In this document: positions 1 through 64,000 of the stretch, piece by piece | How the letters are laid out: every line of letters starts with the position of its first letter | Numbering within the stretch: position 1 is the first letter of the stretch | Assembly: GCA_947471565.1 (NCBI GenBank) | Contig: CANIVT010000001.1 | Location: 132,612-196,611 of the forward strand | Length of the DNA: 64,000 bases | Direction: 5' to 3' | Origin: Spartobacteria bacterium | GTDB taxonomy: Bacteria > Verrucomicrobiota > Verrucomicrobiia > Chthoniobacterales > UBA6821 | The notes under the pieces: model-generated | What the model was told of the DNA's origin: nothing | Databases searched by the model: none | The model's input: only the letters and a program-made list of their open reading frames with translations | Translations under genes and position numbers: made by a program

Positions 1-641
1 ATGGCGCTGCAACCATCAATGAAAGCATCGGCAAGACCCGCTGGCTCAAAGGCAAGGCGCCGGAGGCGAGCGTCGGCTTCCTGGAACTCAATGCCGGCAC
101 ATTTGATTTCCAGCGCGGCCTGAATCATGCGATCGAAATGAACGCAGCCTACCGGCACGGAGATCTCATCCGTGCGGTCGGGATGCCGAATGTCTCGCAA
201 CCGTGGGGGATTTACCAGACCGACTGGAAAGCCGTGCTCTGGACGCAGGGGAACATCTATTATACGCCCGCCAAAATCTGGTTCCAAGCCGCATACTACG
301 TGGACTGGATGATCGCCGACTCGTGGGCATCCGATGCGGTGGCTGTCGATGCCCCTGCGACATTGGACGTATTCGCGGCCAAAAAGTCCGACGGATCGAA
401 GGTGGTACTTCGTGTGGTGAACGACGCGCCCAGAGAGCAGCCGGTTACGCTGGATTGGCATGGCATCACCCACATAGCGGCGACTGCACGCGTCACGACA
501 CTCGCCCATGCCCACCTCCAGGACATCAATACCGAAAACGAACCGGAAAAGATCAAGCCTGTTACCAGTGAAGAGACATCATCAAAACACGTCTTCCCAC
601 CATATTCCTTCACTGTCATCGAGTTGCCGGCAAAACCGTGA
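1..641 (+). CDS. glycoside hydrolase, C-terminal part (5' end cut by window edge); arabinofuranosidase-C-like beta-sandwich
   Basis: Frame 3 is open from nt 3 to the stop at 639-641, and track ORF 138..641 is its tail. The C-terminus ...HVFPPYSFTVIELP resembles the last strand of GH C-terminal sandwich domains. A GH95 gene lies next to it. The family call is from memory of motif style only. Confidence 0.45.
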   Translation, partial: GAATINESIGKTRWLKGKAPEASVGFLELNAGTFDFQRGLNHAIEMNAAYRHGDLIRAVGMPNVSQPWGIYQTDWKAVLWTQGNIYYTPAKIWFQAAYYVDWMIADSWASDAVAVDAPATLDVFAAKKSDGSKVVLRVVNDAPREQPVTLDWHGITHIAATARVTTLAHAHLQDINTENEPEKIKPVTSEETSSKHVFPPYSFTVIELPAKP

Positions 642-936
642 AGGATCAATGATCCATGTAAAGTAGCCACCTGTGCGAGGAGGTGAACCCCCTGACTCCG
701 GGACCCATATGCGTGCCAGTGGATCAGTGTGCGGTAGTACATACCTTTTGAATGACAATGTATTTCACTTGGATCTTGAGCCATTCAGTATAGCTCGGTG
801 CATCCTTGTACCCGTGACCGCTGTAACTCTGAAACTTTTCAGCAATTCAGCCCTGTTCGAGCGCTGCACTGCATGTTGCTCTCATATAGCCCAAACACCT
901 GTTTTCTTTCTATCGCTCATAGATACCCCTGATACT

Positions 937-3393
937 CTATAATTCCTTCAATTGTCCGTCGAATTGTCTGGTCTGACCAAGAATAAATTGAAGCTCCTGC
1001 ATTTGCCCTCCATAACGAAGCCCGCAATGGGTGCCTTTCAAACTCTTGACCTTGACGCTCTTGAGCTTGCCGGACTGCCAGGACAAGTCCACGACAAAGC
1101 CGCCTCGTGTGCGCACGCCTTGAAGCGATCCATCTTGCCAGGCCTTGGGTAGGGCTGGCAGCAGGTCTATCATAAACGCCTCGTAGGCTTGATTGGATGT
1201 CGCCGTCGGCAGGATGGTGCACTCGGTGTGGCTTTGCACCAGCATCTCGCAAACAGCAGCCGTGTATCCGAAATTGCCATCGATCTGAAACGGTGGGCAA
1301 GAGTCAAAAAGGTTGGAAAGAACGCTGGTCTTGATCCAGCCCTTGAGGAGGTCGTACGCACGGTCTCCATCGGCAAGCCGGGCCCAACAACATATCTTCC
1401 AAATTCTGCTCCAGCCAGTGGCCCCATTTCCCCGCAAATCAAGCGATTTGCGGGCGGCAGTCGACCAAGAGACGGTTGTTAAGGGTGTAATCTGCTTGCC
1501 GGGATACAACGCCCAAAGATGCGAAAGATGGCGATGCCTTTCTTCGGAAAGCTTCCAAGGTTCGATCCACTCCTGCACGCTCCCGTCGGGCGCGATCTTC
1601 ACCGGAGGCGACAACTTACAAAGACGATCCTGGAGTTGGGCTACAAAATCCGCATCGACGCCAAGAATGTGGGCTGCCTTGATTGTGTTTCTAAACAAGT
1701 CATGGGCAATTTGTTGATCGCTTGCGGTGCCCGCACTGTGGAAATAACGCTGCCCATCTGAAGAGATGAACCCGACTTCCGGCGAACGGGAAGGTGAAAT
1801 CACAAGGTTGCCGTCCCGGTAGGGCATCAGCATATCCATGGTAAATTCACAGGCCTCTTTCATCACGGGGTACGCCTGTTCCCTCAAATATGTGGTGTCT
1901 CCGGTGAAAAGATAATGGTCAAAGAGATTCTGACAGAGCCATCCTCCAGCGCCCATCCACAACCATCTAGGGCCGGCGTATGCCCAGGGGTTAGAGTAAA
2001 CGGATACATAGAATCCCCGCGCATTGAAATAGTCCTTGGCCGTTTGCCGTCCGGCTGGACGCAAAAACGAGACGTAACTGGCGAAGGGCCCAAACGTCTC
2101 CGGCAATGCCGCAGGCCCCGAAAGCCAGTAGTTCATCTCGATATTGATATCCGTATGATAATCACAATCCCACGCCGGCTTCGGGGAGTCGTTCCAGATG
2201 CCCTGCAAGTTTGCGGGCAACCCACCTGCGCGGGAAGAAGCGATCAGCAGATAACGGCCGAACTGGAATAGCAGCGTTTCCAATGCGGGGTCGCCTCCAT
2301 TTTGTTTTCGATAATCGGCCAACCTGCGATCCGTTGGCATCGCAAGCTGCGAATCGGAGGTTCCAGGGATACAGAATTTCACCCTCTCAAACAGAGCCCC
2401 ATAATCGGCCACATGCGACTGGCGCAATTGCGCTATGGAGCGCTCAGCGGCTGCATGGATCTGATTGGCTACAACCTTGGACGGATCGCGCCCTGAACTG
2501 CATTCCGGCCACACCATGGCGTGGTCTGTCGCCGCAGCCAAAACGATGGTGACCGTATCGGCTCCTTTGACAATCACCCGTCCTTCCAAGCGTTCGCTGG
2601 ACCCGCCAGAGGTAATTACCCGAAGCCTGGAGGCATAACGGAGATTGCTTATGGGCATAGCCCCGACACCCACCAGATCACCACTTTCCCCCGGAGTGAT
2701 GCTTCCACCCGGTTGTGCCAAGGTTTGGGCAATGGTGACATTGATTTGACCGGGCTTGTCCGCTTTGAGATGCACTACCAAAACCTGGTCTGGAAAGCTG
2801 GAAAAATATTCTCTGGTGAACAGCACTCCTTGTCGCCTGTAGCTGACACTAGCAATGGCCGTGTTTAGATCGAGTACCCTGCGATAATCCGTAACAGGCC
2901 CCTGATCTGGGAAGGTTAACGACACATCCCCAAATGGCTGATGGGCGCCGAAGGATGGTCGGGAGACGTTACCTGCTGCCTTGAGCAGTTCCTCTGCCTC
3001 CTTGATTGAACCCGCCGCAAGCAATGCACGAACCTTGGGAAGACAGGTCTGAAGCTGAGCTTGCGTGGGGGTCGTGTCGCGAGAGCCAGACCACAAGGAA
3101 CTCTCGTTAAACTGGAGGCGATCCAATTCCACTCCTCCAAAAACCATGCCCCCCAAGCGTCCATTGCCAATCGGTAGTGCCTCTGACATCCACTTTGTGG
3201 CAGGCTTGTCATACCAGAGATGCAACTGATCCTCCGCACCGGACGCATGTTCGGCCAGTGCAAAAATCCAGCAGATACAGACGGCAAAACTCTTTAAAAC
3301 GATATTTCGAAACAACACTGCCGCGTCTCCAAAGCGAGTGTAGCGCGTTATTATGTTTTCGGTTTTCGAATACTGGGAATGTGCTAATAACAT
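937..3393 (-). CDS. GH95-family glycoside hydrolase (alpha-L-fucosidase-like)
   Basis: 818-aa ORF. The N-terminal region WYDKPATKWMSEALPIGNGRLGGMVFGGVELDRLQFNESSLWSG is the hallmark GH95 N-terminal motif. A hydrophobic signal-like stretch precedes it. The exact start codon is uncertain. Confidence 0.8.
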   Translation of the reverse strand: MLLAHSQYSKTENIITRYTRFGDAAVLFRNIVLKSFAVCICWIFALAEHASGAEDQLHLWYDKPATKWMSEALPIGNGRLGGMVFGGVELDRLQFNESSLWSGSRDTTPTQAQLQTCLPKVRALLAAGSIKEAEELLKAAGNVSRPSFGAHQPFGDVSLTFPDQGPVTDYRRVLDLNTAIASVSYRRQGVLFTREYFSSFPDQVLVVHLKADKPGQINVTIAQTLAQPGGSITPGESGDLVGVGAMPISNLRYASRLRVITSGGSSERLEGRVIVKGADTVTIVLAAATDHAMVWPECSSGRDPSKVVANQIHAAAERSIAQLRQSHVADYGALFERVKFCIPGTSDSQLAMPTDRRLADYRKQNGGDPALETLLFQFGRYLLIASSRAGGLPANLQGIWNDSPKPAWDCDYHTDINIEMNYWLSGPAALPETFGPFASYVSFLRPAGRQTAKDYFNARGFYVSVYSNPWAYAGPRWLWMGAGGWLCQNLFDHYLFTGDTTYLREQAYPVMKEACEFTMDMLMPYRDGNLVISPSRSPEVGFISSDGQRYFHSAGTASDQQIAHDLFRNTIKAAHILGVDADFVAQLQDRLCKLSPPVKIAPDGSVQEWIEPWKLSEERHRHLSHLWALYPGKQITPLTTVSWSTAARKSLDLRGNGATGWSRIWKICCWARLADGDRAYDLLKGWIKTSVLSNLFDSCPPFQIDGNFGYTAAVCEMLVQSHTECTILPTATSNQAYEAFMIDLLPALPKAWQDGSLQGVRTRGGFVVDLSWQSGKLKSVKVKSLKGTHCGLRYGGQMQELQFILGQTRQFDGQLKEL

Positions 3394-3512
3394 CTTATCT
3401 CAGTCTCCCAGAAAATCCCTGCCACCGACAATCAACAAGTGATTTAGAAACGAGATGTTTGATGAGGTAATCATTGAGCTTATTAGCTTCCCCCGATGAT
3501 TAGGCCAAAGCT

Positions 3513-3562
3513 GGTTTGAGTTATTGCCCCCAAGGGTACCCTTGGGGGCAATAACTCAAACC
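3513..3562. repeat. perfect 50-bp palindrome (25+25, centre GGTACC)
   Basis: ggtttgagttattgcccccaagggt / acccttgggggcaataactcaaacc is an exact reverse complement with no spacer. Checked base by base. Confidence 0.95.
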
Positions 3563-3567
3563 CAGAC

Positions 3568-3706
3568 CATGAAGAAAACACGACATACGGAAGAGGCGAT
3601 CATCCAGGTGCTTAATGAGGCACGAGCTGGAGAAGAGAAGCGGTCATGCTTCTTTCCTACCACTCCGCCGCTCTGGTGCAACAGACTTTCTTTGCCGGCG
3701 AGTTGA
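3568..3706 (+). pseudogene. IS3-family transposase OrfA N-terminal remnant (about 22 codons recognisable)
   Basis: MKKTRHTEEAIIQVLNEARAGE resembles the start of IS3/IS407-group OrfA (MKKSRFTEEQI..L.EAEAG). The rest of the 60-aa ORF is unrelated, and there is no orfB. It starts 5 nt after the palindrome. Confidence 0.35.
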
Positions 3707-3806
3707 TTCCTAGGCAGTCGGAAATGTCGATATCAGCTTCAGCGGCGGTTTCCATCGAGTTTTCAGCTCTGTCTGGGCAATCCTCCCAGCGGAAGCATCA
3801 AGAGGG

Positions 3807-3959
3807 CTACATCGATTTCTGAACTGCTCCGGCGCCCTGAGTGACACTGCGACCTGTAGCGCTGACATCTTGACCGACGCCCTTCATGGTATTGCAGCCC
3901 GTGAGGGTAATGGTAACGGCAAGGACAAGGGCTAGGATGGTGAGTGAGGTTGTTTGCAT
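3807..3959 (-). CDS. entericidin A/B-family small lipoprotein
   Basis: 50 aa from the internal ATG at 3959: MQTTSLTILALVLAVTITLTGCNTMKGVGQDVSATGRSVTQGA... matches the EcnB pattern LTxCNTxRGxGEDIsxxGxxIsxAA, including the lipobox LTGC. Confidence 0.75.
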   Translation of the reverse strand: MQTTSLTILALVLAVTITLTGCNTMKGVGQDVSATGRSVTQGAGAVQKSM

Positions 3960-4103
3960 GATGGAAGCTTCCCACAGCGACGGCCCCATTTCCATTGGTA
4001 GAAACGCTTAGTTACCGCTCTGTCCGTGCTAAGCGGATTCCTTAGCGTCATCTTAGCGTTTCCCCATCTATCGAGGAAAGTCCGGGGGGCGTAGAGTGAC
4101 ACT

Positions 4104-4286
4104 ATGAAAACAATCTCCCTGATCGGAATCGCCAGTCTTCCACTCACTCTCCTGCTGACATCGTGTTTTTCGTTGAGCACGACTAGGACAGCCGTACCGG
4201 AAAGAACGACCACCATTTCTCAACAGACTAGGAGTTCATCGCAGTCACCGACCACGACGACCACAACGCGCTCCACCACTTATTAA
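4104..4286 (+). CDS. small Thr/Ser-rich lipoprotein, hypothetical
   Basis: 60-aa ORF with a signal peptide and lipobox-like LLTSC, followed by a T/S-rich tail. No homology recognised. Confidence 0.3.
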   Translation: MKTISLIGIASLPLTLLLTSCFSLSTTRTAVPERTTTISQQTRSSSQSPTTTTTTRSTTY

Positions 4287-4340
4287 TCAAAGATCCCAAC
4301 GTCACTTCACTAAAAGTCAAACCCTCAACCTACAAACATC

Positions 4341-4490
4341 ATGCTCTACACAATCGCCATTGTTCTTCTTGTCCTCTGGGCGCTCGGACTCGTCAGCGCC
4401 TACACGATGGGAGGATTTATCCACATCCTGCTTGTCTTCGCCTTGGTGGTACTTCTTATCCAGATCATCCAGGGAAGAAAGATCGGCTGA
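4341..4490 (+). CDS. lmo0937-family small membrane protein
   Basis: 49-aa ORF, below the track cutoff: MLYTIAIVLLVLWALGLVSAYTMGGFIHILLVFALVVLLIQIIQGRKIG. This is the typical two-helix sequence of the lmo0937 family (MLxTI..IL.VLWLLG....GG.IHILLV.A....I..I.GR). Confidence 0.7.
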   Translation: MLYTIAIVLLVLWALGLVSAYTMGGFIHILLVFALVVLLIQIIQGRKIG

Positions 4491-4513
4491 GATGGCTGCT
4501 TGGCCATCATTCC

Positions 4514-4597
4514 ATGGTAAAAAATCCACAAAACCTCCTCTTGGCAGCAGGCGTCATCCTGACTGCGCTTGCCTGCATTTTATTTGGAGTGGGATGA
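4514..4597 (+). CDS. possible 27-aa single-TM peptide
   Basis: MVKNPQNLLLAAGVILTALACILFGVG. It starts 24 nt after the lmo0937-like gene and lies in the same small-peptide cluster. No other support. Confidence 0.2.
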   Translation: MVKNPQNLLLAAGVILTALACILFGVG

Positions 4598-4651
4598 ATT
4601 AGCCGCTTTTCTCTTCGCCTTTCAGAACACTGTGAGCAGTCTTATAAAACA

Positions 4652-5185
4652 ATGAAATCAGCCCTCTTCACGATCCTACTTTGCCCCGTGGTACTCTTAT
4701 GCGGCTGTCTGTCGACCTCACCTAAAAAGGTCCCCCTGAAAACGGTCGCTTACGTCGATCTGCCCCGCTTCATGGGGGACTGGTATGTCATCGGAACGAT
4801 CCCGTGGATCGTGGAGAAGAACAACGTGGGAACAATGGATATTTACAAGATGAGGCCAGATGGTCGCATCGACATCACCTACGCTTTTCACAAGAATGAT
4901 CTCTCGGCAAAGCACCAAGAGATGCACGCAGTTGGCACCGTGTTGGATACAAAGACCAATGCCCGGTGGGGAGTCCAGTTTATCTGGCCTTTCAAAGCTC
5001 CTTACCTCGTCATCGATCTGGCACCTGATTACAGCACGACGACGATTGGCTACCCATCGAGGGATCTGATTTGGATTATGGCCCGTACACCGACACTGCC
5101 TGAAAGCACGTATCAGGAACTGCTTCAGAAGGCATCCAACCAAGGATACGATATCCATCGGATTGTTAAAGTTCCCCAGAAATAG
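4652..5185 (+). CDS. blc: bacterial lipocalin (outer-membrane lipoprotein Blc family)
   Basis: Lipoprotein signal ending LLCGC, and the lipocalin motif VDLPRFMGDWYVIGTIP. 177 aa. Confidence 0.8.
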   Translation: MKSALFTILLCPVVLLCGCLSTSPKKVPLKTVAYVDLPRFMGDWYVIGTIPWIVEKNNVGTMDIYKMRPDGRIDITYAFHKNDLSAKHQEMHAVGTVLDTKTNARWGVQFIWPFKAPYLVIDLAPDYSTTTIGYPSRDLIWIMARTPTLPESTYQELLQKASNQGYDIHRIVKVPQK

Positions 5186-5285
5186 GGTCTTTGATTGTTA
5201 GGATGACGGACTGATTACCCGTGGCCGCGTGTCTTATCGCCTGGAGTTGATGGATCCCCTCCATCGCTGCAAGAATCTCCCGCGC

Positions 5286-5663
5286 ATGATCCGTTTCCTC
5301 GCCATCCTGCTCTTCACGGCTTCCTGCGCCTATGCCGGTGATGTCATTGCGGTGATCAAGAGTCCCTCCACGGTCTACCGCCTGAAGGGATCGAACGGCG
5401 CCTTTCTCGGGCAGATCCAGCCTTCCGGAGGTGCGATCTCCGTCGGTTGCGACGGGGAGACGATCGCGGTGCTGAATTCGCACGGCGTCGTGAACCGCTA
5501 CAATGCCGAGACGGGGGCCTTCATCGGACAGAATCAGCCCAGCGGAGGAGGCCCCTTAACCGACGTTCAGGTCTCCGGCGGCGTGATGATCGTCCGCTCA
5601 CCTCATCTTGCCCGCCGCTACAGCGCACGCACGGGTGCCTTCTTGGGACAGAGCCAGTTCTGA
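5286..5663 (+). CDS. secreted protein with three ~36-aa internal repeats, hypothetical
   Basis: Start moved to the ATG at 5286 (MIRFLAILLFTASCAYA signal). There are three repeats of the form Y(R/N)xxxxxGAF(L/I)GQxQPSGG. Confidence 0.5.
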   Translation: MIRFLAILLFTASCAYAGDVIAVIKSPSTVYRLKGSNGAFLGQIQPSGGAISVGCDGETIAVLNSHGVVNRYNAETGAFIGQNQPSGGGPLTDVQVSGGVMIVRSPHLARRYSARTGAFLGQSQF

Positions 5664-5665
5664 GC

Positions 5666-6370
5666 ATGACATTGCCGGAACTTAAAACAGTGCTCCGGTC
5701 CATGGCCTCGCCCGAAAGGGAGAAGGTGACACGGAGTTTCTTCAAGACAGGACCCGGGGAGTATTCCGAGGGAGACAAGTTCCTTGGGATCCGGATTCCC
5801 GATCTGCGGTCACTGCTCAAGAAAGCCGATGCCATTTCCTTGAAGGAGGCCCTGACTCTGCTCCGCTCAGAGTGGCATGAGGAACGCTTCACGGCTCTCC
5901 TGCTACTGGAGCGTCGCTTCGAGCATGCTGAGGAGGAATCAGTACGGGAGGAGATCGTGAAGGCCTATCTCGCCAATACCCGTTGGGTGAACAACTGGGA
6001 CCTCGTTGATACGAGTGCCCCGACCATCCTCGGTGCATGGTTGCTCCCTCGGAAGCGGTCGGTGCTAGATGAGTTGGTTCGCTCCGAAAATCTCTGGGAA
6101 AGACGGATTGCGATCGTTGCCACGCAGACACTGATCCGTGCGGGCGAGTTCCGGGAGACGCTCCAACTCACCGAGCGACTGTTTGGTGATCCCGAAGACC
6201 TGATGCATAAGGCCTGCGGCTGGATGCTCCGCGAGGTGGGGAAGATGGACAGAAATATCCTGATCTCCTTTCTGGAAAATCACGCGCCACGGATGCCCCG
6301 GACGATGCTCCGCTACGCCATCGAGCGCTTTCCAGATCAGGAACGCAGAGTCTGGCTTGCGCTCCGCTAA
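5666..6370 (+). CDS. DNA alkylation repair protein (AlkD-like HEAT-repeat family)
   Basis: The ATG at 5666 (MTLPELKTVL...) follows the upstream stop. Diagnostic motifs: FFKTGPGEYSEGDKFLGIRIPDLR, NNWDLVD, LWERRIAIV, KACGWMLRE. The track's upstream extension overlaps the previous gene and is Arg-rich junk. Confidence 0.75.
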   Translation: MTLPELKTVLRSMASPEREKVTRSFFKTGPGEYSEGDKFLGIRIPDLRSLLKKADAISLKEALTLLRSEWHEERFTALLLLERRFEHAEEESVREEIVKAYLANTRWVNNWDLVDTSAPTILGAWLLPRKRSVLDELVRSENLWERRIAIVATQTLIRAGEFRETLQLTERLFGDPEDLMHKACGWMLREVGKMDRNILISFLENHAPRMPRTMLRYAIERFPDQERRVWLALR

Positions 6371-6385
6371 TACCCCGGACGGAGC

Positions 6386-7093
6386 CTACTCCATGAAGCG
6401 GGTGAATTCCGCAGCTGTTTCCCTCTCGGTGCGCAGGGTGTTTTCGATCCTGGAGGTATCCTCGTAACCAAGGGCCATGCCGCAGACGATCATCCGCTCG
6501 TCGGGAATCTCCAGATGCCGGGCAATGAGGCGGTGGTATTTGCAGAAGGCCGCCTGCGGGCAGGTGTCGAGGCCGCGCGCCTTGGCGGCGATCATCACGT
6601 TCTGGAGGAACATCCCATAGTCGAGCCAACTGCCCTGTCCCATCACGCGGTCGATCGTGAAGAAGAGTCCGACCGGTGCCCCGAAGAAGGTGTAATTCCG
6701 CGCGAACTGCCGGTTCATGAGTTCCCGTTCCCCCTTGGCGATGCGAAGTAGTCCGTAGAGGTCGTAGCCGACCTTACGACGACGATCGATGTAGGGAGGA
6801 ATCCACTTTTCCGGGTAGTAGGAGTATTCCTGCGTGTGCTCTGCGTCGCGGGTGGGATCGAGTGCGATCTCGACCAGTTCTTTGGAGAGGGCTTCCTTTT
6901 TTTGTCCGGTTATGACGATGGCCTGCCACGGCTGGGTGTTGGTGCCCGAGGGGGCGCGGGCTGCTACATCAAGGATCTCCAGGATGGTTTCCCTAGGTAC
7001 AGGCGTCGGCAGGAATGCGCGGATCGACCGGCGCTCCCGGATCACCCCGTCAACAATTGTCGTGATCTCGGATTGGGAAGGAGTTCTGCTCAT
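6386..7093 (-). CDS. nitroreductase-family oxidoreductase
   Basis: RRSIRAFLPTPV and TNTQPW are nitroreductase-fold motifs. The ATG at 7093 is preferred over the upstream TTG. Confidence 0.75.
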   Translation of the reverse strand: MSRTPSQSEITTIVDGVIRERRSIRAFLPTPVPRETILEILDVAARAPSGTNTQPWQAIVITGQKKEALSKELVEIALDPTRDAEHTQEYSYYPEKWIPPYIDRRRKVGYDLYGLLRIAKGERELMNRQFARNYTFFGAPVGLFFTIDRVMGQGSWLDYGMFLQNVMIAAKARGLDTCPQAAFCKYHRLIARHLEIPDERMIVCGMALGYEDTSRIENTLRTERETAAEFTRFME

Positions 7094-7133
7094 ACCTCTC
7101 CTCAAAGCCTTTAGTCTTCAGCCTTCAGACCTA

Positions 7134-8462
7134 CTATGGTTCCGGATATTTACTGATGAACTTGGAGAACCAGATTGCCGCGGGGCTGGGAATGCGGTCA
7201 TGGGTCTTGGCATCGAAGGCAAAGAGTCCGAACTTGGGCCCCCAGCCGTCGGTCCACTCGTAGTTGTCCACGAGCGTCCAGGGGAAGTAGCCGCGCACAT
7301 CCACGCCGTCGGCCTGCGCTCTGCGCAGTTGGGCGATGTGCTCCCGGAAGTAGCGGATTGATTTCTGGCCGCTTTGGGTGCCAATGCCGTTCTCGGTGAC
7401 GACGACCGGCTTGTGGTAGCGGGCATCAATCTCCTTAAGGACATGATAAATACCGGTCGGTGCGATCTCCCATCCGAGCTGGGTATAGTTCGAGTTGCGC
7501 TCACCGACGGGACGGAAAATGAAGCGCAGGGCGCTGGCCTGCTGGGTGTAGTAGTAATTAACGCCGATGATGTCGCAGGTGTCGGCCACCATGTCGAGGT
7601 GGTCGAAGTTCTGGTGCTGCATCAGGTGGTAGACGGAGCGGGTGGGGTCGAGATAACGGGCCTTCTGCCAGTAGGGCAGGGACCAGATGCCCATGATCCG
7701 TGCATCGGGCCGCTCTTCGCGCACGATCGTGGCGGCGTCGCGGAACATGTCGGCGCAGACCCGCATCGCTTTTTTGTAGGAACCCGGGTGAAAGAGCAGT
7801 CCCGGAGGCCAGTGGGCACCGACCCATCCCAGCTGGAGGGCTCCGTTGGGTTCGTTCTGGGGGACGTAGATGCGGACATCGGCCTTAGTAGCCCTGACGA
7901 CACGGCGCACATGGGCGCGCCATGCCTCTTGGACATCGGGGTGGAGGAAAGTCGCCTTGGACTTGTCCCTGGGGTAGAGCCAGTCGGGAAAGGTGAAATG
8001 CCAGAGTGTGAGGATTGGCTCGATGCCAGCAGCCCTCACCCGGCGGGCCATCTCGGCGTATTGACGTAGAGCCGCCTGATTAATCTCTCCCTTGTGCGGT
8101 TCAATGCGCGCCCATTCCACTCCGAAGCGGAAGTGGGAGACCCCCAGGTATTTGATGGCGGCGATATCCTTGTCGAAGTCACTCCAGGAGAAGACAGCCT
8201 TGTCGCCACGCGCAGGTGCACCTCCATCCTCGGCAAATCGGTCCCAGTCGGTCTTGAAATACCACTTGGATCCCTGCGCAAACCCCTTGTCCTCGTTCTG
8301 GAACGGGGCGGTGGAAGTTCCCCACCAGAAGGGTTCCTTAGGAAGCGGTTTGAGCGTCGGGGCGGACTTGGGAGGGGAGTAGGGACGTGGTGCGGCAATG
8401 CATCCTGCCAGAATCAAAAGAAGCGGCAGGATCAGGAGTCTCGGGATGGTTGCTTGCTGCAT
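7134..8462 (-). CDS. GH1-family glycosidase lipoprotein (beta-glucosidase-like)
   Basis: Lipobox LILAGC after the ATG at 8462. The GH1 acid/base motif is present (YVPQNEPNG), as is the nucleophile motif (VVVTENGIG). The N-terminal motif WWGTSTAPFQNEDKG is also present. Confidence 0.75.
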   Translation of the reverse strand: MQQATIPRLLILPLLLILAGCIAAPRPYSPPKSAPTLKPLPKEPFWWGTSTAPFQNEDKGFAQGSKWYFKTDWDRFAEDGGAPARGDKAVFSWSDFDKDIAAIKYLGVSHFRFGVEWARIEPHKGEINQAALRQYAEMARRVRAAGIEPILTLWHFTFPDWLYPRDKSKATFLHPDVQEAWRAHVRRVVRATKADVRIYVPQNEPNGALQLGWVGAHWPPGLLFHPGSYKKAMRVCADMFRDAATIVREERPDARIMGIWSLPYWQKARYLDPTRSVYHLMQHQNFDHLDMVADTCDIIGVNYYYTQQASALRFIFRPVGERNSNYTQLGWEIAPTGIYHVLKEIDARYHKPVVVTENGIGTQSGQKSIRYFREHIAQLRRAQADGVDVRGYFPWTLVDNYEWTDGWGPKFGLFAFDAKTHDRIPSPAAIWFSKFISKYPEP

Positions 8463-8500
8463 GGGCCAATGCCTAGTAGCTACAGGGTGAACGATCAATC

Positions 8501-9409
8501 ATGAAGCGACGATTCCTTCCAGTTCTCCTTGTGGCGGCGACCCTCGGATTGCGCGCGGCCGATTCCAACGTGAATCTGGATCCCGACACGATCTTCATGA
8601 ACGACGGGACGGCCAAAAAGGGTCTGATCATCCGCAACGATCGGACCGAGGTGGTCCTCCAGCAGCGGATGGGTGAGGTGATCATCCCCAAGTCCTACAT
8701 CCGCCGCATCGACGACGAGGTGAACGATGTCTACTTCGCGGATATGGTAAAACCGGGCAAACTGCCACCCTGGCGCATGATCGTCGCGGACCTCCGCTCC
8801 GACGACAGCATCCGCTCTTTTCGTCAGATTCCCGCCACGACGATCACCAACGGATATCTGAGAAATATTCCCTATCTCTCCTTCCGGATCAACCGGCGCG
8901 TCGAGATGAACGTCTACGGAAATCCCGAGGACCCGGTTGCCATCGAGTTTGGCATCTACGAGCGAAAAGCCTCGGAGATTACGAAGTTCAAGAAAATCAC
9001 CCGCACATTTCTGGCAGGCCTCCTCGACAATCGCCGCGAGATTGCGGCGCTCTACTCCCTGAAAGACAAAGGTGGGGAAAAAACGGTGGGTGACCTCACC
9101 TTCCAGGTGACGCCTCCTGAGGCACCCGATGCGTACGGGGGATGGTGGATCTCCATCTACGAGCACAAGCGGCTTGATGCCTTCCGGGTTCCCGATGCGA
9201 TTTACAAGAATAACACCCTGCCCTTCTCGAAGGTGAATCACGGCAATGGTTCGCTGCGCGAGGGACAAGGGGACTTTTTCGACAAGTTTCTGCAATCCAA
9301 CATGACGGCATGGCAGGGCATGATCCCCGATCTCCGCGGATTCTACCGCAACAAGGTAGGGGATCTGAAACTCCTTTTTACGAAGAAGCCCGCCTCCACC
9401 CATCCATGA
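8501..9409 (+). CDS. secreted hypothetical protein
   Basis: 302-aa ORF with an N-terminal signal (MKRRFLPVLLVAATLGLRA). Its stop overlaps the next start (ATGA at 9406-9409). No family recognised. Confidence 0.5.
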   Translation: MKRRFLPVLLVAATLGLRAADSNVNLDPDTIFMNDGTAKKGLIIRNDRTEVVLQQRMGEVIIPKSYIRRIDDEVNDVYFADMVKPGKLPPWRMIVADLRSDDSIRSFRQIPATTITNGYLRNIPYLSFRINRRVEMNVYGNPEDPVAIEFGIYERKASEITKFKKITRTFLAGLLDNRREIAALYSLKDKGGEKTVGDLTFQVTPPEAPDAYGGWWISIYEHKRLDAFRVPDAIYKNNTLPFSKVNHGNGSLREGQGDFFDKFLQSNMTAWQGMIPDLRGFYRNKVGDLKLLFTKKPASTHP

Positions 9410-10764
9410 TGTTCCCACGACCTTTCATCCCTATCCTCTGGAGCGCACTGATCCCCCTTCTTCTCTCGGGGTGCGCGATCCATCCACTCGGTCCCCTTGA
9501 CAAGGCACCTGAGCACCAGGTTAAGAAACTGACGGGTTACCGAGGATTTGCGTGGGGAATCTCCACGAGCAGCCTTCAATACGAGGACAAGGGAGTTGCT
9601 CCGGGAAACAAGGAATACTTCGTCCGCGACTGGGACCTGCTGGTGAAGGACGGGAAGGCGCCGGTCGTCGGCAATGCTCTCTACACTTGGATTGACTTCG
9701 ACAAGGATCTCTCGGCGCTGAAGAAGATCGGTGTCACCCACTACCGCTTCAGCATCGAATGGGCACGCGTTGAGCCGCAACCCGGACATTACAACGAAAA
9801 GGCCGTTCAGGGGTACGTCCGCATGTGCCGCAAGCTCCGTGAGGCTGGCATCGAGCCCGTCGTGACCCTGTGGCATTTCACCTTTCCGGCATGGCTGACG
9901 GATAAGAAGGATTCCTCCAAGACCAACTGGCTGCACCCTCTGGCGCGTGAACGGTGGAATCTCTACGTGAAGAAGATGGTGAAGGCCACTTCCCCGTACG
10001 TGAACTACTACGCCCCCGAGAACGAGCCCAACGGTCAGGTGCTCACAGCCTACATCATCGGCCTGTGGCCTCCCTGCCACACGTTCGACTTCAAGGGCTA
10101 CAAGGCCGCCACGATCGCCAGTGCCGATATGTTCCGTGATGCGGCAGGCATCATCAAAGGTGAGAAACCCTCCGCCAAGGTGTTGAGCGTGGAGGCTCTG
10201 CCGTGGTGGAAGCATGGTCCGCTTGATCCGGGTGGACTGCTTTACAACACCGTGATGCACTCGAATTTCGACCATCTCGACCGTGTCTGGGATGTCTGTG
10301 ACATCATCGGATTCAACTATTACTACAGCCAGCAGGCCGGCCCCGTGAGTTTTCTGTCCGAGGGAATGAGGCATGGTCCCAACTTCACGATGATGGGGTG
10401 GTGCATCGACCCGAAGGCGCTGGGCAAGCAGATCCGCTATGTCGCCAAGCGTTACGACAAGCCGATGATGATCACCGAGAACGGAGTCGCCACCAAGAAT
10501 GAGGAAAAGCGTCACCGATACCTTAGTGAACACATTGCCCAGATCCGGAAGGCGATGGATGAGGGCTACGATGTCAGGGGGTATTTCGTCTGGTCGCTCG
10601 CCGATAATTACGAGTGGCACTACGGCTATGTCCCCAAGTTCGGGCTCTGCACCATGGATCCGGTGACCAAGGTCCGTGTGCTCAAGCCGTCGGCAAACTA
10701 TTACCGCGATGTGATCCGCGCCTCCCAGGCCGCGGGGCATGTCGTGCCGGAACCTTCCAAGTAA
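9406..10764 (+). CDS. GH1-family glycosidase lipoprotein, paralog of 7134..8462
   Basis: MMFPRPFIPILWSALIPLLLSGC lipoprotein signal. GH1 motifs YAPENEPNG and MMITENGVA are present. It aligns along its whole length with the divergent upstream GH1. Confidence 0.75.
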   Translation: MMFPRPFIPILWSALIPLLLSGCAIHPLGPLDKAPEHQVKKLTGYRGFAWGISTSSLQYEDKGVAPGNKEYFVRDWDLLVKDGKAPVVGNALYTWIDFDKDLSALKKIGVTHYRFSIEWARVEPQPGHYNEKAVQGYVRMCRKLREAGIEPVVTLWHFTFPAWLTDKKDSSKTNWLHPLARERWNLYVKKMVKATSPYVNYYAPENEPNGQVLTAYIIGLWPPCHTFDFKGYKAATIASADMFRDAAGIIKGEKPSAKVLSVEALPWWKHGPLDPGGLLYNTVMHSNFDHLDRVWDVCDIIGFNYYYSQQAGPVSFLSEGMRHGPNFTMMGWCIDPKALGKQIRYVAKRYDKPMMITENGVATKNEEKRHRYLSEHIAQIRKAMDEGYDVRGYFVWSLADNYEWHYGYVPKFGLCTMDPVTKVRVLKPSANYYRDVIRASQAAGHVVPEPSK

Positions 10765-10821
10765 GGGTTTTCCCGCACCGGGAAGCTGGAAGGAGTGCCC
10801 GATTCTGTCCATGATCGGGTA

Positions 10822-11826
10822 ATGAAAGTCGCGGTCTTCAACACCAAGCGTTTCGAGAAACCCTTTCTCGAGGCTGCCGCGCGTGATGCCGGGATTACCC
10901 TGACGTATCTCGAGCCGCGTCTCGATGCCACCACCGCTCCCTTGGCAGCTGGGCATGATGCCGTCCTGATTTTCGTCAATGACGTGGCCGACCGGGCCTC
11001 GCTGGAAAAACTCTCCGCCGGGGGCGTGCGTCTTTTGGCCACACGCAGCGCCGGGTTTAACCAGATCGACTTCTCCGCCGCCCGAGAACTCGGCATTAGC
11101 CTTGCCTATGTCCCCGAGTATTCCCCCAACGCGGTGGCGGAGTTCACGATCGGTCTGATCCTGACTCTGGGGCGTCATATCCACGAGGGGCACAACCGCG
11201 TGCGCCGCGCTGATTTCAGCCTTGAGGGACTTTGCGGATTCGAACTCAGGGACAAGACCGTCGGTGTCTGCGGCACCGGGCGCATCGGCACGGAAGTGGT
11301 GAAGCTCCTCTCGGGATTCGGATGCCGCATCCTCGCCTACGACGACGCCCCCAGCGAGGAGGTGACCCTCCTCGCCTCCTGCGTCGATTCCAAGGAGGAG
11401 CTCTTCCGCTATTCCGACATCCTGACCCTGCACGTTCCCCTGATGCCTTCGACGTATCACCTGATCGATGCGCCAGCGCTCTCGACCATGAAGGACGGGG
11501 TCTTCCTCATCAACACGAGCCGAGGCGGTCTCATCGACACGCGTGCGGCTGTCGAGGCTCTCAAAAATCGCAAGATCGGCTTTCTGGCAATCGACGTCTA
11601 CGAAGAAGAGGCCTCGCTCTTCTTCGAGAATCGCTCCTCGGACATCATCGCCGACGACACCTTCGCGCGACTCCTGACCTTCCCCAATGTGATCGTCACG
11701 GGTCATCAGGCCTTTCTGACGGATCACGCCCTGCGCAATATCGTGGAGACGACTTTTCAGAGCCTGAAGGAATTCGCCGAAGGAAAGCCTCTCACGCATG
11801 CCGTTCCGGCACCGCCCACGGAATGA
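10822..11826 (+). CDS. ldhA: D-lactate dehydrogenase / D-isomer-specific 2-hydroxyacid dehydrogenase
   Basis: MKVAVFNTKRFEKPFL..., RSAGFNQID, VPEYSPNAVAEF, FSLEGLCGF and GVCGTGRIG closely parallel E. coli LdhA. Confidence 0.75.
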   Translation: MKVAVFNTKRFEKPFLEAAARDAGITLTYLEPRLDATTAPLAAGHDAVLIFVNDVADRASLEKLSAGGVRLLATRSAGFNQIDFSAARELGISLAYVPEYSPNAVAEFTIGLILTLGRHIHEGHNRVRRADFSLEGLCGFELRDKTVGVCGTGRIGTEVVKLLSGFGCRILAYDDAPSEEVTLLASCVDSKEELFRYSDILTLHVPLMPSTYHLIDAPALSTMKDGVFLINTSRGGLIDTRAAVEALKNRKIGFLAIDVYEEEASLFFENRSSDIIADDTFARLLTFPNVIVTGHQAFLTDHALRNIVETTFQSLKEFAEGKPLTHAVPAPPTE

Positions 11827-13403
11827 GGGTTTGGCTGAGCGCTGCTACCGCCTGCCTGCTGCTCCTGCTGAACGGGTGTAGCGGGACCCGAAGCAGGGCA
11901 GATCTGACGCTCATCAACGGGGCCGAACCTGAGACGCTCGATCCCGCCCTGATCACAGGACAGCCTGAGGGAAGGATCGTGAATGCTCTCTTCGAGGGGC
12001 TTCTTCGTTTTGACCGCTTTGGGCACAGCGGTCCCGGCGTCGCCTCGTCGTGGGAGACCTCTTCCGACGGCCTGACCTACACCTTTCATCTCCGGCCAGA
12101 CGCATGCTGGAGCGATGGAAAGCCGGTGACGGCGGGTGACTTCCTCGAGTCATGGAGGCGTACCCTCGAACCGCAGACAGCGGCGGCCTACAGCTACCAG
12201 CTTTTCCCCGTGAGCGGAGCCGAGGAGTTTGCCAACGGGAAAACCGAGGATTTCTCCACCGTCGGTGTCAAAGCCCCCGATGACCGCACTCTCGTCGTCC
12301 ATCTGGCGCATGCCACCCCCTATTTCCTCGATCTCTGCGCCCTGCCTCCTCTCTATCCGGTGAGGACGGATCTCATCGCCGCTTACGGGGATGACTGGGT
12401 GAAGCCGGGGAAGTTTGTGGGCAACGGGGCTTACAGGTTGGAGTCTTGGCGCATCAATGACTCGATCCGCCTGACGAAAAATCCCTTCTTCTGGGACCAG
12501 GCGAATGTCCGCCTAGGGACGGTCGACGTCCTGCCGATCAGCAAGGCGAACGTCGCCTACAACTTCTACGCGGCCGGCCAGGCGGATCTGATCATGGACA
12601 AGGGGCTGGCCCCGCCCTCCCTGCTGGACGCCCTCAAGCAGGGTCCCGATTTTCATGCCGCGCCCTTCCTCGGTTCCTACTTCCTACGGTTCAACTGCTC
12701 CAAGCCCCCGTTCTCCGATCAGCGCGTCCGCAAGGCCTTCTCCATGGCGCTCGATAGGAAGAGGATCACCGACAAGATCACGCGGGCAGGAGAGCAGGAT
12801 GCCTTGAGCTTCGTGCCTCCGGGTCTGCCGGGGTATCAACCCCCTGAGGGACTTCCTGAGAATGCGAGCGAAGCGAGGCGTCTGCTTTCCGACGCAGGAT
12901 ATCCGGGCGGCAAGGGATTCCCCCTGACGACTTATCTCTACAGTGAGGGTGAACTCAACGAGGGAGTGGCTGTCGAACTTCAGTCGATGTGGAGCGAGGT
13001 GCTCGGCGTCCATATCCAACTAGCCCGTCAGGAGTGGAAAGTTTATCTCAACTCGCTCGGCTCCCTTGACTTCGGGATCGCCCGCTCCAGCTGGGTGGGG
13101 GATTACCCTGATCCCAATACCTTCCTCGATCTCTTTCTCTCCGGCGGCGGGAATAACCGCACGGGCTGGGCCGATCCGGCTTACGATTGGATGATCGCGT
13201 CTGCGGCGGGTGAGGGGAATCCCGCTGCTCGATTCGCTCGCCTCCGTTCGGCTGAGCAGTATCTTGTAAGGGATCAGGCACCGATCGCCCCGCTTTTCTT
13301 CTACGTGGGGATCCAGCTCTACGACGGCACGAAATTCGGAGGCATCGAGGCGAATGTCCTCGACGAGCATCCGATCCGGGAGATGTATCGGCGGGCTTTC
13401 TGA
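11823..13403 (+). CDS. ABC transporter substrate-binding lipoprotein, family 5 (peptide/nickel, OppA/DppA-like)
   Basis: The ATG at 11823 shares ATGA with the ldhA stop. Signal MRVWLSAATACLLLLLNGC. Typical SBP_bac_5 layout (SWxxSxDGLTYTFHLR..., WSDGKPVTAGDF). Confidence 0.75.
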   Translation: MRVWLSAATACLLLLLNGCSGTRSRADLTLINGAEPETLDPALITGQPEGRIVNALFEGLLRFDRFGHSGPGVASSWETSSDGLTYTFHLRPDACWSDGKPVTAGDFLESWRRTLEPQTAAAYSYQLFPVSGAEEFANGKTEDFSTVGVKAPDDRTLVVHLAHATPYFLDLCALPPLYPVRTDLIAAYGDDWVKPGKFVGNGAYRLESWRINDSIRLTKNPFFWDQANVRLGTVDVLPISKANVAYNFYAAGQADLIMDKGLAPPSLLDALKQGPDFHAAPFLGSYFLRFNCSKPPFSDQRVRKAFSMALDRKRITDKITRAGEQDALSFVPPGLPGYQPPEGLPENASEARRLLSDAGYPGGKGFPLTTYLYSEGELNEGVAVELQSMWSEVLGVHIQLARQEWKVYLNSLGSLDFGIARSSWVGDYPDPNTFLDLFLSGGGNNRTGWADPAYDWMIASAAGEGNPAARFARLRSAEQYLVRDQAPIAPLFFYVGIQLYDGTKFGGIEANVLDEHPIREMYRRAF

Positions 13404-13415
13404 AAAAGACTGATA

Positions 13416-13675
13416 GCCACAAGATGCACAGAAAGTACAGGGGGGGAGGGGTGTTAAAACGTTACAGTGTTAGAAAGTGAAAAAGTATCGAGAGACAAAC
13501 GGTTTGATGACGCCATCCTTCGCTCCATTCACGTCCCGCGCCTGGACATCTCAACACATGTTGGAGTCCAGTTGTTTGACCCCCCGTTTTAACGGTAAAA
13601 CATTTTAACCTTTTTAACTAATCCCCCATCTTCCTCCCGCCATTTTTGTAACTCTTGTGCCTTTTGTGGCCTACC
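13416..13675. repeat. MITE-like intergenic element: imperfect inverted arms built from 8-9-bp words
   Basis: The left arm is gccacaaga-tgcacagaaa-gtacag...gttaaaac-gttacagt-gttagaaa-gtgaaaaa. The reverse complement of the right arm reads ggccacaaaag-gcacaagag-ttacaaaaa...gttaaaaag-gttaaaat-gttttacc-gttaaaacg. Confidence 0.7.
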
Positions 13676-13685
13676 GCCTCATGAC

Positions 13686-14534
13686 ATGCTCCAAGCCTCG
13701 ATGAATCGACGTTTCGCTATCCAAGGCTGCACCGCGCTGGTGACCGGAGCCACCGCCGGACTCGGCGCCGAGTTTGCCCGCCAACTAGCCCCGAGAGCCC
13801 GCCATCTCATTCTCGTCGGTCGCCGCAAGGAACGGTTGGCCTCCCTGGCGGAATCGCTCCGAAAAGACTTCTCAGCCCTCTCCATCGAATCGATACCCGC
13901 AGATCTGGCCATGCCCGAGGAACGGGAGCGTCTCGCCTCACATATCATCCGCTCGGAGATCCCGCTCAACCTGCTCGTGAACAATGCCGGCCTGGGGGAT
14001 CTTGGCCCCTTTGACACGGCGGAATGGACGCGGCTGGAGCCGATGCTCTCGGTGAATGTCACAGCACTCACCCACCTGACTCATCTTCTGCTTCCGATGC
14101 TTCGGGCGCACCCTCCCTCGGCTGTCCTAAACGTCAGCTCCATCGCCGGCTTCTTTCCGCTGCCCGAGATGGCTGTGTATGCTGCGACGAAGGCCTATGT
14201 GACGAGCTTCAGCGAGGCGCTTCGCATGGAGTTGGAGCCCCACGGCGTGGTAGTGACGGCCCTTTGCCCGGGCCCGGTGCCGACGGAGTTTTTTGAGGTG
14301 GCAAGCCGCGAGGGCAAAACGATCCGTGCGATGGACCGCTCTCACCCCGCGTTTGCGTCGCCGCCGGAATTGGTGGTGCGTCAGGCTCTTGCCGGATTGG
14401 AGCGAAATCGACCCGGAGTCATCCCGAACTCCCTCCTGGCCGCCGTCGTGCGAACTGTCCGACTGCTTCCCTTCCCGTTAATTCGTGAGGCGATCCGCCT
14501 AGGAGCTGGTCCCAAGAAGCCTGTCGAAGAATAA
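13686..14534 (+). CDS. SDR-family NAD(P)-dependent oxidoreductase
   Basis: Cofactor motif TGATAGLG, NNAG, and catalytic YAATKAY (YxxxK). Confidence 0.75.
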   Translation: MLQASMNRRFAIQGCTALVTGATAGLGAEFARQLAPRARHLILVGRRKERLASLAESLRKDFSALSIESIPADLAMPEERERLASHIIRSEIPLNLLVNNAGLGDLGPFDTAEWTRLEPMLSVNVTALTHLTHLLLPMLRAHPPSAVLNVSSIAGFFPLPEMAVYAATKAYVTSFSEALRMELEPHGVVVTALCPGPVPTEFFEVASREGKTIRAMDRSHPAFASPPELVVRQALAGLERNRPGVIPNSLLAAVVRTVRLLPFPLIREAIRLGAGPKKPVEE

Positions 14535-14803
14535 GGATTTTTACAGGGATGAGGGGGATGGATTTGTTTTAAACCACGAAAGGCACGAACGGACACGAAA
14601 GTTGTATCTGCACGGAGATTGGGATCTCCCTCGGACTGCGGTTCGAACAGTCTCACAGCCTACAGTCTAAAAAGCTTCCCCAGGAACAACTCCTGTCGTG
14701 GTGATCTGATAGTCTCCGGTGGATTCGAACCATGAATTCGAATCCATTCCCTCCTCGCCACCTTCCTCTCTGACCGTTATCTGTCAGACACCGTTTTCCA
14801 CCC

Positions 14804-16408
14804 ATGGCCCGTCCCAAGAAATCTTCCTCTTCCTCTTCCAAGGACTCCTCGGCCAATCTCGGCTTTGAGGCGAAGCTCTGGCTCGCCGCTGACAAGCTCC
14901 GGAACAACATGGATGCGGGCGAGTACAAGCACGTCGTCCTTGGCCTCATCTTCCTGAAGTACATCTCCGACAGCTTCGAGGAGCATCATGCCAAGCTCAT
15001 TGAGGGAGAGGGTGAGTACGCCGGGGCCAATCCCGAGGACAAGGACGAGTACCTCGCTGCCAACGTCTTCTGGGTTCCGAAGGAGGCCCGCTGGTCCTTC
15101 CTCCAGGGGAGTGCCAAGCTCCCGTCGATCGGCAAGCTCGTCGACGACGCCATGGTCGCCCTCGAACGGGACAACCCCCGACTCAAGGGCTCCCTGAACA
15201 AGAACTACGGACGCGCCGACCTCGATAAGAACCGCCTCGGCGAGCTCATCGACCTCATCGGCTCCATCCAGCTCGTAGATGCCGCCAGCCGGTCCAAGGA
15301 CCTCCTTGGGCGTGTCTTTGAGTACTTCCTTACTCAGTTCGCCAGTGCCGAGGGTAAGAACGGCGGCCAATTCTACACACCCTCCTGCGTCGTCCGCCTC
15401 CTTGTCGAGATGGTCGCCCCGTACAAGGGACGCATCTACGACCCGGCCTGCGGCTCGGGCGGCATGTTCGTCCAGAGTGAGAAATTCGTGGAATCCCACG
15501 GCGGCAAGCTGGGCGACATCAGCGTCTACGGCCAGGAGAGCAACCCCACCACCCGCCGCCTCGCCATCATGAACCTCGCCCTCCGGGGCATCGAGGCAGA
15601 CTTTGGACCCGAGAATGCAGACACGTTCCGCCGACCACTCCACCCCGACCTCCGGGCTGACTTCGTCCTGGCCAATCCTCCCTTCAACGACTCCGACTGG
15701 TACCGCAAAGACGATGACGTCCGCTGGCAGTATGGCGTCCCGCCTAAGGGGAATGCGAACTTCGCCTGGGTTCAGCACTTCATTCACCACCTTGCCCCAA
15801 AGGGAATGGCCGGCTTCGTTCTCGCGAATGGCTCAATGTCCTCAAACCAATCCGGAGAGGGGGAAATCAGGAAGGCCCTGATTGAGGCAGACCTCGTCGA
15901 CTGCATGGTCGCACTCCCTGGACAGCTCTTCTACTCCACCCAGATCCCCGTCTGCCTCTGGTTCCTCACGAGGAGCAAGAACGATGGAAAGCGCCGTGAC
16001 CGCCGCAAGGAAACCCTCTTCATCGATGCCCGGAGGATGGGCACCCTCATCGACCGTGTCCACCGCGAGCTTACGGAGGCCGACCTCGTGAAGATCGTCT
16101 CCACTTACCACGCATGGAGAGGGGATGAGATTCCTCAGGTTTCAGGTCTCAAGTCTCAGGTTTCCTCGTCGGCCTACGCCGACATCCCCGGCTTCTGCAA
16201 ATCTGCCACCACCGCCGAGATCGCCGCCCATGGTCATGTCCTCACACCTGGCCGCTACGTCGGAGCCGAGGAGATCGAGGATGATGGAGAGCCCTTCGAG
16301 GAGAAAATGCCCCGACTTGTTGCCGAGCTGAATATCCAGTTCGCCGAGTCTGCGAAACTCGAGCTGGCCATCAAGGCCAACCTGAAAGGACTTGGGTATG
16401 AAATCTGA
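14804..16408 (+). CDS. hsdM: type I restriction-modification system, DNA methyltransferase subunit M
   Basis: HsdM N-terminal domain ([32 protein letters not shown]). AdoMet motif [10 protein letters not shown]. Catalytic LANPPFN. Confidence 0.9.
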
Positions 16409-16480
16409 GGGTTCTCTTGCAAAAACTGGCTTGCCAATTCTTGACAATTTATTGGTTCCGCAGGATGGTAAAGCCAGTAA

Positions 16481-16532
16481 ACCCGCCGGGCCTCTGTCGA
16501 AAGATACGCTATCTCACGGCGGGTCTTTTTTT
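16481..16532 (+). terminator. terminator-like hairpin plus T7 run between hsdM and the Abi gene
   Basis: acccgccg (16481-16488) pairs with cggcgggt (16517-16524) and is followed by c+ttttttt. The loop is long (28 nt), so function is uncertain. Confidence 0.35.
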
Positions 16533-16550
16533 GCCCAGGGGAAGTGAACG

Positions 16551-17474
16551 ATGAAAAACGAGAAGCGTCATCACACCATCCAAGAACAGGTTCAGCTACT
16601 TCTGGCACGAGGGCTTGAAGGAGATCCTGACCTCATGGCATCTCGTTTGGCCGTGGTGAACTACTACCGACTGAGCGGCTACTGGTTTCCAATGCAAATG
16701 GGGGCTAGTTACCCCGAAATCATCGGCGCTACTCCAGAAACATTCCGGCCCGGATCAACTTTTGAAAACGTCTGGAGGAGATATACCTTTGATCGGGAGT
16801 TGCGACTTCTTGTTCTGGATGCAATTGAGCGATTCGAAGTTGCAGTCAGAACTCAGCTTGCCTACCACCACGCTTTCATCCACGGCCCTTTTGGCTATGC
16901 GAATGACCCAAAATCTAGGCCGAAATTGAAGCGAGAGGATTTTGCCAAATTTTACGCCGGATTACTGGAAGAGTTGGGAAGGAGTAAGGAACAATGCATA
17001 AAACATTATTTTAAGAAATATGGTGATGAACATGATGTTCCGCCCATCTGGCAGGCTGTGGAAGTCATGAGCTTTGGGAACATCGTCACCCTCTATCGGC
17101 ACACAACCAGTAAAGTGAAACAGGGGGTAGCCAGCACCTTTGGTATTCCTGATACCGTGATGGAGTCCTGGTTGCTTTCTCTCAACACCATTCGCAACAT
17201 TTGCGCTCATCACTCCCGGCTTTGGAATCGAGAATTGGGCAATAGGCCGATGATCCCTCGCTTGGAGGAATTTCCCGACTGGCATCTCCCGGTTCAGATC
17301 CGTAATGAGAAATTGTTCGGGATTCTAACCATCCTGAAATACTCCATGAATAGAATTGCCCCTCAGAGCCAGTGGGCACTTCGCTTCCATCAATTTCTCG
17401 CCGACTATCCCGACATCCCCATTGCCGATATGGGGTTCCCTGAGAATTGGGATCAAAACCCGATCTGGAAATGA
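16551..17474 (+). CDS. Abi_2-family (AbiD/AbiF-like) abortive-infection protein
   Basis: HTIQEQVQLLLARGL..., VNYYRLSGYWFP and YTFDRELRLLVLDAIERFEVAVRTQLAY follow the Abi_2 family pattern. The gene is embedded between hsdM and hsdS. Confidence 0.7.
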   Translation: MKNEKRHHTIQEQVQLLLARGLEGDPDLMASRLAVVNYYRLSGYWFPMQMGASYPEIIGATPETFRPGSTFENVWRRYTFDRELRLLVLDAIERFEVAVRTQLAYHHAFIHGPFGYANDPKSRPKLKREDFAKFYAGLLEELGRSKEQCIKHYFKKYGDEHDVPPIWQAVEVMSFGNIVTLYRHTTSKVKQGVASTFGIPDTVMESWLLSLNTIRNICAHHSRLWNRELGNRPMIPRLEEFPDWHLPVQIRNEKLFGILTILKYSMNRIAPQSQWALRFHQFLADYPDIPIADMGFPENWDQNPIWK

Positions 17475-17504
17475 GCCACACCTTGAACATAGGAGGACTG
17501 GGGT

Positions 17505-18815
17505 ATGGTGACTGAGTTTCAACAGCACGAAGTCGCAAAACTCATCAGCGACGGAACGCTGATGATCAACGACGGCTATCGCGCCAAAAACAGCGAACTG
17601 TCACATGCTGGCATTCCTTTTGCCCGAGCGGGAAACATTGATGGGGGCTTTCATTTTGAGGACTCCGATCGGGTTCCTGCTGAGACTCTTGCAAAAGTGG
17701 GTCAAAAAAAGAGCCAGGCTGGAGATGTAGTTTTTACATCAAAGGGAACAGTAGGACGGTTTGCTTTTGTTCGAGAGCACACCCCAGAGTTTGTCTATTC
17801 GCCTCAACTCTGTTTCTGGCGCTCCTTAGATGCCTCCCTCATCGACCCTAGATGGCTCTTCTACTGGATGAATGGTCGGGAGTTCTATCTTCAGTTCAAA
17901 GGCGTATCAGGACAGACCGACATGGCAGAGTATGTCAGTCTTCGTGACCAGCGGGCCATGAAGATGACCCTCCCACCCCTCTCCGAGCAGAAGCGAATTG
18001 CGGAAGTGTTGGGAGCTCTGGATGACAAGATCGAACTGAACCTGAGGATGAATGCCACGCTTGAGGCCACCGCCCGAGCCCTCTTCCAGAGCTGGTTCAT
18101 CGACTTCGATCCCGTCCGCGCCAAGCTCGACGGCCGAAAGCCCTCCGGCATCGATCCAGCCACCGCAACCCTCTTCCCCGACTCCTTCGAAGAATCCCCC
18201 CTCGGCCACATCCCCAAAGGGTGGGAAGTCCGACCACTAGCCAGTTTAACAACATATCTTAGCCGTGGTATCGGCCCCTCATACCTTGAACAGGGAGGGG
18301 TGTGCGTTCTGAATCAGAAATGCGTTCGTGACCATCGAGTAGATTTTACCAAATCCCGAAGACACGATTCCGTAAAAAAGCCCATCAATAAGCGCGGTTT
18401 GCAGCTTCACGATGTCTTGGTGAACTCTACTGGAATGGGAACGCTTGGACGAGTAGCTCAACTCTTTTATTTGCCTGAAGCGACAATTGTAGACTCGCAC
18501 GTCACCATCGTGCGTGCGGCCTCAAATACTGATCCATTCTTTCTAGGCATTAACCTGACTGGACGTGAAACTGAGATCGAGGAGTTAGGGGAAGGTTCTA
18601 CCGGTCAAACTGAACTTAGCCGCATAAGGCTAGGAGGACTTAAACTCATTACTCCTTCGTTTGACCTTCAAAAGGCGTTTGGATCAGCAGTTGCTCCACT
18701 CCTGATGAGTATGTCTGAAAACGAAAAGCAATCCCGCACCCTATCCACCCTCCGCGACACCCTCCTCCCAAAACTCCTGAGCGGGGAGTTGAGCGCAAAA
18801 GCACTTCAGATATAA
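17505..18815 (+). CDS. hsdS: type I restriction-modification system, specificity subunit S
   Basis: Two target-recognition domains are separated by conserved helices (LPPLSEQKRIAEVLGALDDKIELN... and ...LSTLRDTLLPKLLSGEL). AGGAGG lies 9 nt upstream of the ATG. Confidence 0.85.
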   Translation: MVTEFQQHEVAKLISDGTLMINDGYRAKNSELSHAGIPFARAGNIDGGFHFEDSDRVPAETLAKVGQKKSQAGDVVFTSKGTVGRFAFVREHTPEFVYSPQLCFWRSLDASLIDPRWLFYWMNGREFYLQFKGVSGQTDMAEYVSLRDQRAMKMTLPPLSEQKRIAEVLGALDDKIELNLRMNATLEATARALFQSWFIDFDPVRAKLDGRKPSGIDPATATLFPDSFEESPLGHIPKGWEVRPLASLTTYLSRGIGPSYLEQGGVCVLNQKCVRDHRVDFTKSRRHDSVKKPINKRGLQLHDVLVNSTGMGTLGRVAQLFYLPEATIVDSHVTIVRAASNTDPFFLGINLTGRETEIEELGEGSTGQTELSRIRLGGLKLITPSFDLQKAFGSAVAPLLMSMSENEKQSRTLSTLRDTLLPKLLSGELSAKALQI

Positions 18816-18824
18816 AGGACTCTA

Positions 18825-19580
18825 GTGATTTCTTCCGTAACGATTGTTGAAGTGCTGGAAAGAGCCCAACAGGGAATCACCAAGCCGTTTCTTTGCCGAG
18901 GTGATGATGACAGGCTTTACTACGTTAAAGGGAGGGCAGCCGGTTGTCGTTCTCTCTGTTGTGAGTGGATTGCAGGGAATCTTGCTAGAGACGTAGGCTT
19001 ACCAATACCCGAGTTTTTGATTGCGGAAGTGCCAGAGACTTTGGTGAGGGATAGCTCCCATTCCGAAATCAATGATCTCGGTTCTGGCTTTGTATTTGCA
19101 TCTTTACGAGTTGAGGGAGCACAGGAAATAACATGGCCAGAAGCCCAGGGATGTAAGATAGATGAAAAGGCATTGGTTCTTATCTTCGATTGGTGGGTGC
19201 AAAACGAGGATCGCTCTCTTTCAGTACATGGAGGAAACCCTAACCTCCTCACAACACCTTATAAAAATAAGGATATTAAATTATGGGTTTTCGACTTTAA
19301 TCTGGCTTTTGATCTCAATTTCTCAGAGGAGAAATTCAGATCAAATCATCTATTTTATGACCTTCTGTCTGAATGGCCATTGGGTTTTCGCCAGAACGTG
19401 ACTGGAAAGATGAAGGTTGCTGTTGAGCGTCTTGATGAGCTGTTTGCAGCCCTTCCTGAGGAGTGGCTCTATTTTCAGGGGGATAAAAATCTTGCGGTGC
19501 ATTTGGATAAAAATCTGGTATCAGTTATTCTCTCCATACCGTTCACCGAACCCGACCGTTTTTGGAAAAGCCTGCTATGA
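18825..19580 (+). CDS. short HipA-like (PI3/4-kinase-fold) kinase, kinase core only
   Basis: 251 aa from a GTG 9 nt after hsdS. Motifs: RLYYVKG (Lys), FDWWVQNEDRSLSVHGGNPNLL (DRH-x-x-N-like catalytic loop) and LWVFDFNLAF (DFG-like). It lacks the HipA N-terminal domains. Confidence 0.6.
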   Translation: MISSVTIVEVLERAQQGITKPFLCRGDDDRLYYVKGRAAGCRSLCCEWIAGNLARDVGLPIPEFLIAEVPETLVRDSSHSEINDLGSGFVFASLRVEGAQEITWPEAQGCKIDEKALVLIFDWWVQNEDRSLSVHGGNPNLLTTPYKNKDIKLWVFDFNLAFDLNFSEEKFRSNHLFYDLLSEWPLGFRQNVTGKMKVAVERLDELFAALPEEWLYFQGDKNLAVHLDKNLVSVILSIPFTEPDRFWKSLL

Positions 19581-20410
19581 ACCGCCCTGTCAAATATGCC
19601 TGCAATTATGCGGTGCTTCGATTCCGTCCCTACCCGGAAACGGCAGAGTTCGTGAATCTGGGGGTTGTGATGCACTGCCCAATGCTGGGTTTTTTCGATA
19701 CTCAGATTGAAACCCATAAAGTCGCAAGGGTCACAAATTTCTTTCCAGAGTTAGATCGTAAGACCTTTGCGGCGGCACGGAGGACAATTTTGGAAGAGGT
19801 GGATCGGATTAAAACAATGATTGCTCATCAAAAAGATGTTGAGGCTGGGCGCATCTTATTTGGTGAGTTGGTTCGTCCGCGTGAAGCGGTATTCCGCTTT
19901 GGAGAAATTCGCACGATTCTAACGGATGATCCAACTACTCTGGCTGGACACCTTTTTGCACAATATGTGCTTCGTCATTTTGCACAGGTCAAAGAGTATC
20001 AAGAAAACGTGATGGCTGATCGCTTCTTTAAGGCATTAAAGGAGTTTCGCCCGAACCAAACTTTTCATCGCAATAAAGCCGTAGGGACAGAAGAGTATCG
20101 AATTCGGATTCCAATATGTTCTGATTGGCGGAATCCAGAAGGTGTTCCCATGCGAGCCGTCAAGCCGTTGGATCTACAGAAGAAAGAGACTACTGATATC
20201 ATTGAGCATGGCGATTTGTGGGCTCAGCGACTTCGTAGGTTACGAATGGTAGAAAGACTTCCAGAAAGATTAATTTTTGCCGTAAGGCATCCAAAAGATA
20301 TTGCCGGTAAAAAAGCGGCTGGAGATGTGTTGGCGTCATTAAAAGACGCAGGGGGAATTTTGGTGGACGCTGCAGATACAGAAAGAATTCTCGAATTAGC
20401 AGCAGACTAA
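19577..20410 (+). CDS. DUF3037-like protein, function unknown
   Basis: The ATG at 19577 overlaps the kinase stop (ATGA). The N-terminus VKYACNYAVLRFRPYPETAEFVNLGVVM fits the pattern Y.YAV.R..P....EF.N.GV that I associate with DUF3037. 277 aa. Confidence 0.6.
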   Translation: MNRPVKYACNYAVLRFRPYPETAEFVNLGVVMHCPMLGFFDTQIETHKVARVTNFFPELDRKTFAAARRTILEEVDRIKTMIAHQKDVEAGRILFGELVRPREAVFRFGEIRTILTDDPTTLAGHLFAQYVLRHFAQVKEYQENVMADRFFKALKEFRPNQTFHRNKAVGTEEYRIRIPICSDWRNPEGVPMRAVKPLDLQKKETTDIIEHGDLWAQRLRRLRMVERLPERLIFAVRHPKDIAGKKAAGDVLASLKDAGGILVDAADTERILELAAD

Positions 20411-20421
20411 ATTGACTGCTG

Positions 20422-20541
20422 ATGAGCGGTCTGAACGAATCCCATCTCGAGGAGGCCGCGCTGGAGTGGCTGGCTGAGCTGGGCTATGCCCTCGGCCACG
20501 GGCCCGACATGGCACTGGGGAAATTCCTGATTCCTGACTGA
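20422..20541 (+). pseudogene. hsdR 5' stub (39 codons), duplicate of the start of the intact hsdR
   Basis: [33 protein letters not shown]... compared with Hsd[33 protein letters not shown].... Nt 20431-20514 align with 23712-23795 at 78/84 identity, and all 6 differences are synonymous. The stub then diverges and stops. Confidence 0.85.
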
Positions 20542-20557
20542 TTAATAGGAGAATCCC

Positions 20558-21868
20558 ATGAGCGACGAGACCCCTCAGAAAGAACTCACCCGCGAGGAAC
20601 TCTACGAGAAGGTCTGGTCGACTCCAGGGACGAAACTAGCAGAGGAACTGGGGATCTCGGATGTGGCGATCACGAAGCGCTGCAAGAAGCTGAATGTCCC
20701 CCGTCCCTCCCGCGGCTACTGGGCAAAGCTGGCGGCAGGGAGGAAATCCCCGAAGCTCCCGCTCCCTCCCACACCTGATGAGGTCTTTCTCAAGTCGGCG
20801 GAGCAATCTGTCGGCAATGAGCTTTCCCTGCCTGAATCCATGGAATCCCTTCATGAGCTTGCCGCCGCGCTGATCGCTAAGATCAAGAAGGCACATGTCG
20901 ATTCTGACAAGCGAGCCAGCTTTTACGGTGATCGCACGCTACCGGAGGTCAAGGTGACGAAGGCTCAGGCGGAGCGAGCGGCACAGGCATTCCATGTGAT
21001 TCTTCAGAAGGTGGAGCCGCTGGGGATTACGTTCCGGAAGGCCCAGAGTTCCTATGGCCCCGCCTATTTCCAGAAAAGCCATGACCGGCTGTATCTCAAG
21101 ATCGAGGAGGAGATGATCGAGAAGACACCTACAGCGAGGCGGAGTCGGTATTCCGGATATGGCTATGGACTGAGGGAGGAGAAGGTTCCCTCGGGGCGGC
21201 TGATCTTTTCCCTCAAGACGGATCGCTACGGCTCGAGTGATGAGAAGGAGTTCACCGAGAGCGAGAGGCTGCCTCTCGATAAGGTGCTCGCCCGCGTGGT
21301 CAACGAGATCCGCAGTCACTATGTGGCCGCGCAGAAGCGGCGGAAGGCCGAGGCCATCCAGCGGGAGAAGGATCGGATCGAATCGGAAATTCGCCATAAG
21401 AAATATCTCGAGGAGAGGGCCATCAAGGAAGCAGAGGAGGCGAAGAAGAATCATGCCAAGGCGCTGAAGAAAACTGCCAAGAAGCGGCAGGATGATTTCC
21501 TGAAGGCCTCCGAGTGGTGGAGGATGTTCGAGTCGGCAAATGCATTCATCGTGGCGTGTGAGCACCGATGGAAGGAGAGCCAGAGTGGGGAGCTAACCTC
21601 CGAGCAGGTGGAGTGGATCACATGGGCGCGTAACATCTCAAATGACCTATCCCCGTTTGCCTTGGGGTACCCTGAGCCATCCAAGGATGGAGCCTTCAAC
21701 CCAGAAGAGGTGCCTTTCGGAGGCCCCTATCCTGAGATACGTGACTTTCCCCGGCCCCCGACGATGCCGAAGATCCCGCCTCCTGTCGTCGAGCAGAGAG
21801 GCTATGGCTACTCCTCAACCCCAGCGCCAACCCGCTACCCCTTCTGGCTCAGGCATCAGGGCCGATGA
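20558..21868 (+). CDS. hypothetical protein: N-terminal HTH-like motif, K/E-rich coiled-coil, Pro-rich tail
   Basis: 436-aa ORF with AGGAGA upstream. The N-terminus is ELYEKVWSTPGTKLAEELGISDVAITKRCKKLNVPRPSRGYWAK. The central part is KRRKAEAIQREKDRIESEIRHKKYLEERAIKEAEEAKK. No enzymatic motif recognised. Confidence 0.55.
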   Translation: MSDETPQKELTREELYEKVWSTPGTKLAEELGISDVAITKRCKKLNVPRPSRGYWAKLAAGRKSPKLPLPPTPDEVFLKSAEQSVGNELSLPESMESLHELAAALIAKIKKAHVDSDKRASFYGDRTLPEVKVTKAQAERAAQAFHVILQKVEPLGITFRKAQSSYGPAYFQKSHDRLYLKIEEEMIEKTPTARRSRYSGYGYGLREEKVPSGRLIFSLKTDRYGSSDEKEFTESERLPLDKVLARVVNEIRSHYVAAQKRRKAEAIQREKDRIESEIRHKKYLEERAIKEAEEAKKNHAKALKKTAKKRQDDFLKASEWWRMFESANAFIVACEHRWKESQSGELTSEQVEWITWARNISNDLSPFALGYPEPSKDGAFNPEEVPFGGPYPEIRDFPRPPTMPKIPPPVVEQRGYGYSSTPAPTRYPFWLRHQGR

Positions 21869-21973
21869 GGGTCATTATCACAAATCCCTGATGGAGAGAT
21901 TCATGAGACGAAACTACTAATTATAAACGTTTTAGTAGTTGGCTAGTAGTTACAGGACTATACGGAATATATA

Positions 21974-22019
21974 TCGCCATAACTGGCGAAATATCTTGAT
22001 TAAAGCGATCAATTCGCCA
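21974..22019. promoter_or_regulatory. putative HipB operator half-sites (TCGCCA) upstream of hipB
   Basis: TCGCCA-taac-TGGCGA is an inverted repeat at 21974-21989. A third TTCGCCA lies at 22013-22019, 14 nt before the hipB ATG, in an AT-rich stretch. Confidence 0.3.
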
Positions 22020-22032
22020 TATTTGACGCATT

Positions 22033-22398
22033 ATGAAGATCTCTCTGGAGATGAATGATGGTACGATCCTCCGGGAGCTCGGGGAGAGGCTTGCCCATGC
22101 CCGCTTGGAGAGGAATCTGACGCAGGCGGCGCTGGCCGAGCAGGCCGGAGTCGCCAAGAGGACACTCGAGCGACTGGAGTCGGGTGAGGTGGCGGCTCAG
22201 CTCTCCGCGTTTCTCCGTGTCTGCCGGGTGCTTGGTCTGCTCGATCGCCTCGACGCCCTAATCCCGGAAGCCAAGCCCGGCCCGATGGAGTTGCTGAGGC
22301 TTCAGGGTAGGAAGAGGCAACGTGCCTCCAAGGCCTCTGTCCAGAAATCTGCCAGGGTCAAGGAGGGCTCCCGCTGGAGCTGGGGGGATCCGTCATGA
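22033..22398 (+). CDS. hipB: XRE-family HTH antitoxin (HipB-like)
   Basis: LRELGERLAHARLERNLTQAALAEQAGVAKRTLERLESG is a classic XRE HTH. The stop overlaps the hipA start (ATGA, 22395-22398). Confidence 0.75.
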   Translation: MKISLEMNDGTILRELGERLAHARLERNLTQAALAEQAGVAKRTLERLESGEVAAQLSAFLRVCRVLGLLDRLDALIPEAKPGPMELLRLQGRKRQRASKASVQKSARVKEGSRWSWGDPS

Positions 22399-23699
22399 TC
22401 GCGGAGGTCCGGCTCTGGGGCAGGCGGATCGGTGCTCTCTCTATGGATGAAGGGCGGGAGGTTGCGGCTTTCCAGTATGATCCGGAGTTCGCTGGGAGCG
22501 GGATTGAGATCGCTCCGCTGATGATGCCGCTGGGCGAGCGGGTGCATGAGTTCCCCGCGTTGTCCCGGGAGTCGTTTCACGGTTTGCCCGGAATGCTCGC
22601 GGATTCCCTGCCGGATAAGTTCGGCAATGCGCTGATCAATGCGTGGCTGGCAACGCAAGGGCGGACGCCGGGGAGCTTCGGTGCGCTGGAGCGTCTCTGC
22701 TACACGGGTTCCCGCGGGATGGGTGCGCTGGAGTATCTTCCCGCGCTCGGGCCGAGGCCGCGTCGTGCGGTGAAGGTGCGCATCGATGCCCTGGTCGATC
22801 TGGCCTCGGAGGTGCTCTCCCATCGGGGGGATCTGCAGGGGCATTTTCATGACGAGGGTAAGGCGAAGGCGCTGGCCGATATCCTGCGCGTGGGGACGTC
22901 GGCGGGCGGGGCCCGGGCGAAGGCTGTTATCGCTTGGAATGAGGAGACTCACGAGGTGCGCTCCGGACAGATCGAGGCCGGGGATGGCTTTGGCTACTGG
23001 CTGCTGAAGTTTGACGGGGTCTCGGGCAACCGTGACAAGGAGAATGAGGATCCCCGGGGATACGGGGTGACCGAGTATGCCTATCACCTTATGGCATGCG
23101 CGGCGGGGATCGCGATGAGCGAGTGTCGTCTGATGGAAGAGGGAGAGCGGAGGCATTTCATGACGCGGCGGTTCGACAGGCTGCCGGGTGGGGAGAAGCT
23201 GCACATGCAGTCGCTGGCGGCGCTGGCACATCTCGATTTCAACCGTGCCGGGGCTCATTCATATGAGCAGGCCTTTCTGGTGATCCAGCAACTCGGTCTG
23301 CCGATGGCCTCGGTGGAGGAGCAGTTCCGCCGGATGGCCTTCAACATCGTTGCCCGCAATCAGGACGACCATGTGAAGAATATCGCCTTCCTGATGGATC
23401 AGGATGGGGGGTGGTCGCTTTCGCCTGGCTTCGACCTGACCTACAGCTTCAATCCCGGAGGTGCCTGGACGGCCTCGCACCAGATGACGATGAACGGAAA
23501 GAGGGAGGGGTTCACGAGGGGGGATTTCGACGCCTGTGCCAAGGCGGCTGGAATGAAACGTGGGCGTGCAGGCACAATCCTCGACGAGGTGATCGCCGCC
23601 GTGAAAGACTGGCCACGCTTCGCCATACAGGCGAAGCTCTCGGAGTCGACGATGAGCAAGATCCAGAAGGTCCACCTACTCGATTTTCCGAAACAGTAA
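22395..23699 (+). CDS. hipA: type II toxin-antitoxin system HipA-family serine/threonine kinase toxin
   Basis: 434 aa. N-terminal coupling domain (VRLWGRRIGALSMDEG...FQYDPEF). GLPGMLADSLPDKFGN. Kinase core with ARNQDDHVKNIAF and LSPGFDLTYS. Confidence 0.85.
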   Translation: MIAEVRLWGRRIGALSMDEGREVAAFQYDPEFAGSGIEIAPLMMPLGERVHEFPALSRESFHGLPGMLADSLPDKFGNALINAWLATQGRTPGSFGALERLCYTGSRGMGALEYLPALGPRPRRAVKVRIDALVDLASEVLSHRGDLQGHFHDEGKAKALADILRVGTSAGGARAKAVIAWNEETHEVRSGQIEAGDGFGYWLLKFDGVSGNRDKENEDPRGYGVTEYAYHLMACAAGIAMSECRLMEEGERRHFMTRRFDRLPGGEKLHMQSLAALAHLDFNRAGAHSYEQAFLVIQQLGLPMASVEEQFRRMAFNIVARNQDDHVKNIAFLMDQDGGWSLSPGFDLTYSFNPGGAWTASHQMTMNGKREGFTRGDFDACAKAAGMKRGRAGTILDEVIAAVKDWPRFAIQAKLSESTMSKIQKVHLLDFPKQ

Positions 23700-23705
23700 C
23701 CGCCC

Positions 23706-26700
23706 ATGTCCCTGAACGAATCCCATCTCGAGGAAGCCGCGCTGGAGTGGCTGGCCGAGCTCGGCTATGCCCTCGGCCATGGACCCGACATGGCTCCGGG
23801 AGAGGTTGCTGCCGAGCGGGAGACCTTCTCCGAGGTGGTACTGAAGGGGCGTCTACGTGAGGCGATCCATCGACTCAATCCCGCGATCCCTGCCGAGGCA
23901 CGCGAGGAGGCTCTCAGGAAGGTCCTGCGCCACGAGACGACCTCCCTAATCGGGAATAACCGGGCCTTCCACCATCATCTGCGCGACGGGGTGCCGGTGG
24001 AGTATCGCCGGGCTGATGGATCTATCGCTGGGGATCGGGTACGGCTGGTGGACTTCGCTGATCCTGCCGCCAATGACTGGCTGGCGGTGAATCAGTTCAC
24101 CGTGATCGAGGGCCAGCATAACCGCCGTCCCGATGTGATCCTCTACCTGAACGGTCTGCCTCTCGCCGCGATCGAGCTCAAGAATGCTGCCGATGAGGAG
24201 GCGACGATCTGGAGCGCCTTCTCCCAGCTCCAGACCTACAAGGCGGAGATTCCCTCCCTGATGAACTACAACGAGATCCTCGTGGTCTCCGATGGTCTGC
24301 AGGCCCGGATCGGATCGCTGACGGCGAATCAGGAATGGTTCAAGGTCTGGCGCACGATCGATGGTGACGGGGATGCTCCCAAGAGCGCCCTGGAGCTGGA
24401 GGTGCTGATCCGGGGAGTCTTTGACCGGAAGCGCTTCCTCGGGCTGCTGGAGCATTTCGTGACCTACGAGGAGGACCCTGACAACGGGTCGGTCCATAAG
24501 ATCATTGCTGGGTATCATCAGTTCCACGCGGTGAATGCCGCCGTCGAGGAGACGATCCGTGCAAGCGGGATGGGCGACGAGAACCGAGCCAAGGAAGGAG
24601 ATGGGGCCTACTGGTCGGGTCGCATGGAGGAGGGAGCGCCGGGTGACCGTCGCGCCGGGGTGGTCTGGCACACGCAGGGAAGCGGCAAGAGTTTCTCGAT
24701 GCTTTTTTATGCCGGACGGATGGCCCGTCACCCTGCGATGCAGAATCCGACCCTCATTGTGCTGACCGACCGGAATGATCTCGACGATCAGCTCTTCGGC
24801 CAGTTTCAGCGCTGCCATGAGACGCTGGGTCAGATGCCCATTCAGGCAGAGAGCAGGGAGCATCTCCGAGAACTCCTCAATCGTGCCAGCGGCGGAGTCA
24901 TTTTCACAACGATTCACAAATTCGCCGCTGAGAAAGACTCGGCAAAGAAAGCCCTCTCCGAGCGCCGCAATATCGTCGTCATCGCCGACGAGGCCCATCG
25001 TTCCCAATACGACCTGATAGATGGATTCGCCCGCGACATGAGGGATGCCGTGCCCCATGCCTCGTTCATCGGATTCACCGGGACGCCGATCGAGAAGGCG
25101 GATGCCAATACGCGGGCGATCTTCGGCAACTACATCTCCGTCTATGACATCCAGCGGGCCGTGGCTGATAAAGCAACAGTCCCAATCTACTATGAGAGCC
25201 GGATTGCCAAGCTGGGGCTCAATGCCTCGGAGCTGCCGAAGCTCGACGCGGAGTTCGAGGAGATCACCGAGGGCGAGGAGGAGGGGAGTCGGGAAAAGCT
25301 CAAGACGAAGTGGGCCGCGCTGGAGGCTCTGGTCGGAGATCCGAAGAGGATCGCCCTGATCGCCAAGGATCTCGTGGAGCACTTCGAAAAGCGTCTCGAG
25401 GCGATGGATGGCAAGGCGATGGTCGTCTGCATGAGCCGCCGCATCTGCGTCGATCTCCACGAGGCGATCCTGAAGCTTCGCCCCGAGTGGGCCAGTGCCA
25501 AGGATGACGATTCCGAAGGCGAGAAGGGGAAAGCGTGCGTGGTGAAGGTCGTCATGACCGGAAGTGCCAGCGATGGCCCCGAGTGGCAGCAGCACATCCG
25601 CAACAAGGAGAAGCGCCGAAAGCTCGCCAACCGCTTCAAGGACAGCAAGGACCCCTTCCGTATCGTGATTGTCCGAGACATGTGGCTGACGGGATTCGAC
25701 GCTCCGTGCCTTCACACCATGTATGCCGACAAGCCGATGCGCGGCCACGGGCTTATGCAGGCGATCGCTCGGGTGAACCGGGTCTTCCGCGACAAACCGG
25801 GTGGACTGATTGTCGATTACCTCGGGCTAGCCGATCAACTTAAGCAGGCGCTGGCCACCTACACGGAGAGCGGAGGCCAGGGTCATCCCACCTATGACGA
25901 GAAGCAGGCCATCGCGATCCTTCTGGAGAAGCACCAGATCGCCTCCGACATGCTCCATGGCTACGACTGGTCCAAGTGGGCGACGGGTTCCTCGGCAGAA
26001 AAAATCAAACTCATCCCCGGAGCGCAGGAGCATATTCTGGAACAGGAGGACGGGAAGAAACGCTTCGTCCAGGTCGTGACGGAACTCTCGCGGGCCTTTG
26101 CCCTTTCGGCGGCCAGCGATGAGGCCACGGCCATCCGGGATGACGTCGCCTTCTTCCAGGCCGTACAGGTGGCCCTCAACAAGCAGGAGAGTAAGAGCGG
26201 TAAGAATCCCGAGCAACTCGACGCGGCCGTTCGCCAGCTTGTCTCCAAGGCGATTACGACAGAGGGACAGGTGATCGATGTCTTTACGGCGGCGGGACTA
26301 CCCCGTCCTGACATAGGCATCCTCTCGGACAAGTTCCTCGCCGAGGTGAGGGGGTTGAAGCACAAGAACGTCGCCGCCGAACTGCTGGAGAAGCTCCTCA
26401 AAGATGAGCTCAAGGTCCGATCCAAGCGGAATTTCGTCCAGGCCAAGCAATTCAGCGATAAGCTGAAGCAGACCCTCAACGGCTACCATAACCGCGCCAT
26501 CTCCACGATGGAGGTGATCGAGGAGCTGATCAAGCTGGCCAAGGAACTCGACTCCGCCACCAAGCGGGGCGTCGATCTCGGGCTCACCGATGACGAGGTG
26601 GCTTTCTACGATGCACTCGCCGCCAATGAGTCAGCCGTCCGAGCGCTCGGCAATGAGCAACTCAAGGTGATCGCCAGCGAACTCATCACTCAGGTACGCA

Positions 26701-26864
26701 AGAGTGCCACGATCGACTGGACCCTCCGGGAAAGTGCCCGAGCCAAGATCCGCGTCATCGTGAAGCGCATCCTTAACAAATACGGCTACCCACCAGACCT
26801 CCAGGACCCAGCCGTCCAAACCGTCCTCCAACAGGCCGAACTCCTCTGTGCTGAGGTGGTGTAA
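23706..26864 (+). CDS. hsdR: type I restriction-modification system, endonuclease/helicase subunit R
   Basis: 1052 aa. N-terminal nuclease region ([19 protein letters not shown]). Walker A-like [12 protein letters not shown] box [10 protein letters not shown]. Motif VI-type QAIARVNR. Confidence 0.9.
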
Positions 26865-26947
26865 CGGTAACACATCACCTTTACTGAGTTTCAGATTCAA
26901 AATCCCCCTGCATTGACTGGGCACCTCTCTTCGCAGAGAATCGACCT

Positions 26948-27982
26948 GTGAAAAGCGTTTCCAGATGGTCCGCGCGTGAAATTGATCCCAGGGCAAACAC
27001 TGCCTTCCTTTCTGCCATCGAGCTGATCGGTCCCGAGCTCTACTCTGTCGAGGAGAGGATCCGTGAGCAGTCCAAGGCCGTGGATGCCGGCATCGAGCAC
27101 TATTTTGAGTATGCGATCGGAGGGAGTGGCAAGCGTCTGCGTCCCGCGCTGGCACTGCTGGCCGGGGGGGCCACCGGGCGCGTGGTCTCCGACCATGTCG
27201 ATCTGGCCGTCATTCTTGAACTCATCCACATCGCGAGCCTCGTCCATGACGACATCATGGATGGCGCCGACAAGAGGCGCGATCGCCCCACCCTCAACGC
27301 CAAATGGGGTAATTCCCTGACCGTGCTGGTCGGTGATGTCCTGTTCGCCCATGCGCTACGACTTTCCACCAAGTTTCCGAACGCCGTCTCGAGGCGTATC
27401 GCGGATGCGGCGGCTGATGTCTGCACGGGGGAGATCCTCCAGACGCAGAAGAGGTTCGATCTGAATCTGCCGCTCTCCGAGTATTACCGGATGGTCCAGA
27501 TGAAGACGGGTGCCCTCTTCTCAGCTGCCACAGAGCTCGGGGCCTACCTGAGCGGCTCCTCTCCCACGGTGATCGGGGCGCTCCGCACCTACGGTGATAA
27601 GGTCGGTATTGCCTATCAGGTGCTCGATGACTGCATCGATCTCGTCGGTGACGAGGAGATGATCGGCAAGACACTCGGAACGGACCTGTCCTGCGGCAAG
27701 TTCACCCTGCCGGTCCTCCTGTTGCTCCAGCGCTCCACCCCTGCACAGCGTGAGGAACTGAGTTCGATGCTTCTGGCCGACGGTGGAATGGATGCCACGG
27801 TTCTTCTGGAACTCGTCCGATCGCGCGGTGCCCTGACAGCTGCTGTCGCCGCTGGCACCTTGCTGGTCGATGAGGCGGAGGCCGCTCTGTCCGTGGTTCA
27901 GGAGAACCGCCATGCCGAGGCCTTGCGCTCCATGACGGAATATCTGCGGGGGGTCTTCGGTTCTTTGGATACGGCGGGCTGA
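26948..27982 (+). CDS. polyprenyl diphosphate synthase (long-chain, IspB-like)
   Basis: First Asp-rich motif LVHDDIMDG and second YQVLDDCID. GKRLRP. GTG start. Confidence 0.8.
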   Translation: MKSVSRWSAREIDPRANTAFLSAIELIGPELYSVEERIREQSKAVDAGIEHYFEYAIGGSGKRLRPALALLAGGATGRVVSDHVDLAVILELIHIASLVHDDIMDGADKRRDRPTLNAKWGNSLTVLVGDVLFAHALRLSTKFPNAVSRRIADAAADVCTGEILQTQKRFDLNLPLSEYYRMVQMKTGALFSAATELGAYLSGSSPTVIGALRTYGDKVGIAYQVLDDCIDLVGDEEMIGKTLGTDLSCGKFTLPVLLLLQRSTPAQREELSSMLLADGGMDATVLLELVRSRGALTAAVAAGTLLVDEAEAALSVVQENRHAEALRSMTEYLRGVFGSLDTAG

Positions 27983-28027
27983 GGGGAGTTGCTGGCTGTA
28001 GTGGGTAACGGGTGCCCTTTTCTCCAA

Positions 28028-28219
28028 GGTGAGTTAGAACCGTTAAAATGTTAGAAGGGTTACAAAGGGCTGAATGAGGCCCCTTGCTCTGGTTCCTCGA
28101 GAAATGCAGGCGCTGCAAGTTCTCGGAATGTTCTGCACCAAAGAATGAGATCGGTATGCTTCGGATCTACCTTGCAACCTTTTAACGATTCTAACCCTTT
28201 TAACATTTCAGCATTCACC
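28028..28219. repeat. inverted pair of GTTAnAA word arrays flanking a ~108-bp core
   Basis: The left array is gttagaacc-gttaaaat-gttagaagg-gttacaaaggg. The reverse complement of the right array is gttaaaagg-gttagaatc-gttaaaag-gttgcaagg. Same word family as 13453-13484 and 56462-56494. Confidence 0.7.
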
Positions 28220-28297
28220 TTCCCCTTGCAGAGTGCGGTGACCGCAGTAGGTTGCCGGGTGATCTCCCCGTGTTTTCGTGAACTTCCCGAGGAGGAG

Positions 28298-28954
28298 ATG
28301 CCCCGGGAGCGTCTCCTTAAGCATGGGGCTGCCATCCTGACTGATGCCGAGTTGCTGGCGATTTTCCTCCGTACCGGAAGGGTCGGGGCCGATGTCATGA
28401 CCGTGGCCAAATCGCTGATTGCCGAATGGGGAACCCTGCGCAGGCTAGCCGGATGCACCCCGCAGGAGCTTTCCCGTATCTCCGGGATCGGCAAGGCTAA
28501 GGCGGCGGAGCTCAAAGCCGCCTTTGAGATGGGTCGCCGGATGGCTCGCCCCGAGGAGGAGAAGGTGCGTGTCGACCGCGCCGGGGTGATCCACTCCCTG
28601 CTTGCGCCGGAGATGCAGGAACTTCCCCATGAGTCGCTCCGGGTCCTACTGCTCGATACACGCCACGGACTGCTTGATGTCCGGGAGGTCTCCAAGGGGA
28701 GCCTCAACGAGAGCATCGCCCATCCCCGGGAGATTTTCCGTCCGGCCATTGCTGCCGGGGCCTATGCGGTGGCAGTTGCCCACAACCATCCCTCAGGGGA
28801 TCCCCAACCCAGCGAGGCGGACCGTCGTCTGACCCGACGGCTCGCCGAAGCCGGAACGCTCCTGCAGATTCCGCTCGTCGATCACGTGATCATCGGTGCT
28901 AGGCGAGGGGAGTTGCCGCCCTACTTCAGCTTCCGCGAGGCGGGACTTTTGTAG
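28298..28954 (+). CDS. radC: RadC-family JAB-domain protein
   Basis: MPRERLLKHGAAILTDAELLAIFLRTG, and the JAMM-like motif VAHNHPSGDPQPSEADRRLT. GGAGGAG lies upstream of the ATG at 28298. Confidence 0.8.
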   Translation: MPRERLLKHGAAILTDAELLAIFLRTGRVGADVMTVAKSLIAEWGTLRRLAGCTPQELSRISGIGKAKAAELKAAFEMGRRMARPEEEKVRVDRAGVIHSLLAPEMQELPHESLRVLLLDTRHGLLDVREVSKGSLNESIAHPREIFRPAIAAGAYAVAVAHNHPSGDPQPSEADRRLTRRLAEAGTLLQIPLVDHVIIGARRGELPPYFSFREAGLL

Positions 28955-29036
28955 GCAATAGGTGATGGGGAATGGGGAATGGGGGGGAGACTGTTAGACT
29001 GAAGGCTAAAGACTGTTAGGAAAGATCGGGGGGGAT

Positions 29037-29111
29037 TTTGACGGCATCCGCCTCCCGGCGGAGGGTGCCGCCGCGCGGGCTACGACTTCGTCGTAGTCTT
29101 ACGCGCGGCTT
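29037..29111. repeat. 75-bp structured repeat, copy 1 (long version continues to 29207)
   Basis: tttgacggcatccgcctcccggcggagggtgccgccgcgcgggctacgacttcgtcgtagtcttacgcgcggctt. It contains a nested hairpin: ccgcgcg..ctacgac-ttc-gtcgtag..cgcgcgg. Confidence 0.85.
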
Positions 29112-29325
29112 GCCTCGCTCACTCCCGCTCACCTCGCCCTTGTGGGCTGTCCTATCGGACAGGCTACGCCGTGACTCCCGTCACTCGTCGGTCCCAGCCG
29201 CTTGTTTGTCTGCCGATCCTCTCGGATCAGGCATCCTAGAATCTGCTGATCCTCGGACTTCTCGGCCTGCACCTCAAATGACATCACCATGGTGAGGCAA
29301 GCAAAGACGCGTTCCCGTAACTTTG

Positions 29326-29400
29326 TTTGACGGCATCCGCCTCCCGGCGGACGGTGCCGCCCTGCGGGCTACGACTTCGTCGTAGTCTTACGCGCGGCTT
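29326..29400. repeat. 75-bp structured repeat, copy 2 (short version)
   Basis: Same 75 bp as 29037-29111 with about 3 mismatches. It is followed directly by cccagccgcttgttt, which in copy 1 lies 81 bp further on (29193-29207). Confidence 0.85.
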
Positions 29401-29455
29401 CCCAGCCGCTTGTTTCATCCTTCATAAATCATCCTTCATCCTTCATAATTCTCTG

Positions 29456-30268
29456 ATGCCCATGATCCACCCCACGGCGATTGTCGATCCTGCTGCCCGA
29501 CTTGCCTCCGATGTGGAGGTGGGTCCAGGAGTGATTATTGAAGCCGGGGCGGTGATCGGAGAGGGGTGCCGGATTCAGGCGCGCGCTATCATCACCGGGC
29601 ATGTGAGAATGGGTGCGCGCAACACGATCGGCTACGGGGCCATCGTGGGATCGGATCCCCAGGATTTTTCCTTCAAGTCATCGACTCCCAGTTTCGTGGA
29701 AATCGGGGACGATAACGTCATCCGCGAATACGCCACACTCCACCGCGCCACCAAGGAGGGTGGGGCGACGCGTCTCGGGAACAACAACTTCCTGATGGTC
29801 GGCGTCCACATGGGCCATGACTCCACAGTCGCTAACCGGGTGGTGATCGCCAACAACTGCCTGCTTGCGGGACATGTCGAGGTGCAGGACGGGGCCGTGC
29901 TGGGCGGAGGCTCGGTCTTCCACCAGTTCCTGCGCGTCGGGAAACTCTGCATGGTCCGGGGAGGCGAGCGCTTCAACAAGGACATCCCTCCCTTCGTCTC
30001 CGCTTACGGCACTAGCCTTGTCTCCGGGATCAACGCCATCGGCCTCAAGCGCGCGGGTTTCTCCGCAGAGACTCGCATGGAGATTAAGAGGGCCTTCAAA
30101 CTCGTGTACCGGGAGGGTTTCAATATTTCCCAAGCCATTGAGGAGTCCAAAAAGCAGTCCTGGGGGACTGAAGCCCAGTACTTTCTCGATTTCATTGCCT
30201 CGGCTCAAAGGCGCGGCGTCAGTTCCGTCGCCCGTCGCGGTGCATTCTTCACTAACGATGATGAGTGA
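29456..30268 (+). CDS. lpxA: acyl-ACP--UDP-N-acetylglucosamine O-acyltransferase
   Basis: MPMIHPTAIVDPAARLASDVEVGPGVII..., hexapeptide repeats, and GNNNFLMVGVHMGHD. The track's upstream extension is repeat DNA. Confidence 0.85.
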   Translation: MPMIHPTAIVDPAARLASDVEVGPGVIIEAGAVIGEGCRIQARAIITGHVRMGARNTIGYGAIVGSDPQDFSFKSSTPSFVEIGDDNVIREYATLHRATKEGGATRLGNNNFLMVGVHMGHDSTVANRVVIANNCLLAGHVEVQDGAVLGGGSVFHQFLRVGKLCMVRGGERFNKDIPPFVSAYGTSLVSGINAIGLKRAGFSAETRMEIKRAFKLVYREGFNISQAIEESKKQSWGTEAQYFLDFIASAQRRGVSSVARRGAFFTNDDE

Positions 30269-30397
30269 AGCCAGCGGGGTGAAATTCCCTATTCAGGCAC
30301 TTCCGCGCTCCTGCGACGAATTCCGTCATCTTTGTAGGGACTAACTACAGCTTTTCTTGCCTGGCTTGTTCTTCACCCGATCCGGCCAAGCCTGAAA

Positions 30398-30676
30398 TTA
30401 GGCCTCGGATTGCGATTGATGGTGATATGCAAGTCCGATGTGGGACATGATCTGCCCCCAAAGAAGGCAGAAATAGAACAAAGTGATGTGTTGGTGAATG
30501 CTAAAGCCATGCTTAATCCATACACCGATGCAGATACAGGTAAGTAATCCCGTAATGCCTCCACTGGAGATCATTCCAACAAGTGAAAATAAAATACCAA
30601 ATAGCAACCACCAGTTTTCTTGTTGACAGGACCAAATAGGTATTCCTGCAAAAGTGCCAGCAGCAAAAAAGAACAT
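30398..30676 (-). CDS. hypothetical small membrane protein (3 predicted TM segments) in an AT-rich patch
   Basis: 92-aa ORF with an ATG start and hydrophobic segments (WWLLFGILFSLVGMI, GLLTCICIGVWI, LFYFCLLWG). No homology recognised. Confidence 0.35.
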   Translation of the reverse strand: MFFFAAGTFAGIPIWSCQQENWWLLFGILFSLVGMISSGGITGLLTCICIGVWIKHGFSIHQHITLFYFCLLWGQIMSHIGLAYHHQSQSEA

Positions 30677-30814
30677 AAAAGATCAGTATCTGAGAGATTT
30701 TTTGTCAAGAGGTCATGTGCTTAGGGAATCCAGCACTATAGGTTTTCTTTGTCGAAGAAATTTTTCTATCGGATTCATTCCTGTCTTCCTGCTTTCCAGA
30801 TTCATAATCACACG

Positions 30815-30843
30815 AAAAAGGCCGCGCCCTTTCGAACGTGGCC
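30815..30843 (-). terminator. Rho-independent terminator after the glutaredoxin-like gene / rpsA unit
   Basis: On the minus-strand RNA: GGCCACG-uucgaaaggg-CGCGGCC (one A.C mismatch) followed by UUUUU, 25 nt downstream of the stop at 30868. Confidence 0.55.
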
Positions 30844-30867
30844 TTCTTGTTGAGTTGATCGGATGCC

Positions 30868-31224
30868 TTAGAAGTTGACCTTGATATTTTGGGCAGCTTC
30901 ACGGGCCATCGCCTCGTGCTGGGCGTCGGTGCAGGGGGCGTTCAGCGGGACGTCGGTCTTGACGTCGTTGGCTGAGACGATTCCCTTCTCAAGCATGTAG
31001 GCCTCAACTTCCTCTCCGCTGATGTCGGGCAGCATAACCCCGTTGATCTCCACGCAGGGGGAGAGGGGTTGGCCGCTCTTCTGCTCCATTTCGAAGCGGA
31101 AGGCCGGGTTCCTGATGATGTCCTTCTCCGTGTAGGGGAGGGAGTATTTGGCAAGAACTGCTCGGACCCCGTTGCTCCACCCGCAGGTGGTCTTGAGGTA
31201 GGCGGTGACTTCGTGCTGTGACAT
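30868..31224 (-). CDS. glutaredoxin-like (thioredoxin-fold) protein with CGWS site
   Basis: 118 aa from the ATG at 31224: VTAYLKTTCGWSNGVRAVLAKYSLPYTEKDI...PCVEINGVMLPD fits the Grx/NrdH fold. Single active-site Cys motif. Confidence 0.6.
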   Translation of the reverse strand: MSQHEVTAYLKTTCGWSNGVRAVLAKYSLPYTEKDIIRNPAFRFEMEQKSGQPLSPCVEINGVMLPDISGEEVEAYMLEKGIVSANDVKTDVPLNAPCTDAQHEAMAREAAQNIKVNF

Positions 31225-31246
31225 GGCTGGTGAGGCGTGATGGGGC

Positions 31247-32938
31247 TTATTTTTTGCCCTGGCCGGGACGATACTCCTCCTCGGCGGCTTGAAGAGCTGC
31301 ACCGAAGCTGACCATGTCCTCGCCGCTCTTGACGCTCTCCAGCGACTCGCTCTCCTTGCGGAGCGCTTCCTCGCTGTAATTGGTCGCCTTGATGGAGAGG
31401 CCGAGACGGCGCTCGGTCTTGTCGATCTTGATGACGCGGGCCTCGACCTCTTGGCCGGGCTTGAGGACGTCCTTGACCTTCTCGACACGGTCCTCGCTGA
31501 TCTGCGAGATGTGGACGAGTCCGTCGATGTCGCCGGGCAGCTCCACGAAGGCGCCGAAGTTGGCGATCTTGGAGACGGTTCCCTTGACGACGTCACCGAC
31601 CTTGAACTTGGACTCGATCTCCTTCCAGGGATCGGTCTCGAGCTGCTTCATGCCCAGGCTGATGCGCTGGTTGGCCTTGTCGATGTCGATAACGACCGCG
31701 TCCACCTCGTCGCCCTTCTTGAGGACTTCGCTCGGGTGGTTGACCTTCTTGGTCCAGCTGAGGTCGGAGACGTGCACCATGCCGTCGATGCCTTCCTCCA
31801 GCTCCACGAAGGCGCCGTAGGCGGTCATGTTGCGGACCTGGCCGCGGACCTGCTTGCCGATCATGTAGCGCTGCTCGATCTCGTCCCAAGGATTGGGCTC
31901 GAGCTGGCGGACACCGAGGGAGATCTTCTGATCCTCCTTGTTGACGCCGAGCACCACGGCCTCGACTTCCTGCCCGAGGGTAAGGACGTCGGACGGGCGG
32001 CTGATGCGCTTGGTCCAGCTGAGTTCGGAGACGTGGATGAGTCCCTCGATGCCGTCCTCGAGCTGCACAAAGGCGCCGTAGGGCATGAGGTTCGTGATCT
32101 TGCCCTTGACCTTCTGGCCGATGGGGAAGCGCTCGTCGATGCGCTCCCAGGGATTGGACTGGAGCTGCTTGAGGCCGAGGCTGATGCGCTCCTTGTCCTT
32201 GTTGATCTCGAGGACGACCACGGTGAGGCGGTCGCCGGGCTTGACTGCCTCGCTCGGGTGGGTGAGGCGGGCCCAGGACATGTCGGTGATGTGGAGGAGT
32301 CCGTCGATACCGTCCAGATCGAGGAAGGCGCCGAAGTCGGTGATGTTCTTCACCGTACCCTCGACCTTGTCACCGGCGCTCATGGTGCCGAGGAACTGCT
32401 GGCGGCGTTCGCTGCGCTCGGCCTCGATGAGTTCGCGGCGGCTGAGGACGACGTTCTTGCGGTCCTCGTTGAGCTTCACGATCTTGAAATCGTAGGTGTT
32501 GCCGACGAAGGAGGTGAGGTCCTTCGGGGGATTGATGTCGACCTGGGAGGCGGGGAGGAAAGCCTCGACGCCAACATTGACGATGAGGCCGCCCTTCACG
32601 ACGGACTTCACGCGGCCCTTGATGATGCCCTCGGCCTCGAACAGCTTGACAATCTTGGACCAGTTCTGGCGCTGGGATGCCTTTTGCTTGGAGAGGATGA
32701 CCATGCCCTGGTCGTTTTCGAGGCGCTCGAGGAGGACCTCGACCTCGTCACCGACCTGGATCTCGTCCGGGTCGTCGAATTCGGATGCGGAAACCACACC
32801 CTCGGACTTGTAGCCGATGTCGATGAGGAATTCCTTGGGGCGCTTCTCGAGGACGTGCCCCTTGACGATGCTTCCTTCACGGTAGTTTTTAACCGAGGAG
32901 GCGATGAGTTGCTGAAGTTCAGCGGTTGTAGTTGTCAT
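31247..32938 (-). CDS. rpsA: 30S ribosomal protein S1
   Basis: 563 aa with six S1 repeats (e.g. GxVxxITDFGAFLDLDG..GLLHISD..W). Confidence 0.9.
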   Translation of the reverse strand: MTTTTAELQQLIASSVKNYREGSIVKGHVLEKRPKEFLIDIGYKSEGVVSASEFDDPDEIQVGDEVEVLLERLENDQGMVILSKQKASQRQNWSKIVKLFEAEGIIKGRVKSVVKGGLIVNVGVEAFLPASQVDINPPKDLTSFVGNTYDFKIVKLNEDRKNVVLSRRELIEAERSERRQQFLGTMSAGDKVEGTVKNITDFGAFLDLDGIDGLLHITDMSWARLTHPSEAVKPGDRLTVVVLEINKDKERISLGLKQLQSNPWERIDERFPIGQKVKGKITNLMPYGAFVQLEDGIEGLIHVSELSWTKRISRPSDVLTLGQEVEAVVLGVNKEDQKISLGVRQLEPNPWDEIEQRYMIGKQVRGQVRNMTAYGAFVELEEGIDGMVHVSDLSWTKKVNHPSEVLKKGDEVDAVVIDIDKANQRISLGMKQLETDPWKEIESKFKVGDVVKGTVSKIANFGAFVELPGDIDGLVHISQISEDRVEKVKDVLKPGQEVEARVIKIDKTERRLGLSIKATNYSEEALRKESESLESVKSGEDMVSFGAALQAAEEEYRPGQGKK

Positions 32939-33078
32939 GATGTATTTGATGACTTCCGCGGAGAGATCGTGACCGACCTGTCCGGACGTGGCTCCTTTTC
33001 AGCGACGGCGGAAGAGCAGAAAATCCTATCAATCCCTGCTTGCAGGGCAACGCCTTTTTCTCCTTTTTAGTTGGTTTC

Positions 33079-34152
33079 ATGAAACCCGCTTCCGAGATCC
33101 GTCCCCTGCATTTTCTGCTCAAGGAGGAACTCGAGGAGAGTCTGGTGTCACTTGACCAACCCTCCTATCGGGCCGGACAGGTTCTGGAATGGGCCTACGG
33201 ACGGGAGAAGCGGGTCGAGTCCTGGGATGGAATGACCAATCTCCCTGCCGCCCTCCGGTCGGCTCTTGCTGAGAAGCACCCCATCTCCCTGCCCGAGGTG
33301 GTGACCGTTAGTGGTTCCAAGGACACGACTCGGAAGTTTCTCTTGAGGCTTCAAGACGGTGAGATGATCGAGACCGTGCTCATCCCCGCCTCGCCCGCCC
33401 TCTACGGCGAGGAATCGGACCGCCGTACGCTCTGCGTTTCTTCACAGGTGGGTTGCGCCTATGGATGTAAATTCTGCGCCAGCGGTTTAGATGGATGGAA
33501 GAGGCACCTCTCCGCCGATGAAATCGTTTCTCAGGTGCTGCTGGCTGAAAAGATTTCTGGGGAGCGGATCAATAATCTCGTCTTTATGGGCATGGGTGAA
33601 CCGATGGCCAATTACGACAACTGGCTCCGAGCCGTTTCCATTCTCAATGCCCCCTGGGGCGTTGGTCTTGGTGCGCGCAAGATGACTGTTTCGACGAGCG
33701 GGCTTGTTCCCCGTATCCGTGATCTCGCCGATCAACCCCTCCAGATCCGGCTCGCGATTTCCTTGCACGGGGCCAGTGATGAGGTGCGCGGGCAGATCAT
33801 GCCGGTGAATAAAAAATATCCGGTTTCCGAGTTGATGGATGCCTGTTCCTACTACTGCGACCGCAAGAAGCAGATGATCACCTTCGAGTACATCCTGATC
33901 GAGGGAGTGAACGATGCCGTTGAGGAGGCGCGCCTTCTGGCCGAGAGGGCGAGGGGACTGCGGGCGAAGATCAACCTGATCCCTTACAACACGGTGGAAG
34001 GATTGCCCTGGAAGCGTCCCTCTGAGGCGGTGCAGGAGGAGTTCCTCTCGATTTTGTTGGGACGCGGGATCGCCGCAACGATACGGCGTGAGAAGGGACA
34101 CGACATTGATGCCGCCTGCGGCCAACTGCGCCGACGGATGTCCGCTGCCTAA
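33079..34152 (+). CDS. rlmN: 23S rRNA/tRNA (adenine-C2)-methyltransferase, radical SAM
   Basis: SYRAGQVLEWAY, radical-SAM cluster motif GCAYGCKFCASG, and MGMGEP. ATG at 33079. Confidence 0.85.
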   Translation: MKPASEIRPLHFLLKEELEESLVSLDQPSYRAGQVLEWAYGREKRVESWDGMTNLPAALRSALAEKHPISLPEVVTVSGSKDTTRKFLLRLQDGEMIETVLIPASPALYGEESDRRTLCVSSQVGCAYGCKFCASGLDGWKRHLSADEIVSQVLLAEKISGERINNLVFMGMGEPMANYDNWLRAVSILNAPWGVGLGARKMTVSTSGLVPRIRDLADQPLQIRLAISLHGASDEVRGQIMPVNKKYPVSELMDACSYYCDRKKQMITFEYILIEGVNDAVEEARLLAERARGLRAKINLIPYNTVEGLPWKRPSEAVQEEFLSILLGRGIAATIRREKGHDIDAACGQLRRRMSAA

Positions 34153-34209
34153 CTTTAGGTTTCCGCCGCATTGACTTTCCCTGTTTCCCCTTTTGCAATT
34201 TGTCATCCC

Positions 34210-34884
34210 ATGAGCCATCCCGATTCTGATTCCCAGATCACCGCTCCCAAGAGGACCATCATCATCGGGGATGTGCACGGATGCTTCCACGAATTGAAGA
34301 AGCTTCTCGAGGCAGTGGAGATCCGGCCGAGCGACGAGATCATCAGTGTCGGTGATCTCGTGCGCAAAGGACCAGACAGCGCGGCAGTCCTTCGATGGGC
34401 CATGGAGACGCCTAATCTGCGTTGTGTTCTTGGAAATCATGACGCGAGGCTACTTTTCCGTTGGCTTGAGGGGCAGAAGCCCGATCGCGGCTCGGCAGAC
34501 TGGGAGATGCACCGTCAATTGGGGGATTCCTACAACGATGCCATGGAATACATCCGCTCCTGGCCCCTCTACATTGAGATGGGAGAATTCCTGGTGGTCC
34601 ATGCTGGCCTTGATCCCCGTGTTTCCACGGTACGGTTGCAGTCGCCCCATGACCTCATGACCATCCGGGTGCCCGATGGGATGCATGTTCCGTGGTATGA
34701 AGCCTACACGGGGGAGCAGGTTGTGGTTTTCGGTCATTGGGCGAGGAACGAACCCCTGATCCGCCCCAAGACGATTGGTCTCGATACGAGTTGCGTTTAC
34801 GGAGGGCATCTGACGGCTCTGATTCTTCCGGAGAGACGGCTGATCAGCGTTGCCGCGGAAAAAGTTTACCAGCGGAAGGACTGA
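34210..34884 (+). CDS. PPP-family metallophosphoesterase (ApaH/PrpE-like)
   Basis: The motifs GDVHGC, GDLVRKG and GNHD appear in the canonical order. ATG at 34210. Confidence 0.7.
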   Translation: MSHPDSDSQITAPKRTIIIGDVHGCFHELKKLLEAVEIRPSDEIISVGDLVRKGPDSAAVLRWAMETPNLRCVLGNHDARLLFRWLEGQKPDRGSADWEMHRQLGDSYNDAMEYIRSWPLYIEMGEFLVVHAGLDPRVSTVRLQSPHDLMTIRVPDGMHVPWYEAYTGEQVVVFGHWARNEPLIRPKTIGLDTSCVYGGHLTALILPERRLISVAAEKVYQRKD

Positions 34885-34888
34885 AACG

Positions 34889-36139
34889 ATGAGCGTGCTG
34901 TCATCCTCCGAGAATCCGCCGCAGCTCAGGGGGTTCCTGGGAGGCGTTTTTCTGACGCAGATCGTCGACAGCGCGCTGCATCTCGCCCAACCCCTCCTTC
35001 TTGCCAAGATTTCGGGATCGATGGGAGGTGCAGCTTTTTTCTCGGCCTTTGACACGGGGGTGCACATGGCCGGCACCTATCTCGGCGGGTGGCCCACTGA
35101 TCGCTTCGGTGCCCGGCGCGTTTTGGTGGTCTCCACCTTCCTGCGTGCGGTCGTGCTGGCGTGGATTCCGATCATGATGATCGGGGGATTCATGAATCTC
35201 TGGCTGGCGATGGGATGCTACACGCTGGAGGCCCTCATCCGTGGCTTTGTTGATGCCTCCGTGCACACCGTTCCCCTGGAGTTGGCGCGACACCGCGCTG
35301 AGGAACTCGACCGGATCAATTCGCGCTACGAGTTGAGTTTCGATCTCGGCGGGGTTGCCGGTCCGCTGATGCTCGGGGGACTCATGATCTGGGGAGGGAA
35401 AGTCGTGCCTCATATCATCATTCCGGCGGGATTCGTCCTTTCGTCCGCGTTCTATCTCTTCATTCCAGAGAGGAAGGCGGGGCAAACGATGACTCCGGGA
35501 TTGCACGGAAATGTCCCAAAGCACGGGCACCTACCCTCCGGCGGTTCCTGGGCAGGTATCAGACACATCCTAAGCCATCGTCCCCTGCTCATCGCCTGTG
35601 CCGGGCTGATGTCATTCAGTATCTATCCGCTGCGCAAGTTGCTCAGTGCGTTCTTCGCGAAAGCATTGCTTCGCAATTCTTCCTCGGTGGGTCATGTCGG
35701 TGCCGCCTTTGCATTGGGCGGCGTGATCGGCGCCCTGATCTACTCGCGGACCAAGCACCGTGGCACCGGATTCCTCTGGGTGGCGCTCGGGGCGGCCGGG
35801 ACCTTCCTGCTGGCGGTGGGTTGGATGCCCGCCAATCTTTGGATCATGGTCGTGGTGGTTTTCCTGTTCGGCGTCGCCAATGTCTGCGCCAGGTTAACCC
35901 TAACCCGCAAGAGACAGGAACTCACACCCCTTGAACATGCCGGCGGCGTGACCTCTGCATCCCAGTTCGGGGTGAACGCGGTCTCCGTCGTCATGAAAGC
36001 CATTGTGGGCGCGGCATTCTCACTTGGCTTTGGCGCGTATGCTGCTTTCGGTATTGTCGGAGGTGTTCTCGGGTTGCTCGCCGGGGGGCAGTTCTTTTTG
36101 GCGAGATACTTGGCAAGGCATGAAATCTCCAAGCCCTGA
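34889..36139 (+). CDS. MFS transporter
   Basis: About 12 hydrophobic segments. The loop motif GGWPTDRFGARR is MFS-type (D-R-x-G-R-R). Confidence 0.65.
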   Translation: MSVLSSSENPPQLRGFLGGVFLTQIVDSALHLAQPLLLAKISGSMGGAAFFSAFDTGVHMAGTYLGGWPTDRFGARRVLVVSTFLRAVVLAWIPIMMIGGFMNLWLAMGCYTLEALIRGFVDASVHTVPLELARHRAEELDRINSRYELSFDLGGVAGPLMLGGLMIWGGKVVPHIIIPAGFVLSSAFYLFIPERKAGQTMTPGLHGNVPKHGHLPSGGSWAGIRHILSHRPLLIACAGLMSFSIYPLRKLLSAFFAKALLRNSSSVGHVGAAFALGGVIGALIYSRTKHRGTGFLWVALGAAGTFLLAVGWMPANLWIMVVVVFLFGVANVCARLTLTRKRQELTPLEHAGGVTSASQFGVNAVSVVMKAIVGAAFSLGFGAYAAFGIVGGVLGLLAGGQFFLARYLARHEISKP

Positions 36140-36154
36140 TCCGATTAGGGCTTG

Positions 36155-37561
36155 TCAGTTATGTGAGGGATCCAGGCAAACGGTCTGGTCCGCATAGATT
36201 CCGGGCTTCACCACTAGTGGAGATTCCCCCGGATTTTCAAAGGTCACATCGCCCCGCACGACGACCCCTTTCTCGATCAGGACGGGTCCGTGGATCGTGA
36301 GTGAGCGGCACTCGATCAGGCTCGGGGTACCGAGTTGATCGAGATGATCAACAAGTTTGTATTCGCCAGAGAGGGAGATCTTGGGCGGGATCCCGTTTCT
36401 GGATGCAGCGAGCGAGACCTGTCCATCTTCTCTGATCTCGTAAGCATCTGAGCGCAGGGCCAGCAGGTCGGCTGTTGTTTTGACCGGGGCGAAGCGGTTG
36501 CGCGGCACCTCGATGGCGGTCGCGCCCTCAAAGCACTCGATGGCCGCTCCCATCGCTGTTTCCAATTGCAAGACGGGCCTGGAGTTCTTGTCACGCGGGT
36601 CGACGGTCTTGGTATTGCGGATCATGGGCAGCGGCAGGGCCCCGCCATTCTTATCGAGCTCCGATTTGAGTAGATCGAGGCGGATCCAGAGATTGTTGGT
36701 GTTAAAGTAGCGGTGAAGGTTGATGTCTTGGAAGGAACCAAGATCCTCCTCCGGGCATTGGGCCACCTCGCGCAGGAGCAACCTGCCGTCGGATCTCCGG
36801 ACGGCGAGATGACCGCCTTTGCTGTCGGAGGAGGTGCGCCGTGTGACTTCCATCATGAAGGGTGCGTCTGATGCCGCGAAATGGGCAAGAATCACTGGGT
36901 CAAGGATTGCCCCGAGATTGTCCGAATTGGAAACGAAGGCGTAGAGGATTCCTTCGGCAAGAAGGCGATCGAGCCAACCGCTTCCCGCGATCGCGGGATA
37001 GAGATCGCCGTGACCGGGCGGGCACCACTCGAGTTCCGGATCCGTGGGGCAGTCGGCTGGGGCCAGTGTCCCGGAATCGATTTTTGGGATGCGGTTCTGC
37101 ATGAGCTCGATCTCGGTCGGATCGGCAAGTCCCTCTGCACGGTATTTCGCGAGATATGCCATGGTGTCCTGACTCGTGCTGAAGCTGTTCATCAACAGGA
37201 GACGCACGGGACTTTGGCTCCTGCGCCGGAGTTCCAACGTTTGGCGAACGATGAGATCCAAGAAATTCAACCCGCCTGCCACGGTCAGAAGACTTTTTGG
37301 ACCTTGGAGCCCCATGCCCGTGCCCAGTCCCCCGTTGAGCTTGATCACCACGGTTCGGGAGAGCAGTGAGTGATCCGTCACGTCGGGTTTCGGGAGACTC
37401 TCCAGGGGAAGGATTTTCTCCGCCGGAGTGATCGCTGTTTCCGGGATCATGCCGGTTTCGTTCCTAAGGAGAGACTCGTAGTTCCTATGGAATGCTTTGA
37501 TGACGGGCTCGCCCATTCCGGCGGCTCTCATCTTGTTCTGGAAAAGGGAGAAATCAGTCAT
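36155..37561 (-). CDS. UDPGP-family UTP--glucose-1-phosphate uridylyltransferase (eukaryote-type fold)
   Basis: VIKLNGGLGTGMG signature. 468 aa, with a beta-helix-like C-terminus. Confidence 0.7.
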   Translation of the reverse strand: MTDFSLFQNKMRAAGMGEPVIKAFHRNYESLLRNETGMIPETAITPAEKILPLESLPKPDVTDHSLLSRTVVIKLNGGLGTGMGLQGPKSLLTVAGGLNFLDLIVRQTLELRRRSQSPVRLLLMNSFSTSQDTMAYLAKYRAEGLADPTEIELMQNRIPKIDSGTLAPADCPTDPELEWCPPGHGDLYPAIAGSGWLDRLLAEGILYAFVSNSDNLGAILDPVILAHFAASDAPFMMEVTRRTSSDSKGGHLAVRRSDGRLLLREVAQCPEEDLGSFQDINLHRYFNTNNLWIRLDLLKSELDKNGGALPLPMIRNTKTVDPRDKNSRPVLQLETAMGAAIECFEGATAIEVPRNRFAPVKTTADLLALRSDAYEIREDGQVSLAASRNGIPPKISLSGEYKLVDHLDQLGTPSLIECRSLTIHGPVLIEKGVVVRGDVTFENPGESPLVVKPGIYADQTVCLDPSHN

Positions 37562-37698
37562 GGGAGCGAGTCGAAATCCAAGGAATGCCGTGACAGACCG
37601 CTGCGGTCACGCCGAAAAGTCGGGAGAATCGCGTTGCCGTGAGGGATGGGCTTGGATACCCAAGAGGATTCCCTCTACTTTTCAACACACCACAAACC

Positions 37699-38457
37699 AT
37701 GAGCATCTCCACCAACCCCTTCCAGGATCAAGTAGCCATTGTCACCGGAGCCGGACGCGGCATCGGCGAGTCCATCGCCCGCCATCTCGTGGAGGCCGGG
37801 GCCAAGGTCGCTGTCGTGAGCCGTAGCGAGGCCAATTCCTCCAAGGTTGCCGCAGCCCTTGATGCGATCCGTCCGGGATCTGCCAAGGGTTATGCCGTTG
37901 ATGTCGCCGACTTTGACGCCGTCCAGAAAGTGGGCGAGCAGATCGTGGCCGACTTTGGCCGCGCCGACATCCTTGTCAACAATGCCGGTATCACGCGCGA
38001 CAATCTCCTCATGCGCATGTCCTCCGAGGAGTGGGATGCCGTCCTCGACACCAACCTGAAGGGCGCCTTCAACTTCATCCGTGCGATCCTTCGCACGATG
38101 ATCAAACAGCGCTCGGGGCGCATCATCAATATCAGCTCGGTCAGCGGCCTGATGGGGCTTGCCGGTCAGACCAACTACGCCGCCAGCAAGGCCGGCATGA
38201 TCGGGCTCACCAAGGCGCTCGCCAAGGAGGTTGCCAGTCGCGGCATCACGGTGAACGTCGTTGCACCTGGCTTTATCGAGACCGACATGACGGCCGTCCT
38301 CAACGAGGAGATCCGCAAAGGAGCCCTCTCCCAGATCCCGCTGGCACGATTCGGTCAACCCGAAGAAATCGCGGGCGCCGTTTCCTTCCTCTGCGGCCCA
38401 TCCGCCGGATACATCACAGGCCAGGTGCTTGCGGTCGACGGTGGCATGGCGATGTAG
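37699..38457 (+). CDS. fabG: 3-oxoacyl-ACP reductase
   Basis: VAIVTGAGRGIGESIA, NNAGITRD, YAASKAG and GYITGQVLAVDGGM. ATG at 37699. Confidence 0.85.
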   Translation: MSISTNPFQDQVAIVTGAGRGIGESIARHLVEAGAKVAVVSRSEANSSKVAAALDAIRPGSAKGYAVDVADFDAVQKVGEQIVADFGRADILVNNAGITRDNLLMRMSSEEWDAVLDTNLKGAFNFIRAILRTMIKQRSGRIINISSVSGLMGLAGQTNYAASKAGMIGLTKALAKEVASRGITVNVVAPGFIETDMTAVLNEEIRKGALSQIPLARFGQPEEIAGAVSFLCGPSAGYITGQVLAVDGGMAM

Positions 38458-38470
38458 AGCGGTGCAGCCG

Positions 38471-38580
38471 CAAGACTAAAGCAGTTTAGACTGAAGACTG
38501 AAGGAACATGCAGGAACGTAATCCGCTCCACTTTCTCTTTTCAGTACGAACAGCCTAATAGTCTTCAGCCTTCAGCCTAG
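38471..38580. repeat. inverted pair of CTGAAG/AGACT word arrays
   Basis: Left array: caagactaaagcagtttagactgaagactgaaggaac. Right array: cagcctaatagtcttcagccttcagcctag. Related strings occur at 7108-7131 and 28988-29020. Confidence 0.65.
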
Positions 38581-38586
38581 ATTTCC

Positions 38587-39057
38587 ATGCTCCTCTACCT
38601 CCTTCGACATGCCGAGGCGGAGCCTCATCGCGATGATGATTTCTCACGCCGCTTGACCGAGAAGGGATACAAACAGGCACGCCAGGTGGGCTGCATCATG
38701 AAGGAGCAGTGCCTGAGGCCCGATCTCATCCTCTCCAGTCCCGTCATTCGTGCACGTGATACGGCTGGAATCGTTGCCAAGCTTTTGGGGAAAATTGATG
38801 TAACCCAAGTACCTTGGGCCGCCTGCGGCATGCATCCCGAAAGGGCGCTTGATGAGCTTGCTTCCTACAGCAAGTTCAAGAGTATCCTTCTTGTCGGTCA
38901 TGAGCCTGATTTTAGCACTCTGATCGCCTCCTTGATCGGTCTGATGCGGAGTCCCTCCATTCAAGTGGGAAAGGCTTCCTTGATCGGCATCAACCTTCCT
39001 CGCCTTCAGGTTGGATCGGGAATTCTCGAGTTTATCCTGCCCGTGAAGTTTCTCTGA
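38587..39057 (+). CDS. sixA: phosphohistidine phosphatase SixA
   Basis: MLLYLLRHAEAE (RHG/RHA motif), LVGHEP, 156 aa. Confidence 0.75.
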   Translation: MLLYLLRHAEAEPHRDDDFSRRLTEKGYKQARQVGCIMKEQCLRPDLILSSPVIRARDTAGIVAKLLGKIDVTQVPWAACGMHPERALDELASYSKFKSILLVGHEPDFSTLIASLIGLMRSPSIQVGKASLIGINLPRLQVGSGILEFILPVKFL

Positions 39058-39075
39058 AAACAATCCTTAGACCCG

Positions 39076-40281
39076 ATGAAAACCCTTCTTCTCACGAACG
39101 AGTACCCACCCCATATCTACGGCGGTGCCGGCGTCCATGTCGACTACCTGAGCCGTGAATTGGCCAAACTCATGGAGGTCGAGGTGCGCTGCTTCGGTGA
39201 GCAGAAGGAGGATTTGGCCAATCTTATCGTCCGAGGTTTTGGGACAGGATCTCCTGCCATGGAATGCCCCAAGACACTGCAAAGTCCTCTCGGAGCTTCA
39301 CGCCGATGCGTCGATTTTAACGGGGCTGGAATCAACGCCGATCTGGTGCACTGTCACACCTGGTACACCCACCTCGGCGGGATCATGGCCAAGCTGAACT
39401 ACGGGATCCCGCTTGTGATCACGGTTCATTCGCTCGAACCCCTCCGTCCCTGGAAACGCGAGCAGCTCGGAGGAGGCTATGATTTCAGCCTCTGGGTGGA
39501 GAAGACGGCCCTTGAGTTGGCCGATGCCGTTATCGCCGTCTCCGAAGAGACCAAACGCGACATCCTTTCTCTTTTCAACATCCGTGAGGAACGGATCAGC
39601 GTGATCCACAACGGCATTGATCTCGGAGAATACAAGTCGACCCGTGATGACGAGTCTTTACGTGCTCTTGGGGTCGATCCGAAACGCCCCTACATTCTCT
39701 TCGTCGGCCGCATCACGCGGCAGAAGGGGATCATCCATCTGGTCAGGTCGATCAGGTATCTGAATCCCGGCTTTCAGGTCGTGCTCTGCGCTGGGGCCCC
39801 TGACACTCCCGAGATTGCCGCCGAGATGCAGCAGGCGATTGCTGCTGCCCGCGAGTATCACGGGGAGATCATCTGGATCGAGAAAATGGTCAGCCGCCCG
39901 GAGGCGATCGCTCTCTACTCAGGCGCTGGTGTCTTTGTCTGCCCCTCGATCTATGAACCCTTCGGCATCATCAATCTCGAGGCCATGGCCTGCGGCACCC
40001 CTGTGGTGGCCAGTGCCGTCGGCGGCATCAAGGAAGTCGTGGTGGATGGGGAGACCGGCTATCTGGTTCCGCTCCAGCAGATGACCGAAAGTCCCTTTGA
40101 GGCAACGGAACCCGAAGTCTTCGCCGCTGATCTTGCGGCCAAGGTCAACCTGCTGATGGCCGACCCTGAACTTGCTGCCAGAATGGGTGCTGCTGGACGC
40201 CGTCGCGCGGAGGAACTCTTCGGCTGGGATGCGATTGCCAGGAAAACGGAGCGACTTTACCGGAATCTTCTGAAATCCTGA
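39076..40281 (+). CDS. GT4-family glycosyltransferase, glycogen-synthase-like (actinobacterial GlgA type)
   Basis: LTNEYPPHIYGGAGVHVDYLSREL, C-terminal E-x7-E region (PSIYEPFGIINLEAMACGTPVVAS). Confidence 0.65.
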   Translation: MKTLLLTNEYPPHIYGGAGVHVDYLSRELAKLMEVEVRCFGEQKEDLANLIVRGFGTGSPAMECPKTLQSPLGASRRCVDFNGAGINADLVHCHTWYTHLGGIMAKLNYGIPLVITVHSLEPLRPWKREQLGGGYDFSLWVEKTALELADAVIAVSEETKRDILSLFNIREERISVIHNGIDLGEYKSTRDDESLRALGVDPKRPYILFVGRITRQKGIIHLVRSIRYLNPGFQVVLCAGAPDTPEIAAEMQQAIAAAREYHGEIIWIEKMVSRPEAIALYSGAGVFVCPSIYEPFGIINLEAMACGTPVVASAVGGIKEVVVDGETGYLVPLQQMTESPFEATEPEVFAADLAAKVNLLMADPELAARMGAAGRRRAEELFGWDAIARKTERLYRNLLKS

Positions 40282-40285
40282 CCGC

Positions 40286-41452
40286 ATGTTCGTCGATCGC
40301 GTCAGGATTCATGCCAAGGCAGGTGACGGAGGGGATGGCTCCGCCAGCTTCCGCCGTGAGAAGTTCATTCCCAAGGGCGGACCTGATGGCGGTGATGGAG
40401 GCGATGGCGGTGATGTCATCCTCCGTGCAGACACGCACACCGACCAACTCGCCAATCTTTTCTTCGAGCCGATTCTGAAGGCCAAGCCGGGCGGTCGCGG
40501 ATCCTTCCGGCAGCGCCACGGCAAGTCAGCCCCTGATCTGGTCATCCCCGTCCCGATCGGGACGCTTATCTATCGTTTTCCCGAACCCGAGCCGCTTGAT
40601 CCTTTTGCCGAACCGACCGAGGAGGAGCCTTCCGAACAACCACGCAAGAAGGGAAAACTGCCCGATCCGAAGGCTGAGGATCTTGTTGCCGACCTGGACG
40701 AACTTGGAAAAGAGTTCATCATCTGCCACGGAGGGAAGGGTGGGCTTGGAAACATTCACTTCAAGAGTTCCCGCAACCGTGCTCCACGACGTTTCACCGA
40801 GGGGACTCCCGGCGAGGAGGGATGGTTCCTTCTGGAGATGCGCTCCATTGCCTTCGCGGGACTGGTCGGTTACCCCAATGCGGGTAAGTCAACACTCCTG
40901 AGGGCCATCTCGCGCGCCCATCCGAAGGTCGGTTCCTACGCCTTCACGACCCGCCATCCCCAGGTCGGGGTGGTTGATCTCGAGGATTACAAAAAGACCA
41001 CGGTTGCCGATATCCCCGGACTGATCGAGGGTGCTCACGAGAACCGCGGACTCGGACACCAGTTCCTGCGGCACGTCATGCGTTGCGCCTACCTGCTTAT
41101 GGTCCTCGATATGGGAGGGACGGAGGCGCGTGATCCTCTCGATGATCTCAAGGCGCTCCGCAAGGAGTTGGAACTCTATAATCCCGAACTTGCCGCACGC
41201 CCCTGGTGCATCGTCGCCAACAAAATGGACATGCCCGAGGCCGCCGCGAATCTCAAGCGCTGCAAGCGCAAGCACAAGGGGATCACCATCGTTCCGGTTT
41301 GTGCCGAATTGGGTGAGGGGATCCCTGAGTTAAAGGCCTTCCTGCAGGAAAAAGTGGAGGAACAGGAAGCCGAGACAGTTGCTGCCAAAAAAGCACTGAC
41401 AACGCAGTCGGGTAACGGGGAAACCACGACGGTTGACGGGTTCACTTACTGA
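40286..41452 (+). CDS. obg: GTPase Obg/CgtA
   Basis: MFVDRVRIHAKAGDGGDGSASFRREKFIPKGGPDGGDGGDGGDV. G1 motif GYPNAGKST, DIPGLIEGA and NKMD. Carries an acidic/Pro-rich insertion. Confidence 0.9.
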   Translation: MFVDRVRIHAKAGDGGDGSASFRREKFIPKGGPDGGDGGDGGDVILRADTHTDQLANLFFEPILKAKPGGRGSFRQRHGKSAPDLVIPVPIGTLIYRFPEPEPLDPFAEPTEEEPSEQPRKKGKLPDPKAEDLVADLDELGKEFIICHGGKGGLGNIHFKSSRNRAPRRFTEGTPGEEGWFLLEMRSIAFAGLVGYPNAGKSTLLRAISRAHPKVGSYAFTTRHPQVGVVDLEDYKKTTVADIPGLIEGAHENRGLGHQFLRHVMRCAYLLMVLDMGGTEARDPLDDLKALRKELELYNPELAARPWCIVANKMDMPEAAANLKRCKRKHKGITIVPVCAELGEGIPELKAFLQEKVEEQEAETVAAKKALTTQSGNGETTTVDGFTY

Positions 41453-41467
41453 ACAGTTCCCGTCATC

Positions 41468-41541
41468 TCGGGCCGGCGGGATTCGAACCCGCGGCCTCCT
41501 CGTCCCGAACGAGGCGCTCTACCAAGCTGAGCCACGGCCCG
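41468..41541 (-). tRNA. tRNA-Pro (anticodon CGG)
   Basis: The reverse complement folds as a cloverleaf. Acceptor stem: CGGGCCG/CGGCCCG. D arm: GCTC-AGCTTGGTA-GAGC. Anticodon arm: CCTCG-TTCGGGA-CGAGG. T arm: GCGGG-TTCGAAT-CCCGC. Discriminator: A. No encoded CCA. Confidence 0.9.
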
Positions 41542-41669
41542 ATGGATGGGTTGTGCCGGTACTAAAACCAGCTAATTTTTTTATTTGAATAAGAAAAGAT
41601 CCTCTTTGCAAGAAGAATTACCGAAAAATCTGACAGAAATCTAAATATAAAGATTATATTAAATTCAAT

Positions 41670-42578
41670 TTATTTTCGAGAGCAGAAAATGTTTGTATAA
41701 GCCTTGCCTTGGTATGTCTTAATTAAAAACTGATTATCAGATAAATCAACAATCTTTCCCTGTAAACTAATGTAGGATATATTGAATCCTAGTTTATTCA
41801 GTTTATTTAGGAATTCAAGAGGGTCGGTACCTGCAGCACGCAGTCCCTCAGGCCAGAATTCAATCATCAGGGTTATTAGCGGTTTTTTCTTCAGGATTTC
41901 CATACACCCTTCAACGACGTCTGCTTCGAATCCCTGCACATCAATTTTAATGAGATCAGGAAGGGGGAGGTTCATTTCATGAAACAAGCTATCCAGCGTG
42001 ACACAACGAACCGTTATTGAATCCCAGTTCTTGGGGTTATCAACCTGATGATGATCCGCCAATCTATTGTCTCCGCAATTGCTGCTGGACACATGAAAGG
42101 TGGAATAGCCATTTCTAGCGGAGGCTGCTAATTGGAAAAGATGATATAGAGGACCAGGATTTGCCTGGGTTGTCTTTACAAGCAAAACCTGATTTTTAGG
42201 TTCAGGTTCTAAGGCAATAATTGTTCCTTGCTGACCAACCAAAGAAGAAGCTATTGCGCTAAAGTAGCCTATATTCGCACCAACATCTAGAAATGTCATT
42301 CCTGGCTTAAGCAGTTTTTTGAAAATAATCGTTTCTGGAACTTCAAAAAGTCCTAGTAAAAGGAGTGTATTTAGCACTGCATCGTTCCGGTTTAGATAAA
42401 TATAAACGTTCTCAATGGACAATCTGTGAGGTGATAAAAATCTTATGATACCGTAGGTAATATTTTCAATTAGAGGACTTCGTAGAATAAGATTGTAAAA
42501 AAATTCAGCAAAACGCAAAGCCTTGGTTCGGATTGTTATTCCAAATGAGTTTCTAATATTCAGCTCCTGAGTTAGCAT
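41670..42578 (-). CDS. FkbM-family methyltransferase (AT-rich gene)
   Basis: FLDVGANIGYFS and the C-terminal half (DLIKIDVQGFE) are typical of FkbM. The gene is visibly AT-rich compared with its neighbours. Confidence 0.7.
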   Translation of the reverse strand: MLTQELNIRNSFGITIRTKALRFAEFFYNLILRSPLIENITYGIIRFLSPHRLSIENVYIYLNRNDAVLNTLLLLGLFEVPETIIFKKLLKPGMTFLDVGANIGYFSAIASSLVGQQGTIIALEPEPKNQVLLVKTTQANPGPLYHLFQLAASARNGYSTFHVSSSNCGDNRLADHHQVDNPKNWDSITVRCVTLDSLFHEMNLPLPDLIKIDVQGFEADVVEGCMEILKKKPLITLMIEFWPEGLRAAGTDPLEFLNKLNKLGFNISYISLQGKIVDLSDNQFLIKTYQGKAYTNIFCSRK

Positions 42579-42622
42579 GGGTTAAATCAATAAATAGATT
42601 AATACTTAATAAAATCTCTTAA

Positions 42623-45610
42623 CTATCTCTTTTTTAGCGAGGATTTTTTAGGGGCCTGCTGCTTGGAAACGGCATCCTGGATTGATTTCATCAGGCCCTG
42701 TTCTAGCGGATTGGCCGAGGGACTTTCAGAGGGTTGCTCCCCTTTGACCGCCTGCTGGAATCCCGGATCTTGGGCAACCTGCTGAAAGAGTTGCTCTCGA
42801 CCGATCTGCTGGAGCGCTCCATTGCCCCCCAATCGGACCGCGCGGGCCAGATTGGTGAAGCATTCTTGGCGATGACCGGCAAGAAGCTCGTACTTGGCGA
42901 TCGTGAAGGGAACGTCCCATTGGTCGGGTTGGGCCTTCTCGAGTGCCTTGGCTACTTCCAAGGCCTGGGGAATGCGTCCCTGGGTGGCATAGAAGTTGAT
43001 CATGTCACGCAGGAAGGGAGCGTCGTTCGGGGTCACGGCGATCGCGTTTGAGATGAGCGTGTCTGCATCCGGGACCCTTCCGAGGATCATCAGACTCTGC
43101 AGGACCGCAGCCAGTGCCTGCCTGTTGGTCGGCGAACTCTGAAGTGCAACCTGTTGGGAGGGGAGTTGTTCCGCCGCCTTCATGCGTGCCTCGGTCGCCG
43201 CAACAAGGCGCTGGAGCACCTTGCTGTTGGGATCGAGAGGGAGGTATCCGACAACCAGGTCGTGCGCATCCTTGAATCGTCCCTGACGGGTGTAGAGGTT
43301 CACGAGGTTGCTCGTGGTCTCCGTGTTGCCCGGCCAGAGATAGAGCGCCTGTTTGTAGGCTTTCTCCGCCGCATCGTTCATATTTCGGAAGGCATAGATG
43401 TTGCCTCCCGTATTGCGGAGTTTCGCGAAGGAGTGCTGGGCCAGATCGTCGTGTCGCAAGCCGGGCACCGCCTCGAGTTTTTTAATGTAGTCATCCCACC
43501 AGGCGATGTCTTTCTCTGCCGTTCCGGGTGGCAGGGCGTCGAGCTTGTCGTGGTTGATCTCGTAGCAGAGGCCGTGAGGGATGGCGTAGGGATAGGACCA
43601 CTGCATCGGGAAGCTTTCCTCGACATAGAAATGCCGCGGTGTTCCATCCTTCTTGTCCCTGTTTCGAAGGAAGATCCATTCCGCCACGGCGGAGTTCAGA
43701 GCGACGGGGTCGCTCTGCGGATTGGGCATGGCCGAGGGATTGGCCTGATACTGACGCATGAGGACCTCGAAGAGGGACATGATGTCTTCCCGGTGAGGGA
43801 GCGTGAGTCGCTCCTCGGGATAGGTTTTGTCGCGACCGAGGAGTTTTTCATACCATGAGAACGTGGTCGGTCTCTCCGAAGTGTAATGGGAGCGGATGTA
43901 TCTGTTGTAGAAGGTGTCGGCGAGAGCGTTCTGGGTCACGATGTAGAGATCGCGACGATCGAACTTCGGATCTCGCTTCGAGTTCTCGAAGCTTTCGCCA
44001 AAGACCATGTAGGTGGGAACGAAACGTCCAGGATCCGTGCCTCCGAAAACAAAGCTGTCCTTTTCGACATCGGCCAGCATGTCGTGTCCGTACATCCACC
44101 CGAACCAATGGCCACGCTGGGAACTGTTCGGCAATGAAATGACGAATGTATATATTGCGGTTGTTATTGCCAAAGCAGGCACCCCCCATTGGCTAAAGCG
44201 TTTCCAAGACTGAATTTGAGAAATCAGTACAGATGCCCCTAGGCCAGCCGTGAGGCAAAAAAAGCCGTAGCAAAGACCCTGCCACGGTTTCTGTGAGCTC
44301 CATCCAGCATTATCATAACCAAGCGGGAATGAAATTGGTTGCAAGAAAGCTGTGAGCAAAAATCCAATGACCAGAAGGTAAAACCAAATTCTTTGTTCAC
44401 GCGAAAGGCGCCAGAACAGAAGAAAGCCAGCAAGCACTGCCAACATTGGCAAAGGAGAAATATTTTGGGCAAGCACTCCCCAAAACACCTTGCAGAAACC
44501 TTTGAAAGACTGGAGTGTTGTCTCCTCGTCGGGAGATTTGGGGCCCTTTTGTTTTTCGGTCGGAGGCATTCCAACAATCCTGCCAATGCAAGCCTGAAGT
44601 TGGTCAACAAGAGTGCCTCCGTATTGGGATCTATTGATGGCGTAAAAGAACCCCTCTCTGGTGCTGGTGTAACTCCAATTCATCGGGGGGTTCGTTGATG
44701 AAGCCAGTGGCATGTAAAGATAGGGTAATAACCCGACCATCACGGCAACGGGTATTAGTAAACCTCGACGCCACTCTGTAAGTCTTCGGCGAATCAAGAC
44801 CAACAATAGAAAACCCGTCCATGCAATGTAAAATAATCTTAAAGATGTCTTCCAAACATCTGGGATCTGCGAGAGCACCGCAAATCCCATGTAAAGAATA
44901 CTGGCTACAATCAGGCTATAGACCGTGTATTCCCAAAACAGATCAGCATGGAGTAGAAGAATGACAAGCAATGGCAGCAGAGCCATTGCCAATGTCATAT
45001 GGTGATTGCTCATTCCGATTGAAAAAATGAACACAACCCATACAAAAGCATTTTTCCAATGGGGGCGTCTTATCCAGATGTAGCAAATCGAGATAAACAC
45101 CATCATGAGGCAGACATGGAGGGCGTAGAGACCTTTTCCGATTACTGCCTGAGACCAAACGGGAGTTGCCCAGATAAAAGTGAGCGTAATGGCTGCCGAG
45201 AGAATGGTCGCGGGCTTTTTTGCGACTCCGACCCAACGGGTCGCGCTCAGCGAGACGAGTGAGAAAAACCCTGCGGCGATGGCCGTGCAGAGACCTGAGA
45301 AGAGATTGATCTTCCAGGAGCCGTTGCCGAAGGGAAGAAGGTGACTCCAGAGCCCGGCCAGAATCGTCCAGAGCGGGTAGCCCGAGGGATGCATCACTCC
45401 GAAGTGCAGGGCCGCCGTCGCCATCTCCCCGTCGTCGTTCAGGCCGATATTCGGCATCACGGTCGACCAATAGGTGACCAAGGCGACAAGGAATGCGATC
45501 AGGGCATTCCAGCGCTCATAGGCGTCGAATACCCGGAAGGGATGGACCCGTTCCTCCTTTTCGAGGGCGGTCTCGGGGTTCTTGGCGAGGTCGGTGGTGG
45601 TGGAACTCAT
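42623..45610 (-). CDS. DUF2723-type GT-C membrane glycosyltransferase with C-terminal TPR repeats
   Basis: 995 aa. The N-terminal half is polytopic, with an early D-D-G-E loop (IGLNDDGEMATA) as in PMT/DUF2723 GT-C enzymes. The C-terminal part has TPR-like repeats (AEKAYKQALYLWPGN...). Confidence 0.65.
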   Translation of the reverse strand: MSSTTTDLAKNPETALEKEERVHPFRVFDAYERWNALIAFLVALVTYWSTVMPNIGLNDDGEMATAALHFGVMHPSGYPLWTILAGLWSHLLPFGNGSWKINLFSGLCTAIAAGFFSLVSLSATRWVGVAKKPATILSAAITLTFIWATPVWSQAVIGKGLYALHVCLMMVFISICYIWIRRPHWKNAFVWVVFIFSIGMSNHHMTLAMALLPLLVILLLHADLFWEYTVYSLIVASILYMGFAVLSQIPDVWKTSLRLFYIAWTGFLLLVLIRRRLTEWRRGLLIPVAVMVGLLPYLYMPLASSTNPPMNWSYTSTREGFFYAINRSQYGGTLVDQLQACIGRIVGMPPTEKQKGPKSPDEETTLQSFKGFCKVFWGVLAQNISPLPMLAVLAGFLLFWRLSREQRIWFYLLVIGFLLTAFLQPISFPLGYDNAGWSSQKPWQGLCYGFFCLTAGLGASVLISQIQSWKRFSQWGVPALAITTAIYTFVISLPNSSQRGHWFGWMYGHDMLADVEKDSFVFGGTDPGRFVPTYMVFGESFENSKRDPKFDRRDLYIVTQNALADTFYNRYIRSHYTSERPTTFSWYEKLLGRDKTYPEERLTLPHREDIMSLFEVLMRQYQANPSAMPNPQSDPVALNSAVAEWIFLRNRDKKDGTPRHFYVEESFPMQWSYPYAIPHGLCYEINHDKLDALPPGTAEKDIAWWDDYIKKLEAVPGLRHDDLAQHSFAKLRNTGGNIYAFRNMNDAAEKAYKQALYLWPGNTETTSNLVNLYTRQGRFKDAHDLVVGYLPLDPNSKVLQRLVAATEARMKAAEQLPSQQVALQSSPTNRQALAAVLQSLMILGRVPDADTLISNAIAVTPNDAPFLRDMINFYATQGRIPQALEVAKALEKAQPDQWDVPFTIAKYELLAGHRQECFTNLARAVRLGGNGALQQIGREQLFQQVAQDPGFQQAVKGEQPSESPSANPLEQGLMKSIQDAVSKQQAPKKSSLKKR

Positions 45611-46368
45611 GATGTCGGTGAGGAAAGTTTGCTGCGGAGACGGGGTGACCTGCGAAGGCCGTTGGCGAAAAGAAGCCCCCAGACCATCAGGAGGGCCTCG
45701 ACCACGATCTTTTTGGACATCTTGGAGGTTCCCTCGACGCGGTCGGCAAAAATGATCGGCACTTCGGCGATAAGGAGTCCGCTCTTCCAGACCCGGTGGT
45801 TCATCTCGACCTGAAAGCCGTAGCCGTTGGATCTGATGCTGCTCAGGTTGATCGCTTCAAGTGTTTGCCGTCGCCAGCACTTGAAGCCGCCGGTCGGATC
45901 CCAGATGTCCATACCCGTGATCCACTTCACGTAATAGGAGGCACCAACGCTCAGCACGAGGCGATTCAGGGGCCAGTTAATGACGCGGATGCCACCCACG
46001 TACCGTGATCCGATCGCGAGATCGGCTCCCGTACGGCGGATCCCGGCGATGAGTTTGGGGACATCCTCGGGTGAGTGGGAAAAATCCGCGTCCATCTGGA
46101 TGACCAGGTCGTAACCTCGGGAGACAGCCCAGTCGAATCCAGCCACATAGGCGCGACCCAAGCCGTTTTTTGCGGTTCGGGCCAGCAGGTGGAGTCGCGG
46201 TTCCGCCGCGGCTTTCTCGGCAACCCATTCGCCTGTTCCGTCCGGTGATCCGTCGTCGACGACCAGAATCTCGATCCCGTCGGGCAATGCAAGAAGCCTC
46301 TCCACCATTTTAGGCAGATTGTCCCTCTCGTTATAGGTGGGGATGACGGCGATGATTCTCTCTGACAT
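45607..46368 (-). CDS. polyprenol-phosphate mannosyltransferase (GT2, Dpm1/Ppm1-like)
   Basis: IIAVIPTYNERDNLP, VVDDGSPDGT and QMDADFSH. The stop overlaps the downstream start (ATGA). Confidence 0.75.
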   Translation of the reverse strand: MSERIIAVIPTYNERDNLPKMVERLLALPDGIEILVVDDGSPDGTGEWVAEKAAAEPRLHLLARTAKNGLGRAYVAGFDWAVSRGYDLVIQMDADFSHSPEDVPKLIAGIRRTGADLAIGSRYVGGIRVINWPLNRLVLSVGASYYVKWITGMDIWDPTGGFKCWRRQTLEAINLSSIRSNGYGFQVEMNHRVWKSGLLIAEVPIIFADRVEGTSKMSKKIVVEALLMVWGLLFANGLRRSPRLRSKLSSPTS

Positions 46369-46454
46369 GGCTGGGGAAAAGGGGCTGAAGAAAAGAGTAG
46401 GCGATCAAACTAATCCAGAGATGGCCTCCGTCGAGTGTCAAAAACAGGGGGAAA

Positions 46455-47990
46455 TCAGGGGGTTGGCGTCGCTTCATTCGGAAGAGCACACTTTTCCGAG
46501 GGAATACCATAACGGGCCATCAGATGAGCCTCCTCAGAGTCCAGGCTGTCTGCCTCTAGGAAGATGGAACCGACGCCGCCGGCCAGATCGATTCGGTGAA
46601 ACCTTCCAAGGGGATGTTTCCTTGCCTCGGCAACATCCGAGAGAGAGTTGATCGGAACGCCATTAATCTTCTCCACATGATGGTTTTTGAGGTGCTCCGC
46701 CCCCAACGTTTGTTCTGAGGGAAGAACGCCGGAGAGGATCACATAACGATTCCGGTTACCTGTCTCCTCGTTCTGGAAGACATCAAGTGCCACGAGGTTC
46801 TGGGGCGCTTCGGATGGCCAGTTGTTACCCCATTCGCGGAGATAGGGGCGTGAAAGTTCCTGAAGAAGGAGCCCCCCATAGAAGGTGTACGGCACGGTTT
46901 TGCCCTCGAGCAGGGCGGGTGAGATCTCCGTTTCCGGGGTCCTTCCCTCCAGGATCAGGGTGGCAGTGCCCGTTGATCCGTGCCCTTTGCCGTCTGGACG
47001 GAAATAGCCTACCTCGAGTCGATCCCCCGGGGCTGATCCCATGCTCACAAGGTTGCCAAAGCAGGTTTTCCCGAAAACCGGATCTTCGTAGTTCCCCTCT
47101 GCATCGATCGCCTTGCCCCCCAGTGTCAGGATGACATCCCCTTTTTTGAGGCCGGCCTTCTCTGCCGGTCCTTTCCGGTCGGGGGCGATCGCGACGCCTC
47201 CCTGGTCCTTGCTTAATCCGAACCATTCCCGAAGTGTCGCGCCACGTAAGGGAGCCCAGATGATGCCGGCACGCGCGAGCCCCCGGAAGCCGGGTTTCGA
47301 GGCCTCCCTGAGAAAACGTTCAATCAACGGGGAGGGAATAATGTCGGCGGCCTGAGTCCTCGGGTCGTAGCGCATGACGAGTCCAGCCAGTTTGCCCTCG
47401 TGGAGCGCGGGAATTTCGTAGCTTCCGTCTCGCTGGGGAATGGTCGTCGTGATGCGGTACATCAGGTAGGAGTTGCCGGAGGGATAGGAACCGAGCGCCG
47501 CCGTCGTGATGGAGGCGGTGCTGAGGGCTGCGGAACCGTTGCCTTCCAACTGCAGGATCTTCAGGGTTGTTCCGGCGGGGAGAGGGCCATCGAGGGCAAG
47601 TGCCCTGCGATCCTTCAGGATCTCTTCTCCGGAAGGGCGGAGAATTGCCAGATTGCACTCCTCATCCACCGCCTCGACGGTTGCGGTGGAATGGACCTTC
47701 TTGTCCGGCGTCTCAAGATCGATGCAGGTGGTGTGGGCAGCCATGTCGGCCGTCACCAGGATTCGTCCCCCGGAAATGATGGTTCCTAGTCCCTCACGGG
47801 TGAAGGGCTGCTTCTTCAGCCAGGGTCGCTTGACGTCGGGATACTGGACCGTCGAGTGCACCCTGAGGACAGAATTGCCGGGGGTGTCTCCGATGAAGGG
47901 GATGTCTAGTGACCAGTGGCACCCGCAGAGAAGAAGGGATGCGGTGAAAACCGTTGCGGCGGCGATCTGTCTCGAGGAATAAGAAACCAT
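46455..47990 (-). CDS. Deg/S1C-like lipoprotein with PDZ region, catalytic His and Asp replaced (probable pseudoprotease)
   Basis: Lipobox LLLCGC from the ATG at 47990. It aligns with the upstream protease, but TNAHVV becomes TADMAA and DCDLAMI becomes ECNLAIL. Confidence 0.55.
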   Translation of the reverse strand: MVSYSSRQIAAATVFTASLLLCGCHWSLDIPFIGDTPGNSVLRVHSTVQYPDVKRPWLKKQPFTREGLGTIISGGRILVTADMAAHTTCIDLETPDKKVHSTATVEAVDEECNLAILRPSGEEILKDRRALALDGPLPAGTTLKILQLEGNGSAALSTASITTAALGSYPSGNSYLMYRITTTIPQRDGSYEIPALHEGKLAGLVMRYDPRTQAADIIPSPLIERFLREASKPGFRGLARAGIIWAPLRGATLREWFGLSKDQGGVAIAPDRKGPAEKAGLKKGDVILTLGGKAIDAEGNYEDPVFGKTCFGNLVSMGSAPGDRLEVGYFRPDGKGHGSTGTATLILEGRTPETEISPALLEGKTVPYTFYGGLLLQELSRPYLREWGNNWPSEAPQNLVALDVFQNEETGNRNRYVILSGVLPSEQTLGAEHLKNHHVEKINGVPINSLSDVAEARKHPLGRFHRIDLAGGVGSIFLEADSLDSEEAHLMARYGIPSEKCALPNEATPTP

Positions 47991-47994
47991 GGCA

Positions 47995-49491
47995 TCAGAG
48001 GTTGCGGTCCGAGGCGATTCCATAGTTTTTCATGATCCGGGGATTCGCTGAGAGGACATCCGTCCGCCTCAGGACAATCGGGAGTCCGATTCCCTCCAGC
48101 ATGATGACATCATGCTTTGCCGGTTGGGCGAAGGCTGCGGCGACGTCCCCAAGCGAGCGGATCGTGACACCATTAATCGTATCCACGATGCCTGTCCTGA
48201 GTCCGTCGCAGTCAGCATTCACGGGATCGGGAAGGATTCTGCTGAGCACGACATACTCCGGACGCTTCAGGTAGAGATGGCGTTCCACAAACTCGTCGAA
48301 TGTCCTGCTGATGCGGAGGTCACTGTTTCCGATCATCTCGACGAGATTGCGGTCGAGAGGTTGGAAAAGGAGTCCTCCATGCAACAGGTATCGGGGAGCC
48401 GTGTCATAGGCCTTGGATTGCATCCGGAAGGGCCATGTTCCCTTAAGGGGGAACTCGACCACGATCCGTTTCCCGTCCCTGAGCACGTCGAAGCGGACTT
48501 TATCACCGTCAAATTTCCTTTCCACGACCTCCGTCATGTCGACCGACTCGCCGTCAAGATCGACGCGACCGTCGCAGGCGACCGGATGCCCGTCGATGGA
48601 GAGCAAGACGTCATCCTTGCGTAGAAATCCGTTGGCCGACCCCTTCTCGTGAACATCGGTGACGAGGACGCCCGCATTTTCCAAGGGCACGCCCAGGGCC
48701 TTCCTGGCCGTGGGACTCAGCAGTGGGGCGATCCCCACGGCGAGGTCGGTATAGCCTGTGTAGCTCCCTTTGGAGAGATCCTGAAGAAAGCGTTTGATGA
48801 CCGGCGTGGGGATCATGAACCCGACATTCTGGGCGACATCTCCGGAGTATCCCTGGAAGGCGACACCGACGACCTTGCCATCCTGCAGCACCGGGCCGCC
48901 ACTGTTGCCTGGATTGATCGCCGCATCGATCTGGATAGCGAGGTGGGAGTCGACTCCAGAGTGCGTGTAGAGTTCGCTGTCGATGCGCGAAACGATCCCG
49001 CGGGTCACGCTGATGCGCTCTCCGCCAAGAGGATAGCCATAAACACTGACCGCGCTCTCAAGCGGGGGAACGCCTCCAAGGGCGAGGGGGCGTGTCCCCT
49101 CGAAGAAAGCCGGATCCTCTACCGCGATCATTGCCAGGTCGCAGTCATGGCCGATGAATTCGGCCCGGGCACGGAAGGGATGGTTCACGCCTTCGCGTGT
49201 CACCGTGATGAAGCGGGCATTGCTTACCACATGGGCGTTGGTGACGATCCTCTTGCCCCGACCGGGAATCTCGAGAATGAATCCCGAGCCGATCCCTCCG
49301 GCAACACGGCCGGCATTCCATGGCGAGCGGTAGTCTGGGGTCTGGTCGGCCACCTCGATCCGCACGACGCTTGCAGCGAAGGCTGGGAACGGTGATTTTT
49401 TCGATCCTTCCTCTGCGGCAGGAGCCTTTGATTGGACACATGGGATCCCGAGCAGAAGGAAAAGCAGGCAGATGACCCTGAAGAAACGCAT
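47995..49491 (-). CDS. trypsin-like (S1C/Deg-type) serine protease with PDZ domains
   Basis: Signal peptide. The catalytic triad context is intact: IVTNAHVV, DCDLAMI and NPGNSGGPVL. Confidence 0.75.
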   Translation of the reverse strand: MRFFRVICLLFLLLGIPCVQSKAPAAEEGSKKSPFPAFAASVVRIEVADQTPDYRSPWNAGRVAGGIGSGFILEIPGRGKRIVTNAHVVSNARFITVTREGVNHPFRARAEFIGHDCDLAMIAVEDPAFFEGTRPLALGGVPPLESAVSVYGYPLGGERISVTRGIVSRIDSELYTHSGVDSHLAIQIDAAINPGNSGGPVLQDGKVVGVAFQGYSGDVAQNVGFMIPTPVIKRFLQDLSKGSYTGYTDLAVGIAPLLSPTARKALGVPLENAGVLVTDVHEKGSANGFLRKDDVLLSIDGHPVACDGRVDLDGESVDMTEVVERKFDGDKVRFDVLRDGKRIVVEFPLKGTWPFRMQSKAYDTAPRYLLHGGLLFQPLDRNLVEMIGNSDLRISRTFDEFVERHLYLKRPEYVVLSRILPDPVNADCDGLRTGIVDTINGVTIRSLGDVAAAFAQPAKHDVIMLEGIGLPIVLRRTDVLSANPRIMKNYGIASDRNL

Positions 49492-49579
49492 GGATTACGG
49501 AGTTTCATGCGCTCCCGTCCGTTCTGCAACCCCAAGAATCCCATTGCGCACTACCCGTCTCATCCCCTTTCATCCTGCC

Positions 49580-50242
49580 GTGCAATCATCATGGGGAGTT
49601 CTTTTCGACTGGGACGGCGTCATCATCGACTCCTCCTCCCAGCATGAGCGTTCCTGGGAACTTCTTGCCGCAGAGGAGGGGCTTACCCTTCCCGAAGGGC
49701 ATTTTAAGGCGGGCTTCGGTAAAAAGAACGAGGTCATCATCCCGGCTCTCGGTTGGACGCAGGACCCTGTCGAGGTGACACGCCTTGCCGACCGCAAGGA
49801 GGAACTCTACAGGGAGTTGGTTGCGGCCGAGGGTGTGCTGGTCCTTCCCGGGGCAAGGGAACTTCTCTCGGCACTTCAGGAGGAAGGGATTCCCCGTGCC
49901 GTGGGATCAAGCACCCCGCGTGGTAATTTGGATACACTCTTTACCGTCACTGGTCTGGACGTCCTGTTCGATGCGGTGGTCTGTGGCAGTGACGTGACCC
50001 ATGGCAAACCCGACCCCGAGGTCTTTTTGAAAGGAGCGGCCTGCCTTAACCTCAGTCCCGGGCAATGCATTGTCGTGGAGGATGCCTTTGCTGGAATCGA
50101 AGCCGCACGCCGCGGCGGGATGAAGGTTGTCGGTGTCGCCACGACCAATCCGTTGGAATCCCTTCTCGATTGTGATCTCGCCGTGACCACGCTCTCCGAG
50201 GTTTCGCCTTCCCGTCTGGCAGGACTCTTTTCAGCCCAGTAA
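49580..50242 (+). CDS. HAD-superfamily hydrolase (beta-phosphoglucomutase family)
   Basis: GVLFDWDGVIIDS (DxDG motif), GSSTPR, and VVEDAFAGIEAARRGGM. GTG at 49580 is chosen because the upstream in-frame part overlaps the divergent protease start region. The start is uncertain. Confidence 0.6.
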   Translation: MQSSWGVLFDWDGVIIDSSSQHERSWELLAAEEGLTLPEGHFKAGFGKKNEVIIPALGWTQDPVEVTRLADRKEELYRELVAAEGVLVLPGARELLSALQEEGIPRAVGSSTPRGNLDTLFTVTGLDVLFDAVVCGSDVTHGKPDPEVFLKGAACLNLSPGQCIVVEDAFAGIEAARRGGMKVVGVATTNPLESLLDCDLAVTTLSEVSPSRLAGLFSAQ

Positions 50243-51558
50243 TGCAGAGCAACGACGTCTTTCAGCCCCTTTTCGTTACCGAACAGATACTCGGTATCTT
50301 CCTGGTTCTGGTCATCTTGATTCTTCTTGGTGGGATCTGCGTCCTCTCCGATGTGGTCCTCCTCAAGCGACGCGGCGACTCCGAGGGGATTTCCTCCTTC
50401 CTTGGAACGGGTTCCCGTCCCAGACCCGGACTACGCCTTGCCTCCGTATTCCTTTTCACACTCTCCTCGATCCTGACAGCCAGGGGGCTTCTTTCCCTGC
50501 CACCTCTTTCCTCTCCCGGGGTTTCGGCCATCGCCATCGGCATAGCTGCCACGGCTCTCTCCTTCCTGATCCTGCTGTTTGGAATCCTGCTACCCCGTGC
50601 ACTCGGAGAGGTCTTCCATGACGCTCTACCGGTCCGTGCGCTTGCCAAATCCGCACGTTGGCTAACTATCTGGATCGATCCGCTGGCCGAGTTGGGATGG
50701 TCTTTTGTGGCAGCGATTCTTGCCATGATGGGGATCGACCCCAAGCGCACCGCCGAGCAGAGCGAGGAGGAGGTACTCCAGATCCTCGACGAGGGGCTCG
50801 AGTCCGGGGCTTTCGACCGTGTCGAAAAGGAGATGGTGGAGGGGGTGCTCGATCTTGACGAGCAGTCAGCCGCGGAGCTCATGACACCTCGATCCCGCGT
50901 CACCTGGCTCGATCTGGACGAACCCGACGAGGTGAACTGGCGCCGGATCGCCGGAGCAGGGCATTCCGACTATCCCGTCTTTCAGGGAACCCATGACAAC
51001 ATCCGCGGCATCGTCTCGGTGAAATCCCTTTGGGCAAATGTCTCCATGACCGGATCCGTCCGCCTGGTCGATGTTCTCAATCCTCCGCTCTTCGTTCCCG
51101 CCACGATGACGGCCACCCGCCTTATCGAAGAGTTCCGGAAAATCCGACGCCATGTCGCACTTGTCGTGGACGAGTTTGGGGTCGTCGAGGGGATGGTCAC
51201 GCTCAAGGACGTCGTCGAAGCAATCGTCGGGAGATTGCCCGAGCGAGGTGTGCGCCAGCACTACCCCGAGATCATCCGACGCGACGACGACAGCTGGCTG
51301 GTCGATGCCCAGGTCGACTTCGAGGAAACGGCCCGCGAGATCGGTCTCGATCTTCCGGGCGAGGATGAAGCGGAGAATCGTTTTCAGACCATCGGCGGCT
51401 TCGTCCTTCACCACCTCGGTCACATTCCCGAGGAGGGGGAAAAAGTCGATTGGAAGTCCTTTCGCTTTGAGATCGTCTCCATGGAGCGCCAGCGCATCGA
51501 CAAACTTCTCATCACCCGATCAGCGCCTCCTGAGGAAGTCGGCACGACAACGGATTGA
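50242..51558 (+). CDS. CNNM/hemolysin-family protein (DUF21 - CBS pair - CorC_HlyC)
   Basis: N-terminal TM domain, ELMTPRSRVTWLD, a CBS pair, and C-terminal GGFVLHHLGHIPEEGEKV. Confidence 0.75.
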   Translation: MQSNDVFQPLFVTEQILGIFLVLVILILLGGICVLSDVVLLKRRGDSEGISSFLGTGSRPRPGLRLASVFLFTLSSILTARGLLSLPPLSSPGVSAIAIGIAATALSFLILLFGILLPRALGEVFHDALPVRALAKSARWLTIWIDPLAELGWSFVAAILAMMGIDPKRTAEQSEEEVLQILDEGLESGAFDRVEKEMVEGVLDLDEQSAAELMTPRSRVTWLDLDEPDEVNWRRIAGAGHSDYPVFQGTHDNIRGIVSVKSLWANVSMTGSVRLVDVLNPPLFVPATMTATRLIEEFRKIRRHVALVVDEFGVVEGMVTLKDVVEAIVGRLPERGVRQHYPEIIRRDDDSWLVDAQVDFEETAREIGLDLPGEDEAENRFQTIGGFVLHHLGHIPEEGEKVDWKSFRFEIVSMERQRIDKLLITRSAPPEEVGTTTD

Positions 51559-51624
51559 GTGATCCGGAGTGAAGCCTTCGTTGCCCTTCCTCAAGGGCTC
51601 TGCTATTGAGGATCGCGTTCCAAG

Positions 51625-51696
51625 ACCCCGTAGTTCAACGGATAGAATAGAGGTTTCCTAAACCTTTGATGGTGGTTCGATTCCACCCGGGGTCAT
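51625..51696 (+). tRNA. tRNA-Arg (anticodon CCU)
   Basis: Acceptor stem: GACCCCG/CGGGGTC. D arm: GTTC-AACGGATA-GAAT. Anticodon arm: GAGGT-TTCCTAA-ACCTT. T arm: GGTGG-TTCGATT-CCACC. Discriminator: A. Confidence 0.88.
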
Positions 51697-51781
51697 TTTC
51701 TTACGCAAATCGTCATTTCCTGCATGACGTGCTCCATTCTTCAGCTAGAGTCTGCGGCCCGCGTAGCCCGTTTTTTTCCTC

Positions 51782-52513
51782 ATGCTCCTCTGTATCGACT
51801 TCCAACCCGCCTATGAGGAGGCGTTTGCGCATCTGCTCGATCCGTTGAGGGAGCGGATCATGAAGGCTGTCCGGGATGGTGAGGAGGTTCATTTCATCTA
51901 CAATGATATCCTCTCTCTGGAAGGTGAGGAACTTGGGGATTCTCCGGAGCGTCTGATCTCCTGGTGCGTGCAACAGGGGCTTCCGGTGGGGCATCTGAAG
52001 TTGATCCGAAAGAACTTCGGCTGGGTTTCCCATCTCTTTCGCTCAGGACATGAACGGACGGTGGCGACCATGATCCTGAGGCACCTCATGGTGGAAGGGG
52101 CGGAAGGGGGTGAGGGGATCGCGGATAGTTCCAAGATCTCGAGACCCATTCTGGAGCGGATCGTGGCCGCCTCTCACGAGGACTTCGAGGGCTTCTGGGA
52201 CTGCTCGCCCGACGCTTGGAATGAGATGCTCACGGGTGCTGTCGCCATGCCGTACCTCTTTGAAGGTGGGATGGTTCCCTGGTTGAAGTCACTGGACGGC
52301 TGCATTCCTGAAATCGCCGGAGGATTTCGACACCGATGTCTCGACGAGATGTGCATGATGCTCGAGGCGTACGGCATCCCCTATCGGAACAATGATTCCC
52401 TGATCTATGGTGTTCCTGAGGAGGATCCTGAGACTGTTGAGCCCTCTTGGCGGGAGTGCGAATTCATTTCCCCGAGTCTGTTTCCTTTGACCGCTGCCGG
52501 GATCGCGGCCTGA
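51782..52513 (+). CDS. hypothetical protein (weak isochorismatase/cysteine-hydrolase-like features)
   Basis: 243-aa ORF. The N-terminus MLLCIDFQPAY and the later IAGGFRHRCLDE recall the D...K...C layout of cysteine hydrolases. The similarity is weak and unverified. Confidence 0.4.
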   Translation: MLLCIDFQPAYEEAFAHLLDPLRERIMKAVRDGEEVHFIYNDILSLEGEELGDSPERLISWCVQQGLPVGHLKLIRKNFGWVSHLFRSGHERTVATMILRHLMVEGAEGGEGIADSSKISRPILERIVAASHEDFEGFWDCSPDAWNEMLTGAVAMPYLFEGGMVPWLKSLDGCIPEIAGGFRHRCLDEMCMMLEAYGIPYRNNDSLIYGVPEEDPETVEPSWRECEFISPSLFPLTAAGIAA

Positions 52514-52562
52514 TCAAACAAATCAAGCGCAAATCAAGCCGAGTCAGGGAAAAGGGTTGGTG

Positions 52563-52994
52563 TCAGAGATAGCGGATGACGAAATATTTACTGACTTCCT
52601 GTTCGATGGGCGCGGTCATCAGATCCGTTCCTGAGCTGAGCTGAGTGGCGTTGCCTGGTGCCCGCCATCGCATCCCACGGCGGTCGAATTTCAGGATCAA
52701 GGCATCTCCTCCATGCTGTTTGGCGAGCGAGGCGATCTGGTAGTGCTTGGCGCACATGGCGAGCATGCCGAAGGGACGATTATCGGTGATCAGTCCGATG
52801 ACTTCGAATTTTCGGTGAGGGAGCCCTGCTGTCCAGAGATCGATGCCATGGAGGGAGGTCTTTTCTCCACCCGCGCCGGTCATCAGTGCAGTCCGGGCAA
52901 AGTCATGGTATTCGGTGGCACATCCCGGAAGCAGGGCCATCAGGGCCACGAGCAGAATCATCCGCACGGGATGGACTGAATTCCGTTCGGACAT
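52563..52994 (-). CDS. hypothetical lipoprotein
   Basis: 143 aa with a signal and lipobox (LMALLPGC). No family recognised. Confidence 0.5.
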   Translation of the reverse strand: MSERNSVHPVRMILLVALMALLPGCATEYHDFARTALMTGAGGEKTSLHGIDLWTAGLPHRKFEVIGLITDNRPFGMLAMCAKHYQIASLAKQHGGDALILKFDRRGMRWRAPGNATQLSSGTDLMTAPIEQEVSKYFVIRYL

Positions 52995-53012
52995 GCGGCG
53001 GTTGTCCTTGCC

Positions 53013-54122
53013 TTAGTATGTCTCGACCGGGGAACGCTTGCCGTCCTCGGGACTGCGCTGGGCTGCCTGCTCGGCGCCGAGTGTGGCCACGCGCAAATCC
53101 CAGACGCCTTGGTCGAGTTTCCGAAAGGCTTCTTCACTGAAGGGAGTGGGGGAGGCAAGCTTGGCTTTGAATGCGGCGATTGATGCATAGGCGCGTTCCA
53201 GTTGGTCGGCAGGGCAGGTTTCCAGCACTTTGGCTGCCTGCTCGGCGAGTTCCGTCCGGTGGCAGATCATCAGGAGATCATTGCCAGCGGCGAGTCCGAG
53301 TCGGATCATCTCGTCGAATCCGTAGTGGTTCAGGATCGCTCCCATGTCGAGGTCGTCCGTCATGACGAGGCCGCGGAATCCCATCTCCTCCTTCAAGAGC
53401 TTGGTGGTGATGGCGGGTGCCAGGGAGGCGGGGATGCCAGAGAGATCTAGTTCGGAGAAAGCGATGTGCCCAATCATCATGCTGTCGACGGGATTCTCTC
53501 CGGTGCAGAAGCGCCGGAACACCTTCAGCTCATGGGCCTCGAGTTCCGTGCGCGGGCGGGGGAGAGCGGAGAGTTCGTGATGAGGGTCGCTGTCAGCGCA
53601 GGAATAGCCGGGGAAGTGCTTGCCGCAGGAGAGGACGCCGGTTTTGCGCAGTGCCTCGTTGAAGACACCCGCCATCTCGATCACCTGATCGGCGTTTGTT
53701 CCGTAGCAGCGGCCGCGCAAGGAGTTGTCGGCCTCATCGTCGAAGGCGATGTCGAGCACGGGGCAGAGGTCGAGGTTGAAACCAAAAAGACGCAGTAGAT
53801 CCCCGGTGAGTTCCCCATGACGGGCGATGAGCGTGAGGTCCCCCTTATCGCGGAGTTGGCGGGCGTTTGGAGGCTCGTTTCCGAGGAGCTTGAGACGGGA
53901 GACGCGTCCCCCTTCCTGATCGATGGTGATGATCGGCTCGATCTCGCTGAGCTCGCGGAGGCGGTCGGTGAGAGCCCTGAGTTGTGAGGGGCTCTGGATG
54001 TTGCGACCGAAGAGGATGAAGCCTCCCGGCTGGATCCTGCGGACGAAGTCTGCGTAGGCCTCGTCGATTTCGTAGCCAGGGACACCGAGGAGGAGAAGTT
54101 GACCGGGAGAGGGGCATTTCAT
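53013..54122 (-). CDS. nagZ: GH3 beta-N-acetylhexosaminidase
   Basis: IDQEGGRVSRL, KHFPGY and MTDDLDMGA motifs. 369 aa. Confidence 0.8.
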   Translation of the reverse strand: MKCPSPGQLLLLGVPGYEIDEAYADFVRRIQPGGFILFGRNIQSPSQLRALTDRLRELSEIEPIITIDQEGGRVSRLKLLGNEPPNARQLRDKGDLTLIARHGELTGDLLRLFGFNLDLCPVLDIAFDDEADNSLRGRCYGTNADQVIEMAGVFNEALRKTGVLSCGKHFPGYSCADSDPHHELSALPRPRTELEAHELKVFRRFCTGENPVDSMMIGHIAFSELDLSGIPASLAPAITTKLLKEEMGFRGLVMTDDLDMGAILNHYGFDEMIRLGLAAGNDLLMICHRTELAEQAAKVLETCPADQLERAYASIAAFKAKLASPTPFSEEAFRKLDQGVWDLRVATLGAEQAAQRSPEDGKRSPVETY

Positions 54123-54175
54123 AGCGTCCAGCCAACCAGATCCTTGCTTTCCTGACGAAACGATTTCTCACCACC

Positions 54176-55360
54176 ATGCGACGCCTTCTTCCACTTCTCC
54201 TATCCGCTCTTCTCCTGCCGGCTTTCCCACTTCATGCCGTGGAACTCGGAATCGATGTCCTGCAGAAGAACAATTTCGATCTCCTGCGAGGCAAGCGCGT
54301 GGGCCTTGTCACCAATCAGACCGGCGTGAACTCCTCGGGTGAGAAAACCCGTCTCATCCTCAGAAAGCACGTCAATCTGGTTGCCCTCTACACGCCTGAG
54401 CACGGACTCGACGGCACGGAGAAGGCAGGGGTTGAGATTCGCTCCCGCAAGGATCCCCTGACCGGACTCAAGGCCTGGTCCCTCTACGGCGATACGCGCA
54501 AGCCGACACCCGAGATGCTGGCGGGGATCGATGTGCTGGTCCTCGATATGCAGGATATCGGATGCCGCAGCTACACCTATATCAGCACCATGGGAAAGTG
54601 CCTTCAGGCGTGTGCGGAGCAGGGAAAGGAGTTGGTCATTCTGGACCGGCCGAATCCACTCGGGGGCAATAGGGTCGAGGGGATGGGAATCGATCCGAAG
54701 TGGATTTCTTTCGTGGGTCAGTTCCCTGTCCCTTATGTCCATGGCATGACGATGGGAGAGTTGGCTCTCATGGCCAATGCCAAGGGTTGGATGGGCCCCC
54801 GATGCAACCTGCAGGTTGTGAAGATGCGCGGTTGGTCGCGCGAGATGACCTGGCCCATGACCGGCCTGCGCTGGGTGCCGACCTCCCCGAATATTCCGCT
54901 GGCCATGTCGCCGAACTATTATGTCATCACGGGAATCGTCGGCGGACTAGCCGGGGGACTCGATCTGGGACTCTTTTCTCCAAGGGCTTTCCAGGTGCTC
55001 GGGGCGGCTTGGATGAAGCCGGGAAAGATGATCTCCTACGTGCGATCGAGGGTTCCTGGGATTGGGATTACACCCGCATCGACTTCTTCAGGTCCGGCCG
55101 TGTTGTTCGAGGCTAATCCGGCCGGAGGAGGGGATCTTACGGCAGCAGCTCTCTACACCCTGGCCGAATGCGACAAGCAGTCCCGAGGTATGATCTTCAC
55201 CAAGGCGGGAAAGAGCATGATGAACCTCTTCTACAAGGTCTACGGGAGCGACACCATCCGCAGGGATCTGGTGACCAAAGGGCCGGAGCGGATCGTTGCG
55301 TCCTGGCAGCCCTTCCTCGCTCATTTCCGATCGGAGAGGCAGCCCTTCCTGCTCTACTGA
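54176..55360 (+). CDS. DUF1343-family protein (exo-beta-N-acetylmuramidase NamZ-like)
   Basis: Signal peptide. LRGKRVGLVTNQTGV, LYTPEHGL and VLDMQDIGCRSYTY are typical of DUF1343. Divergent from nagZ. Confidence 0.7.
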   Translation: MRRLLPLLLSALLLPAFPLHAVELGIDVLQKNNFDLLRGKRVGLVTNQTGVNSSGEKTRLILRKHVNLVALYTPEHGLDGTEKAGVEIRSRKDPLTGLKAWSLYGDTRKPTPEMLAGIDVLVLDMQDIGCRSYTYISTMGKCLQACAEQGKELVILDRPNPLGGNRVEGMGIDPKWISFVGQFPVPYVHGMTMGELALMANAKGWMGPRCNLQVVKMRGWSREMTWPMTGLRWVPTSPNIPLAMSPNYYVITGIVGGLAGGLDLGLFSPRAFQVLGAAWMKPGKMISYVRSRVPGIGITPASTSSGPAVLFEANPAGGGDLTAAALYTLAECDKQSRGMIFTKAGKSMMNLFYKVYGSDTIRRDLVTKGPERIVASWQPFLAHFRSERQPFLLY

Positions 55361-55382
55361 GCAGGAAAATGAAAAAGTCAGA

Positions 55383-56033
55383 ATGAAAAATGAAAAGGGA
55401 ACTGACGTACCGATTCCTGTAAGAAATCCCCGACCTCCCGGGCATGTCCAGCGGGTGGGGATTTTCGGCGGAACATTCGACCCCATTCATCACGGGCATC
55501 TGTTGCTGGCCGAGGCGGCGCTCGAGCAACTTGATCTCGACAGGATCCTCTTCATTCCTGCGGCACTTTCCCCCTTCAAGCAGGATCGCCCCCCCGGTGC
55601 CTCGCCGGAACAGCGCGTGAGGATGCTGCGACTGGCGACGGCCGCCGAGCCTCGATTCGAGGTGGATGACAGGGAACTTCACAGGGAAGGACCTTCCTTC
55701 ACCTTGGACACGGTGCGCTCCCTGCTCTGGGATCATCCGGGAGTCCGCTTTCTTCTGCTGATCGGAGCCGACAATCTGGGGGAACTCGACCGCTGGCACG
55801 GAATCGACGAGTTGAGGAATCTCGTCGATTTCGCCGTGCTCGACCGGGACGGCGATCCGGCCGTGGCCTCGTGCGGCTTTCCCGTGGTGGAGCGGAGGAT
55901 TGATCTTTCCTCCACCGAAATCCGCGAGCGTCTGGGCCAAGGCCTTTCCGTTCGCTTCATGGTGCCGGCTGCTGTATATGAGGTGATCATGACTGAGCAT
56001 CCGTACCCAGACCTTTCCCATGGCCACGCGTAA
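55383..56033 (+). CDS. nadD: nicotinate-nucleotide adenylyltransferase
   Basis: VGIFGGTFDPIHHGHL and SSTEIR. The start is uncertain: ATG at 55383, or a GTG just before GIFGG. Confidence 0.8.
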   Translation: MKNEKGTDVPIPVRNPRPPGHVQRVGIFGGTFDPIHHGHLLLAEAALEQLDLDRILFIPAALSPFKQDRPPGASPEQRVRMLRLATAAEPRFEVDDRELHREGPSFTLDTVRSLLWDHPGVRFLLLIGADNLGELDRWHGIDELRNLVDFAVLDRDGDPAVASCGFPVVERRIDLSSTEIRERLGQGLSVRFMVPAAVYEVIMTEHPYPDLSHGHA

Positions 56034-56448
56034 ACCAGCCACCACTAGTACCGGCTCTCGCGCCACCTCTCGGGCAAAGAAAAAGCCAGCCGCCCCTGTT
56101 GATCCGGAGGAGACATTGGCGAGACTTTGCGCTGATGCGGCCCTGGACAAGAAGGCCGAGGATGTCGTGATCCTCGACATGAGGGGGATTTCCAGTTTCA
56201 CCGATTTCTTTGTTATCGTCTCGGGGACTTCCGAGCCTCAGCTCAAGGCGATTGCGGGCTCCATCAGGGAGCGTGTGCGCGAGGCGACGGGTCAGCGTCC
56301 GACGGCAGAGGATGGTTTTCCTGTCAGCCAGTGGGTCATCGTCGACTACGGATCGGTCATCGTTCACATCTTCCATTCCGAGAAGCGTCCCGTGTACGGC
56401 CTCGAGGATCTCTGGAACGACGCAAAGCGGATCGAGGTCACTCATTAG
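56020..56448 (+). CDS. rsfS: ribosome silencing factor RsfS (iojap-like)
   Basis: DKKAEDVVILDMRGISSFTDFFVIVSGTS and VIVHIFHSEKRPVYGLEDLW. Conserved nadD-rsfS adjacency. Confidence 0.85.
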   Translation: MATRKPATTSTGSRATSRAKKKPAAPVDPEETLARLCADAALDKKAEDVVILDMRGISSFTDFFVIVSGTSEPQLKAIAGSIRERVREATGQRPTAEDGFPVSQWVIVDYGSVIVHIFHSEKRPVYGLEDLWNDAKRIEVTH

Positions 56449-56460
56449 GGAAGCGCTGAC

Positions 56461-56604
56461 AGTTAAAACCGTTGAACGGTTAAAACGTTACAAAGTGGAC
56501 AGTCTGACCCGAGCGTTGAGATGAATGTCGTGTCATGCTCCAACGTCCCAATACGTGCGTTGAGTCTGGTTTCATCCTTCATCATTCTGAATTCATCCTT
56601 TTCG
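56461..56604. repeat. intergenic word arrays: GTTAnAA series (left) and TCATCCTTCA series (right)
   Basis: Left array: gttaaaacc-gttgaacg-gttaaaac-gttacaaa-gtggaca-gtctgac (56462-56508). Right array: tttcatccttcatcattctgaattcatcctt (56570-56600). The latter word also occurs at 29411-29450. Confidence 0.65.
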
Positions 56605-56608
56605 CTCC

Positions 56609-56797
56609 ATGGACTGGCTTGAGGAGATCCTGATCGAGTGTCCCCAGTGCGGGGAATCCTTTGCGATCCAGATCGAGACAGCCGAGGAAGGGACTGTTGG
56701 GATGATCGAGGACTGTGCTGTCTGCTGCAGACCAGCCGCCGTATCCATTACAGTCAAAGAGGGTGAGGTGACTTGTGTCACCGTGGAAGCTTCCTGA
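56609..56797 (+). CDS. CPXCG-motif cysteine-rich small protein
   Basis: 62 aa with ECPQCG ... CAVCC, a zinc-ribbon-like pair. Confidence 0.7.
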   Translation: MDWLEEILIECPQCGESFAIQIETAEEGTVGMIEDCAVCCRPAAVSITVKEGEVTCVTVEAS

Positions 56798-56854
56798 GGC
56801 ACCACGGGTCCTTAGTCGTTTTCTCGCTTCACCATTTCGCCGCTTCAAAGCACC

Positions 56855-57685
56855 ATGCCGACCATGTCTTCCCGAACCGATGCGCTCGTCCGTCTCTTCC
56901 GGGACGATGATCCCGAGACGGTGGGATTGGTGAAAGAGCAGTTGATCCTCCAGGGAGAGGCTGTTGTTCCCGAACTGCGGGATCTTTTGAATGCCGATTC
57001 GGCGATCGTGGCCGCCCATGCACAGGAGGTGCTCCATCAGATCGAGGGCACCAAAGCTGCCTCACGAATGGAGGAGATGATCCGCAGCGGGCGGGACCTG
57101 GACTGGGAGGAGATTTCCCTTCTGGTGGCCTCGGCCCTTCTCCCTTGGCTCGATCCTGACGATACACGATCCCAGCTCGATGCCTGGGGTGAGGAACTCC
57201 GCTCCCGGCTCTCCCTTGATCCCAAGAATCCGGTTCCTGTCATCACGACCTTCCTGCACGGATCGCTCGGCTTTGACGGGAATGCGGCCGATTACTACAA
57301 CCACGAGAACTCGCTTCTTCCCACCGTGATTGAGAATAGGAAAGGGCTACCGCTGACCCTGACCCTGCTCTACCGATTTGTGGCTGCCCGTGCCGGACTC
57401 GAGATCGAGGGAGTGAATCTGCCCGGGCATTTCATTGCCCGTTGCGGGGAGGTGTATTTCGATCCCTTCCATGGAGGGCGCATCCTGAGTCTGGCTGATT
57501 GCGCCGACATCCTTGCCAGGCAGGGATTGGAACTCGACGACGAGCACCTCGAGGCACCCGGATCCCGTGAGGTCGTGGCCAGGATGCTTGCCAATCTGGG
57601 GCATGCCTACTCGGTTGAGGAGTCTCGCTGGCAGAAATCGATGGTCGACCGATGGCTTGGCCTCCTGACCGGCTCCGAGCAATGA
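56855..57685 (+). CDS. transglutaminase-like / SirB1-family protein
   Basis: NRKGLPLTLTLLYRFVAARAGLEIEGVNLPGHFIARCGEVYFDPFHGG matches the SirB1/UPF0162 core as I remember it. Confidence 0.5.
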   Translation: MPTMSSRTDALVRLFRDDDPETVGLVKEQLILQGEAVVPELRDLLNADSAIVAAHAQEVLHQIEGTKAASRMEEMIRSGRDLDWEEISLLVASALLPWLDPDDTRSQLDAWGEELRSRLSLDPKNPVPVITTFLHGSLGFDGNAADYYNHENSLLPTVIENRKGLPLTLTLLYRFVAARAGLEIEGVNLPGHFIARCGEVYFDPFHGGRILSLADCADILARQGLELDDEHLEAPGSREVVARMLANLGHAYSVEESRWQKSMVDRWLGLLTGSEQ

Positions 57686-58917
57686 GGATCGAGCTCCTCA
57701 ATACCGGTAGCGAACTCCTGCTGGGAGCGGTTCGCGATGCCCATCTTCAGTGGCTGGCCCAGGAGATGTTCCCCTTGGGCCTGCGGATCGGCAGGCAGGG
57801 AACCGTTCCTGACGGATCCCCGATCAGGGATCTTCTCCAGGAGGCCTCGGGCCGCTCTGATCTGCTGATTGTGACCGGTGGGTTGGGGCCGACGACCGAC
57901 GACATCACCCGGGAGATTGCTGCGGAGTTGACGGGGCGAAAGCTCCATCTTCATCAGGAAACACTCGATCGGATCCAGGAGCGTTGCCACCGCAGGGGAT
58001 TCGCTTTTCAGGAACGGATGGCGCGCCAGGCCATGGTTCCGGAGGGTGCCAATGTCCTCCCGAATGACAACGGCACAGCGCCGGGGCTTCATCTACCCGC
58101 CCGGGACGGCCTTCCTGATATTTTCCTCCTGCCCGGGCCCCCGAGGGAACTGCAGCCGATGGCGAGGGAGCACCTGATCCCGTTTCTTCAATTAAAGACC
58201 GCCGGTCAGGATCGCCACGAGTGCAGGATCTATCGGATTGTCGGGATGGGAGAGTCGATGCTGGAAGTGAAGGTCGGATTGGAACTCTCCAAACGGCAGG
58301 ATCTCGAGGTCGGCTATTGCGCCCGGCCAAATGAGGTTGATTTCCGCCTGATCGGTCCCAAGGAGGTGCTCGATGCCGTCGAGCCGCTGGTACTTGAGGC
58401 TGTCGGCGATCACCTCCTTCCTTTGGAGGATGATTCGATGGAAGAGAGCGTTGTCCGGTTGCTTGGTGAAAGGAAGGCAACGCTTGCCACCGCCGAATCC
58501 TGCACGGGCGGTCTGCTGGCGAACCGAATCACCGATGTGCCCGGAGCCTCGGCTGTATTCCTCGAGGGGGTGGTGACTTATAGCAATAACTCCAAGACAG
58601 AGTTACTCGGTGTCCCCGCAGAACTCATCGCCACCCATGGAGCGGTGAGTGAGGAAGTCGTGCGGGCCATGGTTACCGGCGTGCTTCGCAGAAGCGGGGC
58701 AACTCATTCGCTCGCCACCACAGGTATTGCGGGTCCGGGAGGAGCGTCCGATGAGAAGCCGATCGGAACGGTCTGGCTGGCGATGGCGACAAAGGGTGGA
58801 GAGACTGTTTCCTGGAAGCAGCATCTGCCCCTCGATCGTAGGGCCTTCAAGCAAGCCGTCACCCAGTCTGCCCTCGACCGCCTCCGCAGGCATCTGGAAT
58901 CATCTTCCAACCCATGA
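57682..58917 (+). CDS. cinA: CinA-family protein (MoCF-like domain + nicotinamide-nucleotide amidase domain)
   Basis: MRIELLNTGSELLLG, TGGLGPTTDDIT, and C-terminal ATAESCTGGLLA...TGIAGPGG. ATGA overlap with the upstream gene. Confidence 0.85.
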   Translation: MRIELLNTGSELLLGAVRDAHLQWLAQEMFPLGLRIGRQGTVPDGSPIRDLLQEASGRSDLLIVTGGLGPTTDDITREIAAELTGRKLHLHQETLDRIQERCHRRGFAFQERMARQAMVPEGANVLPNDNGTAPGLHLPARDGLPDIFLLPGPPRELQPMAREHLIPFLQLKTAGQDRHECRIYRIVGMGESMLEVKVGLELSKRQDLEVGYCARPNEVDFRLIGPKEVLDAVEPLVLEAVGDHLLPLEDDSMEESVVRLLGERKATLATAESCTGGLLANRITDVPGASAVFLEGVVTYSNNSKTELLGVPAELIATHGAVSEEVVRAMVTGVLRRSGATHSLATTGIAGPGGASDEKPIGTVWLAMATKGGETVSWKQHLPLDRRAFKQAVTQSALDRLRRHLESSSNP

Positions 58918-61616
58918 GCACCTCATCGAGAGAACCGAGCGCCGAGGAGATCCGTCTGGGCGAGGATGCGCGTCGCGAGCGCTTCTGGAAGCTCTGGGGA
59001 ACCTATCTCTCCGAGCGTCAGTGGGGAACCGTACGCGAGGATTACTCGGCCAATGGTGATGTCTGGACTTCGTTTCCCTTTGACCAAGCGCGCAGTCGAG
59101 CCTACCGCTGGGGTGAGGATGGCATCCTGGGATTAAGTGACCGTTTTGGGCGGATCTGCTTCGGACTCACTCTATGGAATGGGAAAGACTCGATCCTGAA
59201 GGAACGGCTCTTCGGTCTTTCCGGCCCTCAGGGGAACCATGGCGAAGACGTCAAGGAGCTCTACTACTACCTCGACGCCACACCCACCCATTCCTACTGC
59301 AAAGGTCTCTACAAGTACCCGCAGTCTGAATTTCCTTACGAGAAGCTTATCGAGGTCAACGCCAAGCGCGGTCAAACTGAACCCGAGTACGAGCTTGTGG
59401 ACACCGGCGTTTTTGATGAAGACCGCTATTTCGACGTCCAGGTCGAGTACGCCAAAGGCTCGATCAGGGACATTCTGGTCCGTGTCACCATCAGCAATCG
59501 TGGGCCTGATCGGGCCGACTTGGTTTTTCTTCCCACGATTTGGTATCGCAACACCTGGTCCTGGGGGCCTATCGCCGAGGAATGTCTCGTGGAGCCCCGC
59601 CTCTCTCTGGCGAGGCCCGGGGTGATTCATAGCAATCACAAGGTTATGGGCGAGGGGGAGTTAACCTTTGAGAAAGGACCGGACGGGAAGTTGCCCGAAT
59701 TTCTTTTCACGGACAACGAGACCAATACCGAGCGGCTTTATGGGGTCCCTTCCAAGAGGCGCTACACCAAGGATGCGTTTCATGATGCGGTGATTCACGG
59801 GAAGGCCGATGCGGTGAACCCTCAGCAATACGGCACCAAGGCCGCGGCACGATACAACCTCAGTATTCCCGCCGGAGAGTCTGTCACCCTGCGGATGAGG
59901 CTCACCAGTCTCGGGGAGTCGGAAGGCGAGGCCCTGGATGACAGTTTCGATGATATTTTTGCGACCAGGATCAAGGAGGCTGATGAATTCTACGCTGCGA
60001 TCCTTGCTCCGACCCTTACCCCGGAAGAGAAGAATGTGTCCCGCCAGGCCTACGCAGGCCTTCTCTGGTCAAAGAAGTTCTACAATCTGGTCCAAAACGA
60101 ATGGCAGAAGGGCGACTCCACGGAACCGGCTCCTCCCGCCGGGCATGCGGTTCGAAACGCCGATTGGGACAATATCTTCAACCGCGATCTCCTCTCCATG
60201 CCCGATGCGTGGGAGTATCCCTACTACTGCTCCTGGGACTTGGCTTTCCACACGGTCGCGCTGAACCGCATCGACCCATTCTACTGCAAGGACCAGCTCA
60301 TTCTGCTCCTGCGCGAATGGTACACCCATCCGAATGGTCAGATCCCTGCCTACGAGTGGAACTTCTCCGATGTGAATCCCCCCGTGCATGGCTGGGCCGC
60401 CGTGATGCTTTACTATTCCGAGAAGAATCGAGGTCGTCGCGATACGGTCTTTTTGGAAAAAATCTTCCAGAAGCTCCTGATTAATTTCACCTGGTGGGTG
60501 AATCGCAAAGACAGCGACGGAAACAACCTCTTCGAGGGTGGCTTCCTGGGATTTGACAACATCTCCGTCTTTGACCGATCCAAGCCGCTTCCCACCGGTG
60601 GGCGACTCAAGCAGGCCGATGGTTCTTCTTGGATGGCGTTCTACTGCCTCCTGATGCTGCGCATGTCGCTGGAACTTGCATTGGAGAATCCGGTCTATGC
60701 CGACATGGGGACAAAGTTCCTGACTCACTTCACCCGCATCGTGGAGGCGATCAACGACTTCGGCGGCACGGGCCTCTGGGATGAAGAGGATGGATTCTAC
60801 TACGACCATCTGAAGCTCGAGGATCGGAGCGTGCCTATCAAGGTACGCTCGATCGTCGGTTTTATTCCGGTTCTGGCGGGTGGCCTCGTCACACCCGAAA
60901 TGCGGAATTTCAATCCGGGATACAAGAACCGGCTCGAGTGGTTCCTTAAAAACCGCCCAGAACTCTGCCGTAGTTTGCTAGAGACCAATAACGGGATTTC
61001 TGGGGGAGACGATGCATTTCACCTTCTCACGGTGACGCCTAGAAAACGGCTCGAAAGCATCCTGCGTTACATGTTCGACGAGGAGGAGTTTCTCTCTCCC
61101 CACGGTATCCGCTCGGTTTCCAAGTACCACGAGAAGAACCCCTACACCTACACGGTCAACGGGGAGGTCTATTCCGTGGATTATGAACCGGGTGAGGGTA
61201 AGACGCGGATGTTCGGGGGCAACTCCAACTGGCGGGGACCCATCTGGATGCCGATCAACTTCATGATCATCAGGACCCTGAAGATGTACGATCAGTTCTA
61301 CGGGGATTCTTTCAAGGTCGAGTTCCCCACGCGTTCGGGTAACTGGATTACCTTGGGCGAGGCGTCGAATCTTTTGGCTCAGCGGCTCACGTCACTCTTC
61401 CTCCCTGATGCCGAGGGGAACCGTCCATGCCATGGTGGGGATCCCCGATATGCAACGGCAGCTTCCTGGAAAGATCTTCTCCAGTTCCACGAATATTTTC
61501 ATGCCGATACGGGACGCGGATGCGGTGCCAGTCACCAGACCGGCTGGACGGCCCTTGTGGCTGAAATCTTGGCCAACGAAAATCCCGTCCTCCAAGACAA
61601 CCTTCTTCATAAATAA
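58914..61616 (+). CDS. GH63-related (alpha/alpha)6 glucosidase (MGH1-like)
   Basis: 900 aa. WGTVREDYSANGDVWTSFPFDQARSRAYRWGEDGI, GNHGEDVKELYYYLD and WDLAFH are typical of bacterial GH63-like glucosidases as I recall them. Confidence 0.6.
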   Translation: MSTSSREPSAEEIRLGEDARRERFWKLWGTYLSERQWGTVREDYSANGDVWTSFPFDQARSRAYRWGEDGILGLSDRFGRICFGLTLWNGKDSILKERLFGLSGPQGNHGEDVKELYYYLDATPTHSYCKGLYKYPQSEFPYEKLIEVNAKRGQTEPEYELVDTGVFDEDRYFDVQVEYAKGSIRDILVRVTISNRGPDRADLVFLPTIWYRNTWSWGPIAEECLVEPRLSLARPGVIHSNHKVMGEGELTFEKGPDGKLPEFLFTDNETNTERLYGVPSKRRYTKDAFHDAVIHGKADAVNPQQYGTKAAARYNLSIPAGESVTLRMRLTSLGESEGEALDDSFDDIFATRIKEADEFYAAILAPTLTPEEKNVSRQAYAGLLWSKKFYNLVQNEWQKGDSTEPAPPAGHAVRNADWDNIFNRDLLSMPDAWEYPYYCSWDLAFHTVALNRIDPFYCKDQLILLLREWYTHPNGQIPAYEWNFSDVNPPVHGWAAVMLYYSEKNRGRRDTVFLEKIFQKLLINFTWWVNRKDSDGNNLFEGGFLGFDNISVFDRSKPLPTGGRLKQADGSSWMAFYCLLMLRMSLELALENPVYADMGTKFLTHFTRIVEAINDFGGTGLWDEEDGFYYDHLKLEDRSVPIKVRSIVGFIPVLAGGLVTPEMRNFNPGYKNRLEWFLKNRPELCRSLLETNNGISGGDDAFHLLTVTPRKRLESILRYMFDEEEFLSPHGIRSVSKYHEKNPYTYTVNGEVYSVDYEPGEGKTRMFGGNSNWRGPIWMPINFMIIRTLKMYDQFYGDSFKVEFPTRSGNWITLGEASNLLAQRLTSLFLPDAEGNRPCHGGDPRYATAASWKDLLQFHEYFHADTGRGCGASHQTGWTALVAEILANENPVLQDNLLHK

Positions 61617-61647
61617 CCCAAGCCACGGGCATTGGCCCGAGTTCAAG

Positions 61648-62871
61648 TTATGCGGGGCGGTGCGTGGCCGTTTTTTGCAGATAGTTCACGACGCTCCTTG
61701 CGGCCCTTGTTCCGGTGGCAAAACAGCCCTGGAGGAGGTAACCGCCCGTCGGGGCCTCCCAGTCGAGCATTTCCCCGGCTAGGAAGAGTCCGGGGAGTCT
61801 GAGGACCATCAGATGATCGTCCAATTCCTTGAAGGAAACGCCTCCGGCCGAGGAGATGGCCTCAGCGATCGGTCGTGGGCCGGTGAGGGGAATCCGCAGA
61901 GCCTTGGCCGCCCCGGCAATCAAAGGAGGGGAGTGGAGGTACTCTTTTGGGGCGTAGGCCTTGAGAAGGGCCGAGCCACCCGCGCTGAGCCTCCACATCT
62001 TAGCGGCGATCAAGAGGATATTATCTTGGTTGGATCCTAAGACCTTTTCGGTCAATTCCTGTGCTGAAAATGTCGGTTTTAAATCAAGAATCAGCTCTGG
62101 ATTCTTCATGGTCCTGAGCTGATATCCAAGTTGGTAGAGGGCGCCTCCTTCCAATCCCGAACGGGTGATCAAAAGTTCTCCCTGCACCGAAACTCCGCTT
62201 GCTGTCACGGTCAGGTTCTTCAGGGGTAGACCCTCTGCAACCCCTAGAATGTCTGAATTCCAGTTTACTTCCCATCCGCAGTTGGCGGGGGTCAGGGGGG
62301 CAACGGAGAGACCCAAGTGATCAAATTGAGAAACCCACGTGCCATCGGAACCGGTTTTAGGCCAGGAGGCTCCCCCTAGTGCCATGATCACGGCGTCATG
62401 AGAGACGGTCTGAAGTCCCTCCTGTGTCTTGAATGAAAGAGTGAAGTGGTCATTATGAGGCTTCAGATCGACACATTGCCACCGCGTTCTGAAGGCAACG
62501 CCCTGATCTTTCAGTTTCTTGATCCAGCGGCGGAGGAGGTGAGCTGATTGGAATTGCTTGGGGAAGACGCGACCACTTGTCCCCACAAAGGTTTCCACAC
62601 CAAGTCCTTGGGCCCATGCTCTCAGTTCCTGATTTCCGAAGTCCGCAAGGAGGGATGTCCAGAACCCATCAGAGTGAGATCCCCTATAGCGGGTGACAAA
62701 GCGCTCTTTCTCTTCGGAGTGGGTCAGGTTGAGGCCTCCCCGTCCTGCGACCAGGAATTTCCTGCCCACTGAAGGTTTTGCCTCGTACAGGATCACAGGG
62801 ACACCGCTACCAGAAAGAACCTCGGCGGCCCTCAGACCAGCGGGGCCACCGCCCACAATGGCGACATTCAC
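61648..62871 (-). CDS. NAD(P)/FAD-dependent oxidoreductase (HI0933/BaiN-like flavoprotein)
   Basis: The GTG start gives MNVAIVGGGPAGLRAAE (Rossmann GxGxxG). C-terminal GLFLAGEMLDWEAPTGGYLLQ. Confidence 0.65.
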   Translation of the reverse strand: MNVAIVGGGPAGLRAAEVLSGSGVPVILYEAKPSVGRKFLVAGRGGLNLTHSEEKERFVTRYRGSHSDGFWTSLLADFGNQELRAWAQGLGVETFVGTSGRVFPKQFQSAHLLRRWIKKLKDQGVAFRTRWQCVDLKPHNDHFTLSFKTQEGLQTVSHDAVIMALGGASWPKTGSDGTWVSQFDHLGLSVAPLTPANCGWEVNWNSDILGVAEGLPLKNLTVTASGVSVQGELLITRSGLEGGALYQLGYQLRTMKNPELILDLKPTFSAQELTEKVLGSNQDNILLIAAKMWRLSAGGSALLKAYAPKEYLHSPPLIAGAAKALRIPLTGPRPIAEAISSAGGVSFKELDDHLMVLRLPGLFLAGEMLDWEAPTGGYLLQGCFATGTRAARSVVNYLQKTATHRPA

Positions 62872-62908
62872 GAGTTTTCTTTGGATTAAAAAGTAGTAAA
62901 AACTACTT

Positions 62909-64000
62909 CTATCCTGTTGTTCTTAAGCCGCTTGCGATGGCATTAATTGAAAGGAGAACACGGGGTAGAAGTTCCTCCGCCTTGGCCGGATTGTCGGTCC
63001 GATTCTTTCTCCACGCGGCCATGGTCTTGATTTGTTCCTCGTGGAGGACGGCCAAAGCGCGGGCGCGAAGTTGCAGGGTCTTGCCCATGCGGGGTCGGCG
63101 TTCCTCAAGGGTTCCACCAAAGACCTTGCGAAGCTGCTTTTGGGTCTTTTTAAAGTCCGTGGAGATGATCTTGAAGATCTTTTCCCGGATCTTTTTATCC
63201 GAAACTAATGTCGAATAACTTTCCATGATGTCGAGATCGGCGCTGGCAATATTAGTCTCCACATTGGAGAGGACGTAATAAAGGAAAGGATAGTTGCGCA
63301 GGTTCTTGCTCAGGGCCTTGAAGAGATCCGGGTGCTTCTTTTCGAGCGACTCCAGGGCGGTGCCCACCCCGAACCATCCCGGCAGGTAGTAGCGGCACTG
63401 GTTCCAGCTGAAGACCCAAGGGATAGCCCTCAGGTCAGCGAGACTCCTCTGGCCGGATCGGCGCTTCGGGCGGGAACCGATACGGCTCGCCTCCAGGGCA
63501 TCGATCGGTGTGGCCTGATCGTAAAAGGTGATGAATCCCTCGGCCTCGATGAGGTTGCGGTAGGCCTTGCGGCTCGACTCGGCGAGGAATGAGGCGATCT
63601 TGGCCTCATTGCCATCGTGTTTGCCGGGGCGTCGCCCAGCCAACGAGGCCTCGGTCACGCCTGCGAGCAGGAGCTCAAGGTGGTAGTTGGCCGTGTCCAC
63701 GTCGGCGTACTTTTGGGCGATCGTCTCGCCCTGCTCCGTCATGCGATGGTCACCCAACAAGGTACCGGGAGGAAGCGCGTCCAGGAAGAGGTGTGTCGGA
63801 CCTGCCCCGCGGCTGATCGTGCCGCCGCGTCCGTGAAAGAATCTCAGGGCGACACCGGCCTCCGCGGCGACGCGGGTCATCTCCTGCTGGGCCTCGTGGA
63901 GGCCCCACTGGCTGGCCATGATCCCGCAGTCCTTATTGCTGTCGCTGTAGCCGATCATGATCTGCTGGACGGGCAGAGCTCCGTGGCGTCGGTCGAGCGA
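62909..64000 (-). CDS. ppc: phosphoenolpyruvate carboxylase, C-terminal part (5' end beyond window)
   Basis: IMIGYSDSNKDCG and FHGRGGTISRGAGP, with the C-terminus ending ...GLRTTG (canonical PEPC end). The frame stays open to nt 64000. Confidence 0.9.
   Translation of the reverse strand, partial: SLDRRHGALPVQQIMIGYSDSNKDCGIMASQWGLHEAQQEMTRVAAEAGVALRFFHGRGGTISRGAGPTHLFLDALPPGTLLGDHRMTEQGETIAQKYADVDTANYHLELLLAGVTEASLAGRRPGKHDGNEAKIASFLAESSRKAYRNLIEAEGFITFYDQATPIDALEASRIGSRPKRRSGQRSLADLRAIPWVFSWNQCRYYLPGWFGVGTALESLEKKHPDLFKALSKNLRNYPFLYYVLSNVETNIASADLDIMESYSTLVSDKKIREKIFKIISTDFKKTQKQLRKVFGGTLEERRPRMGKTLQLRARALAVLHEEQIKTMAAWRKNRTDNPAKAEELLPRVLLSINAIASGLRTTG

Follow-up and report, generated by a model that had tools for sequence, protein, structure and literature searches.

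How defence genes come to be stacked inside a type I R-M locus, and what their boundaries tell about the route by which they arrived, is the question raised by the locus in the window (the whole 64,000-nucleotide stretch analysed, from a Spartobacteria bacterium), where six toxin or abortive-infection genes are nested within an intact type I R-M locus. The locus comprises 12,061 bp, which agrees with the ~12.1 kb of the sequence-only reading, and its guest DNA was recounted as 5,986 bp (1,096 + 4,890) in place of the ~5.8 kb given there; every named gene lies on the + strand, as had been described. The domains and motifs of type I R-M subunits were found in all three core products. HsdM carries the AdoMet-binding and catalytic motifs DPACGSG at 213 and NPPF at 291, as read in the sequence; the PADLOC Specificity_I match spans residues 14–430 of the 436 residues of HsdS, where Pfam finds the first target-recognition domain (TRD) only; and HsdR contains the Pfam domains HSDR_N, SWI2_SNF2/ResIII, T1R_D3 and T1RH-like_C along with a PD-(D/E)xK nuclease motif (D143...E157-x-K159), GSGKS at 325 and DEAH at 428, and is a distant match (7e-31) to the HsdR of type IC EcoR124I. 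The hsdM, hsdS and hsdR genes are full length and intact by motif, as first claimed, and the R-M locus is apparently functional, in which case M2S would methylate the host and R2M2S would restrict unmethylated invaders. The coordinates of all features are listed in Table 1.

Table 1. Features of the type I R-M locus, its guest genes and its junctions, in window positions.
Feature	Position	Strand	Evidence or remark
Left junction of 12.4-kb block	14535..14803	.	Non-coding, SDR stop codon to hsdM start
hsdM	14804..16408	+	Type I N6-adenine methyltransferase subunit; Pfam N6_Mtase 1.4e-103 and HsdM_N; PADLOC MTase_I 1.9e-217
Abi_2/AbiD-type abortive-infection gene	16551..17474	+	Slot 1, hsdM–hsdS; Pfam Abi_2 1.2e-54; PADLOC AbiD 8.6e-66
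hsdS	17505..18815	+	Specificity subunit, two target-recognition domains; Pfam Methylase_S; PADLOC Specificity_I 2.4e-113
hsdS conserved 3' tail, LRDTLLPKLLSGEL	18729..18795	+	Candidate left homology arm of slot 2a
HipA_2-family Ser/Thr kinase	18825..19580	+	Slot 2a; Pfam HipA_2 4.8e-71; PADLOC PDC-M66A 7.4e-15
DUF3037 protein	19577..20410	+	Pfam DUF3037 4.4e-23; PADLOC PDC-M66B 5.1e-20; gene call in L001
hsdR 5' stub, 39 codons	20422..20541	+	89 nt repeat of hsdR start
orf436, 436-aa conserved protein	20558..21868	+	No Pfam family; >280 homologues
Intergenic region, orf436–hipB	21869..22032	.	Palindromes; sequence read directly
hipB, HTH antitoxin/repressor	22033..22398	+	Pfam HTH_31, HTH_3; NCBIfam couple_hipB
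hipA, canonical HipA kinase toxin	22395..23699	+	Slot 2b; Pfam HipA_C 1.8e-49, Couple_hipA 4.5e-19
hsdR	23706..26864	+	Full-length restriction/translocase subunit; five Pfam domains, residues 3–1049; PADLOC REase_I E=0
Right junction of 12.4-kb block	26865..26912	.	Alignment with L096

Guest genes occupy both gaps of the locus. The Abi_2-type gene that the sequence-only reading had placed between hsdM and hsdS was confirmed by Pfam Abi_2 and PADLOC AbiD, whose matches cover residues 33–226 and 2–302, respectively, and give it the AbiD/Abi_2 domain content. The kinase and DUF3037 pair after hsdS was likewise recovered, with Pfam HipA_2 and DUF3037 and as a match to PDC-M66A/B, a PADLOC candidate system of Payne et al.; the HipA_2-type kinase adjoins the DUF3037 protein as in HipAD/DS-6/PDC-M66 systems, the DUF3037 start overlapping the kinase stop by 4 nt and the longest DUF3037 ORF beginning at 19562. 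Pairs of this type (HipAD/DS-6) are a validated toxin-antitoxin (TA) defence in which the partner neutralises the kinase toxin (PMC12548924, PMC13092281), and here the kinase is presumed to be the toxin and the DUF3037 protein its antitoxin. DS-6B carries DUF3037 and DUF1829, whereas the window protein has DUF3037 only, with no Pfam match to DUF1829 at E <= 0.01; as the Retron-Sda1-associated pair is described as DUF3037 alone, DUF1829 is not required for PDC-M66.

Directly before hsdR stands hipBA, with the gene order and domains of canonical HipBA, an overlap of 4 nt between the two genes (22395–22398) and 6 nt between the hipA stop and the hsdR start; two different HipA-superfamily kinases do occur in one locus (HipA_2 versus HipA_C/Couple_hipA in Pfam), as had been noticed. 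The NCBIfam couple_hipB match to HipB (3.7e-12) is below the model's own cut-off, and the first ~85 residues of HipB show two differences from an HTH protein of L083 that is paired there with DUF3800. A P-loop-like SAGGARAK, together with DDHVKN and FDLT of the catalytic loop, was read in the HipA sequence, and both kinase modules equal HipAD/DS-6 and canonical HipBA in domain pairs and gene order, their activity here being predicted. The intergenic region upstream of hipB holds the palindrome ACTACTAA-N11-TTAGTAGT at 21913–21939, a second one, TCGCCA-TAAC-TGGCGA, at 21974–21989 and a further TCGCCA at 22014–22019, and is probably the promoter/operator of hipBA; a promoter and terminator scan returned nothing that exceeded shuffled sequence. 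Slot 2b has its left boundary near 21951, with homology to L090 and L093 stopping at 21941–21951. The preceding 436-aa protein had been called an orphan, a label that does not hold for a conserved family of this size: orf436 occurs in the type I loci L083, L090 and L093, beside RhuM in L086 and beside a DUF4011 helicase in L088. Its AlphaFold2 model (pLDDT 79.8) suggests a helix-turn-helix at the N terminus, an alpha/beta domain and a helix of ~100 residues, and returned no match when searched against the PDB.

Compared with at least 20 syntenic genomes, in which SDR adjoins IspB, the entire 12.4-kb block has been inserted; 52 bp separate the two genes in the empty site of L096. Homology to that empty site is lost just past the SDR stop codon at the left junction and is regained at the right one from ATTGACTGGGCA onwards, upstream of the gene for the polyprenyl synthetase. 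The block was probably acquired horizontally, a grading that it shares with the explanation as a whole, in which a type I R-M locus, its HsdR belonging to a family with the T1RH-like C-terminal domain, would serve as a rack for defence and TA modules.

Differential cargo was observed among the related loci. The hsdM genes of L083, L090 and L093 are 84–92% identical to that of the window at the nucleotide level, and their hsdR genes 87–90%; the matches of hsdS are confined to its conserved core and tail, the TRDs differing, and the tail reaches 90–97% identity while the DNA directly 3' of it is unrelated. Four close relatives within the same range of hsdR identity carry different cargo in each slot, the order being M-Abi_2-S-orf436-Fic-R in L093, M-Abi_2-S-helicase+DprA-like-stub-orf436-HTH+DUF3800-R in L083 and M-Gp49/HTH-S-Mrr_cat nuclease-stub-orf436-DUF3800-R in L090, where the slot 2b position of hipA is taken by DUF3800 or Fic. 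Slot 1 holds Abi_2 in L053, L083 and L093, Gp49+HTH in L090 and other genes in nine further loci; HipA_2+DUF3037 stands immediately upstream of hsdR in L056 and L074, as does a DUF3037 gene in L024 on the part visible in a contig of 3.9 kb, and hipBA lies upstream of hsdM in L025. The alignment of orthologous loci that had been proposed as a check was run, and it returned varying cassettes and no fixed gene order of an ancestral operon. The three guest blocks first described contain the genes named, but no fewer than four units of exchange are distinguished when the loci are compared.

We rejected as scarcely conceivable the alternative that the gene order is that of an ancestral, conserved operon, or an artefact of assembly, and that cassettes do not really turn over. 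It could appeal to nine independent metagenome contigs that encode an identical HsdR (two, which were displayed, share the window arrangement and the other seven were grouped as similar), but these represent one population, and their agreement means that the arrangement is no assembly accident; the stub described below has diverged from hsdR (92%) and so is no assembly repeat. In relatives whose hsdM and hsdR are 87–92% identical to those of the window at the nucleotide level, the cargo of every slot differs and so does the chromosomal site, and the syntenic genomes lack the whole block.

Among more distantly related loci of this HsdR family, which like all the comparison loci come from metagenome assemblies or MAGs and are phylogenetically non-independent, the gap between hsdS and hsdR (S–R gap) is filled in 62 of 62, with 961–9,381 bp (median 2.8 kb), and the gap between hsdM and hsdS in 10 of 53. 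More than 100 unrelated cargo clusters were counted across the surveyed loci, including RhuM, OLD/AAA_15/21, deaminases, GmrSD, SIR2, Fic, AbiEii, YhcG and DUF4365, and these, together with the cargo of the close relatives, support the earlier idea of a landing pad. The dense stacking that had drawn attention is a heavy load indeed, in the top ~8% of the family, but is ordinary in kind, since the S–R slot is never empty and nesting is the rule.

The window locus is a heavy but ordinary case of a published arrangement, as the concept of embedding, the hsdS–hsdR hotspot and the HipA_2+DUF3037 system have all been reported. According to Payne et al. 2024 (10.1101/2024.01.29.577857), genes are commonly embedded in type I R-M loci and share their orientation; the embedded genes of type I R-M, BREX and DISARM described there are likewise co-oriented between hsd genes and mostly defence-related or unknown, whereas in the window four units are stacked in two slots. 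In the EPEC RRDM island, DarTG2, regulated by RptR, stands between hsdS and hsdR, at a site its authors call a potential recombination hotspot (PMC12255303); a TA defence module thus takes the same position as in the window, although that island has a single cassette of another TA family with a dedicated upstream repressor and no stub is reported for it. The EcoprrI locus, of type IC, also carries an abortive-infection effector, the anticodon nuclease gene prrC, in its S–R slot; PrrC is linked to the R-M enzyme both physically and in function, whereas the window guests are known from sequence alone, and no homologue of PrrC or RloC was found in the window locus.

These precedents, PrrC and DarTG2 (PMC12707154, PMC12255303), suggest that the guests might be wired to the R-M enzyme as PrrC is in EcoprrI, guarding against phage anti-restriction, so that their position is a selected coupling. 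Such coupling would suit an S–R slot that is empty in none of the 62 loci, the shared orientation of guest ORFs (84% of those of >=100 aa) and tight spacings, with hipA close to hsdR and the RhuM stop overlapping the hsdR start. We nevertheless consider it quite unlikely, as the cargo is extremely heterogeneous and cassettes work alone elsewhere, HipAD as a standalone system (PMC12548924) and orf436 + RhuM without R-M in L086. Coupling complements a mechanism of accretion and does not exclude it.

What seems new about the locus is the hsdR stub, whose presence before hsdR had been noted at the outset. Its positions 20431–20519 (89 nt) are 92% identical to hsdR 23712–23800, codons 3–33 matching HsdR before a 6-codon foreign tail and a stop, and its identity to the 5' end of the L083 hsdR is 94.4%; the stub::orf436 junction is common to the window, L083 and L090. 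The stub begins 11 nt past the DUF3037 stop, and in L056 the intact hsdR begins 13 nt past the DUF3037 stop, so that the two form a before/after pair, and the stub is, on this reading of its sequence, the scar of a former hsdR start. In a term search of Payne et al. 2024, truncated genes, hsdR and recombination did not come up, so that the paper apparently describes neither hsdR stubs nor a mechanism of assembly; its methods filter out pseudogene-containing systems (10.1101/2024.01.29.577857).

The stub is not unique to the window. Twenty-one hsdR 5' stubs were observed in 15 of the other loci (14 of the 62 related loci, about a quarter, have them), all on the + strand, all from codon 1 and at cassette boundaries, with up to three per locus; they end at codons 24–81, with one at 177, and cluster at ~29–33 and ~58–66, which could reflect a preferred site instead of random illegitimate joining. 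The S–R gap measures 4.27 kb with stubs and 2.56 kb without (Mann–Whitney p = 6e-6, kinship of loci ignored), and stub number follows gap size (rho = 0.57, loci treated as independent), the p-values overstating independence because several stubs share ancestry, those of the window, L083 and L090 being one junction. Further before/after comparisons are L051 versus L054, 89% identical at the nucleotide level up to the stub, and L036 and L050 versus the three-stub locus L010. Stubs are often nearer to the hsdR of another locus than to their own (92 versus 78%, 92 versus 77%, 81 versus 55%). Nucleotide-level reading, which covered a few stub junctions, revealed that RhuM cassettes have GCGG microhomology at their junctions and a left end that is constant regardless of the hsdR codon joined. 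The before/after pairs and the stub-to-hsdS-tail fusions of L045, L048 and L081 point to serial accretion at the hsdR start, through microhomology and homologous recombination and with no recombinase.

In the account that we hold to be probable, the AbiD-type gene, HipA_2+DUF3037, orf436 and hipBA would be four co-oriented units, acquired separately and presumably co-transcribed. The earlier state would have been S-HipA_2-DUF3037-hsdR; a segment with orf436, other cargo and a new 5' end of hsdR would then have been joined to the resident hsdR within its first ~100 nt, a crossover deeper in the gene restoring it to full length. The old start codon and 33 codons would have remained as the stub. 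The cargo adjoining hsdR would later have been swapped through conserved arms (the hsdS tail, the stub, orf436 and the hsdR start), giving the Fic, DUF3800 and hipA genes seen among the relatives.

End-states alone fit insertion and duplication-then-deletion alike. Tandem type I loci of the same family, arising for example by co-integration, could have lost R1, M2 and S2 by a microhomology deletion beginning in the 5' part of hsdR in the first locus and ending in the 3' tail of hsdS in the second, with stub-cargo2-hsdR2 as the product; the fusions named above, the hsdS-tail remnants in four further loci (L008, L025, L033, L068) and the microhomology at junctions are what such deletions should leave. 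This route seems unlikely, as a tandem intermediate, with a second hsdM or full hsdS between stub and hsdR, is seen in none of 80 loci, three-stub loci would require three rounds of whole-locus duplication and deletion, and the stub junction of the window has no recognisable hsdS tail.

A site-specific recombinase acting in trans, as for integrons or integrative islands, on an att site within the ~200 nt at the start of hsdR, on an element carrying a replacement hsdR 5' end, would account for stubs that always start from codon 1 with clustered ends, for the constant left end of RhuM cassettes and for the unusually conserved 5' DNA of hsdR with its GCCGAGCTCGGC palindrome at 23752–23763. It appears very unlikely, since the breakpoints are nevertheless spread and the constant RhuM ends are explained by their being the 3' end of the donor hsdS. 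No integrase, transposase or attC-like repeat occurs in the window locus, and no recombinase domain in its nine ORFs or flanks; the 132 cargo proteins gave 63 Pfam families, of which the 25 listed include no recombinase.

Returning to serial accretion, its leftover duplicate of the hsdR start would show how defence cassettes pile up in type I loci. We tentatively suggest, short of an even chance, that in this widespread HsdR family the first ~60–200 nt of hsdR may form an additive docking site that needs no recombinase, each incoming segment bringing cargo and a fresh hsdR start while the displaced start persists as a stub; as a portable left arm, the stub would let stub-cargo units enter any naive member of the family through ordinary homologous recombination. 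If so, ordered, integron-like defence arrays could grow without an integrase, and the assembly of embedded defence islands would be explained. Tandem genomic islands at tRNA genes have partial repeats of the tRNA 3' end between them. The window locus may be likened to these and to integron arrays in its ordered array, single docking point and partial duplicate of the target per event; it differs in that neither an integrase nor attI/attC nor a precise att core was found, in its variable breakpoints, and in that the duplication concerns a protein-coding gene, at its 5' end.

The type I restriction-modification (R-M) locus at 14804-26864 harbors nine ORFs and one short hsdR stub, all on the plus strand, as listed in the table. 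The gene set that a sequence-only reading had assigned to this stretch was confirmed, because the domains (Pfam and PADLOC matches), the catalytic motifs, the stub and contigs encoding an identical HsdR were all found. DPACGSG and NPPF were both detected in HsdM, and D143...E157xK159, GSGKS and DEAH in HsdR. An identical HsdR occurs on nine contigs that come from independent samples, and the window arrangement was observed in the two of them that were displayed, the other seven being collapsed as similar places. Guest DNA, previously put at about 5.8 kb, amounts to 5,986 of 12,061 bp. Scanning of 14400-27200 revealed no excess of promoter-like sites (4 versus 4.7 in shuffles) or terminator-like sites (9 versus 11 in shuffles). 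A hairpin seen by eye only at 16482-16532, 74 nt past the hsdM stop (CCCGCCG...CGGCGGG with a 28-nt loop, then the T-run TCTTTTTTT), was left unscored by the terminator scan because of its long loop, and might be a candidate transcriptional separator of hsdM from the Abi_2 gene. Two 818-aa minus-strand ORFs elsewhere in the window (937-3393 and 9343-11799) were considered as a duplication and rejected, the two being unrelated.

Features of the hsdM-hsdR locus and recurrent homology breakpoints among close relatives (window coordinates)
Feature	Position	Strand	Evidence or remark
hsdM	14804-16408	+	Pfam N6_Mtase 1.4e-103, HsdM_N
Abi_2 gene	16551-17474	+	Pfam Abi_2 1.2e-54; PADLOC AbiD 8.6e-66
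hsdS	17505-18815	+	PADLOC Specificity_I over residues 14-430 of 436
HipA_2 kinase	18825-19580	+	Pfam HipA_2 4.8e-71
DUF3037 protein	19577 (or 19562) to 20410	+	Pfam DUF3037 4.4e-23
hsdR stub	20422-20541	+	39-codon ORF between DUF3037 and orf436
orf436	20558-21868	+	436 aa, no Pfam family
hipB	22033-22398	+	
hipA	22395-23699	+	Pfam HipA_C 1.8e-49, Couple_hipA
hsdR, full length	23706-26864	+	five Pfam domains
Breakpoint	18795		end of conserved hsdS tail
Breakpoint	20429-20431		first stub codons
Breakpoint	21941-21951		~80 nt beyond orf436; for relative L083 inside hipB, 22297
Breakpoint	23700-23706		hsdR start codon

The flanks of the block are housekeeping genes (solute-binding protein, SDR, polyprenyl synthetase, RadC, LpxA and RpsA). 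With the polyprenyl synthetase as query, a metagenome scan detected at least 20 syntenic relatives (78–93% identity) in which the SDR and polyprenyl-synthetase genes are adjacent, with a spacing of 52 bp in contig L096 (4560-4690); the 12.4 kb at 14535-26912 is therefore an insertion, indicating that the whole hsdM...hsdR block is foreign to its chromosomal site. An integrase, a tRNA and a clear target duplication were not found at the block ends. A different insert, comprising a PIN-domain protein, a P-type ATPase and PPK2, was observed at the same SDR/IspB junction in one relative (L120, 5378-10000), and the site itself may therefore be insertion-prone.

Alignment of orthologous loci in search of variable cassettes, as the sequence-only reading had proposed, was performed at two depths, and the cargo varies. 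Close relatives, found via the 436-aa protein and compared with the window by blastn, share 84–92% nucleotide identity in hsdM and 87–90% in hsdR, and differ in chromosomal site and in cargo. With M, S and R denoting the hsd genes, the order is M-Abi_2-S-[HipA_2+DUF3037]-stub-orf436-[hipBA]-R in the window, M-Abi_2-S-orf436-[Fic]-R without a stub in L093, M-Abi_2-S-[DEAD helicase+DprA-like]-stub-orf436-[HTH+DUF3800]-R in L083, and M-[Gp49+HTH]-S-[Mrr_cat nuclease]-stub-orf436-[DUF3800]-R in L090. The homology breakpoints recur at constant positions across these comparisons, and therefore at least four exchange units are resolved; the guest blocks of the earlier reading stand, and its number, three, does not. 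The HTH protein of L083 (10484-10837) exhibits two differences from the window HipB over the first ~85 residues, followed by another C-terminal tail, and its partner is the DUF3800 protein, not HipA, which suggests that antitoxin tails are exchanged together with the partner gene. In two further contigs (L084 and L085, 882-2909), the hsdM of a close relative encodes a 675-aa protein with DUF559 (Vsr-like endonuclease) between HsdM_N and N6_Mtase, at the equivalent of window 15270-15305.

Among distant relatives, an HsdR scan with one genome per species yielded 80 loci (71–80% amino acid identity) in at least 8 phyla. All 62 loci having an upstream hsdS display an S-R gap, ranging from 961 to 9,381 bp (median 2.8 kb), and an M-S gap above 400 bp occurs in 10 of 53. 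The S-R slot is thus obligatorily filled in the surveyed family, which bears on whether cargo is functionally coupled to the R-M enzyme; a PrrC-like coupling may be the reason why the slot is always full. The guest ORFs form more than 100 clusters, including RhuM (16 proteins), AAA_15/AAA_21/OLD-like ATPases, deaminase-HATPase_c_4 fusions, GmrSD, SIR2_2, Fic, Macro, AbiEii, YhcG, DUF4365 and DUF3800, and 84% of those of at least 100 aa are co-oriented with the hsd genes. Each window cassette was found singly in other loci, such as HipA_2+DUF3037 immediately 5′ of hsdR in L056 and L074 (the DUF3037 gene likewise in L024), Abi_2 in the M-S slot of L053, and hipBA upstream of hsdM in L025. With 4 of 53 loci holding at least 5,986 bp, the window belongs to the top ~8% by guest load and is heavily loaded, not unique. 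The landing-pad interpretation is right, as cargo differs among close relatives and the S-R gap is filled in 62 of 62 distant loci, yet it is not new, because type I R-M loci offer established precedents for the nesting of defence genes, namely PrrC in the EcoprrI locus (PMC12707154), DarTG2 in the EPEC RRDM island, where the hsdS-hsdR site was called a potential recombination hotspot (PMC12255303), and a systematic "guilt-by-embedding" survey with 96.7% co-orientation, which left out pseudogene-containing systems (10.1101/2024.01.29.577857). R-M-nested defence genes already serve such discovery, and the window locus is a heavily loaded case of established nesting. RhuM is the commonest S-R occupant, its stop often overlapping the hsdR start, and a conserved palindrome whose arms covary lies 5′ of the rhuM ribosome-binding site in L047 (8425-8477), L071 (5541-5596), L069 (8950-9005), L031 (745-799) and L054 (2541-2591); its versions include AACTATTCGG...CCGAATAGTT, AACTATCCGG...CCGGATAGCT, AACTATTAAG...CTTAATAGTT and GTTGCA...TGCAAC, with (A)GTTCAA after each, and the element could serve as a protein operator or fold into an RNA hairpin.

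The stub of the window contains 89 nt (20431-20519) that are 92% identical to the hsdR start (23712-23800). When the N-termini of all HsdR proteins were used to query the upstream DNA of every locus, 21 further hsdR 5′ fragments were detected in 15 loci, all on the hsdR strand, all beginning at codon 1 and each followed by cargo, with ends at codons 24–81 and one at 177, and with up to three per locus (L010 and L045). At least one stub occurs in 14 of the 62 loci having an upstream hsdS; the median S-R gap is 4.27 kb with a stub versus 2.56 kb without (Mann-Whitney p = 6e-6), and stub number correlates with gap size (rho = 0.57), both statistics being indicative only because the loci are not independent. 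Three before/after pairs were observed: S-HipA_2-DUF3037-R in L056 with a 13-nt spacer, and the same pair in the window with an 11-nt spacer and then the stub; S-540 aa-R in L051, and the same gene (89% nucleotide identity) in L054 with a stub exactly at the expected hsdR start, then RhuM-R; and S-DUF4365 pair-R in L036 and L050, and DUF4365 pair-stub-helicase+DprA-like-stub-GmrSD-stub-glycosyltransferase-R in L010. Several stubs match the hsdR of another locus better than their own (92 versus 78%, 92 versus 77% and 81 versus 55%), so the stub differs in origin from the hsdR 5′ end now in place. Neither hsdS 5′ stubs nor hsdM 3′ stubs were found in the M-S slot, the only such remnants being hsdS 3′ tails in the S-R slot. 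A literature search on truncated, partial or remnant hsdR returned only unrelated staphylococcal cases, and no published description of hsdR 5′ stubs marking cassette boundaries in a stack was found; this use of them appears new, the stubs preserving the order of insertions in legible form and yielding a testable explanation for the growth of embedded defence arrays. Stub decay was also evident, some having lost the start codon, some showing non-synonymous drift and some carrying inserted GC-rich hairpin elements. The latter, just past stub codon 16 (e.g., GGAGCAATGTCGCGTTGCTCC and CCTTCTCCCAGCGGGAGAAGG), occur as near-identical copies in different genomes (L042, 113-400; L045, 4919-5210 and 6532-6825; L064, 7401-7500; L071, 5386-5500) and look like miniature repeat elements colonizing dead stubs; the odd peptide LLRSAPLNYGG... 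of some stubs, examined as a possible inverted hsdR segment, proved not to be one but to be such an element.

The joints around the stubs suggest how these arrays may grow. In L045, L048 and L081 the stub is fused directly to the last ~25 hsdS codons (...RLNPAIP|...LRDxLLPKLLSGEL*), and hsdS-tail remnants occur in four further loci. RhuM cassettes exhibit one leader, whether preceded by hsdS or by a stub, and at their joints they share microhomology of the GCGG|G type with the 3′ end of hsdS. As the simplest reading we infer accretion, in which another locus of the family would donate an hsdS tail, cargo and hsdR, with homology in hsdR as the anchor, and the other end of the donor DNA would be joined illegitimately within the resident hsdR 5′ region, duplicating the gene start. 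Such insertions would be tolerated, since hsdR is restored by the donor DNA while hsdM, hsdS and any resident addictive cargo stay untouched. Tandem duplication of whole loci with subsequent deletion would leave an identical end-state, but its intermediate was seen in none of the 80 loci. The clustering of breakpoints near codons 30 and 60–66 makes a site-specific recombinase conceivable, although no recombinase was found in the window locus, its flanks or the 25 listed (of 63) Pfam families of the cargo, and no common core at the few junctions read at nucleotide level. Under accretion, the cassette would sit between two hsdR-start copies once a stub had formed, and homologous recombination alone could in principle suffice to add it to a naive hsdR. 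The stub::orf436 junction GGGGAAATTCCTGATTCCTGACTGA is identical in the window, L083 and L090 with unrelated cargo on either side, and short arms are conserved in the hsdS tail (67 nt, 90–97% identity) and the stub (~90 nt, 88–94%), a pattern that would fit later exchange via these arms. Nests would thus combine microhomology joining with homologous crossover at the conserved gene start, the stub being re-used later as a homology arm, which offers a concrete, testable hypothesis of nest formation.

As for the cargo, the HipA_2+DUF3037 pair of the window corresponds to PADLOC candidate PDC-M66 and to the experimentally validated DS-6/HipAD and Retron-Sda1-associated pair, in which defence depends on the kinase and losing the DUF3037 gene causes toxicity (PMC12548924, PMC13092281). 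The hipBA pair is canonical in domains and gene overlap, the 164-nt region 5′ of hipB carries palindromes, and hsdR starts 6 nt past hipA. Downstream of orf436 (21913-21951) lies the palindrome ACTACTAA-N11-TTAGTAGT with a third half-site, the same motif occurring upstream of the Fic gene in L064 (7575-7700), and repeated TCGCCA/TGGCGA half-sites lie just 5′ of hipB (21974-22019). As candidate operators, these elements may serve orf436, HipB or both, and if the palindromes are HipB operators, hsdR may be transcribed from a toxin-antitoxin promoter under autoregulation. orf436 is predicted to fold into an N-terminal HTH of three helices, an alpha/beta domain and a helix of ~100 residues, with no structural match and no family match. 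Regarded as an orphan in the earlier reading, orf436 turns up repeatedly in defence-type neighbourhoods, whether or not R-M is present, and may function as a regulator or as a novel defence protein in its own right; together with many unannotated slot occupants, it is marked by the survey as a defence candidate. Outside R-M, homologues of ~55% identity were observed in L086 (9001-11259), immediately 5′ of a RhuM gene, and in L088 (4498-11281), between a 1,453-aa DUF4011/AAA_11/AAA_12 helicase and a NucS-like protein.

Follow-up and report, generated by a model that had tools for sequence, protein, structure and literature searches.

The closest described relatives of the locus analysed here are pairs of a short HipA-like kinase and a DUF3037 protein. 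DS-6, from the E. coli prophage PhiR5_1 and since renamed HipAD, was shown to provide anti-phage defence, and this defence was lost in the kinase mutant D139A (DefensePredictor, Science 2026; PMC13092281). Direct binding between the kinase and the antitoxin of HipAD has been reported as an AlphaFold3 prediction (PMC13092281), and the C-terminal domain of DS-6B was annotated as DUF1829 by HHpred with a probability of 0.78 (PMC13092281, supplement). A second pair is carried by the Retron-Sda1 operon, in which deletion of the kinase abolished defence against Bas51 and deletion of DUF3037 was toxic, and in which the RT, ncRNA and HTH were dispensable for defence (PMC12548924). Because loss of DUF3037 was toxic and loss of the kinase abolished defence, the kinase is the toxin of this standalone defence pair and the DUF3037 protein is its antitoxin. 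RT-HipA/DUF3037 associations have been reported in Bacteroidota and Pseudomonadota (PMC12548924). In PADLOC the combination is already present as PDC-M66, one of the PDC candidates, a set derived by prediction from genes that lie inside BREX, DISARM and type I restriction-modification (R-M) loci. An earlier note on the DNA studied here had held that the combination had no experimentally described role. This was incorrect, as publications already assign the function of the pair, which has been validated both as DS-6/HipAD (PMC13092281) and in Retron-Sda1 (PMC12548924).

The window, a stretch of 64,000 nucleotides from a contig of a Spartobacteria bacterium (CANIVT010000001.1), encodes two ORFs on the forward strand between hsdS and a stub of hsdR. 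ORF1 (18825–19580), a putative hipA-like toxin gene, reads from GTG 18825 to TGA 19580 and encodes a 251-aa kinase. No other start codon lies between the hsdS stop and this GTG, which has AGGA upstream of it. ORF1 matched the Pfam family HipA_2 (PF20613) at full length, over profile positions 1–239 of 240 (E 4.8e-71), and also matched PADLOC model PDC-M66A (E 7.4e-15) and phrog_3162 (E 1e-49). ORF2 (19577–20410), a putative hipD-like antitoxin gene, reads from ATG 19577 to TAA 20410 and encodes a two-domain protein of 277 aa; its homologs begin at ATG 19577 and not at the upstream TTG 19562. Residues 11–131 of ORF2 matched Pfam DUF3037 (PF11236, E 4.2e-23), and matches were also obtained to PDC-M66B (E 4.8e-20) and, over the full length, to phrog_5137 (E 1e-50). 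NCBIfam models matched neither ORF1 nor ORF2. The domain calls of the earlier note, a short HipA-like kinase and a DUF3037 protein, were borne out by these searches, and the PADLOC search that it had proposed for the locus recovered both proteins.

A tblastn search found phage PhiR5_1, in which genes annotated 'HipA toxin' and 'HipD antitoxin' (249 and 275 aa) are located at 3243–3992 and 3989–4816 with a 4-nt overlap. The encoded proteins were 100% identical to DS-6A and DS-6B of the DefensePredictor supplement. Alignment of ORF1 with DS-6A by BLASTP revealed 35% identity over nearly the full length (E 2e-40), and ORF2 had 25% identity to DS-6B across residues 9–261 (E 3e-27). The DS-6 proteins scored 6e-15 with PDC-M66A and 3.8e-16 with PDC-M66B, so that ORF1 and ORF2, with the values given above, are on a par with the validated E. 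coli pair in these models. HipA_2 was the single Pfam match of DS-6A, as it was of ORF1, and with HMMER neither the C-terminal domain of ORF2 nor that of DS-6B could be placed in a Pfam family. The two systems therefore share their Pfam families, PADLOC models, gene order from kinase to DUF3037 on the same strand, 4-nt overlap, catalytic Asp (D129 of ORF1 aligned with D139 of DS-6A) and two-domain HipD, and their proteins are alike in size. They differ in that identity is only 35% and 25%, in that the host belongs to the Verrucomicrobiota whereas DS-6 comes from an enterobacterium, and in that the window pair lies inside a type I R-M operon whereas DS-6 is in the cI–kil region of a lambdoid prophage. 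Judged by these alignments, the pair is very probably a divergent member of the known system HipAD (= DS-6 = PADLOC candidate PDC-M66). What the window itself shows is homology, a complete set of catalytic residues, a conserved gene order with its overlap, a foreign composition and an R-M-embedded context. The Retron-Sda1 pair also consists of a kinase and a DUF3037 protein and is also a passenger in another defence locus, but the locus in that case is a retron operon from another bacterium; the 47-residue fragment of its kinase that was aligned with ORF1 (E 0.1) was too short for comparison.

The AlphaFold2 model of ORF1 was of high confidence (pLDDT 92.9, pTM 0.91), and a Foldseek search with it returned PI4K II-alpha (E 3.7e-6, TM 0.62), CtkA, HipA and HipT, which at the level of the predicted structure confirmed a kinase fold. 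The catalytic residues K35, D129 (in NEDR), N140 and D157 (in DFN) were all present in ORF1 and were invariant across 33 of its homologs. A reading of the pair as pseudogenes or as decaying genes was rejected, since both ORFs are intact, of full length and retain all conserved residues.

HipBA, known from HipA/HipB of E. coli and also encoded at 22033–23699 of the window, belongs to the same kinase toxin superfamily, and its toxin is likewise neutralised by a co-expressed partner. The likeness of ORF1 to HipA is in fold only. HipA structures were matched by Foldseek at E of about 1e-3, and PI4K II-alpha and CtkA resemble the ORF1 fold more closely than HipA does. An hhalign comparison of the kinase alignment with the window's own HipA detected no sequence relationship (probability 0.1%), and profile searches of the ORF1 and ORF2 alignments against PDB sequences gave no match; a sequence link between ORF1 and classical HipA was rejected on these results. 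ORF1 lacks the N-terminal domains of HipA, as the earlier note had observed: the Pfam search found no Couple_hipA domain in ORF1, while this domain is present in the full-length HipA at 22395–23699. The antitoxin gene of the pair is downstream of the kinase gene and its product is not an HTH protein, whereas HipB is an HTH protein encoded upstream. With neither a HipA_C nor a Couple_hipA match in ORF1 and with no HTH gene adjoining the pair, the pair is not a HipBA system. HipT of HipBST is likewise a short HipA-type kinase without the N-terminal subdomain, and HipT (8ezs) was among the Foldseek matches. HipT is, however, neutralised jointly by HipB and by HipS, a homolog of the N-terminal part of HipA that HipT lacks, whereas HipS and HipB are both absent beside the window pair, in which the partner is DUF3037. 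The view that the pair is neither hipBA nor hipBST was therefore upheld.

The type I R-M operon that contains the pair begins with hsdM (14804–16408, forward strand, as are all of the genes described here), which encodes the methyltransferase (Pfam N6_Mtase, E 1.4e-103, and HsdM_N). Between hsdM and hsdS is an Abi_2/AbiD-like abortive-infection gene (16551–17474; Pfam Abi_2, E 1.2e-54; PADLOC AbiD, E 8.6e-66; phrog_2158), which is a separate cassette. The specificity subunit gene hsdS (17505–18815; Pfam Methylase_S) is followed by the pair, with 9 nt between the hsdS stop (18815) and ORF1 and 11 nt between the ORF2 stop and the ATG (20422) of the hsdR stub; both gaps, read directly from the sequence, are as previously described. 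This 39-codon stub (20422–20541) encodes HsdR residues 1–32 and then continues into unrelated sequence. An 89-nt direct repeat with 92% identity links it (20431–20519) to the start of hsdR (23712–23800), so the stub is a genuine duplication of the hsdR 5′-end, and it separates the kinase pair from the cassette that follows. The second embedded block (20558–23699) encodes ORF436, followed by a canonical hipB (22033–22398; HTH_31/HTH_3) and a full-length hipA (22395–23699; HipA_C and Couple_hipA), and this hipBA is a separate, complete module. ORF436 (20558–21868, 436 aa) had no significant family match in Pfam, PADLOC, NCBIfam or PHROG, the only sub-threshold hit being Pfam RWP-RK (E 0.0067). 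It was rejected as a third component of the system because homologs were found in only 2/80 census loci and because the hsdR stub lies between ORF436 and the pair. The last gene of the operon is an intact hsdR (23706–26864, 1052 aa) encoding the restriction subunit, which gave full-length phmmer matches to the HsdR of related loci; the homologs in those loci carry HSDR_N, ResIII and T1RH-like_C. Four separate modules, AbiD, the HipAD-type pair, ORF436 and HipBA, are thus present in one hsd operon. Additionally, 5′ stubs of hsdR were seen repeatedly where cassettes meet, in several loci, the same junction being found in L085–L087, and this suggests a simple recombination route for the stacking of cassettes.

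The stop of ORF1 and the start of ORF2 share ATGA (19577–19580, forward strand), an overlap through which the two genes, for kinase and antitoxin, are translationally coupled, as had been proposed. The GC content was 0.446 for ORF1 and 0.459 for ORF2, with GC3 values of 0.417 and 0.403 (about 0.41), whereas hsdM and hsdR had a GC content of 0.61 and GC3 of 0.77–0.79; abiD and hsdS were intermediate (GC3 0.54). The AT-richer composition agreed with the earlier suggestion of a foreign cassette, and the pair appears to have been acquired horizontally by the type I R-M operon. It is likely to be co-transcribed with the hsd genes; a promoter and terminator scan of the operon showed no excess over shuffled sequence and was neutral on this point.

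A census was made of 80 DUF3037 loci from other genomes, in which type I genes were counted within 10 kb. The kinase was directly upstream of DUF3037 in 63/80 loci, and 58 of these 63 pairs had a 4-nt overlap (ATGA or GTGA); a Pseudomonas plasmid pair had the same 4-nt overlap. The DUF3037 family is not uniform, because the C-terminal domain was missing in 30/80 of the proteins and because for some DUF3037 genes the partner is not the kinase. Those without a kinase adjoined RloB, MmeI-type R-M, Dam methylase and HTH-M78 genes. A Glu/Gln tRNA-synthetase domain occurred in 1/119 flanking genes and was treated as chance. The commonest flanking families were HsdR, HsdS and HsdM, together with other PADLOC candidates. 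A type I gene was present within 10 kb in 24/80 loci; at least seven loci were clearly embedded in type I operons, and four more, on short contigs, had hsdR directly downstream.

These neighbourhoods, the close fit of the pair into the hsdS–hsdR slot and the lack of a visible promoter of its own would suit a module that is functionally tied to the type I enzyme and fires when a phage anti-restriction protein blocks restriction. PrrC and RloC share the genomic habit of a suicide effector located between hsd genes, and the proposal that type I loci use the hsdS–hsdR slot for extra defence genes was well founded. PrrC and RloC are, however, ABC-ATPase anticodon nucleases that are held by the R-M complex, and they have no homology to the pair. 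Cloned in E. coli, the DS-6 and Sda1 pairs provided defence by themselves (PMC13092281, PMC12548924). The E. coli copy belongs to a lambdoid prophage, where it is flanked by cI and kil and has no R-M genes nearby, plasmid copies lie among IS elements, and 56/80 loci lacked a type I gene within 10 kb. Cassettes unrelated to the pair (AbiD, hipBA, Fic and DUF3800) occupy the same operon slots, which suggests a landing pad and not a functional partnership. The family as a whole does not depend on R-M, since the tested systems work alone and most loci lack a type I gene nearby, and the description of the pair as a backup to restriction is not supported by these results. Coupling of the embedded kinase to the type I enzyme is unlikely, and it is just as doubtful that an embedded HipAD is expressed only with the restriction complex and set free once a phage disables restriction, which would make it a kinase-based counterpart of the PrrC-EcoprrI guard. 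For embedded copies R-M dependence may nevertheless hold, and what is at stake is whether R-M embedding is a mere landing-pad effect or has regulatory meaning.

The pair could also be a selfish toxin-antitoxin module that stabilises an acquired island and has no meaningful role in phage defence in this host. Its toxin-antitoxin architecture, the toxicity of antitoxin loss (PMC12548924), its foreign composition and the occurrence of the family on plasmids and mobile DNA are all compatible with addiction. This is nonetheless an improbable account of the pair, as two independent relatives gave measurable, kinase-dependent defence (PMC12548924, PMC13092281) and the family recurs in defence contexts; in addition, addiction and defence are not mutually exclusive roles.

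The AlphaFold2 model of ORF2 (pLDDT 88.9) showed two domains separated by a low-confidence linker (residues 134–137), the N-terminal domain being DUF3037 (residues about 1–131) and the C-terminal domain extending over residues about 138–277. The C-terminal 144 residues matched nothing in Pfam, even at E up to 10. Foldseek analysis of the C-terminal domain gave weak, mutually consistent matches to PD-(D/E)xK / restriction endonuclease folds, which are defined by an alpha-beta-beta-beta-alpha-beta core, namely Can2, R.BspD6I, AF1548 and Hef (E 0.03–0.4, the best in the PDB being 0.03), and matches to viral restriction endonucleases at E of about 2e-3 with a probability of 1.0. The conserved columns of this domain, as read from the alignment, were P179, K196, P197, L198, H211, G212 and W215; a D...(D/E)xK catalytic triad was not visible among them, and the predicted second strand contained no conserved acidic residue. 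That the roles are reversed or dual, with the DUF3037 protein acting as a nuclease effector or sensor regulated by the kinase, is highly improbable: the nuclease-like fold and the kinase-less DUF3037 genes near RloB, MmeI-type R-M, Dam methylase and HTH-M78 genes would accord with it, but the structural matches are weak (PDB hits at E 0.03 or higher), the triad is not seen, the domain is absent from 30/80 homologs, 19/29 short-form genes (classed by ORF length) are still paired with the kinase, and in Retron-Sda1 it was the DUF3037 deletion that was toxic and the kinase deletion that abolished defence (PMC12548924).

The preferred reading is that the pair is a HipAD-type toxin-antitoxin anti-phage module, horizontally acquired and carried between hsdS and hsdR. 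By analogy with relatives, in which the kinase and its catalytic Asp were required for defence and loss of DUF3037 was toxic, ORF1 would act as the toxin, being a minimal kinase of the Ser/Thr type with the HipA / PI3-4-kinase fold. ORF2 (HipD) would bind and neutralise this kinase, mainly through its DUF3037 domain, and the ATGA overlap would ensure that both proteins are synthesised together. The naturally short DUF3037 proteins hint that this domain may suffice for neutralisation. The same relatives support the broad proposal of the earlier note, that the DUF3037 protein restrains a kinase effector (PMC12548924, PMC13092281). Phage infection would relieve the inhibition, and the freed kinase would phosphorylate an essential target, so that growth stops and the infection is presumably aborted. 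The C-terminal domain of HipD, with its restriction-endonuclease-like fold, probably binds nucleic acid, possibly DNA, for autoregulation or sensing, and would not cut it.

As stated, the finding matters little, because PADLOC already includes the system and two studies have validated it. The locus adds a distant Verrucomicrobial member, on this reading, to HipAD and one more clear case of defence-gene nesting in a type I operon. The recurrence of hsdR stubs is a more interesting side observation than the pair itself, and it bears on how the operon collects cassettes.

The kinase gene (ORF1, 251 aa) extends from a GTG at 18825 to a TGA at 19580 and the DUF3037 gene (ORF2, 277 aa) from an ATG at 19577 to a TAA at 20410, with the ORF1 stop and the ORF2 start sharing the ATGA at 19577–19580. 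Reading of the sequence therefore confirmed the ORFs, coordinates and overlap of the coupled pair described in the earlier note. The GTG, preceded by AGGA, lies 9 nt past the hsdS stop in the frame of hsdS and is the first start codon after it; alignment of ORF2 homologs supported the ATG, not an upstream TTG, as the ORF2 start. The pair was foreign by composition, as the earlier note had proposed from its AT-richness: GC3 was 0.417 for ORF1 and 0.403 for ORF2, compared to 0.77–0.79 for hsdM, hsdR and hipBA, and was intermediate (0.54) for abiD and hsdS. A consensus scan found no excess of promoter-like or terminator-like sites over shuffled sequence, which makes co-transcription with the hsd genes plausible rather than demonstrated.

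ORF1 matched the Pfam family HipA_2 (PF20613; E 4.8e-71) over its whole length, and the N-terminal domains carried by the full-length HipA (22395–23699) were all absent from it in the Pfam search. Its AlphaFold2 model was confident (pLDDT 92.9, pTM 0.91) and was best superposed by Foldseek on a type II phosphatidylinositol 4-kinase (E 3.7e-6, TM 0.62), followed by the Helicobacter kinase CtkA and then by HipA and HipT. At the sequence level ORF1 was unrelated to classical HipA, with an hhalign probability of 0.1%, and a sequence search against solved structures returned zero matches. K35, D129 (NEDR), N138/N140 and D157/N159 (DFN) were invariant in 33/33 ORF1 homologs. Residues 11–131 of ORF2 matched DUF3037 (PF11236; E 4.2e-23), and its model (pLDDT 88.9) showed two domains with a low-confidence linker between them (residues 134–137). 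The domain-level reading of both proteins in the earlier note was correct.

PADLOC scored ORF1 as PDC-M66A (E 7.4e-15) and ORF2 as PDC-M66B (E 4.8e-20), its candidate models for the kinase and the DUF3037 protein. These 'phage defence candidates' are defined by guilt-by-embedding, as cassettes within BREX, DISARM and type I restriction-modification (R-M) loci (bioRxiv 10.1101/2024.01.29.577857). Defence against phage Bas51 by the HipA-like kinase and DUF3037 protein of the Retron-Sda1 operon did not require the RT, ncRNA or HTH; deletion of the kinase abolished defence, deletion of DUF3037 was toxic, and the authors considered the pair a standalone system in which the kinase is the toxin, and tied it to PDC-M66 (PMC12548924). 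The DefensePredictor study validated DS-6, 'renamed HipAD', found no defence with a catalytic mutant (D139A), and used AlphaFold3 to predict a DS-6A:DS-6B complex and DNA binding (PMC13092281). HHpred analysis of DS-6B gave DUF3037 (probability 0.9987) and, at residues 163–260, DUF1829 (probability 0.78) (PMC13092281 supplement).

A tblastn search of phage genomes with both window proteins found Escherichia phage PhiR5_1, in which adjacent genes encoding a 'HipA toxin' (249 aa) and a 'HipD antitoxin' (275 aa) overlap by 4 nt between cI and kil; the two products were 100% identical to DS-6A and DS-6B. ORF1 shared 35% identity with DS-6A (E 2e-40), and its D129 aligned with D139 (in NADR), the Asp replaced in the DS-6A mutant. 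ORF2 shared 25% identity with DS-6B across residues 9–261 (E 3e-27), so both domains align. The Pfam and PADLOC models matched by the window proteins also matched DS-6A and DS-6B, with similar scores. The window pair is a divergent member of a known, validated defence system, in a setting surveyed by the PADLOC embedding screen. The statement that the combination has no experimentally described role is out of date, as it is PDC-M66 in PADLOC and was tested both in the Retron-Sda1 operon and as DS-6/HipAD.

The E. coli version of the pair was present in 284/5,426 complete E. coli genomes, and copies on plasmids of Pseudomonas, Vibrio and Pantoea carried the annotations 'HipA family kinase' and 'DUF3037 domain-containing protein'. 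PHROGs includes both families, labelled 'unknown function'. A search of 1.84 billion proteins placed 771 cluster representatives in the ORF2 family (E ≤ 1e-3). The proteins most closely related to the window pair came from metagenomic Verrucomicrobiota. For a census, one genome per species was scanned with a DUF3037 alignment and 80 loci were kept. The kinase was directly upstream of DUF3037 in 63 of these, 58 of the 63 pairs having an ATGA or GTGA stop/start overlap. Two-domain proteins were encoded at 50/80 loci; the other 30, mostly from Verrucomicrobiaceae, had the N-terminal domain alone, and the C-terminal domain was absent elsewhere in those loci. As 19/29 short forms (counted by ORF length; within L038–L079) kept a kinase partner, the DUF3037 domain is pointed to as the part dealing with the kinase. 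DUF3037 genes without a kinase (L008, L012, L051, L056, L058 and L070) adjoined RloB, an MmeI-type R-M enzyme, D12 Dam methylases or an HTH-M78 protein, a hint that effectors other than the kinase can also pair with DUF3037.

A type I R-M gene lay within 10 kb at 24/80 loci; the pair was plainly embedded between hsdM/S and hsdR in seven, and hsdR was immediately downstream in four further loci on short contigs. The commonest families among 119 immediate neighbours were HsdR (7), HsdS (5) and HsdM (4–6), followed by the PADLOC candidates PDC-S15 and PDC-M02B, TIR and Eco57I-type genes; ordinary housekeeping genes were present too. By these counts R-M embedding is common but far from universal. 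One of these neighbours, beside a kinase/DUF3037 pair, encoded a class I Glu/Gln tRNA-synthetase catalytic domain (E 3.8e-105). As GltX is the target of classical HipA, this gene could be a lead, but it occurred only once among many housekeeping genes and is most likely there by chance.

We consider it likely that the pair acts in HipAD-type toxin-antitoxin defence, with the HipA_2 kinase as toxin and HipD (ORF2) as antitoxin. Translational coupling would produce the two in a fixed ratio, HipD probably binding the kinase directly, and infection would free the kinase and arrest the cell; the outcome may be abortive infection. In relatives, defence is lost without the kinase or its catalytic Asp, and HipD loss is toxic (literature on DS-6 and Retron-Sda1). 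The earlier proposal of a backup to restriction is weakened because the system works alone and most census loci have no R-M genes nearby; it is kept as an unlikely option for R-M-embedded copies. A purely selfish addiction role is somewhat less probable still, and falls behind HipAD-type defence. No Pfam family was found by HMMER in the ORF2 C-terminal domain, among whose Foldseek matches restriction-endonuclease and PD-(D/E)xK folds recurred, weakly in the PDB (Can2, R.BspD6I, AF1548 and Hef; E 0.03–0.4) and better among viral models (restriction endonucleases, E ~2e-3, probability 1.0). Inspection of the alignment showed no conserved D...(D/E)xK triad, so the domain is read as a binding domain, possibly for DNA, rather than a nuclease. 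Reversed roles, with HipD as the nuclease, are very improbable and also less likely than HipAD-type defence.

The window operon consists of hsdM (14804–16408), an AbiD-like abortive-infection gene (Abi_2; 16551–17474) with GC3 below the hsd core, hsdS (17505–18815), the kinase/HipD pair (18825–20410), an hsdR stub (20422–20541), a 436-aa ORF without known family (20558–21868), canonical hipB and hipA (22033–23699) and hsdR (23706–26864). It therefore holds two unrelated HipA-type kinase modules. The block from the kinase to the 436-aa ORF was kept in close relatives and the gene next to hsdR differed: this slot holds hipBA in the window, a Fic gene in one relative (L085:4030–5382), and a 401-aa ORF together with a DUF3800 gene in a more distant contig (L082:11858–13918). 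In the same related locus, the hsdM product had a DUF559 (Vsr-like endonuclease) match between HsdM_N and N6_Mtase (L082:5682–7820). The 436-aa ORF had no significant match in Pfam, PADLOC, NCBIfam or PHROGs; its N-terminus was weakly HTH-like and its middle part rich in Lys and Glu. Copies occurred within type I R-M loci adjacent to the kinase/DUF3037 pair, on either side (L052:7740–9050, L062:3755–5089 and L085:2596–3894); the ORF is probably a further defence candidate embedded in such loci.

The stub is a 39-codon ORF that starts 11 nt past ORF2 and copies the beginning of hsdR. It matched the start of the resident hsdR (23706–23800) at 92% identity before continuing into unrelated sequence, and included an 89-nt direct repeat (20431–20519 and 23712–23800, 92% identical). 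Such 5′ stubs, encoding HsdR residues 1 to about 32–65, were found at embedded-cassette borders in several independent type I loci (L001:327–689, L052:4160–4348, L061:2845–2997, L062:5111–5317 and L085:2460–2579). The junction was identical in the window and three related contigs, and stub length varied among the other loci. The pattern suggests that defence cassettes were stacked one after another upstream of hsdR through recombination, with the conserved hsdR start as anchor and an illegitimate join at the opposite end. The most useful leads left by this analysis are the target and trigger of the HipA_2 kinase and the recurrence of hsdR stubs at cassette borders.

Follow-up and report, generated by a model that had tools for sequence, protein, structure and literature searches.

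Orphan toxin-immunity modules are found downstream of rhs and cdiA; there, a new variable module brings part of the conserved gene along, and the displaced old piece persists as a fragment. The fragments in these arrays retain homology which permits more recombination. Homology-facilitated illegitimate recombination is known from transformation experiments and not as a recurrent builder of operons. It was reportedly described in 2002, by de Vries and Wackernagel and by Prudhomme et al.

Defence genes embedded in type I restriction-modification (R-M), BREX, DISARM and Hma operons have been catalogued (Payne et al. 2024, bioRxiv 10.1101/2024.01.29.577857); the word 'recombination' is absent from the text of that work, and systems containing pseudogenes were excluded from it. 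Other embedded examples are PrrC in the EcoprrI locus and TgvAB in V. cholerae VPI-2 (PMC11411939). For the tandem lpl paralogues of S. aureus, the evolutionary unit is reported to extend from the 3' part of an ORF across the spacer into the 5' part of the following ORF (PMC2568036). Embedding in type I operons is known, and a full-text literature search found no prior description of hsdR or hsdM stubs, of the footprints that they form or of the mechanism by which embedding arises.

An hsdR remnant within a type I operon

The window, that is, the whole stretch of 64,000 nucleotides that was analysed, contains an operon in which Pfam recognises hsdM, Abi_2, hsdS, a HipA_2 kinase, DUF3037, hipB, hipA and hsdR, with a stub of hsdR and an 'orphan' gene between DUF3037 and hipB. 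This is the gene order which had been read in an earlier note on this DNA (hsdM-abi-hsdS-kinase-DUF3037-stub-orphan-hipBA-hsdR), and all genes from hsdM to hsdR are on the + strand. The locus was compared with related type I loci, labelled Lnnn, the data behind these comparisons being nearly all metagenome-assembled contigs. The features of the window locus are as follows.

14804-16408, + strand: hsdM, type I methyltransferase, the left conserved gene of the operon (Pfam N6_Mtase 1.4e-103, HsdM_N 4e-25)
16551-17474, + strand: Abi_2/AbiD cargo gene between hsdM and hsdS (Pfam Abi_2 1.2e-54; PADLOC AbiD 8.6e-66)
17505-18815, + strand: hsdS, specificity subunit (Pfam Methylase_S, reported as a single stretch)
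18825-19580, + strand: HipA_2-type kinase, gene 1 of the cargo pair PDC-M66A/B (Pfam HipA_2 4.8e-71; PADLOC PDC-M66A)
19562-20410, + strand: DUF3037 protein, gene 2 of the cargo pair (Pfam DUF3037 4.4e-23; PADLOC PDC-M66B)
20422-20520, + strand: codons 1-33 of an earlier hsdR, forming the hsdR-derived portion of the stub (direct repeat of 23706-23800; nhmmer E = 5e-16 from model position 6)
20521-20557, + strand: tail after the breakpoint (AAATTCCTGATTCCTGAC) and leader (junction also in L093, L099 and L110)
20558-21868, + strand: 436-aa 'orphan' cargo gene (no hit in Pfam or PADLOC)
21912-21951, + strand: AT-rich palindrome AACTACTAATTATAAACGTTTTAGTAGTT plus GGCTAGTAGTT (from alignment and homology limits)
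22033-22398, + strand: hipB-like HTH gene (Pfam HTH_31, HTH_3)
22395-23699, + strand: hipA kinase toxin (Pfam HipA_C 1.8e-49, Couple_hipA)
23706-26864, + strand: intact hsdR, 1052 aa (Pfam HSDR_N, SWI2_SNF2, ResIII, T1R_D3-like, T1RH-like_C)

By their Pfam domains, HsdM, HsdS and the full-length HsdR constitute a type I R-M system, and hipB and hipA, which overlap by 4 nt (22395-22398), form a HipBA toxin-antitoxin module whose last stop codon lies 6 nt ahead of the hsdR ATG. The window hsdM is 87-91% identical at the nucleotide level to those of L093, L096 and L099. Within hsdS, the central region (17973-18229) and the conserved 3' stretch (18729-18795) have 85-97% identity to hsdS alleles that otherwise differ (blastn), and the product of the hipB-like gene has 81% aa identity to that of the HTH gene following the orphan in L099. 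Searches with the orphan gave 283 homologues at E <= 0.001; among the 120 listed, the named ones are from Verrucomicrobia. Related Verrucomicrobia carry homologues with 87-98% identity, again in type I loci, with different chromosomal surroundings. The AF2 model of the orphan (pLDDT 81.6) had no PDB fold match at E <= 0.001, so that the protein, as modelled, is predicted to lack a recognisable, recombinase-like fold.

Domains of recombinases, including Phage_integrase, were absent from the nine ORFs of the locus and their upstream neighbour (13686-26864, Pfam), and no Rfam family was found in 13000-29000 or in the mini-repeat elements that are inserted in stubs of related loci. Consensus scans for an internal promoter or terminator at the stub remained at background level. 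The gap between Abi_2 and hsdS is only 30 nt and contains no hsdM 3' stub, and no stub remnant was detected between the orphan and hipB, where the palindrome is found instead.

When aligned without gaps, 20431-20514 and 23712-23795 are identical at 78 of 84 nt, and the six differences (GAG/GAA, GCT/GCC, CTG/CTC, CAC/CAT, GGG/GGA, GCA/GCT) all fall on third positions and are synonymous, as the earlier note had reported. That note placed the end of the homology at codon ~30; the end is indeed abrupt, and its exact limit lies two codons beyond 20514, at 20520 (codon 33). These last two homologous codons hold one replacement (CTG Leu vs CCG Pro, codon 32) and one synonymous change. The ORF 20422-20541 encodes 39 aa and consists of HsdR codons 1-33, six unrelated codons and the stop codon; it lacks the nuclease and helicase domains of a functional HsdR. 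Its TGA stop (20539-20541) is 16 nt ahead of the ATG of the orphan, with the RBS of the latter, AGGAGA (20547-20552), between them, and stops in all three frames occur within TGACTGATTAATAG (20535-20548). The stub and hsdR, the first 95 nt of which are the second repeat copy, make up a direct repeat (89 nt, 92%, copies 3281 nt apart) that is longer than any other in 13000-29000. With its 99 nt at 88-95% identity, the hsdR-derived arm is short for RecA-dependent recombination.

If every change had fallen on the stub under neutrality, all six would be synonymous with a probability of 2-6e-4; if the intact gene accepted synonymous changes only and the stub decayed neutrally, the probability would be 0.0035-0.009. 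Neutral decay in place is rejected, because even under the latter model this outcome is improbable for divergence that is synonymous-only over 28 codons. The stub is also closer to the hsdR 5' ends of L107 (95.6%) and L108 (95.5%) than to its own hsdR (92-93%), in agreement with the proposal that it derives from a different hsdR allele that was under purifying selection. Moreover, it begins with MSGLNES, the usual beginning of hsdR being MSLNES. Where hsdR adjoins DUF3037 in other loci, it begins with MSGRLNES (L084), MSALNES (L034) or MDRLNES (L066), with one or two additional codons relative to MSLNES, as in the window stub. The 39-codon ORF is left over from the 5' end of another hsdR allele.

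Shared junctions and stubs in related loci

The junction between the stub and the orphan is identical in the window, L093, L099 and L110 and reads ...GGGGAAATTCCTGATTCCTGACTGA, followed by the RBS and the ATG of the orphan. In L093, L099 and L110 an ORF of 37-38 codons lies ahead of the orphan, and breakpoint and tail, with CCGGGG on one side and AAATTCCTGATTCCTGACTGA on the other, are as in the window. The stubs differ in the context of their start codons, and to the left each has a different partner. In the window, the DUF3037 stop is followed after 11 nt by the stub ATG, in the sequence ATGAGCGGTCTGAAC; the stub start is contiguous with Mrr_cat in L093, where the two overlap in ATGA, with a DprA-like gene in L099 and with a 159-aa ORF in L110. 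A single junction with four left partners therefore requires crossovers inside the 99 nt of hsdR origin. Compared with another part of the window, the flanks of L093 have 78-83% identity, which indicates that this locus belongs to a different species. The stub-orphan junction predates the window lineage and was not formed there.

Direct adjacency of hsdS and orphan, free of a stub, occurs in L096, L107 and L108. L107 shares its chromosomal site with the stub-bearing L093, and L108 likewise with L099. To the right of the orphan the cargo varies (hipBA, DUF3800, HTH plus DUF3800, or Fic) with no stub in between, and the palindrome at 21912-21951 is the right limit of the block common to the window, L093, L096 and L108. 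The travelling unit consists of the 3' part of the stub, the leader and the orphan (window 20431-21951). It is not the 3.2-kb block of orphan and hipBA with its own hsdR arm, which the earlier note had offered as one of two options, because the right-hand cargo changes without a stub between. As orphan and hipBA meet without a stub, some cargo changes leave no footprint. A donor of the 37-nt tail was sought by fuzzy search of the fetched loci and by alignment to the hsdS 3' ends of L096, L107 and L108, which gave no convincing match. In part, the shared junction could also be explained if the right-hand part had come down from a common ancestor and the left parts had been swapped later; this version would still need crossovers in the stub, and it would invert what it is that 'arrived'.

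Both arrangements that would be expected in the parents exist. As the earlier note anticipated, orphan and hipBA directly abut a full hsdR in L107 (hsdS-orphan-hipB-hipA-hsdR, without stub), and the HipA_2 kinase and DUF3037 do so in L066, L034 and L084. The segment 2334-8639 of L107 matches 20556-26860 of the window at 91.4% in one continuous collinear block of 6.3 kb, and the block orphan-hipB-hipA-hsdR is continuous with both L107 and L110. Among four close loci compared, hsdR groups the window, L093 and L099 at 96-97%, which are the stub carriers; L110, which carries the stub too, was outside this four-locus comparison of hsdR and hsdM. Unlike hsdR, hsdM pairs L096 with L099. Over 45 loci the pairwise identities of hsdM and hsdR correlate only weakly (r = 0.37), and only 7 of the 45 have the same nearest neighbour for both genes. 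By this measure, hsdM and hsdR have incongruent histories; the earlier note had suggested an incongruence test of hsdM/hsdS against hsdR.

Relatives of hsdR with 72-80% aa identity were collected in 80 loci from Planctomycetota, Verrucomicrobiota, Proteobacteria, Acidobacteriota, Cyanobacteria and other groups. In every locus showing both genes, the gap between hsdS and hsdR is at least 982 nt. This slot, which lies between two conserved stretches (the hsdS 3' end and the hsdR 5' end) and is always filled, contains 263 co-oriented and very diverse cargo ORFs in 180 clusters, among them RhuM, Fic, deaminase-HATPase_c_4, Macro, HipA-like plus HIRAN, GmrSD and Schlafen/AlbA_2. When a nucleotide profile of the first 100 hsdR codons was run on 71 loci, about 26 hsdR 5' stubs were obtained in 16 of them (about a fifth). 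All are on the + strand, co-oriented with hsdR, and start at model positions 1-11, where the true hsdR would start after the preceding cargo gene, frequently with an ATGA overlap. Each stub is followed by new cargo and then by the next stub or the intact hsdR, with a maximum of three stubs per locus (L020, L055). The stubs are 13 to 183 codons long and end at codons 13, 19, 24, 27, 29, 30, 33, 35, 38, 53-66 and 183, a range of lengths that leaves no fixed recombination site. The slots contained no internal or 3' fragments of hsdR. A mirror image is provided by hsdM 3' stubs, present in 9 of 62 loci; they comprise 19-36 codons, always include the HsdM C-terminus and stand directly before hsdS. 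Plasmids did not appear as vectors of this hsdR subfamily, since plasmid relatives reach at most 55% identity, in alignments that begin at about residue 25.

The first ~30 codons of hsdR had been regarded as a conserved recombination handle. Their role as a crossover zone is borne out by the four left partners; special conservation is rejected, as in 76 aligned hsdR genes the first ~33 codons have a pairwise aa identity of 0.68 vs 0.80 in the rest of the gene, with codon sharing of 0.56 vs 0.535.

Two pairs of loci document exchange at the stubs. In the before-and-after pair L061/L064, positions 596-2542 of L064 match 8253-10199 of L061 at 88.7%, over the cargo gene C33 and the initial 199 nt of hsdR; these 199 nt are the L064 stub (to codon 66). 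Beyond this match, L064 continues with a RhuM gene and then with an hsdR that has only 74% identity to the L061 gene. L052 and L055 are orthologous loci in which the stub and handle segments are 97-99% identical, the RhuM alleles between them only 68% and the hsdR bodies 88%. The breakpoints of exchange therefore cluster at the handles.

Several stubs are chimeric mini-ORFs of the type HsdR-N::HsdS-C. In L043, L058, L055 and L091 the tail after the stub is an in-frame C-terminal fragment of HsdS (E 1.7e-11 to 1.7e-5). In L043, 13 hsdR codons precede the hsdS tail RDTLLPKLLSGELSV... (E = 1.7e-11); in L058, L055 and L091, about 62 hsdR codons precede SRxLAxLRDTLLPKLLSGEL. The same joint occurs with a broken frame in L077, so that the joint at codon ~62 is present in four loci of different phyla, with different cargo behind each; L015, L079, L064 and L055 provide weaker cases of hsdS tails. 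From these tails it follows that the left border of a cassette is an hsdS 3' end and its right border an hsdR 5' end. One cargo leader was found joined to different hsdR codons. A palindrome, CTATCCGGAATTCCGGATAG, lies at a cassette border ahead of RhuM, and another is that at 21912-21951 in the window; none was seen to be common to the different cassettes aligned. Among the junctions aligned, no common core sequence was noticed at the joints, and putative microhomologies at two of them ('AAL' in L043 and 'GEL' in L079) are suggestive only.

Possible origins of the stubs

The shared junctions and the mosaics show that the stub-orphan junction has been inherited and has moved between loci, and the window locus is therefore a recombinant. 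Its left part comprises hsdM to DUF3037 and the start of hsdR, and its right part the 3' end of the stub, the orphan, hipBA and hsdR. As to how such a locus came about, we consider it quite probable that two type I loci were joined by a rare illegitimate event and that the product was later spread by ordinary homologous recombination. An ancestral hsdR would have stood directly after HipA_2-DUF3037, the stub being its stranded codons 1-33. A single illegitimate join would then have linked hsdR codon 33 to a position some 37 nt ahead of the orphan in another locus, presumably of the L107 type (hsdS-orphan-...-hsdR). Each class of junction may likewise have arisen when two type I loci were joined illegitimately, a rare event for which the candidate routes are unequal crossing-over, a deletion fusing two tandem loci or, during DNA uptake, homology-facilitated illegitimate recombination. 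Of these, homology-facilitated illegitimate recombination is the simplest way of stranding a short resident 5' fragment beside foreign DNA. Its pattern of an anchor on one side and a novel joint on the other is seen when L064 is compared with L061, and again in the window, where hsdR codon 33 passes into the orphan leader.

Once formed, the junction would have been inherited and moved among loci by homologous recombination, with left crossovers within the 99 nt derived from hsdR and right ones within the orphan or hsdR. Throughout the family, cargo would be gained or swapped at the hsdS 3' and hsdR 5' boundaries, leaving nested hsdR 5' stubs, and homologous recombination at hsdR 5' ends, hsdS 3' ends and cargo homologies may reshuffle the blocks. 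Because the cargo in front reaches up to the hsdR start codon or overlaps it, there is no intergenic space, and the stub lies within the first hsdR codons because only a join inside hsdR spares the upstream gene; long stubs would probably be harmful or unstable. The handle is set by position and geometry and not by a special sequence. The reasoning of the earlier note was largely right and yet too narrow, in that recombinational accretion and shuffling are widespread and the stub is a single case of them.

A more far-reaching version of this scheme, which we regard as possible but rather doubtful, is that the type I operons of this family are self-extending carriers of defence genes, with integron-like accretion achieved by host homologous recombination alone. 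The hsdR 5' and hsdS 3' ends and, for the other slot, the hsdM 3' ends would then serve as universal docking arms. The HsdR-N::HsdS-C linkers might have spread across phyla as reusable adaptors between cassettes, staying in frame and relaying translation to the next cargo gene, and the order of the stubs would be a record of the order of acquisition.

The explanation that survives best beside an illegitimate join followed by homologous recombination concerns the retention of the stubs and is compatible with their recombinational origin. It holds that the stub ORF is kept as a translational adaptor, in which ribosomes from the old hsdR start terminate beside the new gene and translation is coupled. 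Of 28 stubs, 26 retain their ATG and are open across the portion derived from hsdR. The stop overlaps the next start (ATGA) in 6/28, as against 3/56 in the other two frames, and lies within -4 to +6 nt of the next start in 10/28, as against 6/56. Joints to hsdS tails are in frame in seven of eight hits, or in all of about six junction classes, and the spacing of stop, RBS and ATG in the window would also suit such coupling. However, the stubs are partly non-independent, two of them (L077, L081) contain internal stops, some carry inserted mini-repeats, and others replace residues conserved in HsdR, such as G25D in L093 and L099. In the window itself, the stops in three frames precede the RBS, and therefore no specific frame is required. 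Taken together, the frames and stop positions modestly suggest that there may be selection for a translational relay to the new cargo, and we hold the adaptor as a tentative proposal. If true, the relay would explain why the polarity of the operon is preserved during accretion.

Much less likely is a dedicated site-specific cassette system, either integron-like or of the type of a target-restoring island, in which a recombinase inserts cargo at a site in hsdR 5' and replaces the 5' end. Cargo flanked by direct repeats of the ends of the target gene, promoterless and co-oriented, in serial arrays, would fit such a system, as would the palindromes at some borders (21912-21951 and CTATCCGGAATTCCGGATAG before RhuM) and the presence of the same cargo leader on different hsdR codons. 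Nevertheless, the breakpoints are scattered from codon 13 to codon 183 and not at one position, as a fixed crossover core like that of dusA-type islands would require, and no common core sequence was noticed at the junctions aligned. The tails are ordinary hsdS 3' ends, and the fold predicted for the orphan is not that of a recombinase. In addition to the result for the window locus, the called genes of related loci with precomputed Pfam annotation are free of integrase, transposase and other recombinase domains.

That the hsdR start was duplicated locally in tandem in the window lineage, with the upstream copy decaying, would account for direct repeats 3281 nt apart in one operon, but this scenario is extremely improbable and we regard it as refuted, in line with the earlier note. 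All six differences are synonymous (P <= 0.009), the junction is common to other species and other chromosomal sites, the stub resembles hsdR genes of other genomes more closely than it does its own, and the start contexts differ (MSGLNES vs MSLNES). Finally, an assembly or binning artefact that merged two strains' versions of the locus, conceivable in view of the metagenome source and of the strain variants that exist, and named in the earlier note as fatal to its reading, has a negligible chance of being correct, because the identical arrangement recurs in at least 24 contigs, some of them 278 kb long, which were built by different assemblers from different samples (ENA, Logan and NCBI, independently of one another), and similar stubs occur in dozens of unrelated assemblies and in isolate genomes such as that of Synechococcus sp. 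1G10 (L091).

Significance and comparison with known systems

'Guilt by embedding' in type I R-M and BREX-like operons serves the discovery of new defence systems. The stubs are physical footprints of cargo being gained and exchanged at the ends of conserved genes. Host homologous recombination may suffice for these exchanges, as no dedicated recombinase was found in these loci. Junctions, once made, are reused across species and phyla, and multiple acquisitions can be read in order from a single locus. The sequence signature, consisting of hsdR 5' stubs, hsdM 3' stubs and HsdR-N::HsdS-C mini-ORFs, can be used to delimit cassettes, to find candidates for defence genes, such as the 436-aa orphan, and to date or order acquisitions. 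It is also predicted that short homologies to coding ends would be sufficient for the experimental insertion of cargo.

As in the operons with embedded defence genes, co-oriented defence cargo lies among hsdM, hsdS and hsdR, and some of the cargo of this family belongs to known embedded families, namely AbiD, PDC-M66A/B (HipA_2 plus DUF3037), RhuM/PDC-S05, Fic/SoFic and GmrSD. Unlike the catalogues of embedded genes, the stubs, shared junctions and mosaics at the handles concern how the embedding arises. The lpl paralogues, as reported, resemble these loci in that the exchanged unit spans the end of one gene and the beginning of the next and recombines in conserved coding stretches; they form one gene family, whereas here unrelated cargo genes lie between the hsdS 3' and hsdR 5' ends.

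With integrons the loci share serial, co-oriented and largely promoterless cargo at a fixed point and the reuse of short sequences between cassettes, but no intI was found in these loci and no common attC-like sequence was seen among the cassettes aligned, and the joints are variable and stem from the coding ends of hsdR and hsdS. The resemblance to homology-facilitated illegitimate recombination lies in one homologous anchor (hsdR) and one non-homologous joint. Unlike in the transformation cases, the joint, once formed, itself becomes a homology arm. As in rhs and cdiA arrays, the incoming module brings a piece of the conserved gene and the old fragment is displaced. However, the stranded piece is here the 5' end of a conserved enzyme gene, located upstream of the intact gene, and the variable modules are separate genes and not alternative tips of one protein. 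In logic, rhs/cdiA arrays, homology-facilitated illegitimate recombination and integrons are the closest to these operons, and with none of them does the likeness amount to family membership.

Position of the hsdM-to-hsdR unit

The unit of the window (14753-26863) was compared with five related loci from other genomes (L093, L096, L099, L107 and L108), and the chromosomal site of the entire hsdM-to-hsdR unit was found to differ between related species. The homologous stretch runs from at most 50 nt 5' of the hsdM ATG to the hsdR stop, and identity within the unit is 87-93%, which is higher than the 78-83% observed in the flank of L093, the one housekeeping flank that has a counterpart in the window. 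Neither an integrase nor a flanking repeat was seen around the unit in the window and the five compared loci. The window also contains a 21-nt inverted repeat, 86% complementary, at 13599-13619 and 28032-28052 (AACATTTTAACCTTTTTAACT / AGTTAGAACCGTTAAAATGTT), whose arms enclose an SDR gene, the complete R-M operon and a polyprenyl synthase gene; this repeat may be due to chance.

In the related locus L035, a hipB-hipA pair is located upstream of hsdM (3360-4996), outside the hsdS-hsdR slot, and its HipA is 73% identical to that of the window. Therefore, the same cargo can sit outside the operon. Cargo and stubs also remain without a working R-M system in two further loci. In L102 (794-3038), RhuM, a recurrent cargo family, is found with a 20-codon stub and the orphan amid housekeeping genes, and hsdM, hsdS and hsdR are absent. 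In L103 (10001-12577), the orphan, RhuM and hsdR fragments corresponding to codons 1-51 and 121-149 lie beside a PKS gene.

Stubs of hsdM and hsdR in related loci

As a mirror image of the hsdR 5' stubs, hsdM 3' stubs of 19-36 codons were detected in 9 of 62 loci, where they lie between the cargo and hsdS. All of them include the hsdM C-terminus (...AKLEQAIKANLRGLGY), and they are more similar to one another than to the resident hsdM.

hsdM 3' stubs
L057, 3810-3917
L080, 6078-6182
L081, 1651-1788
Further loci: L016, L054, L055, L058, L082 and L085

A small GC-rich repeat element with a hairpin was observed as an insertion in hsdR stubs of different phyla. Its translation reads LLRSAPLNYGGQVGEQCRVAPTLIPAFSQREKGKE or ...TLTRPLSR..., the open frame is often preserved, and an Rfam search with the element gave no match. 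The intact hsdR and hsdS of L077, another related locus, each contain a similar 'PSPRPSPNGRGRS' insert.

GC-rich repeat element in hsdR stubs
L052, 113-295
L055, 4919-5104 and 6532-6714
L074, 7401-7571
L081, 5386-5545

L077 also carries an ORF (9354-10004) that opens with an hsdR 5' stub of 30 codons, to which about 186 residues are fused in frame. This ORF belongs to cargo cluster C18, together with L076 and L083, and its part of about 186 residues clusters with the 702-aa Schlafen/AlbA_2-HATPase_c_4 cargo protein of L083. It resembles a fusion between a stub and a truncated cargo gene.

Palindromes next to cargo genes

The block common to the window, L093, L096 and L108 closes with an AT-rich palindrome, AACTACTAATTATAAACGTTTTAGTAGTT(GGCTAGTAGTT), at 21912-21951 of the window, which is present in two copies in L096 (11340-11440) and might act as an operator, mark the border of a cassette or form a structural element. 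A perfect palindrome, CTATCCGGAATTCCGGATAG, was found in the common leader 5' of RhuM. This leader is joined to hsdR at differing codons, about 66 in L081 versus about 29-33 in L057.

L051-type RhuM leaders
L081, 5545-5597
L057, 8425-8478
L052, 340-397

The orphan family

Directly 5' of the RBS of the orphan (20558-21868), the segment 20535-20548 (TGACTGATTAATAG) has stops in all three frames, which insulate the gene from the reading frames upstream. The search for homologues yielded 283 at E <= 0.001, the named ones among the matches listed being Verrucomicrobia. The protein has 436 aa, and no match to it was obtained in Pfam, PADLOC or PDB folds. The predicted model comprises an HTH-like N-terminus, an alpha/beta domain, a 100-residue helix and a proline-rich tail. 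Family members occupy type I slots and, elsewhere, neighbourhoods that include defence-type genes: the orphan adjoins RhuM in L102 and L103, and a DUF4011 helicase and a NucS-like gene in the orphan-bearing locus L105. We consider the orphan a candidate new defence gene.
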